Shown piece after piece: positions 1 to 63,433 of a DNA stretch of 63,433 nt (the stretch's first letter is position 1; every line of letters starts with the position of its first letter). Source of the DNA: a virus. A model generated the notes under the pieces. It searched no databases, was not told where the DNA came from, and saw only the letters and a list, made by a program, of their open reading frames with translations. Made by a program: the position numbers and the translations under genes. The DNA is taken from IMG/VR virus record IMGVR_UViG_3300019860_000021, positions 1 through 63,433 of that record. The stretch is one strand, 5' to 3'.

Positions 1-127
1 TCGTTTTGCCAGATGGAGCTTCGTAGTTGGGCGTAGTTTCGGGCCACTGGTTCTCCCTTGCTGATGGTCATGGTTTGCTTTTGCAAATGGGGGTGGCTGT
101 CCCGTGGTGGGGTGGCCGTTTTTGTTA
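1..127. repeat. Terminal overlap, exact copy of 63307..63433
   Basis: nt 1-127 (tcgttttgccagatggagc...ggccgtttttgtta) are identical by eye to the last 127 nt. This implies a circular or circularly permuted assembly with a unique length of 63,306 bp. Confidence 0.9.
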
Positions 128-172
128 TTTGCCGGGCCACCCTGGTGGTTGTGAGACCCGCGGGGTGTGGGG

Positions 173-535
173 TTATCCCCATGCCACGTGGGATTTGTGT
201 TTTTTGGCCCATTCGGCCAGGTCATGGAGTTCGCGGAGCCGCATGGCCAGGTGGCCGGGCTCGCGAGCTCCAGTGACCACCTGGGCCTCGACAGTGATGC
301 CGCCGAGGTCCAGTCGGCTGTCTGTGACGGCCGGGATGCCGTTGGCATCGTCGGTGGCGATACCGAGCAGCGCCAGGGCCAGGAGGACCCGGCCGAGGAA
401 GTCCTCGGCGGGTGCGACCCCGCACATGTCGTACGGGTCGTAGCCGAGGAGGTCGAGGAGTGCTGCGCCGTTGGCGTTGTGCACGTTGACCTCCGGGCCG
501 TCGTAGCGACCGGCGGGGTGGAAGGTGACGGACAT
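173..535 (-). CDS. hypothetical protein (120 aa)
   Basis: ORF 173..739 trimmed to the ATG at 535 (MSVTFHPAGRYDG...), which follows a GAAGGGAGG SD. No recognisable domain. Confidence 0.5.
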   Translation of the reverse strand: MSVTFHPAGRYDGPEVNVHNANGAALLDLLGYDPYDMCGVAPAEDFLGRVLLALALLGIATDDANGIPAVTDSRLDLGGITVEAQVVTGAREPGHLAMRLRELHDLAEWAKKHKSHVAWG

Positions 536-686
536 TGGGGGCCTCCCTTCGGTGTGGGTGGTGATCAGTGGGAGGGGGCCCGTCACCGGACCACTGGGAC
601 CGTTGTGGAGTTGTGTGGAGGAGCGGGCTCTCGGTGCAGCCGACGAGAAGTGACCCCAAGCCCGCCTGGGCGTGGCGGGCTTACTG

Positions 687-1295
687 CTAGCCACGCTCCC
701 ACCCCTCCACCGGCAGCGGCCGCGCCCTAGGGTCATCAATCGTCCACGGCGTCCACGCCGCAGGCGGCAGATAGCCCCTTTTGCGTGCCCGAGCCTGCAC
801 CCACCGCCCAGTCTGGTCGGTACGGCACAGCCGAGCTAGCTGCAGGTAGACGCGGGCCACAGCATCCGCAGTAGCAGCGGCCACCTGACGCGGACTGTCA
901 CGCACCACCCGAGAGAGAGTGTTGGCATTAAGCCCAGCCAGCCGGGCAATGTCGACCTGGGACCAGCCCTGGCAAGCAAGGGCCTCCAACCGCCGTTTCG
1001 TGCCAGTGGCTGGCACCCAGGTTTTCCCGCGAGGACGATCAGCGCGGGTAAGCGCGAGCAGCCGATGCGCGTTATGGCGCGTAATCGTGGACTGTCCGGC
1101 GAGCAACCGGTGGATGGTGGCCTCAGGCACCCCAGTCGCCCGGGCAATCCACGTGCGGGACCGTCCAGCCCGGATGAGGGCACGCAGGTGCGCCGCCACG
1201 CCGTCTGCTGGGATGCGGGATGACTCCCACCGGCCCTCAGCCAGGAGAACCCTGCGGCGTTTGCCGTAGCGGCTGGCATAGGTCAGCCTGCTCAC
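687..1295 (-). CDS. multi-HTH DNA-binding protein, paralog of 1292..2083
   Basis: GTG at 1295 overlaps the upstream stop (GTGA). HTH-like segments are RTWIARATGVPEATIHRLL and QVDIARLAGLNANTLSRVV. The C-terminal ARARKRGYLPPAAW motif is shared with the neighbour (TRARKRGWLPPLAW). Confidence 0.6.
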   Translation of the reverse strand: MSRLTYASRYGKRRRVLLAEGRWESSRIPADGVAAHLRALIRAGRSRTWIARATGVPEATIHRLLAGQSTITRHNAHRLLALTRADRPRGKTWVPATGTKRRLEALACQGWSQVDIARLAGLNANTLSRVVRDSPRQVAAATADAVARVYLQLARLCRTDQTGRWVQARARKRGYLPPAAWTPWTIDDPRARPLPVEGWERG

Positions 1296-2083
1296 GCGGC
1301 TTTCCTTTCTTTTCTGCGGGCGCTGAGCCGCCGCCAGTGTGTACGGCACGCCGCCACGATGAGCGGGGATCGATCACCCGCCTGGTAGGCGCGCATACAG
1401 CGGATGAGCTCTGCATCTGTCATCAGTGCGGTGCGGCGTTCCAGCTCTGCCTCAAGCTCGTCTTCGGTGAGGTCGATCAGGTCGTCGTCCCAGGCCAGCG
1501 GAGGCAACCAGCCGCGCTTTCGTGCCCGAGTGCGAATCCCTCGGGATTCCCGCGTGTCTGGGGCTGGCTTGTCCCAGTAGGCGTCGTACAGCTCCCGGAT
1601 TTTCGCGGCGTGACAGGCCATGATGGAGCTGCTTTGCCCGTGGATGACCCGGCTGATGAGATTGCGGCTCACCCCGGAATGGGTGGCCTGCCAGGCGATG
1701 GAATACCCCAGCGTGTAGAGGGCCTGGGTGCGGCGGCGGGACCCGTCAGCGGGGATGGGCTTGGCTGTGGGCAGCGGTGATCGGGGGATGGGAATCTCGA
1801 GAATGCGGCGCGCGGTGACCGGGTTCACTCGCTTGATGGGCTGGTAGAGCAGGTAGTGAATGTTGATGCCGAGCATGGCGTTGATGTCCCGATAGGACAT
1901 GCCAGCACGCATGAGCTGCCGCAGGTGCTGTCGGACGGGGGTAGCGTCCACGAGGTTGGTGGTAGGCGCTCCGACGCGGCGGCGGCGTCCACGCTCGCGT
2001 TCATAGGCGCGCGCGTAGGTGTCGCAGTCCTCACAGCGGCATCCGTCGCGGTAGGTGGAGATGGTGCCGTGGTTGCGAGCCAT
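1292..2083 (-). CDS. multi-HTH DNA-binding protein with N-terminal Cys cluster
   Basis: 263-aa ORF. Contains HGTISTYRDGCRCEDC and HTH-like SYRDINAMLGINIHYLL and HSGVSRNLISRVI. Paralog of 687..1295. Confidence 0.6.
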   Translation of the reverse strand: MARNHGTISTYRDGCRCEDCDTYARAYERERGRRRRVGAPTTNLVDATPVRQHLRQLMRAGMSYRDINAMLGINIHYLLYQPIKRVNPVTARRILEIPIPRSPLPTAKPIPADGSRRRTQALYTLGYSIAWQATHSGVSRNLISRVIHGQSSSIMACHAAKIRELYDAYWDKPAPDTRESRGIRTRARKRGWLPPLAWDDDLIDLTEDELEAELERRTALMTDAELIRCMRAYQAGDRSPLIVAACRTHWRRLSARRKERKAA

Positions 2084-2085
2084 GG

Positions 2086-2532
2086 CTAGGCGGCCTCCTT
2101 TCGTGTGGGCGGGGGCGGAACAGTGGCAGGACGTCCGGCTTGGACCCAGCGGAAACGGCAGGCGGCGCAGAGGGGCTGCCCATCAGGGCCGCGGCCGTTG
2201 TGGGGTTTGGTGTTGTTGCAGCCGGCGCAGGTGATGAGCCTGTGGTAGTCGCTGCGGGGTGCGGGCTTGAGGCCGCGACGGCAGCGTTCAGCGACGAGCT
2301 CGTGTTCGTTGAGCCCTCCCCAGATGCCGTAGGCCTCGGGGTAGGTGAGGGCGTGGGTGAGGCACTGGGTGCGCACGGGGCAGGTGGCGCAGATGCGTTT
2401 CGCTGCCTGTTCGCGGGCCTTGCGGGCGTTGATGCTCTCGCTGTCCCAGCCAAACCACAGGTCGGGGTCGTGGCCTCGACAGGCAGCTTTGGGGTGCCAG
2501 TCGTTTTCAGGGGCGGGCTGTAGGTGGGTCAT
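2086..2532 (-). CDS. whiB: WhiB-family transcription factor with C-terminal Cys-rich extension
   Basis: CRGHDPDLWF...CATCPVRTQC...GIWGG is the WhiB 4-Cys Fe-S signature plus turn. There is an extra CAGC...CAAC tail. Confidence 0.85.
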   Translation of the reverse strand: MTHLQPAPENDWHPKAACRGHDPDLWFGWDSESINARKAREQAAKRICATCPVRTQCLTHALTYPEAYGIWGGLNEHELVAERCRRGLKPAPRSDYHRLITCAGCNNTKPHNGRGPDGQPLCAACRFRWVQAGRPATVPPPPTRKEAA

Positions 2533-3014
2533 GGTGTCTCCAGGGGGTGGATGCGGATGAGAGCCCCGGGCTGGTCCAGGGCATCAGGGTCGGAGCCGGG
2601 GTAGACCTTGGCGAGCCGCCGGTATTCGACGACGGCCGCGTCGTCTTTCCACACGCCAGCCTCAGTCAGAGCGTCTTCGGTGGCGCGGGCGAGTTTGGAC
2701 AGGTCAGGTGCGCCGGTGGGGCGCGCGGGTGCACTGTCGCGTAGCAGGTGGGCGTTACGTCCGGTCCGGTAGTGAGATTTCGGCCGAGCCAGGGTGAAGA
2801 TCATGTCTACGGCCAGCGGCCCGACAAGGGGGAAACGTCCCTGGTCATAGCGGGTGAGCAGCGCGGCCTGGGCGGCGCGCTGCACTTCAGCTCGCCACGG
2901 CCGAACGTATTTGGACATTTCCTGGGTGATGATCTTGCCTGTGGCCCGGTGCCGGAACGCCTTTTTCGAGCCCTGGGGGGCGGGCCGCCCGTAGACGGTG
3001 ATGATCGTGGTCAC
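2529..3014 (-). CDS. rusA: RusA-type Holliday junction resolvase
   Basis: N-terminal YGRPAPQGSKK and an acidic core PDLSKLARATEDALTEAGVWKDDAAV. 4-nt overlaps with both neighbours. Confidence 0.8.
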   Translation of the reverse strand: MTTIITVYGRPAPQGSKKAFRHRATGKIITQEMSKYVRPWRAEVQRAAQAALLTRYDQGRFPLVGPLAVDMIFTLARPKSHYRTGRNAHLLRDSAPARPTGAPDLSKLARATEDALTEAGVWKDDAAVVEYRRLAKVYPGSDPDALDQPGALIRIHPLETP

Positions 3015-3637
3015 GGCTGGCCTCCGATGTGCACGGTCTGGCGCACGAGTTCGGCGGCGATGGCGGGGTAGCCGTAAAGTTTGGCGAGACGGCGCAGCTC
3101 AGCCGCGAGTTCAACCCGGCGCGGATCATCGGTCCAGCGGGCGCCGTTGTCGGCGATGTGGGTGTCGTGGCCTGCCGGACGGGTGCAGGTGGCTTCTCCG
3201 CCTGAGTGGAGGGGTGCGGTGGCTCCGCAGGGCAGCGGCCCTTTGATGTGGGGGTGTTGCGTACGGCTTTGGGAAACCCGTTCAACGACGCGCACGTCAT
3301 CCACGGACAGGGCGGCGAGCATCTGGTCCGCGAACTGCTCGGCGTATCCCTCGGAGATACCGGCCTCGCACAGGGCGCGGTGGACGTGGCCCCACAGGGC
3401 GCCGCGCTGTTCGAGAGCGACGTCGACCAGGTGGCGCGGGTCGACGTACACATCGGCGTCGGGGTAGGTGACGACGGCGCCGCGGATCGCCCACGTGCCG
3501 CTGTCCTGGTCGTAGTGCAGGATGCCGGTTTCAACGGTGGTGGCGCCGTCGAGGGTGCGCTGGGTGACGCGCACCCTCTGGCCGGTGAGGTCAGCGAGAC
3601 GCTGACGGGCCTCGTTAGGCGGGATGGTGTCGGCCAT
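3011..3637 (-). CDS. hypothetical protein (208 aa)
   Basis: Long ORF in the operon, translationally coupled to its neighbours. No motif recognised. Confidence 0.6.
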   Translation of the reverse strand: MADTIPPNEARQRLADLTGQRVRVTQRTLDGATTVETGILHYDQDSGTWAIRGAVVTYPDADVYVDPRHLVDVALEQRGALWGHVHRALCEAGISEGYAEQFADQMLAALSVDDVRVVERVSQSRTQHPHIKGPLPCGATAPLHSGGEATCTRPAGHDTHIADNGARWTDDPRRVELAAELRRLAKLYGYPAIAAELVRQTVHIGGQP

Positions 3638-3798
3638 CAGGTGTCCTCTTCCTGGGTGGTGGCGTTGGCGGCTTTGGCGAGGGCTTCGGCGAGCAGCCAG
3701 TCACGGGGGTCGTGGATGCTGCCCTTGTCTGGGGTGATGTTGGCGAGCTGGTCGTAGAGGTTTTCCAGCCACTGCGCTGGGGTCTGTTGGGTGGTCAC
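3637..3798 (-). CDS. small hypothetical protein (53 aa)
   Basis: GTG at 3798 overlaps the stop of the upstream exonuclease gene (GTGA). ORF 3637..3831 trimmed. Confidence 0.4.
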   Translation of the reverse strand: MTTQQTPAQWLENLYDQLANITPDKGSIHDPRDWLLAEALAKAANATTQEEDT

Positions 3799-4547
3799 GT
3801 CTCCTCCTTCCTTGTGGGGATGAGGGGCCATTCGAGGTGCACATCGTCGACGGGTTTGCCCTGTTTACGCAGGTAGTCCGCGAAGCTGTGCGCCTGTTCG
3901 GCGGCGGCCTTGACCTGCGTCTCGTGCAGCTCGACCGGCCCCAGCGCGGCGAGCTTCGGGTTGCGGTTGGCGATCACCCACGCCACCCGCGCCGCCGCCA
4001 ACGCATCCGCCGCAGACCCATGCGCGTCCTCCTCGGCGAGGGCCACGCCGTAGTGAGCAGCGACGTCGATGAGTTTGCGTGAGCCCTTCCGGTACCGGTC
4101 GATCTGCTTGTCGAGGATGAACGGGTCCACGATGGGGCCTCGGACTGCGAACTGTTCCCACTCGGCGGCGAGATCCGCGTGGCCGTGGCGCACGAGTTCG
4201 CGGTGTATGAGGGTGATGTCGTAGCGGGCGTTGTAGACGATGACGGGTATCTGGTTGCGGTAGGCGTACAGCACCGCGGAGGCGATCTCCGCCACCGCGG
4301 CGGCGGCGGGCTGACCCTGCTTGCGGGCCTGCTCGGTGGTGATGCCGTGCACTTGGGCGGCCTCGGCGGGGATCTCCACGCCGGGGTTGACCAGCCATTC
4401 CCGGTGCTTTTTGTCGTGGCCTGGGGTGATGAGCCAGCAGGCGGCGGTGACGATACGTGCCTCGTTCGGGTTGGTGCCGGTGGTCTCGGTGTCGAAGCTG
4501 GCGAGCGGCCCGTTGTGCCAGCCCGTTGCCTGTTGCTGGTTGGTCAC
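3795..4547 (-). CDS. DnaQ-like DEDDh 3'-5' exonuclease
   Basis: Exo I SFDTETTG, Exo II VIVYNARYDITLI, Exo III HGSAADALAAARV. GTG at 4547 follows a GAAGGGA SD. Confidence 0.8.
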   Translation of the reverse strand: MTNQQQATGWHNGPLASFDTETTGTNPNEARIVTAACWLITPGHDKKHREWLVNPGVEIPAEAAQVHGITTEQARKQGQPAAAAVAEIASAVLYAYRNQIPVIVYNARYDITLIHRELVRHGHADLAAEWEQFAVRGPIVDPFILDKQIDRYRKGSRKLIDVAAHYGVALAEEDAHGSAADALAAARVAWVIANRNPKLAALGPVELHETQVKAAAEQAHSFADYLRKQGKPVDDVHLEWPLIPTRKEET

Positions 4548-4615
4548 TGAGGTCCCTTCTGTGGGTGGGCTGTCCCGTGTCCCGCGTGACGGGACAGCCC
4601 GAGAGGTATTGGCGT

Positions 4616-5377
4616 CTAGCCCTGGCTGGTGGCGGCCTCGGGTGTCTGTTCGCCCCACTGCTGATCAGCCCAGTCGACCTGGTCCTCTTCAGAGGGCTCG
4701 AATTCGTCGGGCTGCTCCTCGTGAGGGGCGGCCTGCTGGCCGCGGGCGTGGATTTCCTCGACTGTCACCCTGGGAGGCGCTTCCTCGACTGGCTTGTCCT
4801 GCAGCTCTTCAGTCGAGTAGGGCACAGCGAACAACACGTCGGATGCGATCAGCCGGCAGATCTCCGAGGTGGCGCGGGCCACCAACATGGATTGCGGCTG
4901 GCGTTTCCACTGCTCCTTGCTGGTCAACCCCAGCTTCTGGGCGCGCTCGATCGTCCAGACGACGGTCTGCCACTCCTCGTCGCCCTTGCGGCGGCCGCGC
5001 ATCCGGCACAGTTCCGGCGTGGACTCCACCAGTTGGATCTGGTGACCGGCACGCTGCACGAGCGCCCGCATGGCGTGGGCGCGCAGCGACGGGGTGCCCT
5101 GGATGATGTCCAGGCTCCGCAGCGCCGCCATGGGCTGCATGCCGAGCTCTTGTCCGGTGAGGATTGCCGCGGTGATGTCCGCTGGCCTGCCCTGCAGGCT
5201 CCGGGGGACGAAGCTCGTGCGGGCCAGTGACTCGGCGATTGCGTGGGCCTGGCGGGCGGCCAGCGCCCAGGTGATCAGCGGGTTGTCGGCGCCTGCGGGC
5301 GCCTGCTGGTGGGGGGTGAGTGTGCCTTCCTCGTGCAGCGGCTCGGGCTGGGTGGTGTCGTGGGGCTGGATGGTCAC
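4616..5377 (-). CDS. recT: RecT-like single-strand annealing protein
   Basis: Core ILTGQELGMQPMAALRSLDIIQGTPSLRAHAMRALVQRAGH...WKRQPQSMLVARATSEICR resembles the RecT family. Adjacent to an exonuclease partner. Confidence 0.75.
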   Translation of the reverse strand: MTIQPHDTTQPEPLHEEGTLTPHQQAPAGADNPLITWALAARQAHAIAESLARTSFVPRSLQGRPADITAAILTGQELGMQPMAALRSLDIIQGTPSLRAHAMRALVQRAGHQIQLVESTPELCRMRGRRKGDEEWQTVVWTIERAQKLGLTSKEQWKRQPQSMLVARATSEICRLIASDVLFAVPYSTEELQDKPVEEAPPRVTVEEIHARGQQAAPHEEQPDEFEPSEEDQVDWADQQWGEQTPEAATSQG

Positions 5378-6258
5378 AGGGACGCTCCTTCGTACTGTTG
5401 CGTGTAGTAGGAGGGGAGAGAGACGACGACCGGGGAGTCGTCGGAGTAGCCGGGCCAGTTGCCGGTGCGTCGGCAGGTGGCGTAGCGTTGGCGGGCCTCT
5501 CGTGCCAGGTAGGAGCCGATGGTCAGGGCTTCGTGGTCGAGTTCGACCACCGTCACCAGGTACGGGGCCTGTTTTTCTTGGAAGACGAAGAGGAACGCGA
5601 CGTCCTCAGCCAGGCCGAGGGCGCGCACCCCGTCGATGTACCAGGCGGCCTGTAGGTGGTAGCCGTGGTCGACGATCACCCGCGGCAGCTTGTTCGGGTC
5701 TGCGGTTGCGCAGGTTTTGTAGTCGGCGAGGATGAGCCGCCCCTGCTGGGTGGGGTGGGGCAGGTGGTCGATCCGTGCCCGGCACACCACTCGCGTGTCG
5801 CTGTCCTGCCAGAACAGGGACTGCTCAGCCCTGCCCGCGGACTCGGTGAAGATCGGCCCCGCCACCGGGTGGCTCTTGAGGGCTTCGGCCATGGCCTGGA
5901 TCTGCTCGTAGTCGCCTCGTTTGAGCGGGATCGCGCCGCGTTCGCGGGCCTCTCGCGCTGCTTCGCGGGCGGCCTTGGTGCGCCAGTCCGGGTAGTCGAG
6001 CACGGCGAGTTCGGGGCCGACGCCGAGCACGAGTTTGTGCGCGGCGGTGCCGAAGTCGAAGTGCGGCCTCGGCGCTGGCGGGTGGGATTGTTCGTAGCGG
6101 AAGCGGGCCGGGCACTCCAGCAGCCGCCGGGCGCCGGTCGATGACAGGCTTCCCCCGGGGACGGGGTCGGCGTGGTAGATGTGCTCGGGCAGGTCGTACA
6201 GGCCGGGGCGGCGGATGACGGTCCGCTCCTCGGCTTGTTCTGGTGTAGTGGCGGTCAT
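5374..6258 (-). CDS. PD-(D/E)XK (Cas4/RecB-like) exonuclease
   Basis: ARIDHL...LILADYKTCA...YHLQAAWY motifs. ATG at 6258 overlaps the upstream stop (ATGA). Paired with recT. Confidence 0.75.
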   Translation of the reverse strand: MTATTPEQAEERTVIRRPGLYDLPEHIYHADPVPGGSLSSTGARRLLECPARFRYEQSHPPAPRPHFDFGTAAHKLVLGVGPELAVLDYPDWRTKAAREAAREARERGAIPLKRGDYEQIQAMAEALKSHPVAGPIFTESAGRAEQSLFWQDSDTRVVCRARIDHLPHPTQQGRLILADYKTCATADPNKLPRVIVDHGYHLQAAWYIDGVRALGLAEDVAFLFVFQEKQAPYLVTVVELDHEALTIGSYLAREARQRYATCRRTGNWPGYSDDSPVVVSLPSYYTQQYEGASL

Positions 6259-6518
6259 GAGGGTTCCTCTCTGTGTTCGGCAGCCCACGAGTCGACCACC
6301 AGGTCAAGGTGGGTGAGGGTGTGGGCGGCCTCCTCGGCCGCGCGTATGTCCGACGCGATCTGCGCGTACAGCCTGTTGGCGAACCTCATGAGGTAAGTTG
6401 CGGCCTCAAGCGCTTTACGAGCGTCCTGAGGATCGCTGGTTTGACCCCACAGTTCACGGGCCACGACGGTGGTTTTGAGGGCGCGGCGGGTGTTGCGCGC
6501 GGTGTCACGCCATCCCAC
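6255..6518 (-). CDS. hypothetical protein (87 aa)
   Basis: ORF in the operon with a coupled stop/start. No motif. Confidence 0.5.
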   Translation of the reverse strand: MGWRDTARNTRRALKTTVVARELWGQTSDPQDARKALEAATYLMRFANRLYAQIASDIRAAEEAAHTLTHLDLVVDSWAAEHREEPS

Positions 6519-6538
6519 GAGGCACCTCCCCGTTACGG

Positions 6539-6838
6539 TCAGTCATTGGTGTCCTCCTGTGCGGCGTGTCGACCGGTGGAGGGGACGAGGGTGTTGAGGA
6601 GGCGCTGGGTGCCTTCGGCGTCCAGCTCCACCAGCCGTTCGATGAGGGCCCTGTTGACCCGGTCGAGCTGGCGGTTTTCCTCGCGCAGCCTCCGGGCCTC
6701 TTTGCGGTAGAGCACGTAGCGGGCGATCAGCGGTGCCTCAACGGCGGCGACGAGGGCGAGGATGAGGAGGGCGCCGGCCATCATGGTGGCGGCGGCGACG
6801 GCGCCCACGCCGATCATCGCGATGCTGCCAACGCTCAC
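6539..6838 (-). CDS. membrane-anchored coiled-coil protein (99 aa)
   Basis: N-terminal hydrophobic stretch IAMIGVGAVAAATMMAGALLILALVAAV, followed by a charged helical tail. Confidence 0.5.
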   Translation of the reverse strand: MSVGSIAMIGVGAVAAATMMAGALLILALVAAVEAPLIARYVLYRKEARRLREENRQLDRVNRALIERLVELDAEGTQRLLNTLVPSTGRHAAQEDTND

Positions 6839-6990
6839 CTGTTCTCCTTGAAGGTGAAGCCGGGGCGAGGCCGCTGCCCGCGTTTGGGGCGGGTGTCGGC
6901 CCAGCGGGTGAGGGGATCGGGTCCGCGCGGGTTGCGTGGGAGGGGCGGCAGCTCGACGGGTTTCCGCTGCTCTTTACGGTTGGTCACCAC
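6835..6990 (-). CDS. small basic protein (51 aa), tentative
   Basis: GTG at 6990 overlaps the stop of 6984..7412. Its own stop is coupled to 6838. Confidence 0.3.
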   Translation of the reverse strand: MVTNRKEQRKPVELPPLPRNPRGPDPLTRWADTRPKRGQRPRPGFTFKENR

Positions 6991-7412
6991 CAGCCCTCCT
7001 CCTCCGCCTTGTATCCGATCCCCGCCAGCCATTCATGGGCGTGGATTGCCGGAATGCCCTTGCTGATGAGCGCGCGGATTCCGCACTTGTACGTCATCTC
7101 GACACCGTCGATCTCGTAGGTCCACCGGCGCGACGACAGACGCGTGATGGCGTGCAACTGTTCGTGGATGCGAGCTGCCTCCGCGGCCCGCTGGGTGGCT
7201 CGTGCCTCGGTGGGCTGGACACCCCTGACGCGGCAGGTGGACATGGTGGGGTCGTTCAGGTGCCACTCCCAGACGGTGTAGCCGTGCCAGCGCAGGGGTT
7301 CGACCGTGTAGGTGATCTCGGGGGCCACGCGGCCGGTGGGGTCGAGGGTTTCGTCTCGGGTGGGCAGGTCCACGATGGTCGTGGTGTGCTGTTCGTGGTG
7401 CACAATGGTCAT
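6984..7412 (-). CDS. hypothetical protein (142 aa)
   Basis: ORF 6984..7655 trimmed to the ATG at 7412 (MTIVHHEQ...), which follows a GGAGAGG SD. Confidence 0.55.
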   Translation of the reverse strand: MTIVHHEQHTTTIVDLPTRDETLDPTGRVAPEITYTVEPLRWHGYTVWEWHLNDPTMSTCRVRGVQPTEARATQRAAEAARIHEQLHAITRLSSRRWTYEIDGVEMTYKCGIRALISKGIPAIHAHEWLAGIGYKAEEEGWW

Positions 7413-7489
7413 TGAGATACCTCTCCTGGAGCTGCTAGAGGTGTCGTGGCCTCCGCTCGGGTGTCGGCCGGGCGGGGGCGTTTGTGTTT

Positions 7490-7735
7490 TCAGGCCGCTT
7501 CTGCGGCAGTGGCTGCGGCGCGGGTGGCGGCGACTTGGCGGCGCAGCGCTTCGAGCTGCGCCGGGTTCCAGGCGGCGCCGTTGAGGATTCGGTTCCGTCC
7601 GGCCTGGCGCCACAGCTCGGGGTCGATGCCTGCGGGGGCGGGCTGGTTGGCCCATGCGGCGAGCGCGTCGTAGGGGATGCCGGTTTCGTCGGCGAGCCGG
7701 TGAAGGTGGGCTTGGATCTGGGGGTCGGCGGTCAT
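7490..7735 (-). CDS. hypothetical protein (81 aa)
   Basis: ATG at 7735 overlaps the stop of the Cro-like gene (ATGA): MTADPQIQAHLHRLADETGIPYD... Confidence 0.5.
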   Translation of the reverse strand: MTADPQIQAHLHRLADETGIPYDALAAWANQPAPAGIDPELWRQAGRNRILNGAAWNPAQLEALRRQVAATRAAATAAEAA

Positions 7736-7959
7736 GCCTTCTCCCCGGGTGTGACGAGGTCGTCGACCGGGACCTCGAGGGCGTTGGCGATGCGGTGCAT
7801 TGTGACGCGGGACGGGGTGCGCTGCCCGTTTTCCACGCGGGACAGGTAGGCCCGTGATCTTTTGGTTCTTTGGGCGAGGTCTTCGAGGGTCCATCCGCGC
7901 TGTTCGCGGAGGGCGCGGATGGTGTCTCCGCTGACGGTGACAGTGCTCATGCCAGCCAT
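7732..7959 (-). CDS. XRE-family (Cro/CI-type) HTH regulator
   Basis: QRGWTLEDLAQRTKRSRAYLSRVENGQRTPS is a canonical HTH_3-type motif. First gene of the leftward arm. Confidence 0.85.
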   Translation of the reverse strand: MAGMSTVTVSGDTIRALREQRGWTLEDLAQRTKRSRAYLSRVENGQRTPSRVTMHRIANALEVPVDDLVTPGEKA

Positions 7960-8131
7960 GTTGCCTGCTGTTGCCTATCGATGTCAACATTGTGCCGGCA
8001 TGAAGTTGGCACGATCCCTAATTTTGATGATGCAAATGTGACGTGGAGCACTGTGGTGAGTGCCATGCTTGCCCCGGCAGGCGAAGGGTAGAGTGTTGCC
8101 TACCGTTGCCTCACCCCGAGACGAGATACCG
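7960..8131. promoter_or_regulatory. divergent switch region with four GTTGCCT heptamers
   Basis: tGTTGCCTgctGTTGCCT at 7960-7976 and tGTTGCCTaccGTTGCCT at 8095-8111, with 10-bp phasing in each pair. Lower GC than the flanks. TTGACA on the minus strand at about 7984-7989. Confidence 0.6.
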
Positions 8132-8644
8132 ATGCACGCGAGTGAGAGATGGCAGCGACTAGCAGAACTCCTAGCCGCACGCCGGGCGCGGCTGAACCCT
8201 GAATGGGCAGACCGCACCAGGTTCTGCTCCGACACCGATCTCAGCTACCGGTCGCTGTCCGACCTCGAAAACGGGCGGCGCGACAACTACAGCCCGGCCT
8301 GGTTAGCGAAGGTGGAACGCGCCTACCAGCTCAAACCGGGAGCGATCAGAAGGTACGTCGACAATGAGGTCGACACGCTGGAAACCTGTGGCAGCGGCGC
8401 CCCCTCAGAGCCGCTGGCCTCAATGCAGCGTCCTGCTGAGGACTCCCCCTCCCCTCAGCAGGACGATTGGGTTGAGGGAGTGTCGTGGTGGCCGTCCCGA
8501 CGTGACCCGGCTCTGCGCGTCTACCGGATGCGGTGGCTGGATGCCAATGGCCGTCGGCATGAGTACATCACTGAAGCTGACCGTGAAGTGTCACCGTCTG
8601 TGATCGTTGAGTATCTGGAGCGTAGGAAAAGCGAAGCGATGTAG
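8132..8644 (+). CDS. HTH regulator (candidate repressor), first gene of the rightward arm
   Basis: ORF 8060.. trimmed to the ATG at 8132. HTH-like DLSYRSLSDLENGRRDNYSPAWLAKVERAY. Divergent from the Cro-like gene. Confidence 0.6.
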   Translation: MHASERWQRLAELLAARRARLNPEWADRTRFCSDTDLSYRSLSDLENGRRDNYSPAWLAKVERAYQLKPGAIRRYVDNEVDTLETCGSGAPSEPLASMQRPAEDSPSPQQDDWVEGVSWWPSRRDPALRVYRMRWLDANGRRHEYITEADREVSPSVIVEYLERRKSEAM

Positions 8645-8671
8645 AAGAGCCGGCCCCGCTACGTGTGAAAA

Positions 8672-8709
8672 CAGTCGCCGTGTCGCTCACGTACGGCGGC
8701 TGTTTTTTT
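8672..8709 (+). terminator. rho-independent terminator
   Basis: cagtcgccgt / acggcggctg stem followed by T7, 28 nt after the stop at 8644. Confidence 0.75.
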
Positions 8710-8823
8710 CATGCACATAAACATCACAAAAAAACACCAAAACAGGTAACGTGTCTCTACCCACCAAAAAAGGGCGCTGCTGCACCAGGTCAATGGCGAT
8801 CAGCTCGAGGGGGGAGGGATGCA

Positions 8824-9087
8824 TTGGCCACCCAGCAGGCACGAGCAGCCGTGCACGTCACCATTCACACCCGCGCCGAGGGAGCACCAGTAGAAGTGTC
8901 CCGCATAGTCGGGGCCGCCACCACACTCCATATTCGCGAAGGCACCACCTGCCAGGAGATCTCCCACGCCATAGGTGAACACCTCAACGGCGACGAGATC
9001 GCCTCATTAACCCGAATTTTTGCTGATCACGGACTCGTTCTAAACCGCACCCCAGAACGCGAAATTCTGCGAACAGATTTCACATAA
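8824..9087 (+). CDS. hypothetical protein (87 aa), start uncertain
   Basis: ORF 8665.. begins inside the terminator, so it was trimmed to the TTG at 8824 after GGGAGGG. Lower-GC 3' half (moron-like). Confidence 0.35.
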   Translation: MATQQARAAVHVTIHTRAEGAPVEVSRIVGAATTLHIREGTTCQEISHAIGEHLNGDEIASLTRIFADHGLVLNRTPEREILRTDFT

Positions 9088-9095
9088 CCCCCTGA

Positions 9096-9133
9096 ATGGA
9101 TTTCCCCAAGCCACAAGGCGCGGGGAAATCCAT
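9096..9133. terminator. 12-bp perfect hairpin between convergent genes
   Basis: atggatttcccc N14 ggggaaatccat. No U-tract. Confidence 0.5.
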
Positions 9134-9149
9134 CCCATCATCCTCGTTC

Positions 9150-9194
9150 TTCTGGCGCGGAGACCCCGGGCTTCAGCCCTGGGGAGGAAGTCAA
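9150..9194 (+). repeat. solo IS200/IS605-type end hairpin
   Basis: 9150-9190 is 41/41 identical to the reverse complement of 25413-25453 (left end of the tnpB element). It ends in GGGGAGGAAGTCAA like the element's right end. Confidence 0.75.
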
Positions 9195-10750
9195 CCCCCC
9201 ACAGGACCGAACACGATACGCACCATCTCCTCCACCGGCGGCCTCGTATTTCGCCCCGGAACCCGCGCAGGCAGCACCCGAATCTCCCTCGTCACTGCCC
9301 GCAGCGCAGCCCTACGCTGGTCCAACTCCCACTCCTGCCACCACGCCCACACATCACTGGCACCCACCAGCTGCCCCACCAGCGGATCCACCAGACGAGG
9401 CGTAGCCTCCTTACGAAGCTGCTCAAGACGACGCTGCAAAGCCCGCTCCCGAGCCGAGGCAATCCGCGGCGTCACCAGCCCCACCGCGACATCCTCCTCC
9501 AGCTGGCGCAGCTCCTCCTCAATTTTGAGGATCTCAGCACGCGCCCGCTCTATCACCCCAGGGTCCTCCTGCACCGCGAACGCCTCGACAACATCAGGCC
9601 GAGACAGCTCCCGGATGAGCAGCGCCTCTACCGCCTCATCCAGCCAGTCGGCACGCCGCGTCACATGCCCCATCGGCGCCCCCTTGTACACGCCGTTACA
9701 CCGGTACCGCCACCTGGCCGGATCATCCCCCGCAGGTCGGCCTCGTCGAGACCGGGGCACGGCTCTGATATCACCGCCGCACACGTCACAGATAGCGATC
9801 CCTGACAACAACCACCGCGCCGCCGCATCCCGAACGTACCGTTGCCCTGTCGCTGCGGACCGTTGTTTAGTGCGGTTGAGCGCGGCCTGCACCTCAGCCC
9901 ACTCCTCCACAGAAAGGATTGGCTCCCACTGGCCCTGGGCGACTTCCTTGCCCTTATAGGTGCGTATCCCCTTGAGTTCGGGGCGGCTCATCACACGGCG
10001 CAGGTTCGCCGGCACCCAGCCCAGCGACACGCGCTCCCTGCCCCTGGAGTCCACGTACTTCTCCCCCGCTACACGACCTTTATCAGTGGGGATACGGCGA
10101 CGGTTCAGCTCTTCTGCGATCCAGCTGAGAGACCTGCCCGCTCGGAGCCAGCGGGCGATCATGCGGATCACCTCGGCTTCATCCGGGTCCGGCTCTTGGC
10201 CGATCAGCCGACCGGTGGCAGGGTCGTAGCGGCGTCGATACCCGTAGCCGGGCACGCCTGCGGGCCTGCCTCGCTCGGCGTTGGCACGCTGGGAGCGGTG
10301 GATGCGTTCGGAGAGCTGATCGACTTCGAGGACGCCTTGGGTGGCCATCATGTCGAGGATGTGCATCTCGTGGGGGTTTTCGGCCCGGTAGACGCTGCTG
10401 CCCACGAGGATGCGGAGCCGACAGTCGATGGCGAGCTCTGCGAATTCTGCCCACTCGGTTCTTCTCCGGGTGGAGCGGGAGAGTTCCCAGAAACCGACGG
10501 CGTCCACCTCGCCGCGGCGGATGATCTGGAGGAGGCGCATCCAGTTGGGACGGTCCGCCTTTGAGTACCGGGATGCGGGGACGTCGTTGTCGGCGAGCTC
10601 GGCGACGATGTCCCAGCCGAGGCGGTCAACGGTGAGGCGGAGATCGGCCAGCTGTTCTTCTACGGATGCTTTTTCTCTGCGGTCGAGAGATACGCGCACG
10701 TAGAGGGCGACGCGGGTGCGCTGGTCTTCTATCAGGTCTGTGTTTTTCAC
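9191..10750 (-). CDS. int: large serine recombinase (integrase)
   Basis: Resolvase-type N-domain VALYVRVSLDRREKAS, recombinase domain, Zn ribbon CDVCGG...RYRCNG and a coiled-coil C-terminus. GTG at 10750 (the ORF track runs to 10969). Confidence 0.9.
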   Translation of the reverse strand: MKNTDLIEDQRTRVALYVRVSLDRREKASVEEQLADLRLTVDRLGWDIVAELADNDVPASRYSKADRPNWMRLLQIIRRGEVDAVGFWELSRSTRRRTEWAEFAELAIDCRLRILVGSSVYRAENPHEMHILDMMATQGVLEVDQLSERIHRSQRANAERGRPAGVPGYGYRRRYDPATGRLIGQEPDPDEAEVIRMIARWLRAGRSLSWIAEELNRRRIPTDKGRVAGEKYVDSRGRERVSLGWVPANLRRVMSRPELKGIRTYKGKEVAQGQWEPILSVEEWAEVQAALNRTKQRSAATGQRYVRDAAARWLLSGIAICDVCGGDIRAVPRSRRGRPAGDDPARWRYRCNGVYKGAPMGHVTRRADWLDEAVEALLIRELSRPDVVEAFAVQEDPGVIERARAEILKIEEELRQLEEDVAVGLVTPRIASARERALQRRLEQLRKEATPRLVDPLVGQLVGASDVWAWWQEWELDQRRAALRAVTREIRVLPARVPGRNTRPPVEEMVRIVFGPVGG

Positions 10751-10767
10751 ATCACTAATAGTGCCAT

Positions 10768-10823
10768 CTCTGGTGTGTCTATGTAATAATATGGTCGCAT
10801 ACTGATAGCTAGACACACCCGAG
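10768..10823. other. candidate attP
   Basis: ctcTGGTGTGTCTA N28 TAGACACACCcgag is a 14-nt inverted repeat with one mismatch (10/10 core). The AT-rich centre lies 18 bp upstream of the int start. Confidence 0.45.
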
Positions 10824-10900
10824 TGGGTGTGGCGGCCCCGAACTGGTGATGCGACCACCAGCCGGGACCTCACCCGATCCTGGAAGGAGCAGGATGGGCT

Positions 10901-11029
10901 ATGAAAAGCGTAGCCGTAGCAGCGGAGGACCGCTGCACCGACCCAGGCCACACGTGGGTCACCATCCAAACGGCGGGCGGCCCGATCGTCACCCGCTGTC
11001 AGACCTGCGGCCGAAAGTGGGAGGGCTGA
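10901..11029 (+). CDS. 42-aa Zn-ribbon-like protein, tentative
   Basis: ATG at 10901 lies 11 nt after AAGGAG: MKSVAVAAEDRCTDPGHTWVTIQTAGGPIVTRCQTCGRKWEG. The stop overlaps the next ATG (TGATG). Confidence 0.4.
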   Translation: MKSVAVAAEDRCTDPGHTWVTIQTAGGPIVTRCQTCGRKWEG

Positions 11030-11412
11030 TGTCCTCCATGCCGCGTTGCACCGTCGTCTCGTTCGGGTACGGGCACGGCCCGGCCCCCGAGGGGGACGTC
11101 ATCGTCGACCTGAGGGAGCTCCTGCACCGTCCCCTCCCTACCGCGTTGCGGACTATGGACGGTCACGACACCTGCATCAAGCACTGGGTGGAGAACACGC
11201 CTGGCGCGTGGGCGGTGATCAACGGCGTCGTGGACATGGTCCGCGCAATCCTCGCTGAAGCCCCGCACCGGAACGTGCAGATCGCGGTCGGCTGCACCGG
11301 CGGTCGGCACCGTTCTGTCGTGGTCGCCGAAAAGATCGGCCGGGGTCTGGAGCAGAGCGGATACCTGGTCGAGGTCGATCACCGGGACATGCACCGCGCG
11401 CTCGTGGCCTAA
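11029..11412 (+). CDS. RapZ C-terminal-domain-only protein
   Basis: SFGYGHGPAPEGDVIVDLRELLHRP...IAVGCTGGRHRSVVVAEKI...DHRDMH parallels the RapZ/YvcJ C-domain (recalled: SFGFKHG..DADYVFDVRFLPNP..AIGCTGGKHRSV). No P-loop N-domain. Confidence 0.7.
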   Translation: MSSMPRCTVVSFGYGHGPAPEGDVIVDLRELLHRPLPTALRTMDGHDTCIKHWVENTPGAWAVINGVVDMVRAILAEAPHRNVQIAVGCTGGRHRSVVVAEKIGRGLEQSGYLVEVDHRDMHRALVA

Positions 11413-11576
11413 TCGGCCACGTCCCGTGTCTGGATTTGACCCACATTTGTTCGTAGCGTCCCCTAGCCCACCTCGTGTGGTGGCTCTGGCACCCGCCCCC
11501 CTTCCCCAGTCGCGAGTCGCGTCCTGGCGGGTGCCGGGGCGGCCACACGGCCGACCCCTCACACAGAAAGGAACAC

Positions 11577-11645
11577 ATGGAAGCTCAGCTCCGCGACTAC
11601 GAGCGGACCCTCAGTCTCATGCGCCACCTGCAGAAGAAGAAGTAG
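11577..11645 (+). CDS. 22-codon micro-ORF, speculative
   Basis: CACAGAAAGGAACAC-ATG gives MEAQLRDYERTLSLMRHLQKKK, followed by a 10-bp GC hairpin. Confidence 0.2.
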   Translation: MEAQLRDYERTLSLMRHLQKKK

Positions 11646-11732
11646 TAGCCGAGGGCGGCCCGCCCGCAGCGTCCCCAAGTCCGGGCGGGCCACGTCCCCA
11701 CCGTTACGCGAACTAGTGAGGAGGTTTCCAGC

Positions 11733-11966
11733 ATGCCACGTCTGCGTCGAAGGGACCTTCTCGCCATGCGTTTGTTCATACTCGCCGCCTACACCGTTGC
11801 CGCTGCGCTGGTCGCGTGGACGGGCCGGGACTCGGCCTGGTGGTGGGTGCTGCACTTCACCGGCGCGCTCGCCGGGCTCTGCGCGGTGTGGATTGCTCTC
11901 GACTCGGTTCCCGCAGACGAGGGCACCCCAGACCAGGCAGAGCAGTACTTCAGGGAGGACAGGTGA
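11733..11966 (+). CDS. small membrane protein (77 aa)
   Basis: GAGGAGG SD. Two hydrophobic segments (LFILAAYTVAAALVAW, VLHFTGALAGLCAVWIAL). Confidence 0.55.
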   Translation: MPRLRRRDLLAMRLFILAAYTVAAALVAWTGRDSAWWWVLHFTGALAGLCAVWIALDSVPADEGTPDQAEQYFREDR

Positions 11967-13492
11967 CAGCAGAGACAGTGGAAGCTGCTGAGGCTGCGCC
12001 GCCGACACCGGGGCCTCCGGTGATCACGGTGACGGCCGAGCCTGTGGACGACGATCAGTCCACCGCCGACGCGACGAAGGAGAAGCAGGAGAAGGAAGAG
12101 GAGGCTCCGTTCCCGGCTGGCCAGGTGCTGTTGGGTGCCGGATCAGCGCTGACCCTCAGCTCGGTGGCGTTGGCGTCCGCGGTGGGCCCGTGGGGCCTGC
12201 TGTTGGCGCCGGGCGCAGTTGCTGTGGGTGGCGGGGTGTTTCTCGCTACCCGGGGCCGGAAGCGTTCAAAGCGCGGCCGTTCCTCCGAGCGCTTTGGTGG
12301 TGCCCGCAGTGGCGCAGGGGCGCGGCCTGTGGGTCGCGTCGGTGGCGCGCGGCTCGGCGGTGGTGGCCGCCGTAGCAGTGGCGGTGGTCGTGGCGGGGTT
12401 TCTCCCACGCATGGTGGGGGTCGTCCTGCTGCGGCCCGGTCGGTGGGGTTGGGTGCGCGGCCTGCTCCGACATCGCGCACTGCCCCGTGGGCTCGTGGTG
12501 GGACTCCTCGTCCCGGTGCTGGTGGGCGCGCGGTGGTAGCGCCGCCGCTGCGGCTGCGCCCTGCTGCGGGTGCTGGTGGCCGAGTGCCAGGTGGTGGCGC
12601 TGGCGTCCGCCCTGGTGGTGGGGCTTCCCGTCGCGTGGGTCGCGGCAGTGGTATGGGCCCGGCTCCCCGCAACCGGTGGGGTGCCTCCCAGCAGCCTTCG
12701 GCGCATCCTCGTGGTGGGCTGCGTCGGGCTGTGCGTGCTGCCGGCCGCAGGGCCGCTGATTGGGCAGATGACCGTAGCGGTCGGCGTCTGTCGACTGGGT
12801 GGCGGGCCGCTAAAGACCAGCCGGGATTCCGCGCGGCGCACAAGGCTGCTCGGGACACGCTCCGCAGCAAGAAGCGGGGGCCTGCTACCGAGGTGGCGGC
12901 GCTGTTGGTGGCGGTCGCGTCATGGCTGCGCAGCCTCTGGGCGCGTCGGCAGGACAGCGGTGGCGCCAAGGAAAAGGACAAAAAGAGCAAGAAGACTGCG
13001 ACTGCGTCGGCTGTGTCGCAGTCGGAAGTGGTATCCCCCGCGGGAGACGCCGACGTCGAGGAAACCCCGCCCAGGGAGACCACCCCTCCTCCCTCGGGTG
13101 AGGAGGACTCCCCCGAACACACATCAACCACCCACACGACTAGAGGAGGTCGAGTGAGCACGTTCCCGCTGCTGGAAATCGCCGCTGAGATGCAGAGCGC
13201 GGCAGCCAAATACAGCCCCGAGACAATGTGGCAAGTCATAGCGGACGCTGAACAGCTGCCCGGGGTGATCGACTCGGTCGCCTCCAGCATCCGCATCTAC
13301 CTGGAGCGGCTGGTGTCAGAACAGTACCCGGTCGACACCGCGGTGATTGACCAGCTCGGCGAGGTGTACCGGAGCCTCAAAACGGCGGCGGCGCAGGCCG
13401 AGGAAGTCGGTCCGATGATCCGCAACATTCACCAGCACGACGTGGACCGGCGTGAGGCGCCCCGCGGGGACGAGACCCGCTGGAACGTCTAA
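11963..13492 (+). CDS. membrane-associated Gly/Arg-rich low-complexity protein with structured C-terminal domain
   Basis: GTG at 11963 overlaps the upstream stop (GTGA). TM-like LLGAGSALTLSSVALASAVGPWGLLLAPGAVAVGGGVFLA, about 200 aa of R/G-rich sequence, then a helical C-domain. Confidence 0.6.
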   Translation: MTAETVEAAEAAPPTPGPPVITVTAEPVDDDQSTADATKEKQEKEEEAPFPAGQVLLGAGSALTLSSVALASAVGPWGLLLAPGAVAVGGGVFLATRGRKRSKRGRSSERFGGARSGAGARPVGRVGGARLGGGGRRSSGGGRGGVSPTHGGGRPAAARSVGLGARPAPTSRTAPWARGGTPRPGAGGRAVVAPPLRLRPAAGAGGRVPGGGAGVRPGGGASRRVGRGSGMGPAPRNRWGASQQPSAHPRGGLRRAVRAAGRRAADWADDRSGRRLSTGWRAAKDQPGFRAAHKAARDTLRSKKRGPATEVAALLVAVASWLRSLWARRQDSGGAKEKDKKSKKTATASAVSQSEVVSPAGDADVEETPPRETTPPPSGEEDSPEHTSTTHTTRGGRVSTFPLLEIAAEMQSAAAKYSPETMWQVIADAEQLPGVIDSVASSIRIYLERLVSEQYPVDTAVIDQLGEVYRSLKTAAAQAEEVGPMIRNIHQHDVDRREAPRGDETRWNV

Positions 13493-13508
13493 GGAGGAGT
13501 GGAGAGCA

Positions 13509-15494
13509 ATGGCGAAGAAGGTGGACTGGGGGCTGAAAAGTAACGGCCCCGTCGTCAACGGCCTCCAGGCCGCCTTGGGCCTGGGCGCGGTGACCGCTGT
13601 GGCCGACTATGCGGCCATCCACCCCATCTGGGCGTTGGGTGCGGCCGCGGTGGGTGCGGGAGGCACGCTGCTGGTGCGGGGCATGCAGTCCCCTAACCGG
13701 GTGATCGCTGACCTGGCCCGGTGGGCGGGTGCTGGGGGCTGGTCGTTCAGCCTGCTCTCGGGGCTCGCTGACTGGAGTGTGGGTTCGGTGGCCACGCTGG
13801 CTGGGGGTGCGGTGCTCGCATCGTGCCTGGGCCCCGCCATTGACCGGCGTGAGCAGGCCGCGGCGGCCGCGCTCGCGTCGGGTGGCATTTCTAGTGGCGG
13901 GTTGATGCTGGGGTCGACTGCGCGGGAGTGCGCGCAGTGGCAGCAGGCTTTGGTCCGCGTGTACGGGCAGGTGCTGCGTGGCGTGGTTGTGGAGAACGTG
14001 CGCGAGTGGCCCAACCGGTACGGAAAAGACGTAGATGTACTTCTGCCTGCGAACGGAGTCACCTCCGATGCGCTGCGCCGTGGCCTTCCCGGGTTGGCCA
14101 CGGTGATGGATTTGCCGCGTGGCTGCCCGATTGAGCTGGTGGAGCCGGAGGGAAGCCGACGGCGCGTGGTGCTGCGGGTGGCCACGGTCAACAGGTTGGA
14201 TGCTGACATTCCCTACCCGGTAGACGGGGCGGGGGTGGAGTCGATCCTGGAGGGCATCCCGTTTGGGGAGCACGCGGACGCGTCGATTGCGTCGGCGCCG
14301 ATCCGTGAGGACTCGTGGCTGATCGTCGGTAAACGCGGGTCGGGGAAGACGACGTTGTTGCACGGGTTGACTGCGACGATCGGCTCCTGTCGGGATGCTC
14401 TGGTGTGGCACATCGATCTTAATGGTGGCAGCCTGACGCAGCCGTGGATCGAGCCGTGGCTGCGGGGTGAGGTGGCTCGTCCTCCGGTGGACTGGGCGGC
14501 GCCCACGGTGGATGAGGCGATCCTGATGATGCGGGCTGCGGTGCGGATGGCTAAGCACCGCAAGGTCGCCTACCGGGGGTTGAAGCGCAAGCACAACGTG
14601 TCGCTGCTGCCTATCAGCCCGGAGCTGCCCGCGGTGGAGATCATCATCGACGAGGGTGCTGAGGCGTTGGCTGCTGCGGGCCGTGGCAAGGTCGCTGAGC
14701 TGGCCAATCTGCTGGCGGAGATCCAGCGGATCGCGCGGGATGCGGCGATTAATGAGGTGATCTCCGCGCTGCGGGGTACGTCGGACCTGATCCCGGCGGC
14801 GATGACGTCGCAGACCGGGGTGTCCATTTGCATGCGGGTGGAGCAGGACAAGGAGCTGGCCGCGGTGTTCGGCTGGCATTCGGGAGTGGACTACCGGGAC
14901 CTGCGCCGCAAGGGCAGTGGGTTCGTCGGCACCGACCGGGGGATCCAGCAGTTCCAGTCGTGGAACATTCTGCCCGCGCAGATTGAGGAGATCGGGGTGC
15001 GGATCTCTCGGCAGCGCCCCGATTTGGATGCGGCGACCGCGCGGGCGGGCGGGGAGGAGTATGCGACCCGCTATGAGCGCATGCGGGAGCTGTTTGAGGA
15101 CCCGGATGCGCTTATCGACCCCGCTGACAGTGACAGCAGTGCTGTGCTGGCGCGTGCGGCGGCTCCGGTGGAGTCTGGCAGATGGACGGTGACTGCTGGG
15201 TGGGATGACCCTGGTGTGCGGCGTGAGCAGGTGCGGGTCGCGCTCGTCCCTGCTCGGGAGGACGAGGACATTGTGGAGCGGATCATCGCGCTGATGGATG
15301 AGCGGGGTGAGGACCGTATCCCTCGTGAGGTGGCCGCCCGGGAGTTGACGGGTGGGGATGATGAGGAGCTGCGCCGCCGGGTGGCTGAGGCTGGTGGGCC
15401 TGCGCCGCGGTCGATTCGCTACCGGGGGTTGCCGGCGCGTGGCTGGTATCGGCGGGATTTGGAGGCGGTGCGGGAGGTGGTGTCACAGGCGTGA
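13509..15494 (+). CDS. FtsK/SpoIIIE-family (TraB-like) DNA translocase
   Basis: AAGGAGG SD before the ATG at 13509. N-terminal TM segments, Walker A IVGKRGSGKTT, Walker B VEIIIDEGAE. Confidence 0.85.
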   Translation: MAKKVDWGLKSNGPVVNGLQAALGLGAVTAVADYAAIHPIWALGAAAVGAGGTLLVRGMQSPNRVIADLARWAGAGGWSFSLLSGLADWSVGSVATLAGGAVLASCLGPAIDRREQAAAAALASGGISSGGLMLGSTARECAQWQQALVRVYGQVLRGVVVENVREWPNRYGKDVDVLLPANGVTSDALRRGLPGLATVMDLPRGCPIELVEPEGSRRRVVLRVATVNRLDADIPYPVDGAGVESILEGIPFGEHADASIASAPIREDSWLIVGKRGSGKTTLLHGLTATIGSCRDALVWHIDLNGGSLTQPWIEPWLRGEVARPPVDWAAPTVDEAILMMRAAVRMAKHRKVAYRGLKRKHNVSLLPISPELPAVEIIIDEGAEALAAAGRGKVAELANLLAEIQRIARDAAINEVISALRGTSDLIPAAMTSQTGVSICMRVEQDKELAAVFGWHSGVDYRDLRRKGSGFVGTDRGIQQFQSWNILPAQIEEIGVRISRQRPDLDAATARAGGEEYATRYERMRELFEDPDALIDPADSDSSAVLARAAAPVESGRWTVTAGWDDPGVRREQVRVALVPAREDEDIVERIIALMDERGEDRIPREVAARELTGGDDEELRRRVAEAGGPAPRSIRYRGLPARGWYRRDLEAVREVVSQA

Positions 15495-15720
15495 CGGGGG
15501 TTGTGTCACTCCCGTGACGCTGTCACACGAGTGTAGCGTTCTGACCTGCGGTAACGCCGTGACGGGGGTGTTGCTGTAGGGGGAGAAACAAGGGGTTTCT
15601 TCCAGGGGCCCTGCTCTTTGGGGTGGGGTGTCACACCGTCACATCGTCACAGAGAAGGAAAGGGTGGCCCGGGGCGACCAAACCGGCGGGCCACCACCCA
15701 CAGAAAGGGGCGACACCATC

Positions 15721-17190
15721 ATGGCATCCACGGTTCCTATGTCAGATGACGTGGCGTTGGAGGAGATCGCCGCGTTTGAGGGGCGGTTGGGTGTAGAGCC
15801 TGGCCGCAACCAGCTGATGTCTGAGTTCGGTTGGGGTGGGTCTCGGGCGTCTCGGCTGCTTCGGCTGTATCGGGAGCGGAAGCAGCGGTCTGGGGCGGAG
15901 GCGGTCCGGTTGCTGCCCGGGCTTGAGGCGGACCGGTCTGAGGTGGTGGTCCAGCAGTCTGGGTCGGAGGCGGTCCGGTCTGGTGCCGTGGACCGGTCCG
16001 GTGAGCAGTCTGGTGAGCAGTCGGGTGGACCGGTCCGGAAGGCTGACGGGGTGGACCGGTCTGTCTCGTCTGGTCTGGGGCGGTCCAGTGAGGCGGTCCA
16101 GTCTGGTGGACCGGTCCAGCAGTCCGGGTCGGAGGCGGTCCGGTCTGTCTCCTCGTCTGGTCCGGTGGTCCGGTCTGGTGGAGCAGTCCGGTCTGACGGG
16201 GCGGCTCGGGGTGAGCAGTCCACCGGTCCGGACCAGGATGCTGCTGTCGGTGTCGAGGCAGCCCAGGCTGGACTGGTCCGGGTAGAAGGGCTGGTCCCGT
16301 CGCTGGACCGGTGCGAGCCTGATCCCTGGGTTGAGGGGTGGACTGGTGGTCCGGCAGACCAGTCCGAGGTGGATGGCGTGGTGGACCGGTCCGGTGTGGT
16401 GGCGCAGGCCAGCATGAGCGGACCGAATACTGGTCCGGTGGACCGGGTCGAGGCTCGGACTGAGTCGGGTGGTCTGGTCCGGTCTACCGCCCGGACGGGT
16501 GTAGCGGACCGGTCCGGTCCGGGGTCCTCTGCTGGTGTGGTGGACCGGTCCGGTCCGGGTGGTGCGGCTGGCCTGGTGGACCGGTCCGGTGGGGTAGTCC
16601 GAGACGAGGTGGACCAGTCCGGTCCAGTGGAGGCCGCCAGTGAACCGGTCCGGTCTGGGTTGGGTGAAGCCGGTCCGGCAGTCCAGGCGCAGCGGACCGG
16701 GGATGCGGACCCGCGGTCCGGCGACGGACCGGACCGCAAGCCGTGGGGGCTCATCATCGCGATCCTTGCGATCAGCCTGTCTGCGTTCACCGCCGTGTGG
16801 GGCGGATGGGTCGGACTAGGCAGAATGGTTGGGTTCGGCAAGGTAAACCTGCTGCCTGGTTTCGTTGCCGATGGTGGGTGGGCCACGATTGACCTGGCGA
16901 TCACCCTGCCCATCGGGATTGAGGCGTATGCGGCGTCCGCGCTGTATGTGGCGGTGGCTGGTCTGGTGCGAGGCGGGAGCCGTTGGTTCGCGGGGAGCAG
17001 TGCTGGGCTCTCGCTGGCCTTGGGTGCGTTCGGTCAGGCTGCCTATCACGTGCTGGATGCGCAGGGCCGCACGGTTGCGCCGGAGTGGATCGTGGTGTTT
17101 GTCAGCGTGTTGCCGGTCGTGGTGCTGGGGATGGCTGGTGTGCTGCTGCACCTGGTGCTGGAGGAGCGTAAGCATCGGCGTCGCCGTTAG
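15721..17190 (+). CDS. repeat-rich protein with C-terminal DUF2637-like (SpdB-like) 4-TM domain
   Basis: ATG at 15721. About 300 aa of degenerate (V/A)(D/R)RSG repeats. C-terminal LIIAILAISLSAFTAVWGGWVGLGRM...LPVVVLGMAGVLLHLV resembles DUF2637 of actinomycete conjugative elements. Confidence 0.7.
   Translation: MASTVPMSDDVALEEIAAFEGRLGVEPGRNQLMSEFGWGGSRASRLLRLYRERKQRSGAEAVRLLPGLEADRSEVVVQQSGSEAVRSGAVDRSGEQSGEQSGGPVRKADGVDRSVSSGLGRSSEAVQSGGPVQQSGSEAVRSVSSSGPVVRSGGAVRSDGAARGEQSTGPDQDAAVGVEAAQAGLVRVEGLVPSLDRCEPDPWVEGWTGGPADQSEVDGVVDRSGVVAQASMSGPNTGPVDRVEARTESGGLVRSTARTGVADRSGPGSSAGVVDRSGPGGAAGLVDRSGGVVRDEVDQSGPVEAASEPVRSGLGEAGPAVQAQRTGDADPRSGDGPDRKPWGLIIAILAISLSAFTAVWGGWVGLGRMVGFGKVNLLPGFVADGGWATIDLAITLPIGIEAYAASALYVAVAGLVRGGSRWFAGSSAGLSLALGAFGQAAYHVLDAQGRTVAPEWIVVFVSVLPVVVLGMAGVLLHLVLEERKHRRRR
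15895..16740 (+). repeat. array of GGACCGGTCC palindromes and CGGTCCGG half-sites
   Basis: Perfect GGACCGGTCC at 15990, 16027, 16108, 16383, 16506, 16542 and 16578. GGTCCGGACC at 16225. Many partial copies. Confidence 0.8.
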
Positions 17191-17213
17191 GCCATGGCCT
17201 GGGAGAATGGAAT

Positions 17214-17249
17214 GGGGGGGGGAAGCTGGTGCTTCTCCCCCTTTTTTTT
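17214..17249 (+). terminator. rho-independent terminator
   Basis: G-run/gaagc tggt gcttctccccc followed by T8, 24 nt after the stop at 17190. Confidence 0.8.
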
Positions 17250-17317
17250 GGTTTCTTTTCGGGGGGTTGTGTGTGCCGTTGGAGGCGTCTGGCTGGCGGG
17301 TTTCTCCCCACCAACTA

Positions 17318-17347
17318 TTGTATAAACCCCATACACTCGTGTATGAT
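17318..17347 (+). promoter_or_regulatory. sigma70-like promoter with overlapping palindrome
   Basis: TTGTAT N18 TATGAT. CATACACtcGTGTATG (17330-17345) overlaps the -10. 30 nt upstream of the ATG at 17377. Confidence 0.5.
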
Positions 17348-17376
17348 GTTCATACAGACACAGAGAGGGGATACCG

Positions 17377-17997
17377 ATGGCCACCATCACCGCCGCCGAC
17401 GCCGCCGCCCGCGCGGGCCGCACCGTCGACACCATCCGCCACTGGTGCCGCATGGGCGCCGTCCGCGCCACCAAGGTAGCTGGCCGGTGGGCCATCGACG
17501 TCGCCTCCCTCGACTACCGCATCAGCCTCGACACGCAGGAGCCGACCATGCCCACACTGGTGTGCGAGCACACCACCGACCCCGACAACCCCTGCCGAGA
17601 CTGCCAGCGCAAGTTCCGCCCGATCATGTTCAAGCGGTACGTCGCCGCGCTCACCGAGGGCCTGGAGCTGCCGCCGCTGACCGGCACCCCCAAGCAGATC
17701 GCCTGGGCAGAGCAGCTGCGCGCCCGCAGCCTCGCGGGCAACTGGGAGGACGTAGAGCGCGGCCTGACCGACGAAGGCCGTGTCCTCAACGTGGTCTGGG
17801 AGGCCGGCTGGTGGGCGCCGGAGCCCGACGAGGAGGAGTTCGGGATCGAATACCCCAACTGGCAGCAGAAGCTCATCCCCCACGAGGAGCTGGCCCGCCT
17901 CCGCACCCTGGCGGAGGCCCGCGCGTGGATCGCCCGCGTTGTCGCGGAGCGCACCGACGCGGCCTGGTGGATCGACCCCTACCGCTACGGCTACTGA
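17377..17997 (+). CDS. MerR/excisionase-type HTH protein (206 aa)
   Basis: N-terminal ITAADAAARAGRTVDTIRHWCRMGAVRATKVAGRWAI is an HTH_17-like motif. Confidence 0.6.
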   Translation: MATITAADAAARAGRTVDTIRHWCRMGAVRATKVAGRWAIDVASLDYRISLDTQEPTMPTLVCEHTTDPDNPCRDCQRKFRPIMFKRYVAALTEGLELPPLTGTPKQIAWAEQLRARSLAGNWEDVERGLTDEGRVLNVVWEAGWWAPEPDEEEFGIEYPNWQQKLIPHEELARLRTLAEARAWIARVVAERTDAAWWIDPYRYGY

Positions 17998-18057
17998 CCC
18001 GACCGGGGCCACCTGACCGGCGGCCCCTCCACCCCTACCGATTCGAGAGGACACGAC

Positions 18058-18654
18058 ATGACCGTCAACGAGCGTCCCGCCTGGGAGCAGCGCATCCTCG
18101 ACACCCGCGAGGCGATCAACCGGGCGATCGCTGCCCACGACCAGGCCATCGCCGACGCGAAGATGGCCAACGCTCCGGTCTCCCAGATCGCCCGAGTCCT
18201 GGGCCGCCAGGACCGCACCGGCCTGTACAGGGCCATCCAGCGCGCCAGGGAGCGCACCATGCAGGCCGTGCCGCAGCCCCCGCACACGCCGGTCGCCTAC
18301 GTGCGCACCCGGCAGCGGGCCAGCGACCTGCGCCTGCGCGTTGAGATGGCGCTGCGCGCCCGCGGCATCGCCACCATGAGCGTGTGGCCCGACGTCTGGT
18401 ACCTGGGCATGGGCGGAGTGCCCCTCCTCCAGATCAACCTGGAGGAGACCACGCTCGCCGAGGGCCGTCCCGAGACGGCGCCGGGCGTGTACCGGGTCGT
18501 CGCCCGGGAGGAGCCCGAGGACGGCCTGCGGGTGCTGCGCACCGTGGAGTCCCGACGCCTGCCCACCCGCCGCAGCGAGGACGGCATCGGGTCCGTGACG
18601 GACGTCGACGCTCTCGCGGCGCTGTCCGTTGAACTCCTCGCCCCCTACTGCTGA
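18058..18654 (+). CDS. hypothetical protein with HTH-like segment
   Basis: 198-aa ORF. VSQIARVLGRQDRTGLYRAIQRA. Confidence 0.55.
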   Translation: MTVNERPAWEQRILDTREAINRAIAAHDQAIADAKMANAPVSQIARVLGRQDRTGLYRAIQRARERTMQAVPQPPHTPVAYVRTRQRASDLRLRVEMALRARGIATMSVWPDVWYLGMGGVPLLQINLEETTLAEGRPETAPGVYRVVAREEPEDGLRVLRTVESRRLPTRRSEDGIGSVTDVDALAALSVELLAPYC

Positions 18655-18706
18655 CATCGCCCCAGAACACGCCACGACAAGAAGGACAACCTGAAAGGAC
18701 AACCTG

Positions 18707-19312
18707 ATGCGCATCGAGAAGATCGTTAACTGCACCGGGATGCCCCTGCTGATCCCCCAGGGGGCGGGTGACGAGCACGAGTACGTCGAGTACCCGGCCG
18801 CGCGAGTGCCGGCGCGGGTTGTGACCGAGGAGGTCACCGTGGCCGGACTGGACGTGCGAGTCACCCGAGACCTCGGGGTGGAAGGGCTCCCCGACCCACA
18901 GGAGGGCGTCTACTACCTGGTTACCTCCCGGGTTGCGCTGGCCGCCCCGGACCGCACCGACCTGCTGGTCCCCTCGGACATCTACGAATGGGGGGACGGG
19001 CGGAAGGTGGCTGGGGCGCTGCTGCGCCCCGAGCCCACGCCCCGTGGGTGGGGCCGGGGTCTCCCCGACCTCTCCGCGGTCGCAATCACCCTGAGTGACC
19101 ACCACGGCACATGGGCGACCCAGGTCGTCGCCGAAAAGACCCGTGACGGGAGCTGGGTGGTCCACACCGACGCGTCCCCGGGGGACGGCAGCTTCCCCGG
19201 CCGCTACACAGGGCTCGACCAGGGCGCAGCCCTGGCGAAGCTCGCCGACCTGCTCCCTGCCGCCCAACAGCAGGGCCGGGTCTTCGAGGAGAAGCTCAAG
19301 AACCTCCTCTGA
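18707..19312 (+). CDS. hypothetical protein; N-domain paralogous to the middle of 28367..29365
   Basis: MRIEKIVNCTGMPLLIP...GLPDPQEGVYYLVTSRVALAAPDRTDLLVPSD aligns with MRIINLTPHDVTLVT...VLPPPQPGVVYVVARPVAERANRPDLVVPTN. Confidence 0.6.
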   Translation: MRIEKIVNCTGMPLLIPQGAGDEHEYVEYPAARVPARVVTEEVTVAGLDVRVTRDLGVEGLPDPQEGVYYLVTSRVALAAPDRTDLLVPSDIYEWGDGRKVAGALLRPEPTPRGWGRGLPDLSAVAITLSDHHGTWATQVVAEKTRDGSWVVHTDASPGDGSFPGRYTGLDQGAALAKLADLLPAAQQQGRVFEEKLKNLL

Positions 19313-19323
19313 CCGGCCGACGT

Positions 19324-19405
19324 GAGGGACTGCTCCCACCTGGAATGGGAGTGGTCCCTCCCCTATCACAGGCGTCCCCGTCTAAGCTTGGTGGGCGGGG
19401 ACGCC
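19324..19405 (+). terminator. two strong hairpins after the stop at 19312
   Basis: gagggactgctccca N7 tgggagtggtccctc (19324-19360) and ggcgtccccg N15 cggggacgcc (19371-19405). No U-tract. Confidence 0.5.
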
Positions 19406-19421
19406 TAACCATATGGTTTAC

Positions 19422-19633
19422 CGGTAGTTAGGCGGCGCAAGCCCCGGTCTTCAGGCCGGGGTAAGCCGCCAAGAACATTCTCGCCGCTGGACGGGCGGAG
19501 AGACTAAACGCCTGTGGAGGCGACGTAAGACCACCCTTTGGGGTGGCGGACGCCGGTGAAGCAGGAACCCACCGGAGCGCGGCGTGAGCCGCGCAGGAGG
19601 AATCTCCGGCATTCACGCCGGGGAGGACGTCAA
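19422..19633 (+). mobile_element. non-autonomous IS200/IS605-type MITE carrying an orphan omega-RNA scaffold
   Basis: Starts after TTAC (19418-19421). The LE-like hairpin ccccggtcttcaggccgggg is fused to the last codons of a tnpB (AKNILAAG..). Blockwise homology to the revcomp of 24128-24290. Ends ...GGGGAGGACGTCAA. Confidence 0.7.
19470..19633 (+). ncRNA. orphan omega-RNA (TnpB guide-RNA scaffold) candidate
   Basis: Conserved blocks ggcggagag..taaacgcctgtggag..gtaagacc..ggtgaagcaggaa..cccggc.ttca..ggggagga.gtcaa are shared with the tnpB-linked copy. The variable helices between them keep self-complementarity. Confidence 0.6.
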
Positions 19634-19738
19634 ACGGTAAACTAGCTGCAATAACCTCATAAAACGCGAGCCCGCCGGGTGCTGGGAACACCACGACGGG
19701 CTCTGACCCACCTACCTGACTACCCCAGGAGGCAGGCT

Positions 19739-19927
19739 ATGCATAAGCCTAACCCCATCGTGCCCAAGCTCGGGCACGACCCTCACTCTTTCCCCCAGCC
19801 GGGCACCCCCATCCCCGACTGGATCACCCTTCACCCCAAGATCACCCACTTCGACTTCGGCCACCGAAACCCAGCCCAGACCGTCGCAGCCAAGGCCGCC
19901 GAGTTCGTCCAGGGGGCGTCCAAGTGA
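19739..19927 (+). CDS. hypothetical protein (62 aa)
   Basis: ORF 19679.. trimmed to the ATG at 19739 after AGGAGG. The stop overlaps the GTG of the next gene. Confidence 0.45.
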   Translation: MHKPNPIVPKLGHDPHSFPQPGTPIPDWITLHPKITHFDFGHRNPAQTVAAKAAEFVQGASK

Positions 19928-21075
19928 GCGACGTCATCGAACTGGAAGCCCTCGACCAGCCCACCTTCACCCAGGTCGGACACTGGCTCATCTTCCGCCA
20001 CGACATCTCCCCCACAGCGCGGCACCTCTACACCGTCCTCGCCGCATTCGTGCACCAAGGACGCCGCAACACCGGTGACACCGAGGTGTGGCCCTCACTC
20101 AACCTGCTCGCCGTCATCCTCGGCCTCTCCAAGGGCGAATCCGTCACCCCCTATCTCGACGAACTCATCCAGGCCGACGTCATCCGCAAACGCTCCACCA
20201 CCATCGGCGGCATGAAGGCGCGGAACACCTACGCCATCCGGTTCAACCCGCCGCCCGGCACTCCGGAGGCGAACGGGCTCGGAGACCTCCTGGCCCCGCT
20301 CAAGGAGATCGCCAGCGACCCGAAGGCCATGAGCCGGGCAGCCAAGGAGGTGCGCGCGACGATCAACGAGCGGCGGGAGCGGGAGAAGCAGGCACGCGCC
20401 GGACAGTCCGGGAAAACCGCAGGTCGCGCCGTACCCCGGAAAAGCGGGGTACGTACCCCAGAATTCCGGGGTACGTACCCCCGAAAACCGGGGTGGAACA
20501 ATACGAAGGTCGAACAATACGAAGGTCGTCCTCTTCTTCCCGCGCGCGCGGAAGCTGCGGCGCCGCCTCGACCTCGGCGCAGCGAGGAGGAAGAGAAGAA
20601 CAACACCAAGGGTCAGAAGGGGTGTTCTTCTGACCAGCAAAGGTGCACCACGTGCACCATGGTTGACCAGCGAAAGTGCACGACGTGCACCAAGAGGGCG
20701 GAAACCCCGGAAACCCGCGCCATCCGCGTCGTCCTCGATCGCCTCGCCGACCATTCCCCTACCGAGGACGAAGCCCGCGCCGTCATCACCCACATCCGCA
20801 ACCAGGCCACCCAGCGCGGCACCACGATCGCCCGCATCGACAAGTGGCTCGACGGCCGCGACCCCGACACCCTCCGGCACGACCTCGCCCACATCCGCGC
20901 ACAAACCACCCACCAAGGCCCGGGATGCGGCATCCACCGCCGCAAAACCCTCCCCTGCCGCATGTGCGCCATCGCCGCGGCAACCGGCGACGTCGAGCCG
21001 CTTCTCGCCGAGCTCAAACGCGTAGGCCCCGATGAGCGGCCCGACCTCGCTGACCTCTGCGCCGGCCACTCCTAA
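19924..21075 (+). CDS. replisome organizer / initiator-like winged-helix protein
   Basis: N-terminal HWLIFRHDISPTARHLYTVLAAFV...WPSLNLLAVILGLSKGESVTPYLDELIQADVIRKR is DnaD/organizer-like. Sits upstream of dnaB. Has an internal repeat cluster. Confidence 0.6.
   Translation: MSDVIELEALDQPTFTQVGHWLIFRHDISPTARHLYTVLAAFVHQGRRNTGDTEVWPSLNLLAVILGLSKGESVTPYLDELIQADVIRKRSTTIGGMKARNTYAIRFNPPPGTPEANGLGDLLAPLKEIASDPKAMSRAAKEVRATINERREREKQARAGQSGKTAGRAVPRKSGVRTPEFRGTYPRKPGWNNTKVEQYEGRPLLPARAEAAAPPRPRRSEEEEKNNTKGQKGCSSDQQRCTTCTMVDQRKCTTCTKRAETPETRAIRVVLDRLADHSPTEDEARAVITHIRNQATQRGTTIARIDKWLDGRDPDTLRHDLAHIRAQTTHQGPGCGIHRRKTLPCRMCAIAAATGDVEPLLAELKRVGPDERPDLADLCAGHS
20431..20690. repeat. ori-like cluster of palindromes and direct repeats inside the organizer gene
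   Basis: GGGGTACGTACCCC at 20446-20459 and 20468-20481 (22-bp phasing). gaacaatacgaaggtc x2 in tandem (20496-20527). ggtcagaag N7 cttctgacc (20611-20635). GTGCAC-N3-GTGCAC at 20643-20657 and 20676-20690. Confidence 0.55.
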
Positions 21076-21159
21076 AACCCGAGAAACGAAGAAGGGGCGG
21101 CAGCCTGCCGCCAAACAGGTGCTGCCGCCCCATTCCACAGAAAGGAACGCTCTACCATT

Positions 21160-22533
21160 ATGACACTCACACCCATCGCCCCTGCACGCACCGAACCCCC
21201 ACATGACCTCGCCGCTGAACAGGCCGTGCTCGGCGCGATCCTCACCGCCCCCGACCGGCGGCGCGCTCATGAACTTCTTGGTGAGGTCCTCGAGCTCGCG
21301 CCCCCCGCCACCTGGTATCGGCCTGCCCATGCGGTTCTTCTCGATCACCTGACCGCTCTCGCGGACGCTGACCAACCGTTGGACGCGATCACCCTGCACG
21401 ACCGGCTCGCGAAGACCGGTGATCACACCCGTACCGGCGGCGCCCCCTACCTGCACACTCTGGTGGAGCAGGCCGCGGTCGGGGCGACGGTGGGCCACTA
21501 TGCGCGCATCATCGCGGAAAAGGCCGTGCTGCGCCGGCTGATCCAGGCTGGGGCGCGCATCACCCAGTTCGGCCAGCAGGCCATCCCGGGCGCGGACGTG
21601 GACGACCTGGTGGAGCGGGCCCGGGATGAGGTCGACAGCATCGCGCGGACTGGTAGCGCGCACGACCCCGAGGTCACCACCCTGGCGGATGGGCTCGCCG
21701 GGTTTTTGGACCGGCTGGAGCGCGGCGACGCCGTGGCTGACGTGATCCCTGTGCCGTATGCGGATCTCGCGGACAAGCTGGTGGGTGGGGGGTTCGCGCC
21801 GGGCCAGCTGGTGGTGATCGCGGGCCGTCCTGGGCACGGCAAGACCACGATCGCGTTGGACATCATGCGGCACGCCGCCAAGAAAGGGAAGCGGGTGCTG
21901 TTCCATTCGCTGGAGATGACCCGAGACGAGCTGGACATCAAGCTGGCGGCGGCGGAAACCGGTATCGCCACCACCCAGCTCACTCCTGGCCCGAACGGTG
22001 CTGACCTCACTGATGACCAGTGGCGGAGGCTCGCCGACTATGTGGGGCGTGCTGCTGACATGGACATCACGATTGATGAGGCCGCCGACTGTTCACTGGC
22101 TCGGATCAAGGCCCGGGTGAACGCGATGGAGCGGCAAGGCCGGCTGCCGCATTTGGTGGTGGTGGACTACATCCAGCTGATGGACACCGCTCCGGCGGAG
22201 CGGAGGGATCTGCGGATCGCGGCGCTGTCGCGGGGGCTGAAGATCCTCGCGAAGACGAAGAAGATCGTGGTGGTGGCGTTGGCGCAGGCGCGTAGGGAGT
22301 CCGCGGATCGGGAGAACGGGGTGCCGAGGTTGTCGGATCTGGCTGAGTCCAGCGCGTTGGAAAAAGACCCGAATATTGTGCTGACGGTGGCTACGCCGCA
22401 TGTGGATGACCTGGAGCATGAACGGTCCGGGGAAACGATCATCAATGTGGCGAAAAACCGTGGCGGGCCGTTGGGGGAGGTAAGTTTGGCCTGCCAGTTC
22501 CACTATTCGCGCTGCGCGAATCTGCACCGGTAG
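21160..22533 (+). CDS. dnaB: DnaB-family replicative helicase
   Basis: N-terminal PHDLAAEQAVLGAIL, Walker A GRPGHGKTT, SLEM, VVDYIQLM, ESSALEKDPN. Confidence 0.92.
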   Translation: MTLTPIAPARTEPPHDLAAEQAVLGAILTAPDRRRAHELLGEVLELAPPATWYRPAHAVLLDHLTALADADQPLDAITLHDRLAKTGDHTRTGGAPYLHTLVEQAAVGATVGHYARIIAEKAVLRRLIQAGARITQFGQQAIPGADVDDLVERARDEVDSIARTGSAHDPEVTTLADGLAGFLDRLERGDAVADVIPVPYADLADKLVGGGFAPGQLVVIAGRPGHGKTTIALDIMRHAAKKGKRVLFHSLEMTRDELDIKLAAAETGIATTQLTPGPNGADLTDDQWRRLADYVGRAADMDITIDEAADCSLARIKARVNAMERQGRLPHLVVVDYIQLMDTAPAERRDLRIAALSRGLKILAKTKKIVVVALAQARRESADRENGVPRLSDLAESSALEKDPNIVLTVATPHVDDLEHERSGETIINVAKNRGGPLGEVSLACQFHYSRCANLHR

Positions 22534-22575
22534 GGCGCGGTTAGAGCAGACAGAGAGGAAGAAAAGAAAAAAAGG

Positions 22576-22603
22576 GGGGTGGTGGACCGCGCACCACCAC
22601 CCC
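22576..22603 (-). terminator. hairpin with flanking A/T run (terminator in the leftward sense)
   Basis: ggggtggtgg N8 ccaccacccc preceded by gaaaagaaaaaaa on the plus strand, which is a U-tract on the minus strand. Confidence 0.4.
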
Positions 22604-22646
22604 GCCCGTGGAGTATGTCGCCAGACGGAAGGCGGATCTATTATCG

Positions 22647-22669
22647 CACCCCCCTTCGGGGGTGGTTTT
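22647..22669 (+). terminator. small terminator-like hairpin
   Basis: caccccc cttcg gggggtg followed by gtttt. Confidence 0.45.
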
Positions 22670-22772
22670 AACGGGGAATACTCGGCCGCCTACAAACCCC
22701 CGGCCAGGTGGGGTCCCTACGCGCGAGGACGACGGATACGCCATCATCCTCAAACCCGGCCATACGAAACGA

Positions 22773-22820
22773 GGCCCTGCCTATCCTGGTAACAACCACA
22801 CCCCCTGGAAAGGCAGGGCC
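22773..22820 (+). repeat. conserved stem-loop, copy 1
   Basis: GGCCCTGCCtatcctg...cacccc..ggaaaGGCAGGGCC. The second copy is at 28093-28139. Confidence 0.7.
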
Positions 22821-22826
22821 ATACTC

Positions 22827-24062
22827 ATGCAGCATATCGGAGACCGCATCCGCGAATACCGCATGCTCCACGGCTTCACCCAAGAAGACCTCGCCGAAAA
22901 GGCGGGCATGCACCCCAACACCATCAAAAAACTCGAGCAGGGCGGCACCGCGCGCATGGACACCCTCCACCGCATCGCCCGTGCCCTTAACACAACCACT
23001 GGCAGCCTCATCTCCAGCCGCCCCCGACTGCTGGAACACGGCGACGACGGCAAACTCGACCTGCTCGACCTGCGCCGCACCATCTCCCCACCCATCACCG
23101 TGGACGGAGACCCGCTGTGCGACGACACCGAACCCCCCGACCTGCCCGCCCTCAAAGACGCCCTCATCCGTCTAGACGCCGCCTACCACGGCGACCGGTA
23201 CACCGACCTCGCGGAAATCCTGCCAGGGCTGATCCGCAGCACTCACACTGCCGTAGCCCACCACACCCACACCCCACGCGAGGCTGAGGCGCGCCGACTG
23301 CGGTCTGTGGCACTGCAGATCGCCGCCCGCTACCTCACCCAGGTGCGTGCCTATGATCTGGCGCATCTGGCGCTGGCGGACGCGACACGGGACGCTGCCG
23401 CATCCGACGATGAGATGGTCTCCGTGTCCTGCGTGGTCGGTCAGGCCTGGGTGCTGATCCGCCAGGGCCGGTTCGACGAGGCCGAACGGCTGGCTGCGCT
23501 GACTGCAGACCGTGTTGAGCCGCGCCTGTCCACCGCGACCGTGGACCACTTGTCATCCTGGGGATACCTGCTTCTGCGGGTCTCTGCTGCGGCGGCCCGC
23601 AACAACCGGCCTGATGTGTCCGCTGAGGCGCTCGGGCTGGCGCGCGTGGCTGCGGCTCGGATTGGGCGTGACCGCTACCACGAGCTGCGGAGCTGGGGGG
23701 CGTTCGGTCCGCTCACCGTGGAGCTGCGGAGCATTGAGGCGGAGTTGGTTGCGGATCGGCCTGACCGGGTGTTGGAGATGGCTGGTCGGCTGCCGTTGGA
23801 GTCGAGGTTGACCTCGTCTGACTCGTGGCACCGGCATCGCCTGGATGTGGCGGAGGCGTATGCGCGGATGCGGCGGGATAGTGAGGCGATACGAGTTCTG
23901 GCTGAGCTGCGTCGGGAGGCGCCGACGTGGCTGCGGCATCAGCGGATGGCTCGGGAGACGTTGGAGAGGGTGGTGCGGCGTCGGAAACGTGCTCTCACCA
24001 CAGAGCAGCGTGCGTTGATCGAAATTCTTGGGCGCAGACCCCGGCTTCAGTCGTGGGGTTAG
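22827..24062 (+). CDS. XRE-family HTH regulator with large helical (TPR-like) C-terminal domain
   Basis: ATG at 22827. IREYRMLHGFTQEDLAEKAGMHPNTIKKLEQG is an HTH_3 motif. About 340 aa of helical repeat-like sequence follow. The last 11 codons lie in an IS-end hairpin. Confidence 0.8.
   Translation: MQHIGDRIREYRMLHGFTQEDLAEKAGMHPNTIKKLEQGGTARMDTLHRIARALNTTTGSLISSRPRLLEHGDDGKLDLLDLRRTISPPITVDGDPLCDDTEPPDLPALKDALIRLDAAYHGDRYTDLAEILPGLIRSTHTAVAHHTHTPREAEARRLRSVALQIAARYLTQVRAYDLAHLALADATRDAAASDDEMVSVSCVVGQAWVLIRQGRFDEAERLAALTADRVEPRLSTATVDHLSSWGYLLLRVSAAAARNNRPDVSAEALGLARVAAARIGRDRYHELRSWGAFGPLTVELRSIEAELVADRPDRVLEMAGRLPLESRLTSSDSWHRHRLDVAEAYARMRRDSEAIRVLAELRREAPTWLRHQRMARETLERVVRRRKRALTTEQRALIEILGRRPRLQSWG
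24020..24058 (+). repeat. solo LE-like IS-end hairpin
   Basis: TTGAT (24015-24019), then 19 nt (cgaaattcttgggcgcaga), then ccccggcttcagtcgtgggg. Same layout as the LE of the tnpB element. Confidence 0.55.
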
Positions 24063-24127
24063 CCCATCCCCCTCGATCCTCAGACATTGGACAAGAGAGC
24101 CAAGCGCACGCTCCCGACCCTCGTGTG

Positions 24128-24290
24128 TTGACTTCCTCCCCACGGCTGAAGCCGGGGGATTCCAACCCTCGCGGGTTGGGTTTCCTGCTTCACCGCCAGC
24201 CGCCCGCCGGGCTTACGCCGTTTGGGTCTTACGCCGGCTCCACAGGCGTTTTACCTCTCCGCCAGCCCGGCGGCGAGGATATTGCGTGCG
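24128..24290 (-). ncRNA. omega-RNA of the tnpB element (candidate)
   Basis: Overlaps the tnpB 3' end and extends to the RE terminus, as expected for TnpB guide RNAs. Homologous to 19470-19633. Confidence 0.6.
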
Positions 24291-25357
24291 GCGTTCACGT
24301 CGCGGTCATGGGCCGCACCGCAGGCACATACCCACTCCCGAACGTTGAGCGGCATCTTCTCTTGCAGGGTGCCGCATGCCGAGCACAGCTTGGAGGAAGG
24401 GAACCAGCGGTCCACGACCAGCAGTTCTCGGCCGTACCAGGCGCACTTGTACTCCAGCATCGAGCGGAATCCCCGCCAGGATGCGTCGGAAATGGCGCGG
24501 GCCAGCCGCCCGTTCTTGACCATGTTGCGGACGGTCAGGTCCTCGATCACGACCGTTTGGTTCTCACGGACGAGCCGAGTGGTGATTTTGTGCAGGAAAT
24601 CGCGGCGCCGGTCGGTGATCCGCGCGTGGATGCGGGCGACCTTGCGGCGGGCCTTCTCCCGGTTCGCCGACCCCTTGGCCTTGCGGGACAGGGCCCGCTG
24701 CGCACGGGCGAGCTTTCGCCGGTCGCGGCGTTCGTGCCGGGGGTTGGTGATCTTCTCCCCGGTGGAGAGGGTGGCCAGGGCGGTGATCCCAGCGTCCACC
24801 CCTACCGAGGACTCCACCGGGGGAAGCGGGCGGATCTTCTCCTCGACCAGGATGGACACGAACCAGCGTCCCGCGTTGTCGCGCGACACCGTCACCGTGG
24901 ACGGCTCTGCACCTTCTGGGAGGGGACGAGACCACACGATGCGCAAGGGCTCGCTCATCTTCGCCAACGTCAGCGTGCCGTCCCGGTAGCGGAACGCCGA
25001 GCGGGTGTACTCCGCCGACGCCCGCGACTTCTTCCGGGACTTGAACGTGGGGTACTTGGCCCGCTTGGCGAAGAAGTTCGCGAACGCCGCTTGCAGGTGC
25101 CGCAATGCTTGCTGGAGCGGAACCGACGACACCTCGTTCAGGAACGCGAGTTCGGGGGTTCTCTTCCATTGGGTGAGCGCGGCCGAGGTCTCCACGTAGG
25201 AGACGCGGCGGCCCTCTTGGGTGTAGGCGCGGGTCCGCTCCTCCAGGGCCTTGTTGTAGACGAGGCGGACGCAGCCGAACGTCCGGAGCAGTTCTTCGGC
25301 CTGCTCGGGGGTCGGGTAGAAGCGGTACTTGTAGGCCCGCTTCACAAGCTGCGCCAT
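24251..25357 (-). CDS. tnpB: TnpB RNA-guided nuclease
   Basis: MAQLVKRAYKYRFYPTPEQ..., RuvC motifs VGVDAGI, VIEDL and DRDVNAARNI, Zn finger CSACG...CACG. Confidence 0.92.
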   Translation of the reverse strand: MAQLVKRAYKYRFYPTPEQAEELLRTFGCVRLVYNKALEERTRAYTQEGRRVSYVETSAALTQWKRTPELAFLNEVSSVPLQQALRHLQAAFANFFAKRAKYPTFKSRKKSRASAEYTRSAFRYRDGTLTLAKMSEPLRIVWSRPLPEGAEPSTVTVSRDNAGRWFVSILVEEKIRPLPPVESSVGVDAGITALATLSTGEKITNPRHERRDRRKLARAQRALSRKAKGSANREKARRKVARIHARITDRRRDFLHKITTRLVRENQTVVIEDLTVRNMVKNGRLARAISDASWRGFRSMLEYKCAWYGRELLVVDRWFPSSKLCSACGTLQEKMPLNVREWVCACGAAHDRDVNAARNILAAGLAER

Positions 25358-25551
25358 GTCTCACATTTTACTAGAAGATCAGTTAAGAACGATCTGCGAT
25401 GGGAGGATGGCGCTTCCTCCCCAGGGCTGAAGCCCGGGGTCTCCGCGCCAGAACTCCGATAACGCGCCAACCGCCACGAAGGAGTAAAGTACCCACCACG
25501 TCCACCGCAAAGGACGCAAAGAAGCCCCGCGCTTCCGCAAGAGCCGGGGCT

Positions 25552-27495
25552 GTGGCCAGACAACCAGTGGGGGTTGCTGACGTGGTTGATTCTACGCCGC
25601 CTTCCCGCGGCGACGCCAACCGTTCCACGCGACGGCGCTTCAACACCGCCGAACGCGTCGCAATGTACCTCGCCTCCGGCGGACGCTGCTCCAACTGCGG
25701 CACCGAACTCGAACCCGGCTGGCACGGCGACCACATCACTCCCTGGTCCCGAGGAGGGGCCACCGACTCCATCAACGGACAGGCGCTCTGCCCGTCCTGC
25801 AACCTGCGGAAAGGGGATAAGCCTTCCATGAGCTGGAATGGTCCTGACCTGCGCGAGTGGCAGCGCAAAGCGCTCGACACTTACCTCGCCCACGACCCCG
25901 CGGACTTCCTCGCGGTCGCCACACCAGGCGCAGGAAAGACCACCTTCGCACTCCGCGTCGCCCACGAACTCCTCGAATCCGGGATCGTGCAGCGCGTCGT
26001 CGTCGTGGTCCCCACCGACCACCTGAAGATCCAGTGGGCTAACTCCGCCCACCGATGCGGCATCAGCCTCGACCCCAAGATCAGCAACGCCGACGGCCTG
26101 GAAAAAGCAGCCGACTACCAAGGCATGGCCATGACCTACGCCCAGGTGGCGTCCCAACCCGACCTGCACCGAATGGGAGCCGGACAACGCAGGACCCTGG
26201 TGATCCTCGACGAGATCCACCACGCCGGCGAGGACAAGGCGTGGGGGGACGCGGTCCGCCACGCCTTCCAGCCTGCCGAACGTCGCCTGTGCCTGTCCGG
26301 CACACCGTTCCGCTCCGACAACAACCCGATCCCGTTCGTCCGCTACGACGAGGCAGGGAAGTCCAAGGCGGATTTCACCTACGGGTACGGGCGTGCGATC
26401 CGCGACGACGTGTGCCGCCAGGTCGACTTCCACTTCTACGACGGGGAAATGAAGTGGATGGACTCCGGTGCGGTCACCGCCAGCGCCAACCTGTCCGCGG
26501 ACCTGGCTGCTGGTGACCGCTCCTCGGCGTTGGAGACCGCGCTCGACCCGGACACCGGATGGATGCGCGGGGTCCTCGAAGTCGCCGACACCGCGCTGGA
26601 CAACCTACGCACTGAAGTCCCCAACGCCGGCGGCCTCGTGATCGCGTACCGGGCCTACCATGCGCGCGCCTACGCCAAGATCCTCCAGGAGCTCACCGGC
26701 GAGGAGCCGACGGTGGTACTCAGCGAGGACGGGCCGACCGCGAACCAGGGCATCGAGGCGTTCTCGCGTGGCACCGGCAAGTGGCTGGTCGCGGTGCGCA
26801 TGGTGTCGGAAGGTGTGGACGTGCCGCGGCTGGCGGTGGGCGTGTACGCGACGAAGACCCGCACCGAGATGTTTTTCCGGCAGGCGGTGGGCCGGTTCGT
26901 GCGGAAGCAGAAGGGTGAGGAGCACTCCGCGTTGTTGTTCGCGCCTGCGTTGAAGGGGTTGCAGGCGATGGCGGCGACGATCGAACAGGAGATCCAGCAC
27001 GAGATCGACCTGGAGCGTCAGGAGTACGAGAAGGCACAGCGGGAAGGCGGCGTTCAGGGGATGTTGGCGTTTCCGGCTGTGCCGTTGAGCGCGTCTGACC
27101 CCACGTTCGACCGGGCGATTCACAGCGGGCGGGAGTACGTGGGGCAGCAGCTCCACGAGCGCACGATGGAGCGGATGAAGCAGTACAACTTCCCCAGCAG
27201 CGCTTTCCAGGCGGTGCGGGCGATGGTGCACGACGAGATGCTTAAAGAGGGCGCTGTTTCTGAGGCTGTGCCCGTAGCGGTCGCGGAGCCGGAGCCGAAG
27301 TTCCGGTTGGAGAAGCGACTGCGGGACACGTTGTACCGGTTGGCGAAGCGGATCGCGATTCGGGACGGGCGTGACCATTGCGAGGTGCAGCGAGAAGTCA
27401 ACCAGGTCATGGGGGTGCGTAAGCGCAGTGAGGCGAACCTTCAGCAGTTGGAGTTGGGGATTGCCTGGGCTCAGAAGTACTTGGGGGATCGGTGA
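25552..27495 (+). CDS. HNH endonuclease fused to SF2 (DEAD/DEAH, ResIII-type) helicase; start uncertain
   Basis: HNH: CSNCGTELEPGWHGDHITPWSRGGATDSINGQALCPSCNLRKG. Helicase: ATPGAGKTT, LDEIHHAG, LSGTPFRSD, VRMVSEGVDVPR, QAVGRFVR. GTG at 25552 or 25567. The ORF track start at 25399 lies inside the IS left end. Confidence 0.85.
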   Translation: MARQPVGVADVVDSTPPSRGDANRSTRRRFNTAERVAMYLASGGRCSNCGTELEPGWHGDHITPWSRGGATDSINGQALCPSCNLRKGDKPSMSWNGPDLREWQRKALDTYLAHDPADFLAVATPGAGKTTFALRVAHELLESGIVQRVVVVVPTDHLKIQWANSAHRCGISLDPKISNADGLEKAADYQGMAMTYAQVASQPDLHRMGAGQRRTLVILDEIHHAGEDKAWGDAVRHAFQPAERRLCLSGTPFRSDNNPIPFVRYDEAGKSKADFTYGYGRAIRDDVCRQVDFHFYDGEMKWMDSGAVTASANLSADLAAGDRSSALETALDPDTGWMRGVLEVADTALDNLRTEVPNAGGLVIAYRAYHARAYAKILQELTGEEPTVVLSEDGPTANQGIEAFSRGTGKWLVAVRMVSEGVDVPRLAVGVYATKTRTEMFFRQAVGRFVRKQKGEEHSALLFAPALKGLQAMAATIEQEIQHEIDLERQEYEKAQREGGVQGMLAFPAVPLSASDPTFDRAIHSGREYVGQQLHERTMERMKQYNFPSSAFQAVRAMVHDEMLKEGAVSEAVPVAVAEPEPKFRLEKRLRDTLYRLAKRIAIRDGRDHCEVQREVNQVMGVRKRSEANLQQLELGIAWAQKYLGDR

Positions 27496-28073
27496 GTCGT
27501 CTCCTGCGTGCCCGTGGGGGCTTGGTGGACGCGTTGTCGTCGGCGTTGGACAGTGGCGGGCACGGGTTGTCCAATGTTCCGGTGTTGTTGAAGCGGCTGC
27601 TGGCCGAGGAGGGGTGGCGGGAGTTCGAGACGGTGCGGGGGGAGGTTGTGCGGCATGAGCGGTTCGAGGAGTTCGTGACTCTGCCGCCGTTGAAGGGGTT
27701 GGGGACCAGTGTTGGTCTGATCAAGCGGATCGTGGCTGACGACCGCGAGGCGGTGGACCTGCTCGACCGAGTGCTTCAGAGACAGGTCGGTCGCCCCAGG
27801 GAAATTGTGTACAATGTACACAATTCCAAAGGGCGGCCTGCTGGAAATTCTCAGGCACGTGCTCTCCGCCGTCTCCGCAAGGACGCCCCAGAGCTGCACG
27901 CCGAAGTGATCGCCGGCCGCCTCTCCGCGCACGCCGCGATGGTCAAGGCCGGATTCCGGACACGCACCATCAGCGTGCCGGTGGAGCACCCTGACCGAGT
28001 CGCGGCAGCGCTCCGCAGACACATGACCCAGGAACAGCTCGAAGAACTCGTTCGCCACCTGACAGACGACTGA
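27492..28073 (+). CDS. putative DNA-binding protein (193 aa)
   Basis: Start overlaps the helicase stop. Basic C-half GRPAGNSQARALRRLRKDAPELHAEVIAGRLSAHAAMVKAGFR. Contains a 23-bp perfect palindrome. Confidence 0.6.
   Translation: MSRLLRARGGLVDALSSALDSGGHGLSNVPVLLKRLLAEEGWREFETVRGEVVRHERFEEFVTLPPLKGLGTSVGLIKRIVADDREAVDLLDRVLQRQVGRPREIVYNVHNSKGRPAGNSQARALRRLRKDAPELHAEVIAGRLSAHAAMVKAGFRTRTISVPVEHPDRVAAALRRHMTQEQLEELVRHLTDD
27803..27825. repeat. 23-bp perfect AT-rich palindrome inside a CDS
   Basis: AATTGTGTACA a TGTACACAATT. Confidence 0.9.
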
Positions 28074-28092
28074 ACCCCGCGCGCACGTGAAC

Positions 28093-28139
28093 GGCCCTGC
28101 CTATCCTGAAAGCAGCGGCACCCCAGGAAGGGCAGGGCC
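28093..28139 (+). repeat. conserved stem-loop, copy 2
   Basis: GGCCCTGCCtatcctg...cacccc.ggaagGGCAGGGCC, 20 nt after the stop at 28073. Confidence 0.7.
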
Positions 28140-28170
28140 TATGCCGGCAGAGTACCCCGAGTCGCTATGC

Positions 28171-28204
28171 CCCCACCACTCGACGTGGTGAGGGCTTTTG
28201 GTTT
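28171..28204 (+). terminator. terminator-like hairpin
   Basis: ccccaccac tcgac gtggtgaggg followed by cttttggttt. Confidence 0.5.
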
Positions 28205-28258
28205 CTGCTGGTGGGGTGGGGTGTTGGCGAAGGCGAGAGAAATTTTCCAACCCACCAC

Positions 28259-28366
28259 TTGACGCTTCCGGTTTAGGAAGCTAGGCTCGGTGTCACGAGG
28301 TTAGGGGAACGGCCCCAGACACCCGCCCCGGGGAGCAGCCCCAGGGCCCAACCGGAAGGACCGGAA
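28259..28366 (+). promoter_or_regulatory. promoter + palindromic operator + conserved leader, copy A
   Basis: TTGACG N17 TAGGCT. The spacer is GCTTCCggtttaGGAAGC. The leader carries GGGGAACGGCCCCAG (28304) and GGGGAGCAGCCCCAG (28330), then CCGGaaggaCCGG around the SD. Confidence 0.6.
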
Positions 28367-29365
28367 ATGGCTTTCGTCACCGCCGAGCACGTATACACCC
28401 TCGCCGAAGCCGACTTCTCCGACCTGCCTGTCCTCGCCGTCGATGTCGACGGCGAGATCGAGGTCTTCCCCCAGTCCACCGCGCAGGCCCGCGGCGCCCG
28501 CATCCTCACCGACGCCGCCGCCCTCGACGAGTACACCAACGGTGAGGACCTGGACGACGTCCTCGCCGAACAGTTCGCCCAGGAACTCAACCAGGCGCAC
28601 GACCTGGTCGACGACACCGAGGACACCGACGCCGCAACAGGAGCGGACATGCGAATCATCAACCTGACGCCCCACGATGTGACGCTCGTCACCACGGGCG
28701 GTGACGAGGTCGTGGTCCCGCCGGAGGAAGCCCCGGCGCGGATCCCCGCCACGACCACCCCCGTAGGGGATGTCAACGGCATCCCCCTGGTCGTGGAGCA
28801 GCTGGGAGACGCCAACAGTGTTCTCCCGCCCCCTCAGCCGGGAGTGGTCTACGTGGTCGCGCGCCCCGTGGCGGAGCGCGCCAACCGGCCGGACCTGGTC
28901 GTCCCCACTAACGTGGAGCGGGTCAACGGCCGCCCGGTGCGCGCCCGGGCTCTCGCCCGGGTGGCGACAGAATCCCCCCGCACCGCGGCTGCTAACGTGA
29001 TTATCCGGGTCGCCGAAGCGGCGATCACCGAAGACCGGGACCACCAGGTCGCGCTAGAGCTGCTGGAGGTCGCCGCCGGGATTCGCCGTGGCAGCGGCAC
29101 CACGCTCCGCGATGCGACGTACGTACTCACCGCCATTGAACAGGCGCGGTTCATCTCCGCCCAGCTCCGGCGGGAAGCCCGGGCCGCGCTCGAGACCCTG
29201 AGGGGACTGGAAGCGGCATACGCGGACGACGTACAGAACAACCCCCCGTCCTGCCGTCCGTGCGGCGGAACCGGGGAACTGCCGGTGGACGATGTCACCC
29301 CGCCGGTCGCGTGCAGTGAGTGCGGGGGAACAGGCCAGGAGCAGGTGGTCGTCCCGACCGCCTAG
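28367..29365 (+). CDS. three-part protein: acidic N-region, domain paralogous to 18707 gene, C-terminal 2x CxxCGGTG
   Basis: 332-aa ORF. An internal ATG at 28649 follows AGGAG. CRPCGGTG and CSECGGTG are DnaJ-type zinc motifs. Confidence 0.7.
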   Translation: MAFVTAEHVYTLAEADFSDLPVLAVDVDGEIEVFPQSTAQARGARILTDAAALDEYTNGEDLDDVLAEQFAQELNQAHDLVDDTEDTDAATGADMRIINLTPHDVTLVTTGGDEVVVPPEEAPARIPATTTPVGDVNGIPLVVEQLGDANSVLPPPQPGVVYVVARPVAERANRPDLVVPTNVERVNGRPVRARALARVATESPRTAAANVIIRVAEAAITEDRDHQVALELLEVAAGIRRGSGTTLRDATYVLTAIEQARFISAQLRREARAALETLRGLEAAYADDVQNNPPSCRPCGGTGELPVDDVTPPVACSECGGTGQEQVVVPTA

Positions 29366-29429
29366 CCAACTGGCGTCGCTAGCAGAACCGGTGCGGCCCC
29401 AGCGGCCGCACCACCCAAACAGGACAGTC

Positions 29430-29469
29430 GAGCCCCCGACCGCGATGGTCGGGGGCTCCCCCCGTTTTT
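29430..29469 (+). terminator. rho-independent terminator
   Basis: 12-bp perfect stem gagcccccgacc / ggtcgggggctc followed by ccccccgTTTTT. Ends 9 nt before the next ATG. Confidence 0.75.
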
Positions 29470-29477
29470 GAGGACTC

Positions 29478-29972
29478 ATGGAACACGGCTCTGAGCCCAC
29501 GCAGTACACAGACCCGCCCGGCATGCCCGAGGACGAGCGCATGACCCCCAGCCAGAATTTCGCGTGGTCCGCCGAGGCGGGGCTAACTGCCACGGAACAT
29601 GTCTGTACCGGAAAGGTACGGCTGTCTAGCGTGGGGGGTATGGCCGCAGATGACCCCCAGCAGATGCGTGAGCGCCTCGACCGCATCCGGTGCTCGTTCT
29701 ACCAGTGGCGGATCAGCTACGAACTCCACCGCCCGGAGGGGGGACGGTGGGTGGCGTGGCGAATCGACCCGCTGGAGGAGTGGGAGGCGGAGGCTGGCCT
29801 GACGTGTGTGGTCTCCGCATGGGACCACGATACGTTCCTGGCGAGGCTGGGCGCGGAGCAGAGGAGGCAGGATGAGCTGAGGGTCAGGCGGCGGCAGGAA
29901 GAGGAGGAGGGGAAGTCGCGCGGCCCCCTGTCCCCTATGCGGCAGCGCGGCGAGGGGTCCCGGGGTGGCTGA
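29478..29972 (+). CDS. hypothetical protein (164 aa)
   Basis: GAGGA SD. ORF with an Arg/Glu-rich C-terminus. No motif recognised. Confidence 0.55.
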   Translation: MEHGSEPTQYTDPPGMPEDERMTPSQNFAWSAEAGLTATEHVCTGKVRLSSVGGMAADDPQQMRERLDRIRCSFYQWRISYELHRPEGGRWVAWRIDPLEEWEAEAGLTCVVSAWDHDTFLARLGAEQRRQDELRVRRRQEEEEGKSRGPLSPMRQRGEGSRGG

Positions 29973-30034
29973 GGGGCGCCCCGGGGCTGTTTTCCCCGTC
30001 ACCGTGGTGGTGGCGGGGAATTTTTGTTGCACAC

Positions 30035-30136
30035 TTGTCGCTTCCGACTTAGGAAGCTATGGTGGTGTTAGTCGGGGAACAGCCCCAGACACCCGCCCCG
30101 GGGAACAGCCCCAGGGCCCGACCGGAAGGACCGGCT
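30035..30136 (+). promoter_or_regulatory. promoter + palindromic operator + conserved leader, copy B
   Basis: TTGTCG N17 TATGGT. The spacer is GCTTCCgacttaGGAAGC. GGGGAACAGCCCCAG occurs at 30074 and 30100. CCGGaaggaCCGG surrounds the SD. Near-identical to 28259-28366. Confidence 0.6.
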
Positions 30137-30439
30137 ATGCGCACGACTGCTGGGGACTACACCGTCTCGGTCGCGTTGACCGACGACGTCGCCGACAACG
30201 GTCGCAGCACCGTTGAAGTGCTGCGCCGCGAGCAGATCGGGGAGGTCGACGGCGAGACCTTCTACGCCCTCGGTGGCAAGATCACCGGATGGACGATCCC
30301 CGTGCCCACGGACGCCGACGACGTCATCGACCAGGCGCTGACCGCCGCCGAAGCCGTGCTCGCCGAGCACGGCTGGAAGACCGCCGGCCCCTGGGAGATC
30401 GCAGACAGCAACGCCCACGCCCCTGTCACCAGGGGCTGA
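30137..30439 (+). CDS. small acidic protein (100 aa), anti-defence candidate
   Basis: ORF 30059.. trimmed to the ATG at 30137 after GGAAGGA: MRTTAGDYTVSVALTDDVADNGRS... No known motif. Confidence 0.6.
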   Translation: MRTTAGDYTVSVALTDDVADNGRSTVEVLRREQIGEVDGETFYALGGKITGWTIPVPTDADDVIDQALTAAEAVLAEHGWKTAGPWEIADSNAHAPVTRG

Positions 30440-30449
30440 CGAATGGCTC

Positions 30450-30488
30450 GGGGAGGTCGGCGCCGCGGCTGGCCTCCCCCCTTTTTTT
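30450..30488 (+). terminator. rho-independent terminator / attenuator
   Basis: ggggagg N16 cctcccc followed by cT7. Ends 9 nt before the GAAGGAG SD of the next gene. Confidence 0.75.
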
Positions 30489-30509
30489 CCCTTTGTGAAG
30501 GAGAAAACA

Positions 30510-31355
30510 ATGCTGACAGCAGCAGAGTTCAAGACGCTCCGGGAGCACCTCGGCATCCCCGGGGAATGGCTCGCACGCCGATTCGGCGTCTCCGACAGAT
30601 CGGTGCGGCACTGGGACAGCGGGAAATACCCGGTTCCCGAACGCATCAGCCGCTGGCTGCGCTGGCTGGCCGAGGAAACCGAGGCCACGGTGGCCTGGAT
30701 CGCAGAACGCCTCGAGAACAGCCCTGAGAGGCTGCTGGTCACCTACCGAAACGATGAAGAACTCGACGCCGGCGCTGCGGACGACCCCTACCGGGGTCTG
30801 TATCCGGACGATGACTTGCCGTCCGCTTGGCACCGCAGGATGGCCGCCCGTGTTGCTGAGCGCGTGCCGGGGTTGCGCCTGGTCTACCCCGGCCAGACGG
30901 CAGCGGACATTCCCGCTGCGGTCACCAGCCTTCTGGACGTGACCGCAGACTGCGACGACCGCTCCGATCCCGAGGCGTGGATCGAGGCGTGGTCGTCGCA
31001 GTCTGCCAGCCACGGGTTCGAGACGGAGCGGGCCGGTGAGGCGTACAACGGCGCCCCGATTCTTGAGGACGCAGAGGGGGAGCTCTACGTCCTGTCGTGG
31101 TGGGAGGGGCGCGTGTACGCGTCTCGGATCACCACGTGGGTGCGGGAGGCCGAGGAGGAGGGGCTGGAGGCCGTGGAGCTCCGCGACAACGGCCGGGAGG
31201 TGTGGGCGTATGCCTACGCGTCCAACAGTGCCGGGTCTATGAGCCTGGTGGACGCTCGCGTTGTGGTCGGGTCCGAGGCCACGCCCGGCGAACGCGAGGA
31301 ATGGGTGCGCGATTACGTGAGAGGCCTGGAAGCGGGCGGGTACGAGCGGGGTTGA
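30510..31355 (+). CDS. Aca2/DUF1870-like HTH regulator with extra C-terminal domain
   Basis: MLTAAEFKTLREHLGIPGEWLARRFGVSDRSVRHWDSGKYPVPERI...LLVTYRNDEEL...AWHRRMAARVA parallels the recalled Aca2 pattern (ELQAIRKLL..VSARSWQYWESGRSAVPDDV..LRFYNKLDEY..GWRLSQSVAA). Confidence 0.55.
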   Translation: MLTAAEFKTLREHLGIPGEWLARRFGVSDRSVRHWDSGKYPVPERISRWLRWLAEETEATVAWIAERLENSPERLLVTYRNDEELDAGAADDPYRGLYPDDDLPSAWHRRMAARVAERVPGLRLVYPGQTAADIPAAVTSLLDVTADCDDRSDPEAWIEAWSSQSASHGFETERAGEAYNGAPILEDAEGELYVLSWWEGRVYASRITTWVREAEEEGLEAVELRDNGREVWAYAYASNSAGSMSLVDARVVVGSEATPGEREEWVRDYVRGLEAGGYERG

Positions 31356-31375
31356 GCTGAATATCCCGAACAGAA

Positions 31376-31408
31376 GGGGCCCCCACAATGCCGTGGGGGC
31401 CCTTTTTT
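31376..31408. terminator. bidirectional terminator at the convergence of the two arms
   Basis: ggggcccccac N6 gtgggggccc followed by T6, with an A-rich 5' flank. Confidence 0.8.
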
Positions 31409-31450
31409 GAGCGCGGAATGGACCTTCGTCCAGTACCAGGTTCGTCCGCA

Positions 31451-31483
31451 GCGCTCCGGTCTTCAGCCCGGGGAGCGCGTCAA
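31451..31483 (+). repeat. solo RE-like IS-end hairpin
   Basis: gcgctccggtcttcagcccggggagcgcGTCAA. The TCA is the stop codon (minus strand) of the holin-like gene. Confidence 0.5.
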
Positions 31484-31761
31484 TGCTGCGTGTACCGGGG
31501 CGTACCACCAATCCCAAGCCCCAGCAACACCCGCCCCCAAACCGGGGAAACCCACTCCTCCAACACGCGCGCCACCGCGTAGTAGACTCCCGCCACCACC
31601 ACGGTGACGACCTCCTCCAACGCGTCCACCGGCAGCTCCACGGCAAGATACCGAGAGCCGAGCGCCACCAGCACCCCCACGAGCAGCGGCACGAGGGTGC
31701 GGATGATTGACGCACCAATGTCGGGCACGGTCTCGTTCTGCGCAGGTTCTGTGGTAGTCAC
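31480..31761 (-). CDS. putative holin (93 aa)
   Basis: Hydrophobic segments IIRTLVPLLVGVLVALG, VVTVVVAGVYYAV and VWGRVLLGLGIGG. Last gene of the lysis cassette. Confidence 0.55.
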   Translation of the reverse strand: MTTTEPAQNETVPDIGASIIRTLVPLLVGVLVALGSRYLAVELPVDALEEVVTVVVAGVYYAVARVLEEWVSPVWGRVLLGLGIGGTPRYTQH

Positions 31762-31796
31762 GGTCTCCTCCCAACCTTAGATTCCCTGCCTGAATA

Positions 31797-31985
31797 TCAG
31801 CCAGTCGCGTAGACCACAGCCCGCCACACAATCCACACAACCAGCCCCAGCGGAACCAGCAAACCCGGTCCGATCGTGACCGCAAGCGCCACCCTGCCCG
31901 GGTCCCAATAGTCCCGCCATCTCTCCCTCACCGTGCGGCGGCCTGTCCCCTCCCCATGGCACACGCCTATCCCATCAACGGTCAA
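31797..31985 (-). CDS. small membrane protein (62 aa)
   Basis: TM VALAVTIGPGLLVPLGLVVWIVWRAVVY. Start coupled to the endolysin stop. Confidence 0.45.
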   Translation of the reverse strand: MTVDGIGVCHGEGTGRRTVRERWRDYWDPGRVALAVTIGPGLLVPLGLVVWIVWRAVVYATG

Positions 31986-32854
31986 CCCACGGTGAGCCTC
32001 TTCGCGGTCAGTGACTCGACTTCCAGGTGCCGAGGCACCCCACCCGTGCTGCTTCCGGAGACCTTTGTCGCCTGGTGTTTGGCGACGGCGGCGATGAGCT
32101 GGGCAAACGCGTGCCCGGTGACCTGGTCTCCGTAGCCGGGGAGGGCGCGACTGCCCACATCAGCCCGGCACAGCCGCAGCCCCTCAGCAGTGCCATCCCC
32201 ATACACGCCGTCCACGCCGGCGGGTCCGAGCGCCGTCCCGTGCCCCGCCAACCGGATGAGTTCTTGCAGGGCCTCGACGGCCTCGCCTCGATCGCCCTTT
32301 TTCAGCCCGATCAACATGTCCTCCCAACTGCTCGTTCCGCCCCACGTAGCGGGCTTGCTGAACACCCCGTCGCGGACCATCCGGTAAAGCGCATCCCCGG
32401 GACAGGACGTGGAGACGAAGTCGCGATGGCCTTTGACCGTCCCGGCGATCCCCGCGGTTTCCATGAGCCATGCGCGCAGCTGCCGGACCGCGTTGATCTG
32501 GACATCGGTGATCGTGTCGGTGGGCCCGCACATGAGCGTCACCGAGTAGTAGGTCGTGTTCCCCCCGGGCTGGGCGGCCTGGGTTTTGTACAGCCCGCGC
32601 CCCTCGAAAACATACGAATGCGGGCAAACTCCCCAGGAGTAGCCGATGTCCGCCCAGCCGCGCGCCGGTCCGGTGTGGAACGCGCGGGTGTTCTTCCAGT
32701 AGCTGATACAGGCGCTGTGGTCTTTGGCCGCGAGGTTTTGGTTTGATCCGTCGTAGTGGATGACTAGCCCCAGCTTCGGGTTGGCGGACGCGGCCGGGGA
32801 GCGCCCCCACCCGAGATCAGAACGTGACACATACCGGTCAGGGCGTGGCATCAT
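31982..32854 (-). CDS. endolysin: N-acetylmuramoyl-L-alanine amidase (Amidase_2/PGRP) + PG_binding_1
   Basis: GLVIHYDGS...GWADIGYSW...KGHRDFVSTSCPG, then C-terminal GDRGEAVEALQELIRLAGHG...VDGVYGDGTAEGL. Confidence 0.9.
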   Translation of the reverse strand: MMPRPDRYVSRSDLGWGRSPAASANPKLGLVIHYDGSNQNLAAKDHSACISYWKNTRAFHTGPARGWADIGYSWGVCPHSYVFEGRGLYKTQAAQPGGNTTYYSVTLMCGPTDTITDVQINAVRQLRAWLMETAGIAGTVKGHRDFVSTSCPGDALYRMVRDGVFSKPATWGGTSSWEDMLIGLKKGDRGEAVEALQELIRLAGHGTALGPAGVDGVYGDGTAEGLRLCRADVGSRALPGYGDQVTGHAFAQLIAAVAKHQATKVSGSSTGGVPRHLEVESLTAKRLTVG

Positions 32855-33294
32855 CCATCACCATCCCTACGTGGAGCAGGCCTAGGCAGATTGATCGTGC
32901 GGGCTTCGATCCGGTTCACGGCGTCCCTCAGGCTGCCCCCAGCGTTGGGGTGCAGCTCATGGACGATCTCGGCCACCTGCTCCTTGACCTCACAGATCTC
33001 CTCGCGCAGCCCTTTTACGGCGGTCTCGACCTTGCCGAGCCGTTCGGGGAACCCGGGGCGGCCAGGAACTCCTGGCCTGGGCGCTTCACCGAACCAGTCG
33101 TCAAAGAAATGCCCGATCTTGCGCGCCACCCGAAACAATGCGCGAAGCGCGCGCCACAGAGTCACCAGCGCGGCTGCTATCGCGCCAGCACCCACGATCC
33201 ACAGTCCGAGCGCCGTGGCGTCAGGGGGATGCATAAGCCTCTCCAATATCCATTTCGGCGATTCCCCCCTATGCGGCATGTCCCTTTTGTACAA
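32851..33294 (-). CDS. membrane-anchored coiled-coil protein upstream of endolysin
   Basis: TM ALGLWIVGAGAIAAALVTLW, then a helical KVETAVKGLREEICEVKEQVAEIV. 4-nt overlap with the endolysin start. Confidence 0.5.
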   Translation of the reverse strand: MYKRDMPHRGESPKWILERLMHPPDATALGLWIVGAGAIAAALVTLWRALRALFRVARKIGHFFDDWFGEAPRPGVPGRPGFPERLGKVETAVKGLREEICEVKEQVAEIVHELHPNAGGSLRDAVNRIEARTINLPRPAPRRDGDG

Positions 33295-33417
33295 TCAGTA
33301 TGCCAGCCTTGCGTCGCGCTGGCCTGCGCATGAGGACATGCTGATCTCAAGGGGTCCCGGCAGTACAAAGGCCCCGGGCGGTTGAAGGGGTTGCGCCCGG
33401 GGCCTACTCTTGCCCCG

Positions 33418-33585
33418 CTATCGGGCGCGCTGTGCCAGTCGGTCCAGGTCCTCCCTCCGGTACAGGTGGGTGCGGCCCCGCCGGTCCACCGGCTCCGGCC
33501 AGACGTCGGCGTACCGCTTCCGCCACGTCTGGGTGAGGGTGGACACCGCCAGGTCGTGTTCGGCCGCGTATTCGGCGAGCGTCAC
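33418..33585 (-). CDS. small excisionase/MerR-like HTH protein (55 aa)
   Basis: GTG at 33585: VTLAEYAAEHDLAVSTLTQTWRKRYADVWPEPVDRRGRTHLYRREDLDRLAQRAR. Not listed in the track (<60 aa). Confidence 0.5.
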   Translation of the reverse strand: MTLAEYAAEHDLAVSTLTQTWRKRYADVWPEPVDRRGRTHLYRREDLDRLAQRAR

Positions 33586-33775
33586 CCCCCTCGGTGGGGG
33601 TGGTGTCGGGCAGGGGCAGACCGCGGGCGAACTCGGCGAGGTCGGCTTCCCGGTACGTGTTGGACGGTTTGCCGCGTCTGCTGGGGCGGGTGCCGACCGG
33701 GCGCGGGAAGTTCTTGCGGCGCTGGTATCGGCGCAGGATGCCTGGAGGAGGGGGCGCCCGCCACCGCGCCCCCAC
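33586..33775 (-). CDS. possible upstream half-paralog or frameshifted N-part of the HTH gene
   Basis: ..ILRRYQRRKNFPRPVGTRPSRRGKPSNTYREADLAEFARGL repeats the pattern of the downstream ORF. The frames meet at a G6 run (plus-strand C6, 33585-33590). Confidence 0.25.
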
Positions 33776-33794
33776 TTATTGAGTCAAGCCGGTG

Positions 33795-34154
33795 TCACAG
33801 CACCCCGCCTGGGTGGACCTCACCCGCGCACGGCCCGCACATCGCCACCGGCTGCCACCCCCACGGCGCGGGGAACACCACCCGCGTGGTCGCCTCCCCA
33901 ACGCACAATCCCTGGCCATCCTCGTTGACCATGCGGTGGGCATGGGCGACCTGGCACAGGCAGCGGCAGGTCGGCAGCGAGAACCGCCGCCCCACCTCCG
34001 CCAGTGCCGCCTGACCCTCGGGAGTCTGCGCCCACTCCACCAGCGGACGGAACGCCTCGCTGACTTTCCTGAACGCCTCTCGGTAGCGGTCGAGGATCTG
34101 CTCCCAGACCTGCCGGACCGCCTCGTACTGCTGCTGTAGTTCCTGGTTGGTCAT
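33795..34154 (-). CDS. Cys-rich hypothetical protein (119 aa)
   Basis: ORF trimmed to the ATG at 34154 (MTNQELQQQYEAV...). CRCLC...C...CGPC cluster. Confidence 0.5.
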   Translation of the reverse strand: MTNQELQQQYEAVRQVWEQILDRYREAFRKVSEAFRPLVEWAQTPEGQAALAEVGRRFSLPTCRCLCQVAHAHRMVNEDGQGLCVGEATTRVVFPAPWGWQPVAMCGPCAGEVHPGGVL

Positions 34155-34168
34155 ACTTCCCCCTGGTC

Positions 34169-34453
34169 TCAGCACCCGGTGCAGGCGAACTGGTCGACTG
34201 CCGCGCCCACCGGGCGAATGAACGGCTCATAGCCGACGACACCGAACCCCTTGATGTCGTAGGCCATGACGTACTGCGGAAGCGTGAACGCCCCCATGTC
34301 AACGGAATTGTCGTCAGCGACCACCGGGACGATCACCTCCTTCAGGGGCTCCACCTCCGGCAGACGCGCAAGGCCGACAGCGAGGAGTTCGCCGCGGACC
34401 TCGGTGCCGCCTCGTTGAGGCGCGCGCAGGAACTCGACGATCGAGTCACTCAC
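34169..34453 (-). CDS. hypothetical protein (94 aa)
   Basis: GTG at 34453 overlaps the upstream stop (GTGAGTGA): VSDSIVEFLRAPQRGG... Confidence 0.5.
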   Translation of the reverse strand: MSDSIVEFLRAPQRGGTEVRGELLAVGLARLPEVEPLKEVIVPVVADDNSVDMGAFTLPQYVMAYDIKGFGVVGYEPFIRPVGAAVDQFACTGC

Positions 34454-34673
34454 CGGTGGTGGCCTTTCGCAGGTCGGTGCGGGCGCCCTGGCCGGGCCGC
34501 TGGAAGCGGATGATGGTCGCCGGCCGCCAGGCGGGTGAGCGGCCGAACACGGCGTCGGGTTCGGGGAGTTCCCCGCGTCCACGGGCTCGGTAGGTGCGGA
34601 CGGTGTTGTAGGAGACTCCCCAGTGGTCGGCGATGTCTCTCAGGGTCCAGTAGTCGGCGTTGGGATCAGGCAT
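34446..34673 (-). CDS. excisionase-like HTH protein (75 aa)
   Basis: YWTLRDIADHWGVSYNTVRTYRARGRGELPEPDAVFGRSPAWRPATI is an HTH_17/Xis-type pattern. Confidence 0.7.
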   Translation of the reverse strand: MPDPNADYWTLRDIADHWGVSYNTVRTYRARGRGELPEPDAVFGRSPAWRPATIIRFQRPGQGARTDLRKATTGE

Positions 34674-34696
34674 GGCTCCTCCTCTGTGTCTGCGTG

Positions 34697-34774
34697 ATGT
34701 TGACGTAGTGTAGTCGACCTTGACTCAACTCTATGTTGACAAGGTTCTCTCTCTTTGGCTAACATTGTCAACAT
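34697..34774. promoter_or_regulatory. divergent regulatory region with ATGTTGAC repeats
   Basis: ATGTTGACg at 34697-34705. ATGTTGACA (34733-34741) is inverted with TGTCAACAT (34766-34774). gacaaggtt occurs twice. Confidence 0.5.
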
Positions 34775-34800
34775 CAAGGCGACAAGGTTGGAGGAGGGCC

Positions 34801-35199
34801 ATGAACAACACCAAGACCACCGCCCGCTGCGCCCGCTGCGGCCGCGCGCTCACCAGCGCCCGCGCACTGCGCACCGGCTACGGCCCCCGCTGCTACACGA
34901 TGGTCCGCGCCGCCGCCCGCGAGGTCGCTGCCCAGCACAAGCCCCACCAGGTCGCCAAAGCCACCGAGCTCATCGAGGACGGCGGCGTAGTCCCCACCAC
35001 CCGCACCGGCGTCTACTACACCGTCGGCACCAACGGCGAGATCTACAAGACCGCCCGCACCGGCTGCACCTGCCCCGCCGGCCTGACCGGCCGCTACGTC
35101 TGCTACCACCGCATCGCCGTCGAGATCGTCGAGGCCACCTACCAGCCGGCCGCCTACCAACTGATCCGCACCCCGATCGCGCTCGGCCTCGCCGCCTAA
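34801..35199 (+). CDS. DUF6011-like N-terminus + SWIM zinc-finger protein
   Basis: CARCGRALTSARALRTGYGPRC (DUF6011-type) and CTCPAGLTGRYVCYH (SWIM CxCxnCxH). ATG at 34801 after GGAGGAGGG. Confidence 0.7.
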   Translation: MNNTKTTARCARCGRALTSARALRTGYGPRCYTMVRAAAREVAAQHKPHQVAKATELIEDGGVVPTTRTGVYYTVGTNGEIYKTARTGCTCPAGLTGRYVCYHRIAVEIVEATYQPAAYQLIRTPIALGLAA

Positions 35200-35307
35200 C
35201 CCCCAGCCAAACACAAACGAGGCCAAGGCCCGCCAGGCGGCGCGCCGCCCAGCCAACCTCACCCGCTAACCACACCCCACAGAAAGGAACACAGAAAGGA
35301 CACCGCC

Positions 35308-35463
35308 ATGAACTACCACTACTGGTACTACTGGCAGGACCCCTACTTCGACACCGACCCCGACGACTGGTGGGACGGCGAAGACCCCGACGACGACCCC
35401 GACGACGACGCCTACGACACCAACGACCCGCGTATGGCCATCCTCCTCACCCCAGGCGCCTAA
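35308..35463 (+). CDS. 51-aa hyper-acidic aromatic-rich protein
   Basis: AGAAAGGA SD 8 nt upstream: MNYHYWYYWQDPYFDTDPDDWWDGEDPDDDPDDDAYDTNDPRMAILLTPGA. Below the ORF-track cutoff. Confidence 0.45.
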   Translation: MNYHYWYYWQDPYFDTDPDDWWDGEDPDDDPDDDAYDTNDPRMAILLTPGA

Positions 35464-35517
35464 CCCCCCAAAAAAGGCCCCGCCACCACCACGGTGACGG
35501 GGCCTACTCTTATCCCC

Positions 35518-35790
35518 ATGAACGACGATCACATCATTCGCGCCCGAGCCCTAATCCACCACGACGACCCGAGAATTGCCCGCGAACTCGCCCGCACACG
35601 CCCCCGTACCGCCTCCCCCGACGAGGCGTACTGGCAGGCAGCCCTCCGCGTCGCCAAGCAGGACGAGCGCCGCGAACTCGCCCAGCGGCACCCCGCGGCC
35701 TACACCATCGGATACACGCTCGGCTGTCTCACCCTGCTAGCAGCCCCCGCGCTTCTCGGCGCCGCCATCACCTGGTGGATTCTCACCTAA
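35518..35790 (+). CDS. hypothetical protein with C-terminal TM (90 aa)
   Basis: ATG at 35518. C-terminal LGCLTLLAAPALLGAAITWWIL. Confidence 0.45.
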   Translation: MNDDHIIRARALIHHDDPRIARELARTRPRTASPDEAYWQAALRVAKQDERRELAQRHPAAYTIGYTLGCLTLLAAPALLGAAITWWILT

Positions 35791-35794
35791 CGAG

Positions 35795-36367
35795 CTACCA
35801 GTCCGGGCACACGTGCTCGTGCACAATCTCCATCAGCCGTTCAGCTTCCTCCCTCGTGGTTGGACGTCTCCCGAAGTCATAGTCCTCGTGCAGCCAGACC
35901 GCCTCGATGTAGTCGATCGCAGCCTGCTCACCCTCATCCCTGAGCGTCACGCACACGTCCTGGCCACGCGCGACCACAGAATCCTCATCCGGGAACACAA
36001 ACCCCCGGTCAAGGTCGCGCACATCAGCCAGGTAGGCGGCACGCTCCTCCCCTTCAAGAGCCGGGGGAAACCCAAGCTCCTCAAACGAGACCTCATCTTC
36101 AGGGGTTTCACTGGGCTCCGGGCTCGGCGACACAGACTCCTCAGGAGAGGCCGACCCTGCCGCGCTACTCTCCGCAGCAGGCGGGGCGGGATCCGCTGGT
36201 GCGACGATCGCGGCGACACACCCTGCCATCAACACCAGACCGATCAACGCGCCGCAACCGCCACACCCCGCCAACGCGACCTTCGCCCCCGCTGACATGC
36301 CCTGCTGACGCACAGGGGAAGAATGGGGCGGCTGCTGTTGATATGGGGGATGCATGAGGTCCTCCAA
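35795..36367 (-). CDS. membrane-anchored/secreted protein with two-Cys C-domain
   Basis: TM AKVALAGCGGCGALIGLVLMAGCVAAIV, an acidic Ser/Pro linker, then a C-domain with QDVCVTL...HEHVCPDW (DUF732-like layout). Confidence 0.55.
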   Translation of the reverse strand: MEDLMHPPYQQQPPHSSPVRQQGMSAGAKVALAGCGGCGALIGLVLMAGCVAAIVAPADPAPPAAESSAAGSASPEESVSPSPEPSETPEDEVSFEELGFPPALEGEERAAYLADVRDLDRGFVFPDEDSVVARGQDVCVTLRDEGEQAAIDYIEAVWLHEDYDFGRRPTTREEAERLMEIVHEHVCPDW

Positions 36368-36437
36368 CAGAAACTAGGGGTTGTCACCCCGTGAGATTAG
36401 CCGCCCCGCCACTAAGTTCGAGCTAAAAACGGTATTT

Positions 36438-37433
36438 TCACGCCACCCGGTAGCGCCACCGCGTCGACAGGTGACCCTCCTCCAACTCGGCTAGGAAACG
36501 CGCCCACTCACACCCGCCACGGCCCCGCAACTCGGGTGGGATGATCTGCGCGGCGAACTCGATCTCCGGCTGACGCATCCCCTCACCCGCAGCCCGTTCC
36601 ACCAACCCGGCGAGCTGATCGGGCGCATCCGCCTGATAACCCAGTCCTTCTTTGTACACGCGGGCTTCCAAGGTGCGACCCTGATCCCGAGTCTCATTAC
36701 GACGCCGAGTCAGCCACGCGGGCAACACCACAGGCTTCCCCAAACACCACGCCTCATAAATAGTGGACCCGCCGTCAGCGATGACCACATCCGCATCCAC
36801 ATACTGGGCGAACGTCGCCTGATGGCCAGGGGAGTGACGCGGATGCGGCGCCAACACCACCTCGAACTTCTCCTCATCCAACAGACCGGCCACCTGATCG
36901 CGGTGCCACCACGACGTCGCGCGAGCACCCGGCGCATCAGGATTACCGTTACGCCACCGCTCCGATCCGCCACCATGGGTAGGCGCATACAACACCTTGA
37001 TCCGGCCATCCCCTGACCAGAAACCCGCCCCGTCCACCTCGCCACGAAACAACGGATCCAGCTTCGGATAGCCCGCCACGTGCAGCTTCCGCAGCGGAAA
37101 CCCGTCCCGCAACAGCACCTCAGCAAACGCCGGACCAGGCAGCAACACGTGGTGGTGGAACCGATACCCCTGCCGATACCCCTTGTCCGCCAACCCGTGA
37201 GAAACCCCCACCGACACCCGGTCACGCCGATACGAACCGTGCACATAAGTGGGGCGCGTATTGGGATACACGTTGACCGCCCCCATCTCAGGTTGGCGGC
37301 CGACCGTGTAGGGCACACCCATCTCGGCAAGAGCGTCCCACACGGGCTGGAAGTAACGGTGCAGCTGCCCACCGACGATCATCTCGTCCCGGGCCTCATC
37401 CCAGGACGTAGAGTTCATACAAAAGTGAATCAC
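36438..37433 (-). CDS. GT-B fold, TagB/TagF (glycerophosphotransferase)-like enzyme
   Basis: VAGYPKLDPLF, KVLYAPTHGGG, VVLAPHPRH and ADVVIADGGSTIYEAWCLGKPVVL parallel the recalled TagF motifs (GYPRxD, ILYAPTWR, KxHP, ITDYSSxxFD..kPiif). Confidence 0.55.
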   Translation of the reverse strand: MIHFCMNSTSWDEARDEMIVGGQLHRYFQPVWDALAEMGVPYTVGRQPEMGAVNVYPNTRPTYVHGSYRRDRVSVGVSHGLADKGYRQGYRFHHHVLLPGPAFAEVLLRDGFPLRKLHVAGYPKLDPLFRGEVDGAGFWSGDGRIKVLYAPTHGGGSERWRNGNPDAPGARATSWWHRDQVAGLLDEEKFEVVLAPHPRHSPGHQATFAQYVDADVVIADGGSTIYEAWCLGKPVVLPAWLTRRRNETRDQGRTLEARVYKEGLGYQADAPDQLAGLVERAAGEGMRQPEIEFAAQIIPPELRGRGGCEWARFLAELEEGHLSTRWRYRVA

Positions 37434-37591
37434 CGGCGCACCACCCTCCGCTCTGCCGCATACAAGGCGCGCCGCTGCGCCTCAGCGGCCTGACGCGTGT
37501 CATGCACGCCCATGGTGCGCTCCGGTTGGCGGCCCTCAGCGAGCTTGACCACCACCCACTTGCTGCCACGCTTACGGATCCCATAGGGCAT
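37430..37591 (-). CDS. small basic protein (53 aa)
   Basis: ATG at 37591 overlaps the upstream stop (TAATG): MPYGIRKRGSKWVVVKLAEGRQPERTMGVHDTRQAAEAQRRALY. Confidence 0.4.
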   Translation of the reverse strand: MPYGIRKRGSKWVVVKLAEGRQPERTMGVHDTRQAAEAQRRALYAAERRVVRR

Positions 37592-38367
37592 TAGGCAGTC
37601 TCCTCTACCCGGGGCAGGCCGCCATCCTCGACATCCCCCACCACACCAGAAGGATCCTCCACAGCCTCCTCCTGCGGGCTGGTCTCCTCCACAAGACATC
37701 GGCGGGCGACGAGCATGCCGCGCCGCTGCGGGTTCTTCCGCCACCGAATCACCTGCGGCTCATCGTGCAGACGCCCGTCTTCGTCCTCAAACTGCCAACC
37801 GTCGCCGAGCACCCGCAGCGCACCCTCCACAACCCCATACTCGGGGTTCCCCGCATCATGCAGCACCACCACCGCACCCTCAGACAGGTGCGGCAGCCAC
37901 GCCTCCAAATCCCGGGCCACCGCATCCGCGCTGTGCTCCGCGTCATGCCACAACAGCCCCACCGGGCCACCCACCCACTTACGGCCGATCGTGTGCGCAT
38001 ACCCTCTCTTCACCGTCAACCGGTCCGGGGTCGCACCAATCGCATCCATATGCTGCTTAAACACCGCATAGGTCTCCGCGCGCCCATACAACACCGACAG
38101 CTCTTCCGGCGTGTCCTGCCGGGGCTTATACAGCGTCCACGGATCCACCGTCGTCACATGCGCCCCCTGCCCCTCGGAGGCGCCGAGCAGCAGCCACCCA
38201 GTCGCCCTGCCCTGGTAGGCGCCCAGCTCCACAATCGCCTCATCGGCGGGTACCTGCGCGGCAAGCGCACGCAGCCGCTGGCACACCGCCAACTCCACCA
38301 ACCCCGGATGCCGCAACCGGCGCGGCCACCACCGCGTCACTAACCCCGCATTAATCACCGTGCTCAT
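37591..38367 (-). CDS. class I SAM-dependent methyltransferase (Methyltransf_24-like)
   Basis: IVELGAYQGRATGWLLLGA...VTTVDPW...LLWHDAEHSADAVARDLEAWLPHLSEGAVVVLHD. Confidence 0.75.
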   Translation of the reverse strand: MSTVINAGLVTRWWPRRLRHPGLVELAVCQRLRALAAQVPADEAIVELGAYQGRATGWLLLGASEGQGAHVTTVDPWTLYKPRQDTPEELSVLYGRAETYAVFKQHMDAIGATPDRLTVKRGYAHTIGRKWVGGPVGLLWHDAEHSADAVARDLEAWLPHLSEGAVVVLHDAGNPEYGVVEGALRVLGDGWQFEDEDGRLHDEPQVIRWRKNPQRRGMLVARRCLVEETSPQEEAVEDPSGVVGDVEDGGLPRVEETA

Positions 38368-38624
38368 TCCCCCTCCTCATCCTGCGGCCACGGGTCGCCC
38401 TCCAACCGTCCCGTGTACATGCGAGACGCAACCACCCGCGCACTCGGATACTCCGCGTTCAGCCAGTTGATCACGTGCTCAGCCGCCATCTGCAGCGCCT
38501 CATCCACCACCTGCTTTGCTGCGCCACCCGGCAGGTCCGACTCAAAAATCCACGTCAGCCACGGCGCGTCATCCACCGTGGACACGTTATAGCGGACCCG
38601 ATAGGCGCCCTCAGGAACAGCCAT
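38364..38624 (-). CDS. hypothetical protein (86 aa)
   Basis: ORF coupled to the methyltransferase gene. No motif. Confidence 0.5.
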   Translation of the reverse strand: MAVPEGAYRVRYNVSTVDDAPWLTWIFESDLPGGAAKQVVDEALQMAAEHVINWLNAEYPSARVVASRMYTGRLEGDPWPQDEEGE

Positions 38625-38642
38625 CCCCCATTCCCCCTTCTC

Positions 38643-39185
38643 TTATTGGACACGCGTATAGAACACCCGGGTGCGGGTCGCACCCCGCAGCGTGGTCGGC
38701 GTAGAGTGCGCGTTCCACTGCGCAAACTGCAACACCGCCTCACCGGACAGCCCACCCACCTGGATAGACCCGTACTCAAGCACCGCGTGGAAATTGTCCG
38801 GCCCCGAACCCTCGGCACGCATCTCCGTCGTCGCCGCCGGAGAACGCAACAGAATCCTCCCGCCCGCGATGAGCGAAATCGCCTGGTTGTCGACCAGCGC
38901 ATAGCTCGCGGTCTGTCGAGGCATGCTCGTCCCCGTAGGCACATCCCACGCCCACCGGATCCCCCCGCCTCCCATACCACCGCCGGTGTTACTCGCCGTA
39001 TAGGTCAACACCAGCTGGTACCAGTAGGTAGCCCCCGACTCCAGCGGGATGATGATCTCTGTAGGCACCAGCGCCGTCGAGTTGACGACCTCCTGGTTTT
39101 CTGACTGGGCGACCATTTTCATGCGGGCCGCGTTCAACCGGTCCGCAGTGATGGTCTGCCCCGCAAACCATTGCGGAAAAGGCAT
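38643..39185 (-). CDS. putative minor tail / receptor-binding accessory protein (180 aa)
   Basis: Last ORF of the tail block. Gly-rich beta-type sequence. Call is by position only. Confidence 0.5.
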   Translation of the reverse strand: MPFPQWFAGQTITADRLNAARMKMVAQSENQEVVNSTALVPTEIIIPLESGATYWYQLVLTYTASNTGGGMGGGGIRWAWDVPTGTSMPRQTASYALVDNQAISLIAGGRILLRSPAATTEMRAEGSGPDNFHAVLEYGSIQVGGLSGEAVLQFAQWNAHSTPTTLRGATRTRVFYTRVQ

Positions 39186-39206
39186 GCTTCCCCCTTCACT
39201 CTCTAT

Positions 39207-42200
39207 TTAGAGGCCGATGATGGCTGGACGATTCAGCCCGACCCTGGTCCCCGCCCCATGGCTCTTCACCACCCCGTTCACGGACCGAACCACGGTCATC
39301 CGCTGCGGCGTCACAATCTCAACCAGCTGAAACCGCAGCTCCGGACTGGTGTTGGTGTTGCCAGCAAACGCTGAGGCAGCAAACCCAACCTGCCCCTCAG
39401 GGATCGGGTCTGTGGTGATCTCACGGTCGATCTGCCAGTGCTGCGGCTCCTGATACCGCAAGTCCAACCCGGCGTCGAGCCCACCCTCCCCGGTCAAATC
39501 GACCTGCTTCCACGCCCTAGCGAGAACCCTGTTACCGATCAGCCGGGTGCGCACCCAAATCCTGTCCTCAAACGCAGTCGATCCCGTATATGTGAGCATC
39601 GGCAGGTTCACCGTCGCACCGATTTGAGTGGTTCCCCGAGCCACAGACAGGCTGCATGTCCCATCCGTGTTCAAATGCAGCCGGCACCGGTAGTAGTTGG
39701 TGGCACTCTGGTGGCGCAACACCAGTGACGGCAGCAGCGCCGTGCCCGACGCCGTCGCATCCACACGCACCGTCCACAGGATCTCGCAGTCCTGCACAGG
39801 AAACCCCACGTCCAACGTTTGCAGTCGGACCGTCTGCGGGTTGTCAAGGAGCTGCACAAACCCGTACAAGTCGCGTGTGGACGTGCCCAGCCTGGTGTCC
39901 GGCACAGTCGTGTCCACCCACGCATGCCCTGAGGGAGACGTGCCCCACGAGTCGCTGGGACGCGGACTCCGAAAATCGTCCCACCCCGCAGGCTCACACG
40001 CGGTGACCTGCACAACCTCACCACCCAGGCGCAGGTTGAACGGGAACTCATAGGCGTGCGTCTCAGTGAGGCCACGCGAGTTAATCCACCGCGCACCTGA
40101 GTGCTCATCCTGCACCGTTGCGACGATGAACTCCGTATCCGAATCATCCACGGGCACCTGGAGAATGCTTCCTGAGGTGTCTGCCCGGTTCGGCGCATCC
40201 GCCCCTGGGGACACGCCCACCTCAGAAAAGATCACCTCATCCACGTACATCACGTCGCTGGACGACGGCGTGTTCCGCTGGTTGATGGACGGCCGTGCCC
40301 GGTAGGCGCCCTCCGGTGCGACCGCGCGCCCCACCAGACGCGTCCACACCCCGGCAGGGATCGGGGTTGAGGGCACCACGATCACAAACGCGATCTGCGT
40401 GTTGTTCACATCCAGCCACTGCACCGCCAGGTCCATCGCATACCCGGTCGGGGACAGCACCCACACGCTGACCTCGTACTCCACCCCCGCATACACCCGG
40501 GGAGCGTCCTCGATCCGGGCGATGACCCGGGTGGTCTCCGTCGTGCCGTCCGGGACGAGTTTCAGCGAAAACTCGCCCTGATACGCATAGTCCCGCGAAA
40601 TCCACAGGCTGGCCCCGCCAATAGACTGCCACCCGTAGGGGGTCACCTCCATGGAGTGGTTGCGGTTGAGCACCACCTGGGGGGCGACCGTCGCGACCTC
40701 AACAATCCGCGCAGGGGACGCGTTGTACTCGATGTGCCACTCGTGCGTGGACAGCTCCTCCTCATACCCCTCAGCGATCACCTCGATCGGCTCTGGGGGA
40801 AGCCACGCCGGAGGATTCGCAATAGTGATCTTGTCGCCTGGTTCCACACCCGCCACGCTGGTCCGCAGCTCCTCCATACGCGGGTTGGTGAGGTTGATAT
40901 GCAGGTTGGGGATACGCGCCTCATCCACCGTCCCTTTGTGCACCTGCCAGCCAGCGATCGACGGCAGATCGTCGTTGGAGTGCACGTTGAACTCGCCGGA
41001 GCCCGAGTACCGGCCCACCCCCTGTGGGGGCTCCTGCACGGACAGCGGCCCATCGGTTTTCTCGTAGCGGATCTCTGACCCGTCGGTGCGCTGCGCAGTG
41101 AAGTCGTTGAGCAGGTTCTGGTCGTCATCCGTTGGCTCCAACGGATCAAACGTCTGCCCTTTCGCATAGTCAAGGGCAAGCACCCGAGGCTCCACATGCG
41201 CATACGCGGTATAGGACCGCCACACGGTGTCCCCGATGTACCCGGTGCCATGCAGCGCGATCGTGTGACCGGAGTCGACCACGCGCAGCGTGCCATACCG
41301 GCCCCGGCCTGGTGACTGGCCTATGTCGTACTGGCCTTCGGGGTGATCAGAGTAGGAGGCGTCCAACGAGGCGAACATGAACAGCGGAAAACCGCCCCAC
41401 GGGTTGTTCGGGCCGCTAGACATAGACAAGGCGTGCTTGTCGGCCTGCAGCATCACCATGCGGTCCAGCCAGCCTAAATCGCCGAGTAGATCCACCAGCT
41501 CGGCGCGTTCCCTGCGGAAACGCCACCACGAGTCGTTGGAGTAGTCCGCACCCGAATACGAGATCCCCACGTTACGCACGTCCCCCTGGTCGGATAGCCA
41601 CTGGGACGGCATCACCCACACCAGCGCCTGGGCAGAAGAGTTACGCAGAATGCGCTCCAGCCAGCGCTTCTGCTGCTCACCCAGCATCGTTTTGGGGTTG
41701 GACGGATCGTTGTCCGGCAGCAGGTTCGGATCCCGCGCCCACCTGACGTCGCTAGCGACGAAAAGAACACGACCGATCTGCCAGGACTGGTAGATCGGCG
41801 CATCCCCACTCCCGGCAGGCAGCGGATAGTGGGGGACGATTTCCCGGTAGACGGTCGCCGCGGCAGCCCGGCCCACATGGGTGCGATCGGAGTTGTTCGG
41901 CCCGTAGTCGTGGTCATCCCACACATACGCGATCGGCACAGCCCGGTAGAAACGGCCCTGGCGGGCATCCGCGCCGAGCGTGCCGTTAAACGTGAGGACG
42001 TCGTGGTAGGCCTGCCGGTATGCGTCGGGATCGTTGATGGAAATGTCGCGATAGTGCAGGTCACCCAGGTGAATGAACTGCAGCCAGTCCTCGGCGAGCG
42101 CCCGCGCCCGCATCACATCGAACACCGGGTGGTTAGACACGGCGTTGGTGATATGGGAATCATCCCCTGTCCCGGTCAAACCGGCGTCCCCGGCCGCCCC

Positions 42201-42497
42201 CACGATGAAACTCGCTGGCTCCCCCGCGGGCGGGTGGGTGCGGAACGTTCCCATGAACGCCGTGTCGATAACGCTGTCGTCCTCGAGCGCATACCAGTAG
42301 CGGGTGTCCGGCTCCAACCCGGTGGCCTCGATCGACACCACGCCTTCGCTGGTCGGCGACACAGGGCCGAAAAACACCGGGTTCGACAGGTCCTCGGCTT
42401 CAGACACCACCAGCCGCGTCGAGGAACCCGTCACCTTGCCGCGCACCCACACGCTTGTCTCGGTACCGGCCCCAGCCCACACCCACTCCACACTCAT
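39207..42497 (-). CDS. 1096-aa minor tail protein with N-terminal PhoD-like metallophosphoesterase and a CBM-like module
   Basis: PDTRYWYAL..FRTHP..FIVGAAGDAG..FIHLGDLHYRD..YVWDDHDYGPNNSD is PhoD_N plus metallophos-like. Residues around 615-760 (NHSMEVTPYGWQ...MYVDEVIFSE) resemble CBM_4_9. Coupled to the tail genes. Confidence 0.75.
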   Translation of the reverse strand: MSVEWVWAGAGTETSVWVRGKVTGSSTRLVVSEAEDLSNPVFFGPVSPTSEGVVSIEATGLEPDTRYWYALEDDSVIDTAFMGTFRTHPPAGEPASFIVGAAGDAGLTGTGDDSHITNAVSNHPVFDVMRARALAEDWLQFIHLGDLHYRDISINDPDAYRQAYHDVLTFNGTLGADARQGRFYRAVPIAYVWDDHDYGPNNSDRTHVGRAAAATVYREIVPHYPLPAGSGDAPIYQSWQIGRVLFVASDVRWARDPNLLPDNDPSNPKTMLGEQQKRWLERILRNSSAQALVWVMPSQWLSDQGDVRNVGISYSGADYSNDSWWRFRRERAELVDLLGDLGWLDRMVMLQADKHALSMSSGPNNPWGGFPLFMFASLDASYSDHPEGQYDIGQSPGRGRYGTLRVVDSGHTIALHGTGYIGDTVWRSYTAYAHVEPRVLALDYAKGQTFDPLEPTDDDQNLLNDFTAQRTDGSEIRYEKTDGPLSVQEPPQGVGRYSGSGEFNVHSNDDLPSIAGWQVHKGTVDEARIPNLHINLTNPRMEELRTSVAGVEPGDKITIANPPAWLPPEPIEVIAEGYEEELSTHEWHIEYNASPARIVEVATVAPQVVLNRNHSMEVTPYGWQSIGGASLWISRDYAYQGEFSLKLVPDGTTETTRVIARIEDAPRVYAGVEYEVSVWVLSPTGYAMDLAVQWLDVNNTQIAFVIVVPSTPIPAGVWTRLVGRAVAPEGAYRARPSINQRNTPSSSDVMYVDEVIFSEVGVSPGADAPNRADTSGSILQVPVDDSDTEFIVATVQDEHSGARWINSRGLTETHAYEFPFNLRLGGEVVQVTACEPAGWDDFRSPRPSDSWGTSPSGHAWVDTTVPDTRLGTSTRDLYGFVQLLDNPQTVRLQTLDVGFPVQDCEILWTVRVDATASGTALLPSLVLRHQSATNYYRCRLHLNTDGTCSLSVARGTTQIGATVNLPMLTYTGSTAFEDRIWVRTRLIGNRVLARAWKQVDLTGEGGLDAGLDLRYQEPQHWQIDREITTDPIPEGQVGFAASAFAGNTNTSPELRFQLVEIVTPQRMTVVRSVNGVVKSHGAGTRVGLNRPAIIGL

Positions 42498-44467
42498 CCA
42501 CTCAACTCCTGGTTGTAACGCGACCTGTTCGTCCTGTACACGAGCGCGACTTCGTCCCGAGACTCATACAGCATCCCGTCATCCACCCGCTCAGCCTCCC
42601 GCATCACCTCCAGCGGGGTCTCCGCATACTGCGGACCCATCGGCGGCGTGGCCTCCAAATCCCCCACCACCTCCAACGGGATGCCTTCCTCGCGGGCGAT
42701 CCGATGGATGCGCACCCCCGCACGCTCACCCCGATGCCCGTACATCGCCTGAACCATCTCCAACGGGTTCGGGTACGCGGCTTCTTCTGAGGCGTCCCAC
42801 ACCGTGATGTGGCCCAGCGCTACATGCTCCGCGTCCTGCACACTGCTGTGATCCCACCAATACTGGGCAGACACCACCGGAAGCGGACGCCCCAACCCGT
42901 TCGTGGTGCCGGTGTCCATCAACTCCCCGTCGATGTACAACCACCAGTCCGACTCCACGCCCGTGTCCCGCACCTCCAGCCGCACATGCCGCAACTGGTC
43001 CGTGAAAAACCGGGGCTCCACAAGAGCGCTAGACACCTGAGTCCACGCAGACGGGGAGGCATCATCGAGAACGGTGCGCACAAACACCCTGATGTCGAGA
43101 GCCCCCGCGTCGAACCGCACCTGCCACTCCTGTGATGGCCCCGTATCACCGCGGCGGGCGACTGCGACCAGCCGGTCCACCCCGCCCACCCCGGCGCGCA
43201 CCATGTCCAACGCCCAGTCAGCAGAGCTGCTCTCCACCTGGCCAGCAATCCGCCCCACGGCCCGCCGAGTGCGCGCCACATCCTCCAACCACGGCGCCAG
43301 CTGACCCTCCCGCCAGTCCAGACGCGACTGGGTTACCCCAAGCGTGCCCGGTGGGGCGTCCACCACGATCCCCATGTCATACAGGCCCACATCCGGAGAA
43401 GCGACCAGCGCGGAGGCACCATCCGTCAGCGGCCAATAGGCGACCGGATTACGCGCAACGATGAAACGGCGCAACGCAGACCGGGCAGGGCCGCGCCCCT
43501 GAGAGAGCCGACGCAGCGGCCCGCTCGCCTCAATCGGCAGCCACACGTCGTTGCCGGACAAATCCCAACGCAACGGCCACTCAGACACCTCACCCGCAAA
43601 CCGGCCGATCCGCGTGTCCCCCACCATCACCGCCACCCGAAGCGGAATGTTGCGCCCCAACATCCCGTAGTAGGGAGAATTGGGGTTACGGGGCGAATAC
43701 TTGCCGTGCCGGTTGTTGAGCAGCAGCCTGCACGTGGACGCATCCGCTGTCGCCGATTCATCCGCCCGACCTCGACTGATCGTCACCGGGTCGGTGTCCC
43801 GCACATCCCCGCTGATGTTCACCCATTCCCCACCCAGCTTCAACTCGGTGCGGATCGTCAAAGGGAAGCGCGGCTGGGTGGTAGGCACGGTTTTCGGGGT
43901 AAGCAGAATCGCCGTGGCTGCCATGTGCCCAACCGTGCTCGTCACCAGCGTGTATGCGGGCGTGGGACCACCAGCCTGCACCTGGTAGGCAGAGATGATC
44001 CCCCGCGACAGATTCGTGATCGTCGTCAGCCCCGCCGGAGCCCAGGTCTTGGCTACCTCTCCCCAGTGGAAACCGTAGGCGAGCAGCACGTCCCCAGGCT
44101 GAGCATCCAGCACGGGCAGATCGATAGTGGCCGCAGAGTCAGTGGAGTTGACGGCATAGGAACGCACCGAGTCAACCCCGCGAAACACGACAAGGTTAAG
44201 GAAATGCCAATGCGAGCCCTCCCACGTCACCGTGTAGGAGGCAGGCTCACCATCGGCGACACGGGTCCACACGTAGGTAGCCACGTCCGTGCCGATGATG
44301 TCCTCGGTCATGACCGCCCACCCCGGTGGGCGAGCGGTAACCGTAGGGAAGTCATTGGCAGAGGCGAGCATGAACATCCGGTCCCCGTCCTGCACCCCGG
44401 CAGGAAGATTCACAGTCACCGAGGACACGAACCCGCCCGCTGAGGTGGCGCCCACCAGGGTGATCAC
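42494..44467 (-). CDS. minor tail protein (657 aa; distal-tail position)
   Basis: Immediately follows the tape measure with 4-nt overlaps on both sides. Typical actinophage minor-tail composition. Confidence 0.7.
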   Translation of the reverse strand: MITLVGATSAGGFVSSVTVNLPAGVQDGDRMFMLASANDFPTVTARPPGWAVMTEDIIGTDVATYVWTRVADGEPASYTVTWEGSHWHFLNLVVFRGVDSVRSYAVNSTDSAATIDLPVLDAQPGDVLLAYGFHWGEVAKTWAPAGLTTITNLSRGIISAYQVQAGGPTPAYTLVTSTVGHMAATAILLTPKTVPTTQPRFPLTIRTELKLGGEWVNISGDVRDTDPVTISRGRADESATADASTCRLLLNNRHGKYSPRNPNSPYYGMLGRNIPLRVAVMVGDTRIGRFAGEVSEWPLRWDLSGNDVWLPIEASGPLRRLSQGRGPARSALRRFIVARNPVAYWPLTDGASALVASPDVGLYDMGIVVDAPPGTLGVTQSRLDWREGQLAPWLEDVARTRRAVGRIAGQVESSSADWALDMVRAGVGGVDRLVAVARRGDTGPSQEWQVRFDAGALDIRVFVRTVLDDASPSAWTQVSSALVEPRFFTDQLRHVRLEVRDTGVESDWWLYIDGELMDTGTTNGLGRPLPVVSAQYWWDHSSVQDAEHVALGHITVWDASEEAAYPNPLEMVQAMYGHRGERAGVRIHRIAREEGIPLEVVGDLEATPPMGPQYAETPLEVMREAERVDDGMLYESRDEVALVYRTNRSRYNQELSG

Positions 44468-47400
44468 CGGCGCCCCCTCCCAGAACCGAAAGCAACCTGA
44501 ACGTCGCCGCCACCCTCGATGCGGACCATCCGCCGGATCCGACGCCGCAGCTCGTCATCGCCACCCTCAATGTCGAGGATGATCCGAATCGGCTCGGCGT
44601 TGACGGGTTCAGGCCGCCCGGTGCCGTTGTAGGCGAGCGTGTAGCCAGGCATGAGCCATCCGCCCTGGTCATACGATTTAGCGGGGAGCGCATCACCCAA
44701 GCTTGGGGCGAATCCGAACTGGTGGGGGAAGCTGCGGGTACCGCGCGCAGCCCGGCCGAGCACCACCCCCCGGGATCCACGGGACTCAAAGTTCACCCCG
44801 GCGAGGGTGCCAGCCATGTGCCCAACCCCCGCGTGGGTAACACCAACCGACAGCGGCGCGCGCAACCCTCGCACCCACCCAGGCGGGGGCGCGCCGAGGA
44901 ACGAGTGCGTGGTGTGACGCCTACGATACGGATACAAGCCGCGGAACACGTTCTCCGCCGCCGAGGTGAGGCCGGAACAGTCGTAGCCGCCTGGGCCGAC
45001 ACCGCCCCAAATGTAGGGTTTACCGCGCTGCGCAGTGAGGAACCGCGCGGTGCGACGGATCCGCTCCGAGGCTGTGGCGAGGTCCCCCCACGAGTCCAGG
45101 CCACCCCCCATCAGCGCCCTAAACGCCTCATCCGCTCGACGGAACGCAGCCAACACGCGGGGCTTGATCGTCCCCATCGCAGCGTGCGCTATCCCGTTGA
45201 ACGTGTCACCGCGGCCGAACAGCTTACCCAACCCGGTGTGCATCTCATCCAACGCCGGTTTGGCCTTGGCTTCAATCCGCCCCTCGATGTGCCGCCACGG
45301 CGTCGAGGTGAACTGCTGTGCACGGCCAACAATCCCACCCCTGGCCAGCCCAGGAACGCTGCCCGCATACTTGGACAGGCCCTCCATCGGTGCCTGGCCC
45401 AGGCCCGCCTGGTTCATCTCCTGGCTGACACGGCGCACCGCGGAGACACCGCCGCGGTTGCCGATCCGGTTCCAAAAATCGATGAACCCGGCGCCCAGGC
45501 CCTTGACGACCTCAGGCACGAGCACGCCCTCCCCAGAACGCATGCCCATGATCAGATCGTCCCGCTTCGACGGCTGGTAGCCGGGCACCACACCACCCTC
45601 GGCCAGACCGCTAGGCACACTCATCGCGCTCATCGGCGACAGGCCTGACACCCTGGCAGCCACCCGGTTCCACACCGGCCGCAGGCCCTTGTTGTAGACC
45701 GGTGAGATCACATATCGCACCGGCGCGGCCGCAGCCTGCCGCAGCTTCGCCCACGCCGACGCGACACCGCGAACAGTGTTCGTAAAACCCCGAACCGTGT
45801 TCGACCCGAACTGGGAGAACGCCCGGTTCAGCACCCGCACCAGATTCGACGTCTCCGCGACCAGACCAGCAGCCATCCCCCTAAACGACCGCAAAGCCTG
45901 CGCCCCCAACTGGGTGAACGCCGATGTGAACCCGCGCGCCAACAGGCCAATCAGCCGGGCCACACTCGCCTGCATGGCAGCCACCGCCGCCACCACCGCA
46001 GCCCGCAACTGCTGCACCTGCCGCGTCACCGTCTGCGCCATCGACGACGTCTCACCAGTGGTGCCCCTGCCCATCCCAGAGAACCTGTCGCCCACACCCT
46101 TAGACAGGCGCCCGGTCTCCCCGATGATCGCGTCGACCATGTCCGGCCAAATCGAGTTGCCGACCACCTCGTTGTACAGGTCCTTGACCCTGCCGACGGT
46201 GTTGTCGTACAACTCGTTGATCTTGTCCTTGACCCCGTCGACCAGCTCGCTGGCCTTCTCGATGATCTTTTGCTTGATCTGCTCCCACAAGCGCGCCGCC
46301 ACCCCCAACAGGTGACGGAACTTCTCCGCAGCCATCAAAGCCAGATCAAGCAGGATCCGCCCAAAACTACTCAGCAGCGCCCAGCCGATCTTCACCACCA
46401 TGCCGGGGATCTCCAGCGCCAAATTCAGCAGCGCGCGACCAAACGCAGCAATCAGACGAGGAGCCCAATCGTTTTCAACCTGCTCTTCGATCTTCCCCGG
46501 GCCATCAGCGTCTTCGAACGCGGTCGCGGTCTCCTCAGGAGCGCCCGTCGCCCAGTCCACGAATTTCTGCGTCAGTGTTTCGAGACGCTCCGGCAGGCTT
46601 TCAGCGAACTCCTCAATCCACCTAACAAACCGGTCCGTCCACTTTTCAAGACGACCCGGCAGCGACTCGGCGAACCCCTCAATCCACTCAACTATCCGGT
46701 TCGTCCACCCCTGCAAACGCGCTGGCAGCGACTCAGCGAACCCCTCAGCCCAGCCCGCGAACCTGGTACCGAACTCGTTGATCTTCCCCTTGACACTGCC
46801 CCACAGCCCACCAGCCCACTGGCGAACCTTCTCACTCCACGTTGAGAGCCTCCCAGGCATCGCCTGCGCCTGGGAAACAATCCACCTGCCGAACCTGGTG
46901 GCAAATTCTGTGAGCTTCCGCCGGACCTCACCCCACAGCCCACCAGCCCACTTGACAAACTCGGCAGTCCATTCAGGCAGGTTTTTCTCGATCTCATCCG
47001 GCACATCTTCGGTCAGCCACGTCGAGAAATCATCCAGCCACTCGCCCAGCTTCGCGGTGAACTTGCGGCCCATCTCCACTACCCAGTCAACGAACGCGGG
47101 AATCCACTCGTTCGTCGCCTTGTCCCAGATGACTGGGGCAACCTCGACGAGCCACTCACCGATCGCGCGCGGCAGTTCCCAAAACCAGGTTTTCAACGAG
47201 GTCCACAGCAGCTTCAACCCGGCCTTCGCGACCTCCACCATCGTGTCCCACACCGCAGCAAGGACTTCTTTCGCGCCTTCCCAGGCGCGCTCCCAGTCCC
47301 CTTCCAACAGGCCTGCGATGACGTCCACCCAGCCCTTAAACGCCTGAACCACGTTGGATGCCCACGTGGTGATGATGGTGCGAGCAGTACGGATCGGCGC

Positions 47401-49437
47401 TGTGATCGCATCCCACAGCCACCCCCAACGCTCCCCGAGCGAATCAGCGCCGTCCCGCAGGGTCTTCAACCAGGACACGATGCGTTTGATGTGCGGACCA
47501 GCGGCCTTCTTGATCTCCTCCCAACCCTCAACCAAAACCGGCCAGACTGTGTCCTTAAACCAGTCCACTACCGCGCCAACAGCATCGGCGATGTAATCCC
47601 AGGCGGCTGTGACGATGTCACGGAACGTCTCAGATTTCTGCCACAGCTTGACCAGGCCAGCGATCAGGAGCCCGATCGCTCCGATCACCAACCCAATCGG
47701 TGAGGTGACAACAGCAAAAACAGCGCCAACCCCAGCGATCGCTGCCTTTGCAGCAAGGAAGGCACCGACCACTGCGGCGATGCTCGCCACGAGCAGGCTG
47801 ACGAACCTGATGACAGGCCGGATCGTGTCTGCGTGCTTTTCCAGCCAGGTGGTGGCCGCGCTTACAGCCGCAGAGAAGGCGTCAACAATGCCTCTAGCCG
47901 TGTCAAGAATCCCAAGATCGGCGATAGCGATGAAGAAACCTTCGGCTGCGCTTTTCGCCTGATCCAGAGCACCAACAAAGCTATCCATGCGGATGGATGC
48001 CATACGGTCGGCCTCGCCTGAGGTGTTGTCCATCGCCTCGGCGAGCTTGCGGACCGCGCCCTCACCCTGCTGCAGCACTGAGACGAGCTTGGGCCCGTGT
48101 TCTTGCCCGAACGCCTCAATGAGCTGGGTGGAGGTGACCTCTGAGTCCATGAGGTCGATCAGCAGCTCATCGAAATCACGGACCGCGCCAGAAGAGTCCC
48201 GGATCTCGATACCCAGCTGCGCGAAAAGATCAGCGGCTTTGGAGGAGGAGTTTTGCAGCTGGTTGAGGATGTGGTTGAGCGCGGTGCCGGCCGTGCTTCC
48301 TTGGATGCCGACGTTGCCGAACAGGCCGGTGGCCAAGGCGAGCTGCTCGATCGACCAGCCCGCAGACGCTGCGGTACCAGCCGCATACGAGGCGGTCTCA
48401 CCCAACATCCTGACGTCAACGTTGGCGTTAGCTGCCGCCGTAGCGAGCGCGTCCGCAGCCCTGCCCACCTCGGACGCCTCCATCGACATGCCCGCCATGA
48501 TGTTGGAGGCGATATCCGCAGCCTCAGCCAAACCAAGCCCACCCGCCGCAGCGAGGTTCAGCACGTCAGGCAGGCCAGCCATGATCTGCGTGGTGTCCCA
48601 CCCGGCCATGCCCAAAAACTCCATGGCCTGCGCGGCCTCAGTCGCGCTGAACATGGTGGTAGCACCCATTTCTTTGGCCAGCGACTCCAGGCGAGCGAAC
48701 TCCTCACCCGTCGCACCGGTGACCGCGCGCACCGCCGCCATCGCATGATCGAAGTCGCCGGCCACCCTCAACACGGCGCCGCCCACCACGCTGCTCATCC
48801 CCACCGCGGCTGCCGCGACAGGCGCAAACGCGCCCGCCACCCCCGCAAGCCCGCCGCTCAACCCAGACGTAAACCCCTCCCCGCCACGCTGCCCAGCATC
48901 ACCCAGCTGGGCACTCAACGGGCGGGACGCGCTCTGGGCAGCCTGCTGCAGCCCCGAAGAAAGACCTGCACCAGCCTGAGCCGCCGCAGCCGCGAACCTC
49001 GGCCGAGCATCCCGAACCGTGCGGCCAACCTCATCCACCCATTTTTGGCCTGCCTGCACACCCCCCTCACCCAGACGCTTCACCGTCGCGGTCATCGTCG
49101 GATCCAACGCCTGGGAAACTTTGAGCGTCATCGTCTGCACCGGGCGGGTAAACCCGGACACAAACGACGACCCAGCCCTCCCACCGGAGGCCGCCGCGAC
49201 CCTCTGCGCCTCCTGAAGCGGCCGCTCCACGCTGCGCTGCACAACACGCTGTGTGCGCGCCGCCTGCTCAGCGAACCCCGTGATAAAACTCGTGCCGCCA
49301 CGCCGACCCGACCGGCTCGCCACCTCCGCGAACCGGGTGAACTCCCGCTGGGTAGCGCGGGTGGCCCGATCCAGCTCCCGCATCCACGGCCGCGTATCCG
49401 CATCCAGCACGACCGTGAGCTCTTCTAGCGTGGCCAC
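44464..49437 (-). CDS. tape measure protein with C-terminal NlpC/P60 motif
   Basis: 1657 aa. Central hydrophobic block, ~22-aa tandem repeats (FAESLPxRLxxWTxRxVxWIE), and GKPYIWGGVGPGGYDCSGL...HMAG near the C-terminus. Confidence 0.92.
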   Translation of the reverse strand: MATLEELTVVLDADTRPWMRELDRATRATQREFTRFAEVASRSGRRGGTSFITGFAEQAARTQRVVQRSVERPLQEAQRVAAASGGRAGSSFVSGFTRPVQTMTLKVSQALDPTMTATVKRLGEGGVQAGQKWVDEVGRTVRDARPRFAAAAAQAGAGLSSGLQQAAQSASRPLSAQLGDAGQRGGEGFTSGLSGGLAGVAGAFAPVAAAAVGMSSVVGGAVLRVAGDFDHAMAAVRAVTGATGEEFARLESLAKEMGATTMFSATEAAQAMEFLGMAGWDTTQIMAGLPDVLNLAAAGGLGLAEAADIASNIMAGMSMEASEVGRAADALATAAANANVDVRMLGETASYAAGTAASAGWSIEQLALATGLFGNVGIQGSTAGTALNHILNQLQNSSSKAADLFAQLGIEIRDSSGAVRDFDELLIDLMDSEVTSTQLIEAFGQEHGPKLVSVLQQGEGAVRKLAEAMDNTSGEADRMASIRMDSFVGALDQAKSAAEGFFIAIADLGILDTARGIVDAFSAAVSAATTWLEKHADTIRPVIRFVSLLVASIAAVVGAFLAAKAAIAGVGAVFAVVTSPIGLVIGAIGLLIAGLVKLWQKSETFRDIVTAAWDYIADAVGAVVDWFKDTVWPVLVEGWEEIKKAAGPHIKRIVSWLKTLRDGADSLGERWGWLWDAITAPIRTARTIITTWASNVVQAFKGWVDVIAGLLEGDWERAWEGAKEVLAAVWDTMVEVAKAGLKLLWTSLKTWFWELPRAIGEWLVEVAPVIWDKATNEWIPAFVDWVVEMGRKFTAKLGEWLDDFSTWLTEDVPDEIEKNLPEWTAEFVKWAGGLWGEVRRKLTEFATRFGRWIVSQAQAMPGRLSTWSEKVRQWAGGLWGSVKGKINEFGTRFAGWAEGFAESLPARLQGWTNRIVEWIEGFAESLPGRLEKWTDRFVRWIEEFAESLPERLETLTQKFVDWATGAPEETATAFEDADGPGKIEEQVENDWAPRLIAAFGRALLNLALEIPGMVVKIGWALLSSFGRILLDLALMAAEKFRHLLGVAARLWEQIKQKIIEKASELVDGVKDKINELYDNTVGRVKDLYNEVVGNSIWPDMVDAIIGETGRLSKGVGDRFSGMGRGTTGETSSMAQTVTRQVQQLRAAVVAAVAAMQASVARLIGLLARGFTSAFTQLGAQALRSFRGMAAGLVAETSNLVRVLNRAFSQFGSNTVRGFTNTVRGVASAWAKLRQAAAAPVRYVISPVYNKGLRPVWNRVAARVSGLSPMSAMSVPSGLAEGGVVPGYQPSKRDDLIMGMRSGEGVLVPEVVKGLGAGFIDFWNRIGNRGGVSAVRRVSQEMNQAGLGQAPMEGLSKYAGSVPGLARGGIVGRAQQFTSTPWRHIEGRIEAKAKPALDEMHTGLGKLFGRGDTFNGIAHAAMGTIKPRVLAAFRRADEAFRALMGGGLDSWGDLATASERIRRTARFLTAQRGKPYIWGGVGPGGYDCSGLTSAAENVFRGLYPYRRRHTTHSFLGAPPPGWVRGLRAPLSVGVTHAGVGHMAGTLAGVNFESRGSRGVVLGRAARGTRSFPHQFGFAPSLGDALPAKSYDQGGWLMPGYTLAYNGTGRPEPVNAEPIRIILDIEGGDDELRRRIRRMVRIEGGGDVQVAFGSGRGRR

Positions 49438-49448
49438 CCGTCACACCC

Positions 49449-49736
49449 CTATCGCTTTCGGATCGTCCCACCAAACCGGCGCGTCAACTCCAGCAGCAGA
49501 TTCCTCTGCTCCTGCGGGGTTTGAGCTGTGCGTTTCCTCCGCCCCCACTTGGGAACGAAGTCGTCTACCCGCCACCGCCGCCGCTTCTTGCCGCTCTGGA
49601 GCATGCTGGTGATCCGCTCCGCCAAAATCCCCACGAGAATGTCATCGCGAGGCTGACCGAGCGGGCCTGCCACCTGCTCATACGCTGCCCACGCCGTCAA
49701 CTCGCGGGCAGGCATGCGCTCCAACATCTCGTGCAC
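49449..49736 (-). CDS. tail assembly chaperone, -1 frame extension (gpT-like)
   Basis: Open in the -1 frame relative to 49757..50152 from at least 49799 onward. Canonical G/T position between the tail tube and tape measure genes. Confidence 0.5.
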   Translation of the reverse strand: MHEMLERMPARELTAWAAYEQVAGPLGQPRDDILVGILAERITSMLQSGKKRRRWRVDDFVPKWGRRKRTAQTPQEQRNLLLELTRRFGGTIRKR

Positions 49737-49756
49737 CGTGTAGCCGAGGTGAGCAG

Positions 49757-50152
49757 CTAGACGGTGGAGGAAGAGCCGGTGGGGGTTTCGGTGAAATCCT
49801 CAACCTCCTCCTCCACCGCGCCCTTGCTCATCCCGCTGAGCTCAAAAATCGCGTCCCTCAGACGCAGGATCGGCGCGGAGCTTTTCTCCCCGAGTGCCTT
49901 CACATCAGCCTCGGTGAAGAGGCGCTCACCCTGCTCGTCGACCACACACCAGGCAACGCACTGGATCGCGACCCTGCCAACCTTGTCGAACCGTTTGGTC
50001 TGGTTGGCCTCCAACATCGTCGACTCGATCAGCGACCGCTGCACAGCCGTCAACGGCCGCACCCGCACCGTGCCACCCCATTCGGGGCATTCCACGTCAC
50101 GGGTTTCGAAGTCGCTGGCACCGAGAATTTGGTCGCGACCAAGAAGAGCCAT
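49757..50152 (-). CDS. tail assembly chaperone (gpG-like)
   Basis: 131-aa acidic-tailed ORF directly downstream of the major tail gene. Confidence 0.65.
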   Translation of the reverse strand: MALLGRDQILGASDFETRDVECPEWGGTVRVRPLTAVQRSLIESTMLEANQTKRFDKVGRVAIQCVAWCVVDEQGERLFTEADVKALGEKSSAPILRLRDAIFELSGMSKGAVEEEVEDFTETPTGSSSTV

Positions 50153-50574
50153 TAACTTGCCTCCTCAAACTCCGGTTTTCCGGTGACCTTGAACGTGAAC
50201 GAGCAGCTCATCGCGTCCTCCATCGGGAACGCCATCCCCATGGCGGTGATGAACGCGCGGAAGTTCCAGATACCGCCGGGCGGGTCCGGCAGCACGATCC
50301 GGTAGTTACGCGGCTGCGGGTCAGCGAAGTCGTCCTGCAGCACGTTGTGCAGCGCAGGGTCGTAGCGGACCTCGAACGAGACCTCACCACCGTCGGAGAG
50401 GCCACCCACCCACTCGCGGAAACCATCCGGCGACTGGTGGGAGGTGACCTCGATGGTGTCCCGCTCCTGTTCGGGACCGGAAATGTCGGTGGCCTCACCG
50501 ATCAGGTCAAAAGTCTCCGGAGTGCCGCCGTCTCCGCGCTCGAACCGGGTCCCGAACCCCGAGTAGCCAGCCAT
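50152..50574 (-). CDS. major tail (tube) protein
   Basis: 140 aa: MAGYSGFGTRFERGDGGTPETFDLIGEATDISGPEQERDTIEVTSHQS... is a TTP-like pattern. Structured high-expression leader with GGAGG SD. Confidence 0.8.
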   Translation of the reverse strand: MAGYSGFGTRFERGDGGTPETFDLIGEATDISGPEQERDTIEVTSHQSPDGFREWVGGLSDGGEVSFEVRYDPALHNVLQDDFADPQPRNYRIVLPDPPGGIWNFRAFITAMGMAFPMEDAMSCSFTFKVTGKPEFEEAS

Positions 50575-50697
50575 TTTCGTGGACCTCCACTCACGATGTG
50601 CTGTGTGGACGTCCCAGGGATGGCGGACCCTCCCAGACCCTGGGACCCTGGGAGGGCCCTTCCTCCGGTGATCAGCCGGAGGCGTCTAAACCCCCAC

Positions 50698-51135
50698 CTA
50701 CGAGGGCGGGGGAAGCTGTTCAGTGTGGAAAGCAAAGCTGACCGGCACGTGCCGGATCAGCGGGTCAGGGTCACGCATCGGCCGCGCATCCACCAACCTG
50801 ACGGACCACAACCGGTGGCCCTCCAGTTCGATGTCGTTCTCCCTGTGGTCAAACAACGTGGTGAGCTCGGCTGCGATCTGCAGAGCCTCAGCGAACCCTC
50901 CACGGCCCCTGGTCCACACGTGCAGGGTGTGCACCACGCGACGCCCAAACCGGCCGTGCACGTTATCCGCAGTCTCGGTAGCCTCCCCCACTGTCACAAA
51001 CGGGTGCGGCTGGTCCTCAGGCACGTAGTCCCACACCGGCACCGACAAATACTCGTTGCACCGTTGCACCACGGCCTTTTGCACAGCAGCGAGCGCCGTG
51101 GCCGCGGTCGGGGTAATCCTGGTCACCGCCACCAC
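50698..51135 (-). CDS. tail terminator / completion protein (DUF3168-like)
   Basis: VPVWDYVPEDQPHPFVTVGEATETADN...HTLHVWTRG pattern plus position. Confidence 0.6.
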   Translation of the reverse strand: MVAVTRITPTAATALAAVQKAVVQRCNEYLSVPVWDYVPEDQPHPFVTVGEATETADNVHGRFGRRVVHTLHVWTRGRGGFAEALQIAAELTTLFDHRENDIELEGHRLWSVRLVDARPMRDPDPLIRHVPVSFAFHTEQLPPPS

Positions 51136-51515
51136 CTCCGCCCTCGCTTCTTCTGCTGAAGCGCCCGGTTCACGTGCTCGGCCACCAGGTCAGGCCAGAT
51201 ACGACGCATCGCCTCCACCGTCGGCCGCACATACGGCTGCGCAGCCATCCTCGATGTGCCGAACTCGACGAAAGCGGCGTAGTCGATCTCATCCCCCGGA
51301 CCGAACCGCACAGTGGGACCCCGCACCTCGTGCCGGATGCTGTCACGCAGCCGACCCGTGTCCACCGGAGCCAGGCCCTTCATCGTGGCCTCACCCATCC
51401 GGCCCGCCTCACGAGCCGCGGCCTCGGTGCCCTCCCTCACGTGCGAGCGCATCATCCGCAACCGGTCTCGCAGGCTATCGACACCGCGGATCTCCACCAC
51501 CATGCGGCCAGCCAC
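51123..51515 (-). CDS. HK97 gp10-family tail component
   Basis: LAPVDTGRLRDSIRHEV...YAAFVEFGTSRMAAQPYVRP. Confidence 0.75.
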   Translation of the reverse strand: MAGRMVVEIRGVDSLRDRLRMMRSHVREGTEAAAREAGRMGEATMKGLAPVDTGRLRDSIRHEVRGPTVRFGPGDEIDYAAFVEFGTSRMAAQPYVRPTVEAMRRIWPDLVAEHVNRALQQKKRGRRWWR

Positions 51516-51877
51516 TAGGACACCTCCCCCGCAGGCTCGGCCTGAAGGACCTCGGTGTCAAGCCGCAGGTAGACCGCCACCGAAGGCCGTATCGCGGCGA
51601 CAACACGAAACACCTCACCGGTCGTCTCGTCGACCAGCTCATCACCGCGCCGCACATCCTCACCCGGATCGCAGTACACCGGCTGGGTCAGCTCGGCCTG
51701 GCCCTGCTGCGGGCCCACCTGGGAACGCGCCATCACCCGCTCCAACGCTGTGGGCTGTGGGACGCGGGCAGCGATCACCCCGAGACGGATACGCTGCTCA
51801 TCCAACCCGCCCATGTCGTTGCGGACAGTTTCTGTCCGATAGTGGGCGAGGGCACGGTTCCACAGGTGGCCCAGCAT
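51515..51877 (-). CDS. head-tail adaptor / head closure protein
   Basis: ORF trimmed to the ATG at 51877 (MLGHLWNRALAHYR...). Size and position fit the SPP1 gp16 / Phage_H_T_join class. Confidence 0.6.
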   Translation of the reverse strand: MLGHLWNRALAHYRTETVRNDMGGLDEQRIRLGVIAARVPQPTALERVMARSQVGPQQGQAELTQPVYCDPGEDVRRGDELVDETTGEVFRVVAAIRPSVAVYLRLDTEVLQAEPAGEVS

Positions 51878-51893
51878 GCGGCAACGCCCCCCC

Positions 51894-52370
51894 TTATTCG
51901 GCGTGGGCCTTGTGGTAGGCATCCACCACATCCGACGGCAGACTGCCGCGCGCCGGAACCTCGAGCCCTTGCTCCTTGGCCCACGCGCGGATCTGCGCTG
52001 TCGACGCCCTCGAATGCTTCACACTTTCCTCAACTGGCTCCGGCTGCTCAGAGCTGGTAGCAGCCGACTCGCTCACAGGGGACCGTTTAGCGAGCTCCAC
52101 CTCAAGCTGACGCTCATACTCGGCGCGCAGCTTCGCCTCAATCTGGCGTCGCTCCCGTTCCCGACGCTCATGCTCCAGCTGCCGCAGGGTCTTACGTGTC
52201 ACCGGCTTATCTGTGGGCACCCACCGCTTAGAGCGGCGCAACCGGTCCAACAGGCGCCGCCGTGCGGCCGCCTCATGCTCCGCAACCGCCTTCTCCTCAC
52301 GCGACCCCCACACCTTGTGCGGCGGGGCGATCTCCTCCGGTGTCGCGTACTCCACGACCCTGCCGGTCAT
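51894..52370 (-). CDS. lsr2: protein with Lsr2-type C-terminal DNA-binding domain
   Basis: C-terminal STAQIRAWAKEQGLEVPARGSLPSDVVDAYHKAHAE compared with the recalled Mtb Lsr2 [30 protein letters not shown]. ATG at 52370. Charged coiled-coil N-part. Confidence 0.7.
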   Translation of the reverse strand: MTGRVVEYATPEEIAPPHKVWGSREEKAVAEHEAAARRRLLDRLRRSKRWVPTDKPVTRKTLRQLEHERRERERRQIEAKLRAEYERQLEVELAKRSPVSESAATSSEQPEPVEESVKHSRASTAQIRAWAKEQGLEVPARGSLPSDVVDAYHKAHAE

Positions 52371-52395
52371 GGTGTTCTCAAATCGGACAGGCAAG

Positions 52396-52821
52396 CTAAT
52401 CGTCTCCCAGGTAGTAGCCGACGTAGGGGGCGGCCGCAGCATCATCCAGCAACCGTTGCGGCATGTCCCCTACGAGCGTGATCGTGCGCACTGACGGGAT
52501 GTCCATCTCATCCCTGATCAGGTCCTGTTCTTCGTCGGTGGGGTAGAGGGGGCGCGCCCCCGAGTACTGGTAGTCAGCGATCCGCTCCGAGTTGACCCCG
52601 GCCGGGTTACGCACCGCCCGAGTCACCATCGAAAAGATCACCATGCGGATCGGGCCGGGCACATCCTCGCTAGTCGCCTCATCCAGGCGGCCCTGCGCGA
52701 TCCGACGCACCACGTCGGAAGCGTCCGCAAGAAGTGCCTCAGCCTGGGCGCGCTCGGCGCCGGTCAGGGTGCGGCCGAGCCGGGCCTCATACTGCTCGAC
52801 CGTCATCAAAGACTCGGCCAT
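52396..52821 (-). CDS. head-tail connector (gp6-like)
   Basis: 141 aa directly downstream of the capsid gene: EQYEARLGRTLTGAERAQAEALLADASDVVRR is a typical connector N-terminus. Confidence 0.7.
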   Translation of the reverse strand: MAESLMTVEQYEARLGRTLTGAERAQAEALLADASDVVRRIAQGRLDEATSEDVPGPIRMVIFSMVTRAVRNPAGVNSERIADYQYSGARPLYPTDEEQDLIRDEMDIPSVRTITLVGDMPQRLLDDAAAAPYVGYYLGDD

Positions 52822-52851
52822 GGCCGCACCTCCCCTCCTCGCACCAGATGG

Positions 52852-53718
52852 TCAGGATTCGTCCTCCACGCCGAGGACGACGACACGGTCGGCGTCCACC
52901 AGCTCAGCGCCCGCATAGATCGACAGCAGCGACAGGGTGGATGCGGTGGCCGGGTCGACCATGAACACATGCCGCACCGACAGTCCTTCTTCGGTGATCA
53001 CGGCTGAGTCGATCGTGCCGGGGATCATCGGCGGGGTGAGCGTGCCGAACGCGAACGCGCTGGAGTGGTAGGCCAACGCCTTGATGCCGGTCAGCCGCGG
53101 GCTTTTGACCACGATGAACCCGCGGTACTCGCCGAGGATGCCCTGCCGCAGCGCCTCCGTGGCGACCTCACCCTGAAAGTCGGTGAGGGTGACACCATCC
53201 GGCGAGGTGAGCCGGGCCGCGAACCGCGGAGACACGGCCAACCACCGGTTCTCCATTGGGTTCTCAGCCTCGTCCAGCAGCGCGTTGGCGTCGGCAATGA
53301 CGTTGTCGAAATCGCTGCCGTCGGGGGTGACTTCCTCGTCGATCGGCAGCGCGTTCATCACGCTCGCGAGCTGCCGCTCGGCTCCGGCGACCACGGCCCG
53401 CACCTGGTTGCGGGTGACCTGCCTGCCGAAGTCGACGATGTCCAGCGACCGCTGGTGTTCGGTCACCCGCGCACCGTCGTAAATGTGGTCGATGCTGAAG
53501 TCTACGGACACCTCGTCGATCTCGGTGTAGTCAAGGCTCGCACCCCGAGGCTGGATCTTCGCCTCACGGGGCACGGGCACGCGCAGCGTGGTCTCCCCAC
53601 CCGTGGGCGGCGCCACATCACCGGAGGGCACCTGCGACACGGTTTGGGTCAGCGACAGCTCAGCCGACAGCAGGTCCACGGCGAGCGTCGAAATCGACTC
53701 ACTGGTAACAAACGTCAC
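52852..53718 (-). CDS. major capsid protein
   Basis: 288 aa, follows the scaffold gene: ...NRWLAVSPRFAARL...GEYRGFIVVKSPRL...AYHSSAFAF pattern. Confidence 0.85.
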   Translation of the reverse strand: MTFVTSESISTLAVDLLSAELSLTQTVSQVPSGDVAPPTGGETTLRVPVPREAKIQPRGASLDYTEIDEVSVDFSIDHIYDGARVTEHQRSLDIVDFGRQVTRNQVRAVVAGAERQLASVMNALPIDEEVTPDGSDFDNVIADANALLDEAENPMENRWLAVSPRFAARLTSPDGVTLTDFQGEVATEALRQGILGEYRGFIVVKSPRLTGIKALAYHSSAFAFGTLTPPMIPGTIDSAVITEEGLSVRHVFMVDPATASTLSLLSIYAGAELVDADRVVVLGVEDES

Positions 53719-53758
53719 TGGTTACTCCCTGTTACTCGTGGAGACCACGCCTAGCAGC

Positions 53759-54496
53759 TCACCGCCGCCGCCTGCCCGTAGAGGTGACAGCCTCGAGAAT
53801 CTCTCTCCTGCTGCGACCCCCGAACAGTCTCTCCTCGTCGCTGTCGTTGGTCGCACCCCCTCGGAGAGGCTTTTTCTCGCGCGGCTTCGGCTTGGGCGCA
53901 GGCTCCCGCCTACGGTTGAGACCGAACAAGGCGACCAGCTCATCAGCGTCAGCCTCCAGCTCCTCCCGGGTCTCCCCCTGGAGGCGTCGCGCCTGGTCCA
54001 GCGTGAGCCCCTTGGCTGCTGCCACCTCAGCGATGAGCTGCTGGCGTTTAGCCCTCGCGGTTTCCTCGGCCAGCCGCTTGCTGGTCTCCCGCACCTCGGC
54101 GAGCTCGGCCGACAGCTGTTTGATCTGCGCAACGATCGGGTCCTCGCCCTCGGTGGTGGGCTCACCGCTGGTCTTCGCGCTCTTGCCCTTGGTGCCCTCG
54201 GCGAGCTGGGTGCGGAGGGTTTCCAGTTCTTTGAGCAGCCGCTGGTTTTCGGCGTAGTTGGCCTTGGCGCGCTGTTCATTCTTGCGCATCTGCGCCTTGT
54301 ACAGCTCCGCTTTGGCCCGCCAATCGACGTCCTCGCCGTCACCACTAGTGGGGGTGCTGCTGTCAGCGGTTTCAGCAGCGTCCTCGCTGTTGTCGTCGGC
54401 GTGCTCGGTGTCGGTGCCCGTTTCGGGTTCCTCGGTGGGCTCTACGTCGTCGCGCTCGGGTTCGGTCTCGTTGGTCTCTGTTGTGTTGTCGGTCAT
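53759..54496 (-). CDS. scaffolding protein
   Basis: ATG at 54496. Acidic N-terminus, long coiled coil (AELYKAQMRKNEQRAKANYAENQRLLKELETLRTQL), basic C-terminus. Confidence 0.7.
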   Translation of the reverse strand: MTDNTTETNETEPERDDVEPTEEPETGTDTEHADDNSEDAAETADSSTPTSGDGEDVDWRAKAELYKAQMRKNEQRAKANYAENQRLLKELETLRTQLAEGTKGKSAKTSGEPTTEGEDPIVAQIKQLSAELAEVRETSKRLAEETARAKRQQLIAEVAAAKGLTLDQARRLQGETREELEADADELVALFGLNRRREPAPKPKPREKKPLRGGATNDSDEERLFGGRSRREILEAVTSTGRRRR

Positions 54497-54667
54497 GTGC
54501 TCCCATTCCGGGATGCTGTGTGTGCCTTTGCGGCACAAAAATCTCCTGTTAACAGTGTCACCACCATTCCGGCAGTGTCACTCTCTATCAGGGATGATAG
54601 CCCAAAGAGCATTGTCAGCCGCTTGACGATAGCTTCAGAGAATCAACAGGGGTGTGGGAGGACAACG
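54497..54667. promoter_or_regulatory. divergent scaffold/portal intergenic region with direct repeats
   Basis: CAGTGTCAC at 54553 and 54573. CCATTCCGG at 54503 and 54564. ctgttaacag palindrome. TTGACG at 54623. Lower GC. Confidence 0.45.
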
Positions 54668-56041
54668 ATGCTCAACCCAACCGAGGCCGCCGAAAAAGCC
54701 TCAGAGCTCTACGAAATCCGCAACAGAGAACGCAAACGCCTAGACACCATCCGCCTCTACCTGCAAGGACGACCCGAGCTCACCTATCTGCCCCCCGACA
54801 CCCCCCGCGAGCTGCAGGCACTCGCGAAAATGGCGCGTGTCCCCCTCATGAAACTGATCGTCAACGCCACCACCCAGCAAATGTTCGTGGACGGCTACCA
54901 ATCCGCCGACACCGAAGCCGCCGATACCATCTGGCGGGAAATCTGGCAGTCCAACCGGTGGGACAAGAAACAGATCCCCCTCCACAAGTCGACCGCCGCC
55001 TACGGAGTCGCCTACGGAGCCATCCTCCCCGCAGCCGACGACGACGCGCCTCCCGTCATCCGGCCCCTGTCAGCCCGAAAGATGACTGCCGCATACGGCG
55101 ACGACGACGAATGGCCGGAATACGCCCTAGAACAGCGCAAGGACGGCACCTGGTGGCTGTATGACGACACCGGCGTCTACGAGCTGCGTAGGCTCGACAA
55201 ACCCGTGCGCCGCCCCGGCAAAACCACAATCGTGTTCGAACAGGTCGGATTTACCGAACACGAACAGGACGTGTGCCCAGTAGTCCGCTACCTCGCTGAC
55301 GAAGACCTCGACGACCCCGTGCAGGGCGACATCGAGCCGAACATGACCCTGCAGGACCAGATCAACCTGTGCACCCTGCACCTGTTGGTCGCCCAGCACT
55401 ACGGCGCGCACGGCCGCAAGATCCTCATCGGCAAGATGATGGAAGCAGTGGAAAAACAACTGAAAGCTTCAGCGTCAACCCTGCTCACCATCACCGCCAA
55501 ACCCGAAGACTTCAAAGTCGAAGAACTATCCCAAACCCAACTGGATGGGTTTATTGCCGCGCGTGAATCCGCTGCCCGGTTCGCCGCAGCCATCTCCCAA
55601 ACCCCCACCCACGAACTGCTCGGCACCCTGTCCAACCTGGCCGCAGCCAGCCTGGTGGAGGTACGCGAATCCACAGCCCGCAAAGTCGCTGAACGCAAAG
55701 TCATGATCGGCGAGTCACACGAACAGCTGCTCGGCCAGGCCGGAACCCTGCTCGGCATCCCCGTTGACCCGGCGGCCCGGGTGCGGTGGAAGCGTCTGAT
55801 TGATGCGCGCGCCGTCCAGTTCGTAGAGCTGCTCGGCCTGCTCGCCGAGAAACTCGGCGTCCCCGAGGAGGCGCTGTGGCAGGAGACCCCGTTCTCGGAT
55901 GCAACCGTGGCCGAATGGCGCGCTATGGCAGCCGAACAGCAACCCGCCAGCGTCACCCCGGTAGAAACCCCGACACTGGTGCCGCTCACCGACGTCACAG
56001 CCCCCACCGACGACGACGACACAGAGTTGACTACCAGTTAA
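54668..56041 (+). CDS. portal protein (SPP1 Gp6-like), inverted relative to the module
   Basis: ORF 53588.. trimmed to the ATG at 54668 after GGGAGG: MLNPTEAAEKASELYEIRNRERKRLDTIRLYLQG...KSTAAYGVAYGAILP... 457 aa. Confidence 0.9.
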   Translation: MLNPTEAAEKASELYEIRNRERKRLDTIRLYLQGRPELTYLPPDTPRELQALAKMARVPLMKLIVNATTQQMFVDGYQSADTEAADTIWREIWQSNRWDKKQIPLHKSTAAYGVAYGAILPAADDDAPPVIRPLSARKMTAAYGDDDEWPEYALEQRKDGTWWLYDDTGVYELRRLDKPVRRPGKTTIVFEQVGFTEHEQDVCPVVRYLADEDLDDPVQGDIEPNMTLQDQINLCTLHLLVAQHYGAHGRKILIGKMMEAVEKQLKASASTLLTITAKPEDFKVEELSQTQLDGFIAARESAARFAAAISQTPTHELLGTLSNLAAASLVEVRESTARKVAERKVMIGESHEQLLGQAGTLLGIPVDPAARVRWKRLIDARAVQFVELLGLLAEKLGVPEEALWQETPFSDATVAEWRAMAAEQQPASVTPVETPTLVPLTDVTAPTDDDDTELTTS

Positions 56042-57374
56042 ACCCGGCTACCGCGATGACCTCCCGCTGCTCGGCGAGGTCACGGTGCGCCACCATGTAC
56101 CGCATCGCATCCATGCCGTGGTCATCGTCCTTGACCGGCTGGTCTTTTTCCCTGCCATCCCGGGAGCGTGACCAAATGTAGCCAGGGATCTCCTCCACCG
56201 TGCAGGTGGGACGCCGCGCCCCCTCCAGCTCTGGGTCGCGCTCCACCAGCGCACCCCGCACGAAAAACAGGCGGGGTTTACCGTCCTCGGATACCCGCAG
56301 CCGGGCCTGCACTGCCTGAATCCCATCAAGCACGCTCTTGTGCGCGGGCGTGGTTTCCACGCCGAGTTCACGCTCCAACACGGCACGCCCCTCAGCGTCA
56401 TGATCACACACGACCGCGGCCGGGCGGGGCTCCAACCAGCGGCCATCCGGTGTGGTGACCTGGTCGAGAATGTCACGGGCATGCTGGTCAACAGTGCGCC
56501 GAGTCCGGTAGATCTCCCGGTACAGGTAGAGACGCCCATCCTCGTCCTCAGCCCACCACTGGGCAACGAACGGGTTGGTGAACCCGAAGTCCACGCTCAG
56601 GTAGCGGGGCCAATGCTCAGGAATCGAAAACGGGTCGACGACGTGCACGGCCTCCTGGAACTGGTCGTAGACCATGCCCTCAGCCGCAGCCCACAAACCA
56701 AGCCGCAACCTGGCATGCCGCACCCCGGTGAGCCTGTCGAGTTTGCCAATATAGTCGCGGCCTCGTTCCGTGAGCGTCCCATCAGAGTTGTAGTAGACAG
56801 GGTTGTCCTCATGCCGGCTGTTGATCAGCCGGGTCAGCCCCTTATCACAGCGTTGCTTCAACCAGTGGGTAGGCGCGTCCGGGTTACATGCGGCCAACAA
56901 CTGCTGGAAGCTCAACCGGCCGTGCCGCAACCGAGAGGTGATCGCCTCCCAGTCGTTGAGAGTGAGCTCAGTAGCCTCATCGGCGAACACCAGGTCGTAC
57001 TCGCTCGACATGATCTTCGTGGCCTTGTCCATCCCGCCGACGACGATCACCGACCCGTTGTCGTACCGGTAAGAGGCAGCCTCCTGCGGGGAGCCGCCAT
57101 AAAAGTGCACCGTGCCCGTGGCCAGGGCTTCCTTGATGACCTGCTCGCGCCACGTCACCAACGTCGTCGACCCCAGCGACACCGAGGTTTTACGGACGAT
57201 CAACCCGCGCATCCCCGGGTTCAACAGGGCAACCAGGTGCAACTTCTCCAAACACACGCGGGACTTTCCCGTACCAGCGGGGCCGCAGACCAACACCTCA
57301 TCCTCGCGGGCCTCCATCACCTGCACCGCAGTCCCACGCGGCCGATAGGTGTGCACCAGCTCAGCGGAGCGCAT
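56031..57374 (-). CDS. terL: terminase large subunit
   Basis: Walker A VCGPAGTGKS, Walker B/acidic LVFADEATE, C-terminal nuclease DDDHGMDAMRYM. Confidence 0.92.
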   Translation of the reverse strand: MRSAELVHTYRPRGTAVQVMEAREDEVLVCGPAGTGKSRVCLEKLHLVALLNPGMRGLIVRKTSVSLGSTTLVTWREQVIKEALATGTVHFYGGSPQEAASYRYDNGSVIVVGGMDKATKIMSSEYDLVFADEATELTLNDWEAITSRLRHGRLSFQQLLAACNPDAPTHWLKQRCDKGLTRLINSRHEDNPVYYNSDGTLTERGRDYIGKLDRLTGVRHARLRLGLWAAAEGMVYDQFQEAVHVVDPFSIPEHWPRYLSVDFGFTNPFVAQWWAEDEDGRLYLYREIYRTRRTVDQHARDILDQVTTPDGRWLEPRPAAVVCDHDAEGRAVLERELGVETTPAHKSVLDGIQAVQARLRVSEDGKPRLFFVRGALVERDPELEGARRPTCTVEEIPGYIWSRSRDGREKDQPVKDDDHGMDAMRYMVAHRDLAEQREVIAVAGFNW

Positions 57375-57849
57375 CCAAATCCACGCCCTCCACCCGATAG
57401 GTGGCGACCCTGCCCGTGATCTGCTGCTTCACCGGAGCATCCAAACCCAACAGGCGCGCGCGCCGCTCCTGGATCCTCAGCAACCGGTCGATCGCCTCCA
57501 GCACGGGCTTGGTGTCTTCTAACGGCTGCCCAGCCTCGTCATACACGATCTCCCCGCCCGCCACCTTGACGTGGTGGGCCTCCAACACTTCCTCAGCGGC
57601 GCGCGCCAACCGGTCCAACCGCTCCAACTCCAATGCGAGCAGTTCCTCACCCGGTTCCCTGATCGCGGCTTTCAACGCGCGCTGCACAGCCCGGTATGCT
57701 GCGATTTTGTCCGGGTAGCCGAGCTCATCTGCGATCTGCTGATACGTCCAGTGCTGGGCGCGCAGCCGAGCAGCCTGAGCATCCCGTTCTGCTGACGCCA
57801 GCGTCCGCTCGTACCGCCCACTGTGTTTGCTGCGATGTGAGAGTGTCAC
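57361..57849 (-). CDS. terS: terminase small subunit (HTH)
   Basis: WTYQQIADELGYPDKIAAYRAVQRALK is a sigma-r4-like HTH, followed by a coiled coil. Overlaps the terL start. Confidence 0.65.
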   Translation of the reverse strand: MTLSHRSKHSGRYERTLASAERDAQAARLRAQHWTYQQIADELGYPDKIAAYRAVQRALKAAIREPGEELLALELERLDRLARAAEEVLEAHHVKVAGGEIVYDEAGQPLEDTKPVLEAIDRLLRIQERRARLLGLDAPVKQQITGRVATYRVEGVDLDALR

Positions 57850-57855
57850 TACTGG

Positions 57856-58593
57856 TCACCCCTCCCCTCCAAACAGGCGGCGACGCACTACCTCCGTGTA
57901 GCAGCGGCACCGGAAATGCAGCGGCGGCAGCCCGTCAAACCCCTCCCAATCAGGCTCCCGCAGACTGAACCGCTCTTTGGACGCGATCACCCTGCCGTGC
58001 ATAGGACGGCAACGCGGACACGTGCGCTCATCAATCCTGGTGAACCATTTCAGGTCATAGGCGAACAGAGCGGCATACCACTGCCGTCCCCGGTTATAGG
58101 CCCGGTGAATCCCTGTCGTAGTCACGTTGTGGATCCGGGCCAGTGTCTGCTCCACCACCTCGAGGGCTTCTTCACGCCGCCGCCCAGGCGGGTTGATCTC
58201 CACACGCAACCCCTGGGAGCTGATGATGAAGCTCACGTCATTGCGCAGGTCAATGTCGTCGGTGGCCCGGTGCACGTCCACATCGTCGGGCACATACCGC
58301 ACCTCGGTGCCTGCTGGCGGTGGTGCTTCCCGGGCCGCATCCCGAGCCCCCAACGGCACAGCACGCCGCACCGCTCCCATTGCCGTGTCTATGATCGCCG
58401 CACGCGCCTGCCGCAGCCGGTCCATCAGTCTGCTGTTGCGGCGGGTCACCTCGACAGGGCTGGCCACCGTGGTGGCAGCGACGTCGCGGACGTCATCAAG
58501 GTGCCGGTCGATCAGGGTGCGGGTTTCGGTTTCGAGCGCGTCCAGTTCCGGGGTGGTCGTGTCTGGGACGGGCTCAGGCAGCGGTGTCGTCAC
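57856..58593 (-). CDS. head morphogenesis protein (Mu F / SPP1 gp7 family)
   Basis: DERTCPRCRPMHGRV...LPPLHFRCRCY. Confidence 0.8.
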   Translation of the reverse strand: MTTPLPEPVPDTTTPELDALETETRTLIDRHLDDVRDVAATTVASPVEVTRRNSRLMDRLRQARAAIIDTAMGAVRRAVPLGARDAAREAPPPAGTEVRYVPDDVDVHRATDDIDLRNDVSFIISSQGLRVEINPPGRRREEALEVVEQTLARIHNVTTTGIHRAYNRGRQWYAALFAYDLKWFTRIDERTCPRCRPMHGRVIASKERFSLREPDWEGFDGLPPLHFRCRCYTEVVRRRLFGGEG

Positions 58594-58749
58594 GAGTCTC
58601 CCCCCACAGCGGCCGTGGCGTCCGGCAGCGCGGCCAGGGACTCGAACGGGTTGGGTCCGACGATGAAGGTCACTGGGTCTCCTCGATGAGTTTGTAGGTC
58701 AGTTCGAAAGACTCGGGGTGGCGGACGGAGAAGCGGTATCGGCGCGGGA

Positions 58750-59172
58750 TCACGGCTCGCTCCTCTCGCCCGGCCCGGTTCTCTGGGCGGCGCGCTCGCG
58801 GAGGGCATCCCGCCACTGGGCCGTCTTGATGGCAATGACCACCAGCATGCACAGGCCAGCCAGGACGACGAAACCGCTCAGGCCCTCCCGGGCTGCGATG
58901 ACCACGACGCCGAGGCTTCCGGCGGCCAAGAACAGCACGTCCAGCACAGTCCTCGCGGTGCGCGCCCACGGCCAGGGGGCGCGGTCGACCCCGTAGGAGA
59001 CCGCCATCCCGCCTGCGATCACGCTGAGCGCGGCGGCAGTGTAGGCCAGGCCACGGGCATGCGCGAGGTTCACGACGGCCTCTGTGAGGGAGATCAGTGC
59101 GGCGGCGGCGAGGGCGAGCATGGAGGCGAGGAATGCGAACGCGGCGGCGGCGAGGAGGAGTTCTCGTTTCAC
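58750..59172 (-). CDS. 4-TM membrane protein (140 aa)
   Basis: GTG at 59172 overlaps the upstream stop. Hydrophobic LLLAAAAFAFLASMLALAAAALI, AYTAAALSVIAGGMAV, VLDVLFLAAGSLGVVVIAA and FVVLAGLCMLVVIAI. Confidence 0.55.
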   Translation of the reverse strand: MKRELLLAAAAFAFLASMLALAAAALISLTEAVVNLAHARGLAYTAAALSVIAGGMAVSYGVDRAPWPWARTARTVLDVLFLAAGSLGVVVIAAREGLSGFVVLAGLCMLVVIAIKTAQWRDALRERAAQRTGPGERSEP

Positions 59173-59948
59173 CGGGCGGCCTTCCGGCTGGTCTGCCGGT
59201 GGATGCGGGTGAGCGCGGTGACGTACACGGCGTACCGCTGGCACAGCTCACGCCACTCGGCGAACGCTGCAGGGTCGGAGAGTTCTTCGGTGAGCCGGGT
59301 GACCTCTTCCGCTGTCTCCCGAGACAGCGCCCAGGTGATCTGGAGTTTGCGGGCGGTGGCGGAGACGACCTCAGAAAAGCGTGTCCCCGTTGCCGCTCCC
59401 GTCTCCAACGCGGTCTGCGCCCGGTCCCACCAGTTGGATGTGCCGATCAGGTCCACGTCCGCGCTGTCGAGCATCGCCGACTGGAACCGCACCGCCTGTT
59501 GCAGGGGCAGCGGCAGAGAGCTGAGGTCCAGGCGCAGGGTAGCGGTTGAGGTACTCATCCAGGTGCTCCTTATTCGGTAGGAAAGCAGCGAGATGCATGA
59601 GCGAGGAGGATCGCCACGGCGCGAGCGCTTCCGCGTGATGCTGCCATACGGCCAGATCGTGGCCGGTTTTGATCCGGCCGAAGCGGAGAACCCGCGGGCA
59701 CGTAGTGCGCACACGTGGGCGAACGCGTGCCGGAAATCCTCAGGGGTGGCATCGACGTCGAGAGCGTCCATACGCACCCGCCGCCGGGCACGTCCCCGGT
59801 TCACCACGGCGTAGGGCAGGGAGTGTTTCTGCCCCGACTCGGCGACACTGACCACCCACTCTCCCTCAGGGGGATCAGCGAGGATGTCGACCACCACGCG
59901 CATGTCCGCCCGGCTAGTGAAGTGCAGGTGTGTGGGGCATACCCGCAT
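59169..59948 (-). CDS. hypothetical protein (259 aa); possible internal start at 59558
   Basis: Single open frame. A strong AAGGAG lies 7 nt before the internal ATG at 59558 (MSTSTATLRLD...). Confidence 0.45.
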   Translation of the reverse strand: MRVCPTHLHFTSRADMRVVVDILADPPEGEWVVSVAESGQKHSLPYAVVNRGRARRRVRMDALDVDATPEDFRHAFAHVCALRARGFSASAGSKPATIWPYGSITRKRSRRGDPPRSCISLLSYRIRSTWMSTSTATLRLDLSSLPLPLQQAVRFQSAMLDSADVDLIGTSNWWDRAQTALETGAATGTRFSEVVSATARKLQITWALSRETAEEVTRLTEELSDPAAFAEWRELCQRYAVYVTALTRIHRQTSRKAAR

Positions 59949-59958
59949 GGTAGCCCAC

Positions 59959-59985
59959 GCTTAAGTAACAAACTTTTTGTTAAGC
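59959..59985. promoter_or_regulatory. AT-rich imperfect palindrome upstream of the morphogenesis/packaging operon
   Basis: gcttaagtaacaaa ct ttttgttaagc. Confidence 0.4.
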
Positions 59986-60094
59986 GCTGGTTTATGATGG
60001 GGGTGCCCCGAGCCAACCCGGCACCGGGGTACGGGAGAGTTTGCTGAGGGGAACCTGCGGAGTGTGGACCCGCAGGCTCCCCTATCTCCACTGG

Positions 60095-60433
60095 CTACGT
60101 CACCGACCGCACCGGAATCCCCGCAGCGCGGGCACGCCGCACCATGTCTGCGGTCCCCCGCCCGCCAGGAAACGCGATGCACAGGTCAGCCCCCGCATCA
60201 GCCATCTCCTGGTTGCGGATCGGCCCCGCAGCGCGGCCATGGCGACGCCAGTCCGCTGGATACGCCACCACATGCCAGCCCAACTCACGCGCCACGTAGG
60301 CAGCAATCCGGTCAGCGCCGCGCGCACCACCATGCACGAGGATGGGGCGAGGCTCCTGGTGGTATTCGGAGAGCACCTTGCGGACCGTCACAAGGTCCTG
60401 GTAGTCCCGCCCTCCGGTCACGATGATCTTCAC
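60095..60433 (-). CDS. DUF2493 / SLOG-family protein
   Basis: GTG at 60433: VKIIVTGGRDYQD...VHGGARGADRIAAYVA...YPADWRRHGRAAGPIRNQEM...AFPGGRGTADM. Confidence 0.7.
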   Translation of the reverse strand: MKIIVTGGRDYQDLVTVRKVLSEYHQEPRPILVHGGARGADRIAAYVARELGWHVVAYPADWRRHGRAAGPIRNQEMADAGADLCIAFPGGRGTADMVRRARAAGIPVRSVT

Positions 60434-60686
60434 GTGGAACTCCCTTACGGCAGGTCTTTGCGGGGGCGAATGGTTTTGAGTGGGCGCAGCCGACGCCGAC
60501 CGAGGAGAACTGCGGGTGCCCACCCCGGCACGGGAGGAGCAGCTTCTGGGGTCTGGGTGGGGCGCGCACTCGACCCCAGCGGCGCGCAGGGTTCGGGCTC
60601 TCTGACCACAACACCCCCCAAACGGCTCTGAAACAAACCACAAACGACTTTCACCCCAACCCACGCAAAAAGAGTTAGGGGCAGAG

Positions 60687-60722
60687 AAAAAACCCGCCAG
60701 CGTCGACGCTAGCGGGCTTTTT
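60687..60722 (-). terminator. rho-independent terminator (leftward)
   Basis: Minus strand: cccgctagcg tcga cgctggcggg followed by T6. Starts 4 nt after the stop at 60726. Confidence 0.8.
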
Positions 60723-60725
60723 CAG

Positions 60726-61061
60726 CTAATCCGTGTTAGCGACCGCCAACAACACATCCGCATGGCACGGCACCCCAGGCGCACACCAGCACGCCAAATC
60801 ACAGCCCGCCAACCGGGCACGCGCCTGGTCGACAAACCCAGACTGGTGCACCGCCCACACGCGGTACCGATCCACCGCCACCTGATGCGCCTCGACCCGA
60901 CTCTCGTGCGACGAGCACCAGTCGGGCCCCTCCACCACATAGCCGCCACCAACACGAGCAACCCGGTACGGGTTACCCCATCGACTCCCCCGACCGACAT
61001 AGACAGCCCCTGACGGCATGCGCCAACCGCGGGTCCGACGACGCTGGATACGAGTAGGCAT
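60726..61061 (-). CDS. DUF4326-family protein
   Basis: YVGRGSRWGNPY...LACWCAPGVPCHADVL. AGGAGG SD. Confidence 0.7.
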   Translation of the reverse strand: MPTRIQRRRTRGWRMPSGAVYVGRGSRWGNPYRVARVGGGYVVEGPDWCSSHESRVEAHQVAVDRYRVWAVHQSGFVDQARARLAGCDLACWCAPGVPCHADVLLAVANTD

Positions 61062-61129
61062 CCTGAGCCTCCTAATGGTTCACTGGAAAGCGAGGCCCGC
61101 CCCACTACGCCTGGGGCGGGCCCCCTCAT

Positions 61130-61345
61130 TCACTGGGGGCGACACTCATAGCAGTACGACGACTCCTGGTCGTTCCACTGCTGCCGCCCACACCGCCGGC
61201 AACGGATCCTCCACCCCGGATGCCACCGATCGAGGTGGGCGAGCGCACTGCCCACCACCATGCGTTCCGACAGCCCTTCAACGCTGTCGGGCACCTCGGG
61301 ATGGTGGGGGTGTGCACACTCCCACCCGGTGCGGGTGATCCGCAT
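61130..61345 (-). CDS. small Cys/His-rich protein (71 aa), start uncertain
   Basis: MRITRTGWECAHPHH...CRRCGRQQW...YCYEC. GC3 rises sharply after 61345. The ORF track gives 61130..61432. Confidence 0.4.
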   Translation of the reverse strand: MRITRTGWECAHPHHPEVPDSVEGLSERMVVGSALAHLDRWHPGWRIRCRRCGRQQWNDQESSYCYECRPQ

Positions 61346-61556
61346 CCACGCAGGCCACGGGCGGCTTCCTCGCGGCGGGACCACCGACCGTCGCCGTCTG
61401 GTGATTCCGCGTTGTTCTGGCCTGGGTTTCACCCTTTCCTCCTTTCTGCTGAGCCTCGGCCCACCACGACGTAGGGCCGGGCGGGTACGGGTCTATGGGC
61501 GGCGGCACCGGCCGCAGCGCCTCCTCCAACAGCCGGGCGAGGTCAGGACTGTCCAC
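61278..61556 (-). CDS. possible ORF overlapping neighbours, doubtful 3' part
   Basis: VDSPDLARLLEEALRPVPPPIDPYPPGPTSWWAEAQQKGG.. is plausible for its first ~45 codons. It then overlaps 61130..61345. Confidence 0.25.
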   Translation of the reverse strand: MDSPDLARLLEEALRPVPPPIDPYPPGPTSWWAEAQQKGGKGETQARTTRNHQTATVGGPAARKPPVACVDADHPHRVGVCTPPPSRGARQR

Positions 61557-62211
61557 GGCGGGCCTCTTTCAGCACGGTTTGGATCTCGGCCACGCTCAAC
61601 GTTTTCGGGTCGCCTTTGCGTGGCGGGCGAGGTTGAGCGCGCAGACGGGCTGCTTGCTCGCGGGCCTGTTTTTCGGTTTCGGAAAGCCCCTCGCTGTTGG
61701 TGCGGAGCCGTGCGCTTGCGGCGGCGCATTTGCGGCGGGCTTCAGCGAGGGCTTGGCGTGCGGTGTGGGAGCGCCGGTCGGTGTCGGGTTTGGTGGTTGC
61801 GGGGTCGACCATGCGTGGGCTTCCAGCGCGGAGGTGTTCTCGGCGTGTTTTAGTGACCGGGTCCAGGCCGGATTCGAGGGAGAGCGGGCTGGTGGCTGCG
61901 GCGCGTAGCGCGGCGCGGGGTGCGGCGCGTAGCGCGTGCAGGTAGCCGACGACGTCGTCCGGGTTGGGGGGTGGGGGAACGACGTAGTGCTTGAGTTTTT
62001 CGGCGCGCATGGCTCGGACTTCGTCTTGGATCACGGCGGGGGTGATCCATGGGGTTTTGCGGATGGCGTTGAGGAGCGCGGCGTGGGCTTCGTCCCAGTC
62101 GATGTCGGCGAGGGCTGCTGCCCAGGCCTTGGGGGTGTCCCATTCGAAGTTGATGTGGGGTGCGGCGGCCTTCATTTTTTCGACGAAGGCGACGGCTTGG
62201 GTTGGGGTCAT
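61543..62211 (-). CDS. hypothetical protein (222 aa), replication-module accessory
   Basis: Coupled (4-nt overlap) to the initiator-like gene. Basic C-half. Confidence 0.55.
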   Translation of the reverse strand: MTPTQAVAFVEKMKAAAPHINFEWDTPKAWAAALADIDWDEAHAALLNAIRKTPWITPAVIQDEVRAMRAEKLKHYVVPPPPNPDDVVGYLHALRAAPRAALRAAATSPLSLESGLDPVTKTRREHLRAGSPRMVDPATTKPDTDRRSHTARQALAEARRKCAAASARLRTNSEGLSETEKQAREQAARLRAQPRPPRKGDPKTLSVAEIQTVLKEARRGQS

Positions 62212-63392
62212 GCGGTTCCCTCCTGCATGGCGCGTTCGAGTTGTTCGGCTTCGGCGAGTGCGTCGGCGAACATCGCCTGGGTGTTTTGTTGCCGGTAGGT
62301 GAGTGGTCGGGCGTCGGGGAAGGCCACGACGTTGCTGCCGTTGGGGGTGTTCATGACCTCGTTGACGACGCTGGGCAGGGTTGAGGGGTGGAGCCCCTTG
62401 GTCATCCAGTGGGCGAGGCCGCGTCGGATGTCGTCGGGGTGGATGCCGTCGTTGAGGAGGGTCTTGATTTCTTTAGCGACGTGTCCGATGACGCGGCTGG
62501 GGGGTCGTTTGGGGCAGCGGTCGAGCCATTCGCCGATGAGGGTTTGGGTGGTGGGGGGTGGGGTGTGCGGCGCTGTTGCGCCCGAAGACGTAGTCTTCGG
62601 TTCTCTTTCCTGTACCAGAAGACTCCCGGAACCTTTTACACCTACACCTACACCGGACCCTTCCGGGAAGGGTTTCGGGAACCCTTCCGGGAACCCTTCC
62701 GGGAACCCTTCCCGCGTGGTCTGTTGGGGTTCGTTGACCTGCTGTTTTGTGGTTTTGGGGTGCAAGGGTTGGCTGTCACCTCCTCTGTGGTTGGGGTTGG
62801 GGTCGGAAATGGGCTGGTGGAAAGGGTTGGGAGACCCTTCCTGGAAGGGTTCCTGGAAGGGTTCCGGGAACCCTTCGGGAAGGGTTTCGGGAAGGGTTCC
62901 AGCAACCTTTTCGATGAGAGCGCGGGTGCGCTCAGCGCGCTCGGTCGGCAGTTCGTCGATGGGGAGCCGAGACAACTCGTAGCGGAGTACAGCGCGCAGG
63001 GTGGGGGACACGGTGGACTGGACGTGGCCGAGCGCGGACTTGAGTACGTTCGGCTGTTTCCACAGTCCGTCGTGGCGGATGAAAGTGCGCACGAGGACTT
63101 CTTCGGTGTCCTCGTCTACGACCACGTACCAGTACGCGTTGAGGCGTTCCAGGGCGGCGGTGACCCGGGGGCCGGTCATGCCGTGGGCGAAGCGTGCCCA
63201 GCGGCGTTCTTGGAGGGGGAGGACACCCGCGGTGTTGATGTTGGGTTGGGAGAGCAGGACGAAGTACAGCCATTGAGCGTCGACGTCCAGTTCGGTTTTG
63301 AACTTCTCGTTTTGCCAGATGGAGCTTCGTAGTTGGGCGTAGTTTCGGGCCACTGGTTCTCCCTTGCTGATGGTCATGGTTTGCTTTTGCAA
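62208..63392 (-). CDS. initiator-like winged-helix protein with internal iterons
   Basis: N-terminal YAQLRSSIWQNEKFKTELDVDAQWLYFVLLSQPNINTAGVLPLQERRWARF (organizer/Rep-like). Central EGFPEGFPEGFP linker is encoded by the iterons. Start at 63392 (TTG) or 63377 (ATG), inside the terminal overlap. Confidence 0.6.
   Translation of the reverse strand: MQKQTMTISKGEPVARNYAQLRSSIWQNEKFKTELDVDAQWLYFVLLSQPNINTAGVLPLQERRWARFAHGMTGPRVTAALERLNAYWYVVVDEDTEEVLVRTFIRHDGLWKQPNVLKSALGHVQSTVSPTLRAVLRYELSRLPIDELPTERAERTRALIEKVAGTLPETLPEGFPEPFQEPFQEGSPNPFHQPISDPNPNHRGGDSQPLHPKTTKQQVNEPQQTTREGFPEGFPEGFPKPFPEGSGVGVGVKGSGSLLVQEREPKTTSSGATAPHTPPPTTQTLIGEWLDRCPKRPPSRVIGHVAKEIKTLLNDGIHPDDIRRGLAHWMTKGLHPSTLPSVVNEVMNTPNGSNVVAFPDARPLTYRQQNTQAMFADALAEAEQLERAMQEGTA
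62653..62900. repeat. two clusters of 12-bp-phased GGAA-N3-TTCC iterons
   Basis: Cluster A 62653-62712, including cgggaacccttc x3 in tandem (62676-62711). Cluster B 62831-62900 (tggaagggttcc x2, gggaacccttc, gggaagggtttc, gggaagggttcc). Nearby are ccgaagac gta gtcttcgg (62582-62600) and tacacc x3 (62637-62654). Confidence 0.8.
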
Positions 63393-63433
63393 ATGGGGGT
63401 GGCTGTCCCGTGGTGGGGTGGCCGTTTTTGTTA
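63307..63433. repeat. Terminal overlap, exact copy of 1..127
   Basis: See feature 1..127. Confidence 0.9.

Follow-up and report, generated by a model that had tools for sequence, protein, structure and literature searches.

To repress transcription, Aca2 proteins of phages act on a palindrome with N6 spacing that lies within the promoter; in phage ZF40 this site is IR1, TTCG-N6-CGAA, located in an N17 promoter (Birkholz et al. 2019 NAR, PMC6765145). [quoted passage not shown] 2026 NAR, PMC13551039). In the published sites the DNA motif lies in the promoter and transcription starts 10-15 nt later, the RNA motif comes next, right behind that start, and the position of the start codon is fixed; several pairs of DNA and RNA sites have been reported before neighbouring operons, together with RNA motifs between genes (PMC13551039). 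The “proteo” and “actino” 5′UTR RNA motifs come from these two papers and from Birkholz et al. 2024 Nature (as cited in PMC13551039). Another conserved element found before phage start codons is the SAS of Cluster K mycobacteriophages, a 13-mer (GGGATAGGAGCCC) lying 3-7 nt before start codons at 11-19 copies per genome (Pope et al. 2011, PMC3203893). According to its authors, the arms of the related ESAS do not support RNA pairing (PMC3203893).

The window analysed here (63,433 nt) is a complete phage genome, kin to Thermobifida phage P1312. The initial annotation read part of it as a duplicated promoter-operator-leader unit, and this was borne out, as every described feature was found in place (Table 1). 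Each unit spans ~125 nt. The -35, the inverted-repeat spacer and the -10 are present in both, and so are the pairs of the 15-mer GGGGA(A/G)C(A/G)GCCCCAG (at 28304 and 28330, and at 30074 and 30100). Four exact matches to this 15-mer were detected and 7 at ≤2 mismatches, a number that no shuffle reached; the pairing of the 15-mers reflects a tandem duplication of the first hairpin. The near base-for-base conservation of the leader, also claimed at the outset, amounts to 92% identity between unit 1 and unit 2 over 66 nt. A covariance model of the leader recovered the two units alone from the window (E=5e-29 and 4e-25), the next match having E=0.08. Among the relatives ~27 copies of the unit were found, one genome (L090) carrying three units, whereas the window carries two.

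The flanking coding DNA of the two units is unrelated, and the likeness ends at the start codons. In the relatives, the genes downstream of the two units are paralogues with 35% amino-acid identity. Their being only 35% identical implies that the duplication is old and that coding sequence was originally part of it, so the similarity of the units does not belong to a larger recent duplication that includes coding sequence, as had been considered possible. In addition, variants of the linker have been exchanged between the contexts of unit 1 and unit 2, and gene conversion therefore adds to the identity of the leaders.

Table 1. Features of the two units and of the genes behind them (positions in the window)
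Feature	Position	Strand	Remarks
Unit 1	28240-28366	+	-35, palindrome spacer, -10, leader; ATG at 28367
A/T block AAATTTT, unit 1	28240..28246	+	13-19 nt 5′ of -35; common to both unit types
-35 hexamer TTGACG, unit 1	28259..28264	+	TTGNCG kept in all promoter-bearing copies
Operator palindrome GCTTCC-N6-GGAAGC, unit 1	28264..28281	+	fills the 17-nt promoter spacer
-10 hexamer TAGGCT, unit 1	28282..28287	+	TANNNT, positions 3-5 variable across copies
Hairpin H1, unit 1: GUU-A-GGGG-AACGG-CCCC-A-GAC	28300..28320	+	predicted folds
Hairpin H2, unit 1: GCCC-C-GGGG-AGCAG-CCCC-A-GGGC	28325..28347	+	predicted folds
SD hairpin CCGG-AAGGA-CCGG, unit 1	28352..28364	+	SD GGAAGGA at 28354-28360
First gene, unit 1 (332 aa)	28367..29365	+	Crn4-like ring-nuclease domain by profile
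Terminator-like hairpin T1	29430..29470	+	12-bp perfect inverted repeat; overlapping 6-bp stem then TTTTT
Second ORF, unit 1 (164 aa as open frame)	29478..29972	+	conserved core is the 3′ ~110 codons
Intrinsic terminator T2	29992..30025	+	13-pair stem then TTTTT; directly 5′ of unit 2
Unit 2	30015-30136	+	matching anatomy; ATG at 30137
Unit 2 promoter and operator	30035..30063	+	TTGTCG 30035-30040, palindrome 30040-30057, TATGGT 30058-30063
Unit 2 leader	30071..30134	+	H1 30071-30090, H2 30095-30117, SD hairpin 30122-30134
Unit 2 gene (100 aa)	30137..30439	+	no known family
Terminator-like hairpin T3	30450..30488	+	12-pair stem then CCTTTTTTT; separates the 100-aa gene from the regulator gene
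Aca2-like regulator (281 aa)	30510..31355	+	encoded last after unit 2; candidate repressor for unit 1 and unit 2

Across the relatives, the arms of the palindrome are invariant and its centre is variable, and it occupies the 17-18-nt spacer of every promoter-bearing copy; in the 63-kb window it occurs at 2 sites, both in the units, against 0.23 expected. The -10 varies at positions 3-5 only (TAGGCT, TATGGT, TAAACT, TAGAGT, TATAGT and TAGACT). From the position of the -10 alone, the start of transcription is predicted ~13 nt 3′ of the palindrome, at ~28294-28295 in unit 1, and H1 would begin 1-6 nt further. The A/T block lies where an UP element would be expected and may act as one. As for additional operators, 12-nt repeats at 62.6-62.9 kb containing CCTTCCGG were inspected and dismissed, as they encode PEGF peptide repeats.

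Leader hairpins occur in every copy. H2 is the most robust element in every predicted fold, and stability of the hairpins is predicted for 55 °C. Promoter-less copies of the hairpin module were found in L014, L086, L097, L019, L115 and L134; H2 survives in such intergenic copies, including those of L115 and L134. Variation across the leader alignment avoids the stems, with 3 of 30 paired columns being variable vs 12 of 20 unpaired ones (Fisher p=3e-4). The stem changes that do occur are C-to-U opposite G in all but one, a pattern that would fit a plus-strand RNA. The loops are diverse across the copies (AACGG, AACAG, AGCAG, AACCG, AGCCG, ACAGU, AUUAG and AAAG). Covariation in homologous phages, proposed at the outset as a check, is sparse. 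The SD hairpin shows compensatory variants, namely UCCGA..UCGGA in L005 and L026 and CUGG..CCAG in Streptomyces phage Gilgamesh, in addition to a G.U pair in L032, while H1 and H2 show no compensatory double change within the family, because their stems do not vary among close relatives. The absence of such changes counts against an Aca2-type reading. The SD-flanking CCGG hairpin itself, present in both units, is not universal, being found in 14 of the 22 related copies, and of the two roles first proposed for it, displaying or occluding the SD, the prediction supports display, with a mean unpaired probability of 0.82 for the SD, and not occlusion.

The leader folding energies were no better than those of shuffled controls (z -0.5 to -1.2), a comparison that is uninformative in DNA of ~70% G+C. 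Rfam returned no family at gathering thresholds for the whole window and nothing meaningful at E up to 10 for both units. A search of 185,579 representative bacterial genomes for the twin-hairpin pattern retrieved unrelated tandem repeats alone and no host or prophage copy. Several other identities of the leader were discarded. It is not a coding sequence, as the linker, the loops and the region near the SD tolerate indels of 1 nt and 2 nt. It is not an “insulator” of the SD, whose openness is 0.82 with the native upstream sequence and 0.76 with a shuffled one. Mimicry of a CRISPR repeat and IS-end hairpins were set aside too, as the 26-nt period and the G-first stems are at odds with them and BLAST of the leader against the IS gave no similarity.

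In the 332-aa product of the first gene, an acidic N-terminal domain A is joined to a Crn4-like domain (residues ~96-200), a helical domain and a tail with a CxxCxGxG zinc finger; the protein also gives a weak DnaJ_CXXCXGXG match. Its family profile matches Crn4a, Crn4 and Crn4b (E=4.5e-8 to 5.4e-7), and within the Crn4-like domain an NLTPH motif is invariant and the conserved T/H motif is kept. The AlphaFold model is of low confidence (pLDDT 60) and only the best Foldseek match, 9r7b, was used, because it is consistent with the sequence profile result. Judged from these sequence features, the first gene encodes a probable anti-CRISPR or anti-cyclic-nucleotide enzyme. Phage Crn4b orthologues, some of them with N-terminal extensions, have been proposed as anti-CRISPRs (PMC12830947). 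Homologues of the Crn4-like gene are found in Thermobifida phage P318 and contigs related to it as well, there behind another promoter and leader. The second ORF of unit 1 gave no family match; the ~30 codons at its start are similar to an Aca2-like N-terminus, with 85% identity between window positions 29503-29576 and the start of Gilgamesh gene 87, and L004 and L014 have a deletion of its 5′ part. In the relatives, the homologue of the 100-aa gene of unit 2 forms a fusion with a domain A paralogue.

The 281-aa protein encoded last after unit 2 consists of an Aca2/YdiL-family HTH N-terminal domain of ~127 aa and a C-terminal extension of ~150 aa. Alone, it matches Pfam Aca2_YdiL under threshold (E=0.01), yet 42 of its 51 relatives match this family (PF08965), and a profile of the 51 matches the Aca2 structures 8w35, 7vjo, 7b5j and 7ezy over ~93 residues with E=1e-13 to 3e-12. 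A single-sequence search of the PDB likewise gave Aca2 as the top four relevant matches (E=9e-4). Of the nearby genes for which HTH products had been proposed, the one at 30510 is Aca2-like, whereas the one at 27492 has no HTH signature.

The same operator is also found outside the Thermobifida phages. In five unrelated high-GC phages, Gilgamesh and the IMG/VR contigs L111, L115, L134 and L139, GCTTCC-N6-GGAAGC is followed by TANNNT and, 0.5-1.3 kb downstream on the same strand, by an Aca2-like gene, these Aca2-like genes having 36-41% identity. Their leaders contain one hairpin of the type GGUCA-GGGG-N4-5-CCCC-AGACC and a hairpin displaying the SD; the former is of the H1 type and its loop varies freely. 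Operator, hairpin module and Aca2-like gene are therefore found together in six phage lineages. No similar motif was detected at L102, a chromosomal-looking Aca2-like locus.

The arrangement closely resembles Aca2 operons such as acrIF8-aca2 of Pectobacterium phage ZF40. Common to them are a strong housekeeping-type promoter with an N6-spaced palindrome in a 17-nt spacer, conserved 5′UTR hairpins that begin the leader and end at the RBS, and an Aca2-family HTH protein whose gene closes the operon at its 3′ end. Common too are the repetition of the DNA and RNA pair before a neighbouring operon without a regulator, the RNA motifs between genes and a cargo that seems to include a plausible anti-defence enzyme. 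On the other hand, the half-sites are CTTCC/GGAAG rather than the TTCG/CGAA of ZF40. The leaders of the Thermobifida phages have three hairpins (the tandem duplicates H1 and H2, and the SD hairpin) instead of two. The regulator, with 281 aa and an extra C-terminal region, exceeds the ~115-136 aa of Aca2, and the cargo is a Crn4-like ring nuclease, not a known Acr protein. Most likely, this is the already known and recently described Aca2-type scheme, seen here in a phage of a heat-loving actinobacterium.

Other described elements share less with the units. Like SAS and ESAS, the leader provides a conserved SD motif, often preceded by an inverted repeat, 5′ of non-structural start codons of varied gene families in an actinobacteriophage. 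However, its sequence differs, it occurs at 2-3 copies per genome (2 in the window) with clear stems, and SAS and ESAS are linked to no promoter, operator or Aca2-like regulator. The guanidine-II riboswitch (mini-ykkC) similarly has two tandem, near-identical GC-rich hairpins joined by a short linker directly 5′ of the SD; yet its ACGR tetraloops are absent here, the ARCNG-like pentaloops of the units vary freely and cannot kiss, and the genes that follow are phage accessory genes.

We consider it rather probable that each of the two units controls a small operon of genes with a probable anti-defence role, and that both units most likely answer to the Aca2-like protein encoded at 30510-31355. 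The unit itself would then most likely be a repressible promoter joined to a structured mRNA leader, both used by this regulator. Control at the RNA level in addition to the operator, as foreseen in the initial annotation, fits the comparative evidence and matches the mechanism demonstrated for the Aca2 family. Some observations speak against an Aca2-type reading. A good terminator separates the 100-aa gene from the regulator, unlike in compact acr-aca operons; the GGGG/CCCC hairpin stems are unlike the arms of the DNA operator; predicted access to the SD is much alike whether the native upstream sequence is there or not (0.82 vs 0.76); the leaders fold no better than shuffled controls; and the regulator, which alone scores under the Pfam threshold, has ~150 extra aa at its C-terminus.

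A part of the evidence could be read otherwise. The leader may be a constitutive expression module that has no binding protein of its own, in which GC-rich hairpins at or close to the 5′ end shield the mRNA from 5′-end-dependent decay by RNase J/E at 55 °C and a strong, exposed SD secures translation; the palindrome would still be an operator, but the RNA would be no target of regulation. H1 begins 1-6 nt past the predicted start, the hairpins are predicted stable at that temperature and the SD is predicted open; loops vary more than stems, so that structure rather than loop sequence is apparently conserved, and phages of the P318 type have another 5′ hairpin before the homologous gene. Nevertheless, protection of the mRNA leaves unexplained why the hairpin and SD module stands at promoter-less sites within operons in several independent lineages, why unrelated phages have it together with this operator and an Aca2-like gene, and why the spacing between hairpin and SD is fixed; moreover, Aca2 and Aca1 were shown to bind such hairpins (PMC13551039). 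We therefore regard this explanation as unlikely. It is quite improbable that the operator is bound instead by the 404-aa XRE-TPR regulator encoded at 22827-24035, as a ligand- or peptide-sensing repressor. This protein has a strong HTH_3 domain, weak TPR matches and 434 Cro/repressor-like matches, the geometry of the operator suits a 434-type dimer, and in P1312 and most relatives, among them L002-L004, L090, L096 and L099, its gene adjoins unit 1 on the upstream side in the same direction. In the window, however, 4.2 kb of inserted DNA separate the gene from unit 1, its own upstream region has no palindrome, and an Aca2-like gene is present with the operator in all of the five unrelated phages.

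Two further explanations concern the leader alone, and we give both very little credence. The twin hairpins could be a cis-acting antitermination signal, either working on RNA polymerase directly as HK022 put does or bound by an N-like protein as is the lambda nut boxB, and would allow readthrough of the terminators ahead of the second ORF and the regulator gene. As with nut and put, there are two copies per phage genome 3′ of promoters, each forming small stem-loops in the nascent RNA (here two, with an internal mismatch), and the genes behind T1 and T3 have no visible promoters. Yet no boxA-like element was found in the leader, no N-like protein was identified, and Rfam gave no match at E up to 10. 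Leaders of the Gilgamesh type have a single such hairpin, and the copies between genes, which stand right in front of start codons at a fixed distance from the SD, point to translation; as to T1, its U-tract is displaced from the main stem and it may simply leak. It is just as hard to believe that the leaders are so alike mainly as a side effect of recombination, with gene conversion and joints for the shuffling of accessory genes acting on what would function as promoter and SD only. Within genomes, the unit types do share linker variants, L031 combines a unit 2 promoter with the 3′ end of unit 1, microhomology junctions to terminator arms were seen in three different forms and the downstream genes are mosaic. 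Recombination, though, would not account for the strong bias of variation to unpaired positions, for the compensatory changes in the SD hairpin, or for the persistence of the hairpin and SD architecture in phages too diverged for conversion.

Under Aca2-type control, the sequence of events could be as follows. Upon infection, the host RNA polymerase would start at the strong housekeeping-type promoter (TTGNCG, 17 nt, TANNNT), giving an mRNA whose 5′ end lies a few bases before H1 and which carries H1, H2 and a strong SD that is often looped in the third hairpin. The cargo, a Crn4-like ring nuclease with extra domains and small proteins, would then be made, and readthrough of a leaky terminator may also yield the Aca2-like protein. 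As this protein accumulates, its dimer would bind GCTTCC-N6-GGAAGC in the spacer and block transcription of both units. By analogy with Aca2, it would also bind the leader hairpins beside the SD and block translation of the existing mRNA, a block that might include the promoter-less intergenic copies of the hairpin module. Perhaps, although we propose it only tentatively, the cassette of the Thermobifida phages is a distinct and expanded form of Aca2 control, in which a three-hairpin leader with a duplicated regulator-binding hairpin and a regulator of double length with an extra C-terminal domain would allow cooperative or signal-responsive, portable translational control, the hairpin and SD module having been copied before single cistrons so that new anti-defence genes come under this regulator.

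Promoter, operator and leader together would make up a compact repressible expression cassette for an actinobacterial host growing at 55 °C that is of biotechnological interest. The combination of the operator, a GGGG-N5-CCCC hairpin with an SD hairpin and a downstream Aca2-like gene marks a small island of candidate anti-defence genes, and screening Streptomyces, Thermobifida and related phages for all three features could bring new anti-defence proteins to light. If the expanded form of control is true, the module would itself be a search handle for anti-defence genes in actinobacterial phages. The 100-aa protein, the second ORF with its ~110-aa core, the acidic domain A together with its paralogue and the fusion of Crn4-like, helical and zinc-finger domains are candidates here. 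If the Aca2-type reading is correct, dual control at DNA and RNA would reach thermophilic actinobacterial phages and would be tied to a Crn4-like ring nuclease rather than to a classical Acr protein. This ring nuclease would counter cyclic-oligoadenylate signalling, as in type III CRISPR and possibly CBASS-like systems.

Both copies of the duplicated promoter-operator-leader unit described in the initial annotation (unit 1, 28240-28366; unit 2, 30015-30136) were confirmed by a sequence check. The palindrome occurs only at these two places in 63 kb, against 0.23 expected. We have recovered ~27 distinct unit copies from IMG/VR and metagenome contigs by pattern scans, BLAST and protein-guided look-ups; across these the -35 reads TTGNCG, the arms of the palindrome never change but its six to seven central bases do, and the -10 keeps T1, A2 and T6 with positions 3-5 varying. 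Such a pattern, judged from the copies' sequences, is what a real housekeeping-type promoter with an embedded operator should show. A strict E. coli consensus scan made no call on the unit promoters; the looser actinobacterial form is TTGACN / TANNNT, which they fit. A covariance model from the related leaders found only two sites in the window (E=5e-29 and 4e-25; next best E=0.08). Searches of 185,579 representative bacterial genomes and of Thermobifida phage P318 yielded no copy. P318-type phages, which encode their own sigma factor, repeat another promoter in front of successive small genes, each with a terminator upstream; one such gene is a homologue of the Crn4-like gene behind unit 1.

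Elements of the two units, related modules and neighbouring features
Feature	Location	Sequence or remark
-35, unit 1	28259-28264	TTGACG
-35, unit 2	30035-30040	TTGTCG
Palindrome, unit 1	28264-28281	GCTTCC-N6-GGAAGC
Palindrome, unit 2	30040-30057	GCTTCC-N6-GGAAGC
-10, unit 1	28282-28287	TAGGCT
-10, unit 2	30058-30063	TATGGT
Hairpin H1	28300-28320, 30071-30090	GUY-[A/G]-GGGG-ARCNG-CCCC-A-GAC
Hairpin H2	28325-28347, 30095-30117	GCCC-C-GGGG-ARCRR-CCCC-A-GGGC
Start codon, unit 1	28367	ATG
Start codon, unit 2	30137	ATG
HNH-endonuclease/SF2-helicase fusion, 698 aa	25399-27495	encoded by the segment missing in P1312
193-aa protein	27492-28073	same segment; no family match
394-aa ORF	62208-63392, minus strand	holds the 12-nt repeat arrays; no Pfam match
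P318-type promoter	L093 1975-2045, 2425-2470; L083 (P318) 40620-40700	palindromic spacer CTTGCNCAG(T/C)ACTGNNCAAT
Promoter-less copy	L014, L086	half of H1 + H2 + SD
Promoter-less copy	L097	H2 + SD
Promoter-less copy	L090, L091	complete leader, from predicted transcript start
Promoter-less copy	L019	complete leader after unrelated hairpin

The genome is complete and circularly closed, its first 127 bases recurring at the end, and Thermobifida phage P1312, which has two units as well, is ~91-98% identical across most of its length; the published P1312 description makes no mention of promoters or these repeats. Both units are found towards the 3′ end of the rightward non-structural arm, immediately ahead of the convergent lysis genes. 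A 2.8-kb segment missing in P1312 (25460-28235) parts the XRE-TPR regulator gene from unit 1. Its 193-aa product had been listed as an HTH protein, but no HTH signature was found in it. The 404-aa regulator (22827-24035) combines a 434 Cro/repressor-like HTH with weak TPR matches after it, an architecture recalling ligand- or peptide-sensing HTH-TPR receptors. An IS605-family element lies at 24128-25460 (TnpB ORF 24251-25357, minus strand; OrfB_IS605 plus a Cas12f1-like TNB domain). P1312 carries this element at another place, directly after the Crn4-like gene terminator, where it truncates the next ORF, and in contig L099 a TnpB gene adjoins a decayed unit 2 copy, making three different insertions near hairpin-rich units. 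Elsewhere, dense short direct repeats (GGTGGACCGGTCCGGT-like; families D3, D8, D10, D12, D20) occupy 15880-16600 of the non-structural arm. Two arrays of 12-nt repeats (GGGAACCCTTCC-like) at 62644-62914 resemble binding sites, and were rejected as such since they encode PEGF/PEPF peptide repeats.

The leader is 92% identical between the units over 66 nt, and the four 15-mers GGGGA(A/G)C(A/G)GCCCCAG, two per unit, are the only exact matches in the window. Each is the core of a hairpin, H1 or H2, in which a one-by-one mismatch separates four inner pairs from three to four outer ones; the SD, GGAAGGA, lies six bases 3′ of H2. At 55 C, within the host's growth range, the hairpins should remain folded according to prediction. 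It had been proposed that a CCGG hairpin displays or occludes the SD. In 14 of 22 copies, though not in all, the SD sits in the loop of CCGG-AAGGA(A)-CCGG, and display rather than occlusion is predicted, the SD being mostly unpaired (mean 0.82). Leader folding energies were not better than those of shuffles, and H1 and H2 had no compensatory double changes in relatives because their stems never vary. Variable columns comprise 12/20 unpaired positions versus 3/30 paired ones (p=3e-4); stem substitutions are all C-to-U opposite G, save for C34-to-A in unit 1 of L026, and an unpaired A is deleted in two copies, leaving a continuous stem. Compensatory variation does occur in the SD hairpin: L005 and L026 share UCCGA..UCGGA, and L032 has a G.U pair. 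One- or two-base indels in loops and linker rule out a coding function. The evidence for leader RNA structure is indirect.

Viral contigs were also scanned for operator and -10 only, the rest of the unit not being required; most of the 40 matches were by chance in low-GC DNA. The complete arrangement was found in five high-GC phages: Streptomyces phage Gilgamesh (found by tblastn), L111, L115, L134 and L139. In each of them TTGNNN, GCTTCC-N6-GGAAGC and TANNNT are followed by one H1-type hairpin (GGUCA-GGGG-N4-5-CCCC-AGACC, loops varying freely), an SD hairpin and ATG. In its wider form the motif thus consists of two hairpins, with the RBS held in the second, and the twin 15-mers of the Thermobifida phages are a tandem duplication of the first. 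Compared with CCGG..CCGG, the Gilgamesh SD hairpin CUGG..CCAG is compensatory. L115 and L134 also have an H2-type plus an SD hairpin between genes. Moreover, in all five an Aca2-like gene lies 0.5-1.3 kb downstream on the same strand, its product 36-41% identical to the window's.

In the window this is the 281-aa HTH protein whose gene follows the 100-aa gene of unit 2. For this protein at 30510, listed as HTH from the outset, the best solved-structure sequence matches are all Aca2. An exhaustive search gave 853 relatives, many stand-alone (115-150 residues); a profile of 51 matches four Aca2 structures (E=1e-13 to 3e-12), and 42 of the 51 match Pfam Aca2_YdiL. In phage ZF40, Aca2 represses its anti-CRISPR operon by binding a palindrome with N6 spacing that lies within an N17 promoter (PMC6765145). 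In addition, an Aca2 'actino' RNA motif has been described, Aca2 DNA and RNA site pairs precede neighbouring operons, and RNA motifs also occur between genes (PMC13551039).

Standard family searches returned nothing for most genes behind the units. Among PDB sequences, the profile of the 332-aa protein family matches three ring nucleases, Crn4a, Crn4 and Crn4b (E=4.5e-8 to 5.4e-7). Foldseek ranks Crn4b (9r7b) first for a low-confidence AlphaFold model (31% identity), and no family member departs from the NLTPH motif, which contains the catalytic histidine. Crn4b orthologues from phages and plasmids are reported as likely anti-CRISPRs, some with 60-80-residue N-terminal extensions (PMC12830947). 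The extension of the window's protein is acidic and has 95 residues. The terminator after this gene (29430-29470) has two mutually exclusive hairpins, a 12-bp stem with its U-tract displaced ~7 nt and an overlapping 6-bp stem with TTTTT directly after, which could allow conditional termination. In the 164-aa ORF that follows, the first ~30 codons (..TDPPGMPEDERMTP..; 29478-29560) match the N-terminus of Gilgamesh Aca2-like gene 87 (85% DNA identity over 74 nt), and they are deleted in L004 and L014. This start is probably a remnant of a second regulator copy, the real gene beginning near 29642, and the likeness points to unit 1 having formerly possessed a regulator copy of its own.

An Aca2-type circuit is, as a whole, the most economical reading and one we hold to be fairly probable, with higher confidence in promoter plus operator and in the regulator's identity, and lower in RNA binding. 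Strong early transcription of two probable anti-defence operons would let the Aca2-like protein build up via readthrough of the terminator-like hairpin T3 (30450-30488); it would then repress at the operator common to both units, and probably repress translation too at the leader hairpins. The main rival, an operator that is kept with hairpins as a passive stabilising leader, is unlikely. Less probable again is operator binding by the XRE-TPR regulator, whose gene immediately precedes unit 1 in P1312 and in most relatives. Antitermination and a pure recombination artefact we regard as very improbable, both to the same degree.

Promoter-less module copies lie between genes in several lineages, each having arisen through a distinct microhomology junction with a terminator arm. 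One of them, L097, is a different element also encoding GntR and a TraA-like protein, and therefore the module moves beyond P1312-like phages; in this contig (ENA NODE_769, 20.7 kb) a Crn4-like gene is followed by an H2-SD-domain-A module at 9850-10860. Linker variants are common to unit 1 and unit 2 contexts, and L031 is a hybrid of both types; mean pairwise identity is 90% for the leader versus 84% for the gene behind it. As to a larger recent duplication, the flanking coding sequences of the two window units do not align with each other, and in relatives the two downstream genes are paralogues that share only 35% amino-acid identity, so the duplication took in coding sequence at first but is old. 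Near-identity of the leader has been maintained by selection, gene conversion, or both.

Returning to the Aca2-type circuit, its control scheme is already known, and the regulation at RNA level in addition to operator control proposed in the initial annotation anticipated it well. What is new is a three-hairpin leader, set beside the published 'actino' motif by description only, together with the half-site sequence, the long regulator, the Crn4-like cargo and the host group, a thermophilic actinobacterium.

Follow-up and report, generated by a model that had tools for sequence, protein, structure and literature searches.

A probable Aca2-family autorepressor module for a pair of early accessory operons in a Thermobifida siphophage

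Two near-identical promoter-operator-leader units (28259-28366 and 30035-30136) are located in a viral DNA of 63,433 nucleotides, which was analyzed over its whole length and is referred to as the window. In each unit, the regulatory region is followed by a gene, a terminator, a further gene, and a further terminator (Table 1). The promoters, operators, leaders, genes, and the terminator between genes C and D that had been described in an earlier note on this DNA are all present where it placed them: one promoter-operator-leader precedes the gene for the 100-aa acidic protein C, its sister with the same type of operator and a closely similar leader precedes genes A and B, and the suggested terminator/attenuator in the C-D gap takes the form of an intrinsic terminator. 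The terminators after genes A, B, and D were absent from the note. The last of these is bidirectional and marks the junction between the + strand early arm and the − strand lysis/structural arm. A GC-rich hairpin recurs at the position of the C-D terminator in distant cassettes, and the strength of the terminator in this gap makes the co-transcription of C and D an assumption.

Table 1. Positions of the regulatory elements and genes of the two units in the window
Feature	Position	Strand	Details
Promoter P1	28259..28287	+	−35 TTGACG 28259-64, 17-bp spacer, −10 TAGGCT 28282-87
5′ leader 1	28299..28366	+	HP1 28299-28320, HP2 28325-28347, SD hairpin 28352-28364 (MFE fold)
Gene A	28367..29365	+	332 aa; phrog_21731, without functional annotation
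Intrinsic terminator 3′ of gene A	29430..29469	+	
Gene B	29478..29972	+	164 aa
Intrinsic terminator 3′ of gene B	29992..30026	+	
Promoter P2	30035..30063	+	−35 TTGTCG 30035-40, 17-bp spacer, −10 TATGGT 30058-63
5′ leader 2	30071..30136	+	HP1 30071-30090, HP2 30095-30117, SD hairpin 30122-30134 (MFE fold)
Gene C	30137..30439	+	100 aa; pI 4.28, net charge −10
Intrinsic terminator/attenuator, gene C/gene D gap	30450..30488	+	12-bp stem, T7 run
Gene D	30510..31355	+	281 aa; RBS GAAGGAG
Bidirectional terminator 3′ of gene D	31376..31408	both directions	

The −35/−10 spacer of each promoter is occupied by an inverted repeat, GCTTCC-GGTTTA-GGAAGC in P1 (28264-28281) and the perfect repeat GCTTCC-GACTTA-GGAAGC in P2 (30040-30057), which thus overlaps the core promoter of the aca-containing operon at P2 and that of its sister at P1. 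No further exact match to GCTTCC-N6-GGAAGC exists in the whole 63.4 kb, where a pattern of 12 specified bases is expected about 0.004 times by chance. The operator-in-spacer layout is found in 40+ related cassettes, and the inverted repeat is conserved together with the regulator across phages.

The leaders are 92% identical over a 66-nt stretch (28304-28369 versus 30074-30139) and share a 22-nt core with exactly two occurrences, compared to 0.02 expected. In the MFE fold each leader takes on three hairpins, a detail that the earlier note did not contain. HP1 and HP2 are two similar hairpins, while the third holds the Shine-Dalgarno (SD) sequence (CCGG-AAGGA-CCGG in leader 1), and the structured RNA reaches the ribosome-binding site. 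The SD hairpin displays double changes at all four of its four pairs, with a score that was reached by none of 500 shuffles, and it occurs in at least eight stem variants in 39 of the 42 cassettes. HP1 is conserved in sequence, and no covariation of it was found across the cassettes; the same stem, GGUC-A-GGGG / CCCC-A-GACC, appears under four operator/helix specificities. This invariance is partly imposed by the leader-hairpin search pattern, although cassettes found by their operator alone also carry HP1. The fold z-scores of the leaders (−0.3 to −1.8) are unremarkable, and since they are not distinctive in a sequence of 66% GC, thermodynamic stability is not counted as evidence. A search of the leaders against Rfam (E ≤ 10) gave no match.

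Gene D encodes a two-domain protein. Residues 1 to ~127 form an Aca2/YdiL-like helix-turn-helix (HTH) and dimerization domain that harbors the recognition helix α3 (D29-S37, including R30 and H34), and residues ~130-281 form an acidic α/β C-terminal domain of ~150 aa, in agreement with the fusion to an extra domain that had been noted before. The earlier note had likened the N-terminus to Aca2 (DUF1870) and proposed a profile comparison. The likeness holds at the level of the family, whereas the single sequence stays below the Pfam threshold: a profile of 72 homologs finds the Aca2 structures 8w35, 7vjo, 7b5j, and 7ezy at E-values of 5e-14 to 1e-12 over profile positions 6-98, with the next unrelated HTH at 5e-6, while gene D alone scores 14.4 bits (E 0.044) against PF08965 (Aca2_YdiL), whose gathering cut-off is 23.8. 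The homology to experimentally defined Aca2 therefore goes beyond that of a generic HTH. In the PDB, the single sequence has Aca2 (7ezy, E 9e-4) as its top match. PF08965 is matched by 52 of the 72 homologs (E ≤ 0.01), and the cassette-linked L061 protein exceeds the cut-off with 27.3 bits. In the AF2 model, the N-terminal domain reaches a pLDDT of 90-98, and Foldseek aligns the model to full-length Aca2 chains with a TMt of 0.77-0.79 over 124-132 columns, compared to 0.73 for YdiL and 0.61 for SO3848, with SO3848 given as the best match; the model thus shows both the HTH and the Aca2-specific dimerization domain. R30 is located within DRSVRHW, which aligns with ARSWQYW of Aca2, and its position is nearly invariant in the family. 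In the Aca2 of ZF40, R30 is required for autoregulation (PMC8434428). Taken together, the gene D product is almost certainly an Aca2-family regulator. For its C-terminal domain, Foldseek finds no fold match, and no similarity to any Acr domain was found.

The earlier note had proposed to look for the aca-like gene in other actinophages. The same cassette, with operator, leader hairpin, and SD hairpin ahead of an Aca2-like gene, is shared by about 30 Streptomyces (pro)phage contigs and by Streptomyces phage Gilgamesh, in which gp86-gp87 come with this operator and leader. An operator-only pattern scan of IMG/VR and GTDB genomes yielded an Aca2-like ORF on the same strand, 1-2.4 kb downstream, in seven of seven testable high-GC matches. 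Outside the high-GC actinobacterial (pro)phage contigs (about 36), no match has such an ORF; the low-GC or non-actinobacterial matches in IMG/VR and GTDB, which lack both the leader and an Aca2-like gene, were dismissed as chance. The leader-hairpin scan found an Aca2-like gene in 18 of the ~20 cassettes with sufficient downstream DNA. The Streptomyces cassettes adjoin integrases or sit at prophage ends. The cassette of L003 is immediately preceded by a methyltransferase gene, and an Acb2/Tad1-like gene follows it at a distance of about 2.7 kb, next to the lysis genes.

Across these cassettes, a change in the operator half-site is accompanied by a change at residue 34 of the recognition helix. 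In a table of 25 Aca2-like proteins, TTCC..GGAA operators go with an R(T/S)VRHW helix in 21 of 21 proteins, GCACCC..GGGYGC operators with RTVRSW (two cassettes), the ACCTCC..GGAGGT operator with RTLRAW, and the ACCCCAC..GTGGGGT operator with DTYRRW. Because of this co-variation, the gene D product is predicted to bind the inverted repeat, and it very likely represses both P1 and P2 there. No consistent sequence resemblance between operator half-sites and RNA stems was found among the cassettes.

The remaining genes are referred to as cargo. Protein A begins with a very acidic N-module (aa 1-95; pI 4.05, net charge −22), which is followed by a middle domain and, at the C-terminus, by a CxxCxGxG zinc-ribbon pair. 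In relatives, the N-module stands alone or is fused to C. Protein B shares homology with the N-terminal extension of Aca2-like proteins from Streptomyces over its first ~25 aa (TDPPGMPEDERMTP); its body is unrelated. A reading of B as a degenerate Aca2 paralog was rejected, as only this peptide matches and the profile comparison gives a probability of 0.5%. L002, L012, and L017 carry a 5′-truncated form of the gene that encodes 110-115 aa. Since it occupies the “aca slot” and carries this peptide, B is a weaker anti-defense candidate than A and C. Protein C belongs to a family of at least 179 clusters, mostly “hypothetical” proteins from Streptomyces, that occurs in Streptomyces and Thermobifida (pro)phages. 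Its AF2 model is confident; against the PDB, Foldseek found no fold match (best E 0.5), against BFVD only its own relatives were found, and the family profile met only noise among PDB sequences (best E 0.018, no stretch significant alone). Members of the family also stand under a different operator with a non-Aca2 regulator (L093) or without such a regulator (L094). The notion that C is an obligate partner of Aca2-like proteins was rejected on these grounds; its occurrence outside Aca2 cassettes fits a cargo role and gives no function.

Pfam, PHROGs, and NCBIfam contain no functional match for A, B, or C or for six further cargo families, and no likeness to a known Acr or anti-defense family or fold was found among the cargo proteins in these databases or, for C, in the PDB and BFVD. 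Phages with D proteins ~90-95% identical to one another carry reshuffled cargo, several unrelated families fill the same cassette slot, some cargo members are fused to Aca2-like domains (for example, P0032 and L061), and P1312 tolerates an IS insertion (PMC4569894). An anti-defense role of the cargo is a serious, if tentative, candidate, given that known acr genes adjoin only about 3% of the Aca2-like genes (PMC9410906).

The regulatory design at this locus is of an already known, Aca2-type kind. As far as it is described in PMC13551039, the published Aca2 design comprises a promoter inverted repeat, two 5′UTR hairpins, actino- and proteo-motifs, and multi-operon control. The earlier note had recognized in the promoter repeat and the structured leader the dual architecture of Aca2, and this correspondence extends to a second operon without aca (PMC13551039). 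The locus shares with acrIF8-aca2 of Pectobacterium phage ZF40 (PMC6765145, PMC8434428, PMC13551039) the Aca2 fold with its conserved R30, an inverted repeat over the core promoter, a structured 5′UTR whose hairpins reach the ribosome-binding site, and a small gene upstream of the regulator gene, although the cargo here is only a candidate effector. It differs in that D is ~23-24% identical to ZF40 Aca2, under Pfam’s cut-off, and has an additional acidic C-terminal domain of ~150 aa, that a strong intrinsic terminator stands in the gap between cargo and regulator, that the cargo is unrelated to AcrIF8, and that the phage infects an actinobacterium equipped with a type I-E system. [quoted passage not shown] In the same report, motif pairs also precede neighboring operons without aca, which matches the pair of P1 and P2. 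The leader/operator pair is probably this published actino-motif, judged by the description of the motif rather than by its bases. The leaders of Thermobifida phages carry the hairpin in duplicate (HP1 and HP2), whereas the Streptomyces cassettes have one. As cited in PMC13551039 and PMC9410906, the Acr-Aca fusions AcrIIA1 and AcrIF24 combine an HTH autorepressor with a second domain, as D does, and the D family likewise includes cargo domains fused to Aca2-like domains; unlike in those fusions, the C-terminal domain of D resembles no Acr domain or fold. YdiL (1S4K) and SO3848 (2OX6), structural homologs of Aca2, have the two-domain fold in common with D but are chromosomal rather than phage-borne and lack this leader upstream.

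On the whole, the locus is probably an Aca2-family autorepressor module through which a Thermobifida siphophage controls a pair of early accessory operons. Upon entry, P1 and P2 would be fired by the host RNA polymerase with its housekeeping sigma factor, as suggested by their near-consensus hexamers and 17-bp spacing. The transcripts would bear the structured 5′UTR with its two similar hairpins and SD-holding hairpin, and the first genes A and C, encoding acidic cargo, would be made at once. Owing to the terminators after A and C, only read-through transcripts would reach B and the regulator gene D, so that D would accumulate late. A D dimer with the Aca2 fold would then bind GCTTCC-N6-GGAAGC in both promoters, a step supported by the co-variation of operator and recognition helix, and switch both operons off. 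If D behaves like Aca2, it may in addition prevent translation through binding to the leader hairpins. The cargo (the N-module of A, C, and possibly the C-terminal domain of D) would most likely act as anti-defense or host-interference effectors.

An action of D on the leader RNA is quite possible by analogy with Aca2, which binds two 5′UTR hairpins experimentally, and an actinobacterial Aca2-linked RNA motif has been published (PMC13551039). The invariance of HP1 under differing operators and recognition helices, however, speaks against the idea that the same specificity residues read this hairpin. Such constancy across four specificities is what would be expected for an invariant partner, and HP1 and HP2 could instead be cis-acting RNA for a conserved host component, serving as stabilizer, translation enhancer, or put-like antiterminator toward B and D, with D confined to the DNA operator. 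The recurrence of terminators or GC-rich hairpins between cargo and regulator and the lack of a consistent resemblance between half-sites and RNA stems are in line with this explanation. We consider it rather unlikely in view of the Aca2 precedent and of the share that the search pattern has in the constancy of HP1, even though HP1 is also present in the operator-found cassettes. More distant is the idea that C and D constitute a toxin-antitoxin-like pair in the style of HigBA or MqsRA, with a small protein upstream and an XRE-type autorepressor downstream. Gene order and autoregulatory layout resemble higBA, D has weak sequence matches to MqsA and HigA2, and P0031 fuses a domain like the C-terminal one of D to an N-terminus that by eye looks Phd/YefM-like. 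But the Aca2 matches of D exceed those to HigA/MqsA by at least eight orders of magnitude, and C is acidic, matches no toxin family or fold, is replaced in its slot by unrelated small acidic proteins, and occurs without an Aca2-like partner. A toxin-antitoxin pair is thus highly improbable.

The same regulatory module could also control cargo with purposes other than anti-defense, namely accessory early genes whose over-expression is toxic, which are tightly shut off for that reason and which might act in host takeover, in superinfection exclusion, or as prophage-expressed, moron-type genes. This is a possibility to be reckoned with, since homology to any anti-defense family is absent in Pfam, PHROGs, and NCBIfam, 97% of Aca2-like genes do not lie beside known acr genes (PMC9410906), the placement of the Streptomyces cassettes is typical of morons, and some cargo looks DNA-binding, such as the HTH_17-like N-terminus of gene X. 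The combination of small, acidic, fast-shuffling genes with an Aca-type repressor and regulator fusions is, however, a signature that has been successful for finding Acrs (PMC13551039), and relatives hold other counter-defense-like genes in the same genome region (L003). Along the anti-defense line, it may be speculated that the gene C family, the N-module of A, and possibly the C-terminal domain of D are new actinobacterial anti-CRISPR/anti-defense families, that one of them might inhibit the type I-E Cascade/Cas3 of T. fusca, and that the terminator-attenuated Aca2 fusion serves as both repressor and effector, a proposal that we regard as rather unlikely.

About 40 cassettes with four operator/recognition-helix classes provide a ready specificity code for Aca2-type repressors, in which residue 34 is read against the half-site. 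The constancy of HP1 despite changing operator specificity is relevant to the question of whether and how RNA targets are read by Aca2-type proteins. The comparative set also lists several unexplored families of small acidic proteins that are controlled in the same way in Streptomyces (pro)phages. If the cargo is anti-defense, it would provide some of the first candidate inhibitors known from Thermobifida fusca phages. The type I-E Cascade/Cas3 of this species has become an established model in biochemistry (e.g., bioRxiv 10.1101/208058), which would make the candidates directly testable in vitro.

Genes A to D lie at the distal end of the + strand early/replication arm (~10.8-31.4 kb) of a complete phage genome of ~63.3 kb (66% GC), which is circularly closed or terminally redundant, since the first and the last 127 bp of the window are the same sequence. 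This arm converges with the - strand lysis/structural arm at a bidirectional terminator. Thermobifida fusca phage P1312 is 91% identical to the window across the A-D region. Two 12-bp iteron clusters near the genome end (GGGAACCCTTCC / GGAAGGGTTCC, both orientations, ~110 bp apart) resemble an origin or an array of sites for a packaging protein, and direct repeats of the GGTGGACCGGTCCGGT type, in several families, lie in or around the ORF 15628-17190.

Features of the A-D locus and other sites in the window
Feature	Position	Strand	Sequence or remark
P1 promoter (unit 1)	28259-28287	+	TTGACG-17-TAGGCT
Leader (unit 1)			
A	28367-29365	+	
A middle domain	28652-28920	+	aa 95-185
Terminator	29430-69		
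B	29478-29972	+	
B N-terminus	29478-29552	+	~25 codons
Terminator	29992-30026		
P2 promoter (unit 2)	30035-30063	+	TTGTCG-17-TATGGT
Leader (unit 2)			
C	30137-30439	+	
Terminator	30450-88		
D	30510-31355	+	
Terminator			after D (the bidirectional terminator listed next)
Bidirectional terminator	31376-31408		
Direct repeats	15880-16600		
Iteron clusters	62644-62726, 62833-62914		
Identical ends	1-127, 63307-63433		

The locus consists of two symmetrical units (predicted promoter, leader, gene, terminator, gene, terminator). The second promoter-operator-leader and its sister promoter proposed in the earlier note are both present, as is the terminator between C and D. The spacers of P1 (ahead of A and B) and P2 (ahead of C and D) are each filled by the perfect inverted repeat GCTTCC-N6-GGAAGC, of which the whole genome holds exactly these two exact copies. 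The leaders are 92% identical across 66 nt, and a 22-nt leader core occurs twice against 0.02 expected. Both leaders fold as a hairpin HP1 (GUC/GGUU-GGGG-pentaloop-CCCC-A-GAC), its near-copy HP2, and a hairpin with the Shine-Dalgarno (SD) sequence inside (CCGG-AAGGA-CCGG). This dual architecture matches the published layout, in which Aca2 acts as a repressor at a promoter-overlapping inverted repeat and also blocks translation by binding two 5'UTR hairpins (PMC13551039). The same source describes an actinobacterial "actino-motif" and extends predicted Aca control to neighbouring operons without aca (PMC13551039). The window matches on all three points (promoter inverted repeat plus 5'UTR hairpins, actinobacterial motif, adjacent aca-less operon), its leader motif presumably being the actino-motif.

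D (pI 4.59) had been read as an Aca2/DUF1870-like HTH fused to an extra domain, and both halves of this reading are borne out. D alone scores 14.4 bits against Pfam Aca2_YdiL, below the 23.8 cut-off, and its best PDB sequence match is Aca2 (7ezy, E 9e-4). Against the four Aca2 structures, a profile of 72 homologues gives E values between 5e-14 and 1e-12 (next unrelated HTH, 5e-6), and PF08965 is matched individually by 52 of the homologues. The N-domain of the AF2 model (pLDDT 90-98) superposes on full-length Aca2 (TM 0.77-0.79) and also on YdiL and SO3848, the sole proteins previously found to have both Aca2 domains in common (PMC8434428). R30, which is needed for Aca2 autoregulation, is conserved. 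Profile matches, superposition, and R30 together place the N-domain in the Aca2 family by homology and predicted fold, despite its failing Pfam's own cut-off. In an exhaustive HMMER search, relatives of residues 1-~127 fall into 683 clusters, the majority being stand-alone proteins of 115-150 aa. Residues ~130-281 are modeled as an acidic alpha/beta domain (pLDDT ~75-85), for which structure comparison gave no fold match and which has one distant homologue, P0031, outside Thermobifida phages.

The same cassette, i.e. such a unit with its downstream genes, occurs in the otherwise unrelated Streptomyces phage Gilgamesh (129 kb), where downstream of the operator-promoter TTGTG-GCTTCC-AAATTT-GGAAGC-TAGCGT come, in this order, one hairpin, the SD hairpin, the small acidic gp86, a further hairpin, and the Aca2-like gp87. 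When IMG/VR and GTDB genomes were scanned with the operator pattern as sole query, all seven testable high-GC matches had the leader and a same-strand Aca2-like ORF 1-2.4 kb downstream; none of ~36 matches in other taxa had this combination. Scanning for HP1 (GGTCAGGGG-N3-8-CCCCAGAC) yielded ~29 further cassettes, with an Aca2-like gene in 18 of the ~20 that have enough downstream DNA. Many Streptomyces cassettes in IMG/VR (L009, L016, L052, L056, L060, L061, L065, L074, L080, L089, L090) sit on ~82-98 kb contigs, and NCBI contigs with the gene C family are similar in size, which points to a single family of large temperate elements or phage-plasmids.

The operator sequence varies among the recovered cassettes and was tabulated against the recognition helix of 25 Aca2-like proteins. 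TTCC..GGAA operators go with R(T/S)VRHW, as in D, in 21/21 tabulated proteins, GCACCC..GGGYGC with RTVRSW (two cassettes), ACCTCC..GGAGGT with RTLRAW, and ACCCCAC..GTGGGGT with DTYRRW. One RTVRSW protein closely resembles, by eye, a TTCC-class protein across the N-terminal region and differs at residue 34, which sits on predicted helix a3 (AF2 model). Short of an assay, this co-variation is the strongest evidence that D-type proteins would read the inverted repeat. In the leader, the predicted SD hairpin is supported by covariation (both-side changes in 4/4 pairs, a score reached by 0/500 shuffles), with at least eight different stems in 39/42 cassettes. HP1 has variable loops and invariant stems, with no covariation in the cassette comparison; Streptomyces cassettes carry HP1 and the SD hairpin without HP2. 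Fold z-scores of the leaders are unremarkable, and Rfam gave no match. HP1 is unchanged where operator and helix specificity change; it would be read either by conserved regulator residues or by an invariant host partner.

The candidate anti-defence operon of the earlier note stands in its Aca2-type regulatory design, but its cargo (A, B, C, and counterparts in relatives) matched no functional family in Pfam, PHROGs, or NCBIfam. A and C have pI values of 4.29 and 4.28, and the net charge of A over its N-terminal 95 aa is -22. In P1312, mass spectrometry identified the protein homologous to A (PMC4569894, Table 1). The A middle domain has ~33-38% identical homologues in Paenibacillus/Bacillus phages and archaeal viruses, all annotated hypothetical. 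The gene C family comprises at least 179 clusters, mainly Streptomyces "hypothetical" proteins; the confident AF2 model of C (pLDDT 88, pTM 0.78) found no fold relative among solved structures (best E 0.5), and its BFVD matches were limited to its own relatives.

Among relatives whose D is ~90-95% identical to that of the window, the cargo is mosaic. The A N-module stands alone in L002 and L015, is fused to C in L003 (a divergent copy in L012 and L015), and is absent from L008 and phage P318. In Streptomyces, at least five small acidic families, unrelated to one another, occupy the slot between leader and aca2-like gene. An IS605 orfB/TnpB-type gene lies between the A and B homologues of P1312 (L001, 7149-8567); it is host-derived, with a reported 99% identity to a copy in T. 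fusca (PMC4569894). The window lacks this gene, so insertions are tolerated in the region. Cargo-Aca2-like fusions occur in P0032 (gene C domain, linker, Aca2-like domain) and L061. P0030 is a tandem Aca2-like duplication, and P0031 combines a Phd/YefM-like N-terminus (by eye), a D C-terminal-like domain, and a domain common to the L061 cargo. The close relative L003 also encodes, next to its lysis genes (11576-11791, -), a 71-aa protein of the Acb2/Tad1-hairpin family of anti-CBASS/Thoeris sponges, and a PCMT-like methyltransferase directly upstream of the cassette (5894-6973, +).

C is cargo and no cofactor of D, since C family members also occur behind another palindromic operator, paired with a regulator outside the Aca2 family, in L093 and without any such partner, adjoining a serine recombinase, in L094. 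In L093 (region 5900-6000), the promoter spacer ahead of the C family gene holds a perfect 24-bp palindrome (ACTATGCCTCAC / GTGAGGCATAGT); next comes a hairpin that resembles HP1 but has other stems (GGCC-GA-GGG-AGCAG-CCC-GAA-GGCC). The non-Aca2 gene downstream encodes 80 aa. B begins with the peptide TDPPGMPEDERMTP, as at the start of Streptomyces Aca2-like proteins; its first ~25 codons correspond to their N-terminal extension and share 85% nucleotide identity with Gilgamesh (L004 2956-3000). Beyond these codons B is unrelated to Aca2-like proteins and was rejected as one. Its start resembles a scar left by recombination, the remnant of an aca2-like gene with which cassette 1 probably once ended.

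The reading of the locus as a known regulatory design is well supported, with three minor variations: the C-terminal fusion domain of the regulator, the cargo-regulator terminators, and the duplicated leader hairpin. The association with anti-CRISPR is weak for Aca2-like genes generally, as 3% of them flank known acr genes (PMC9410906). By guilt by association, an anti-defence role of the cargo is plausible, since these genes are acidic, small, early-promoter-driven, and fast-shuffling, stand under Aca-type control, and occur in fusions with the regulator.
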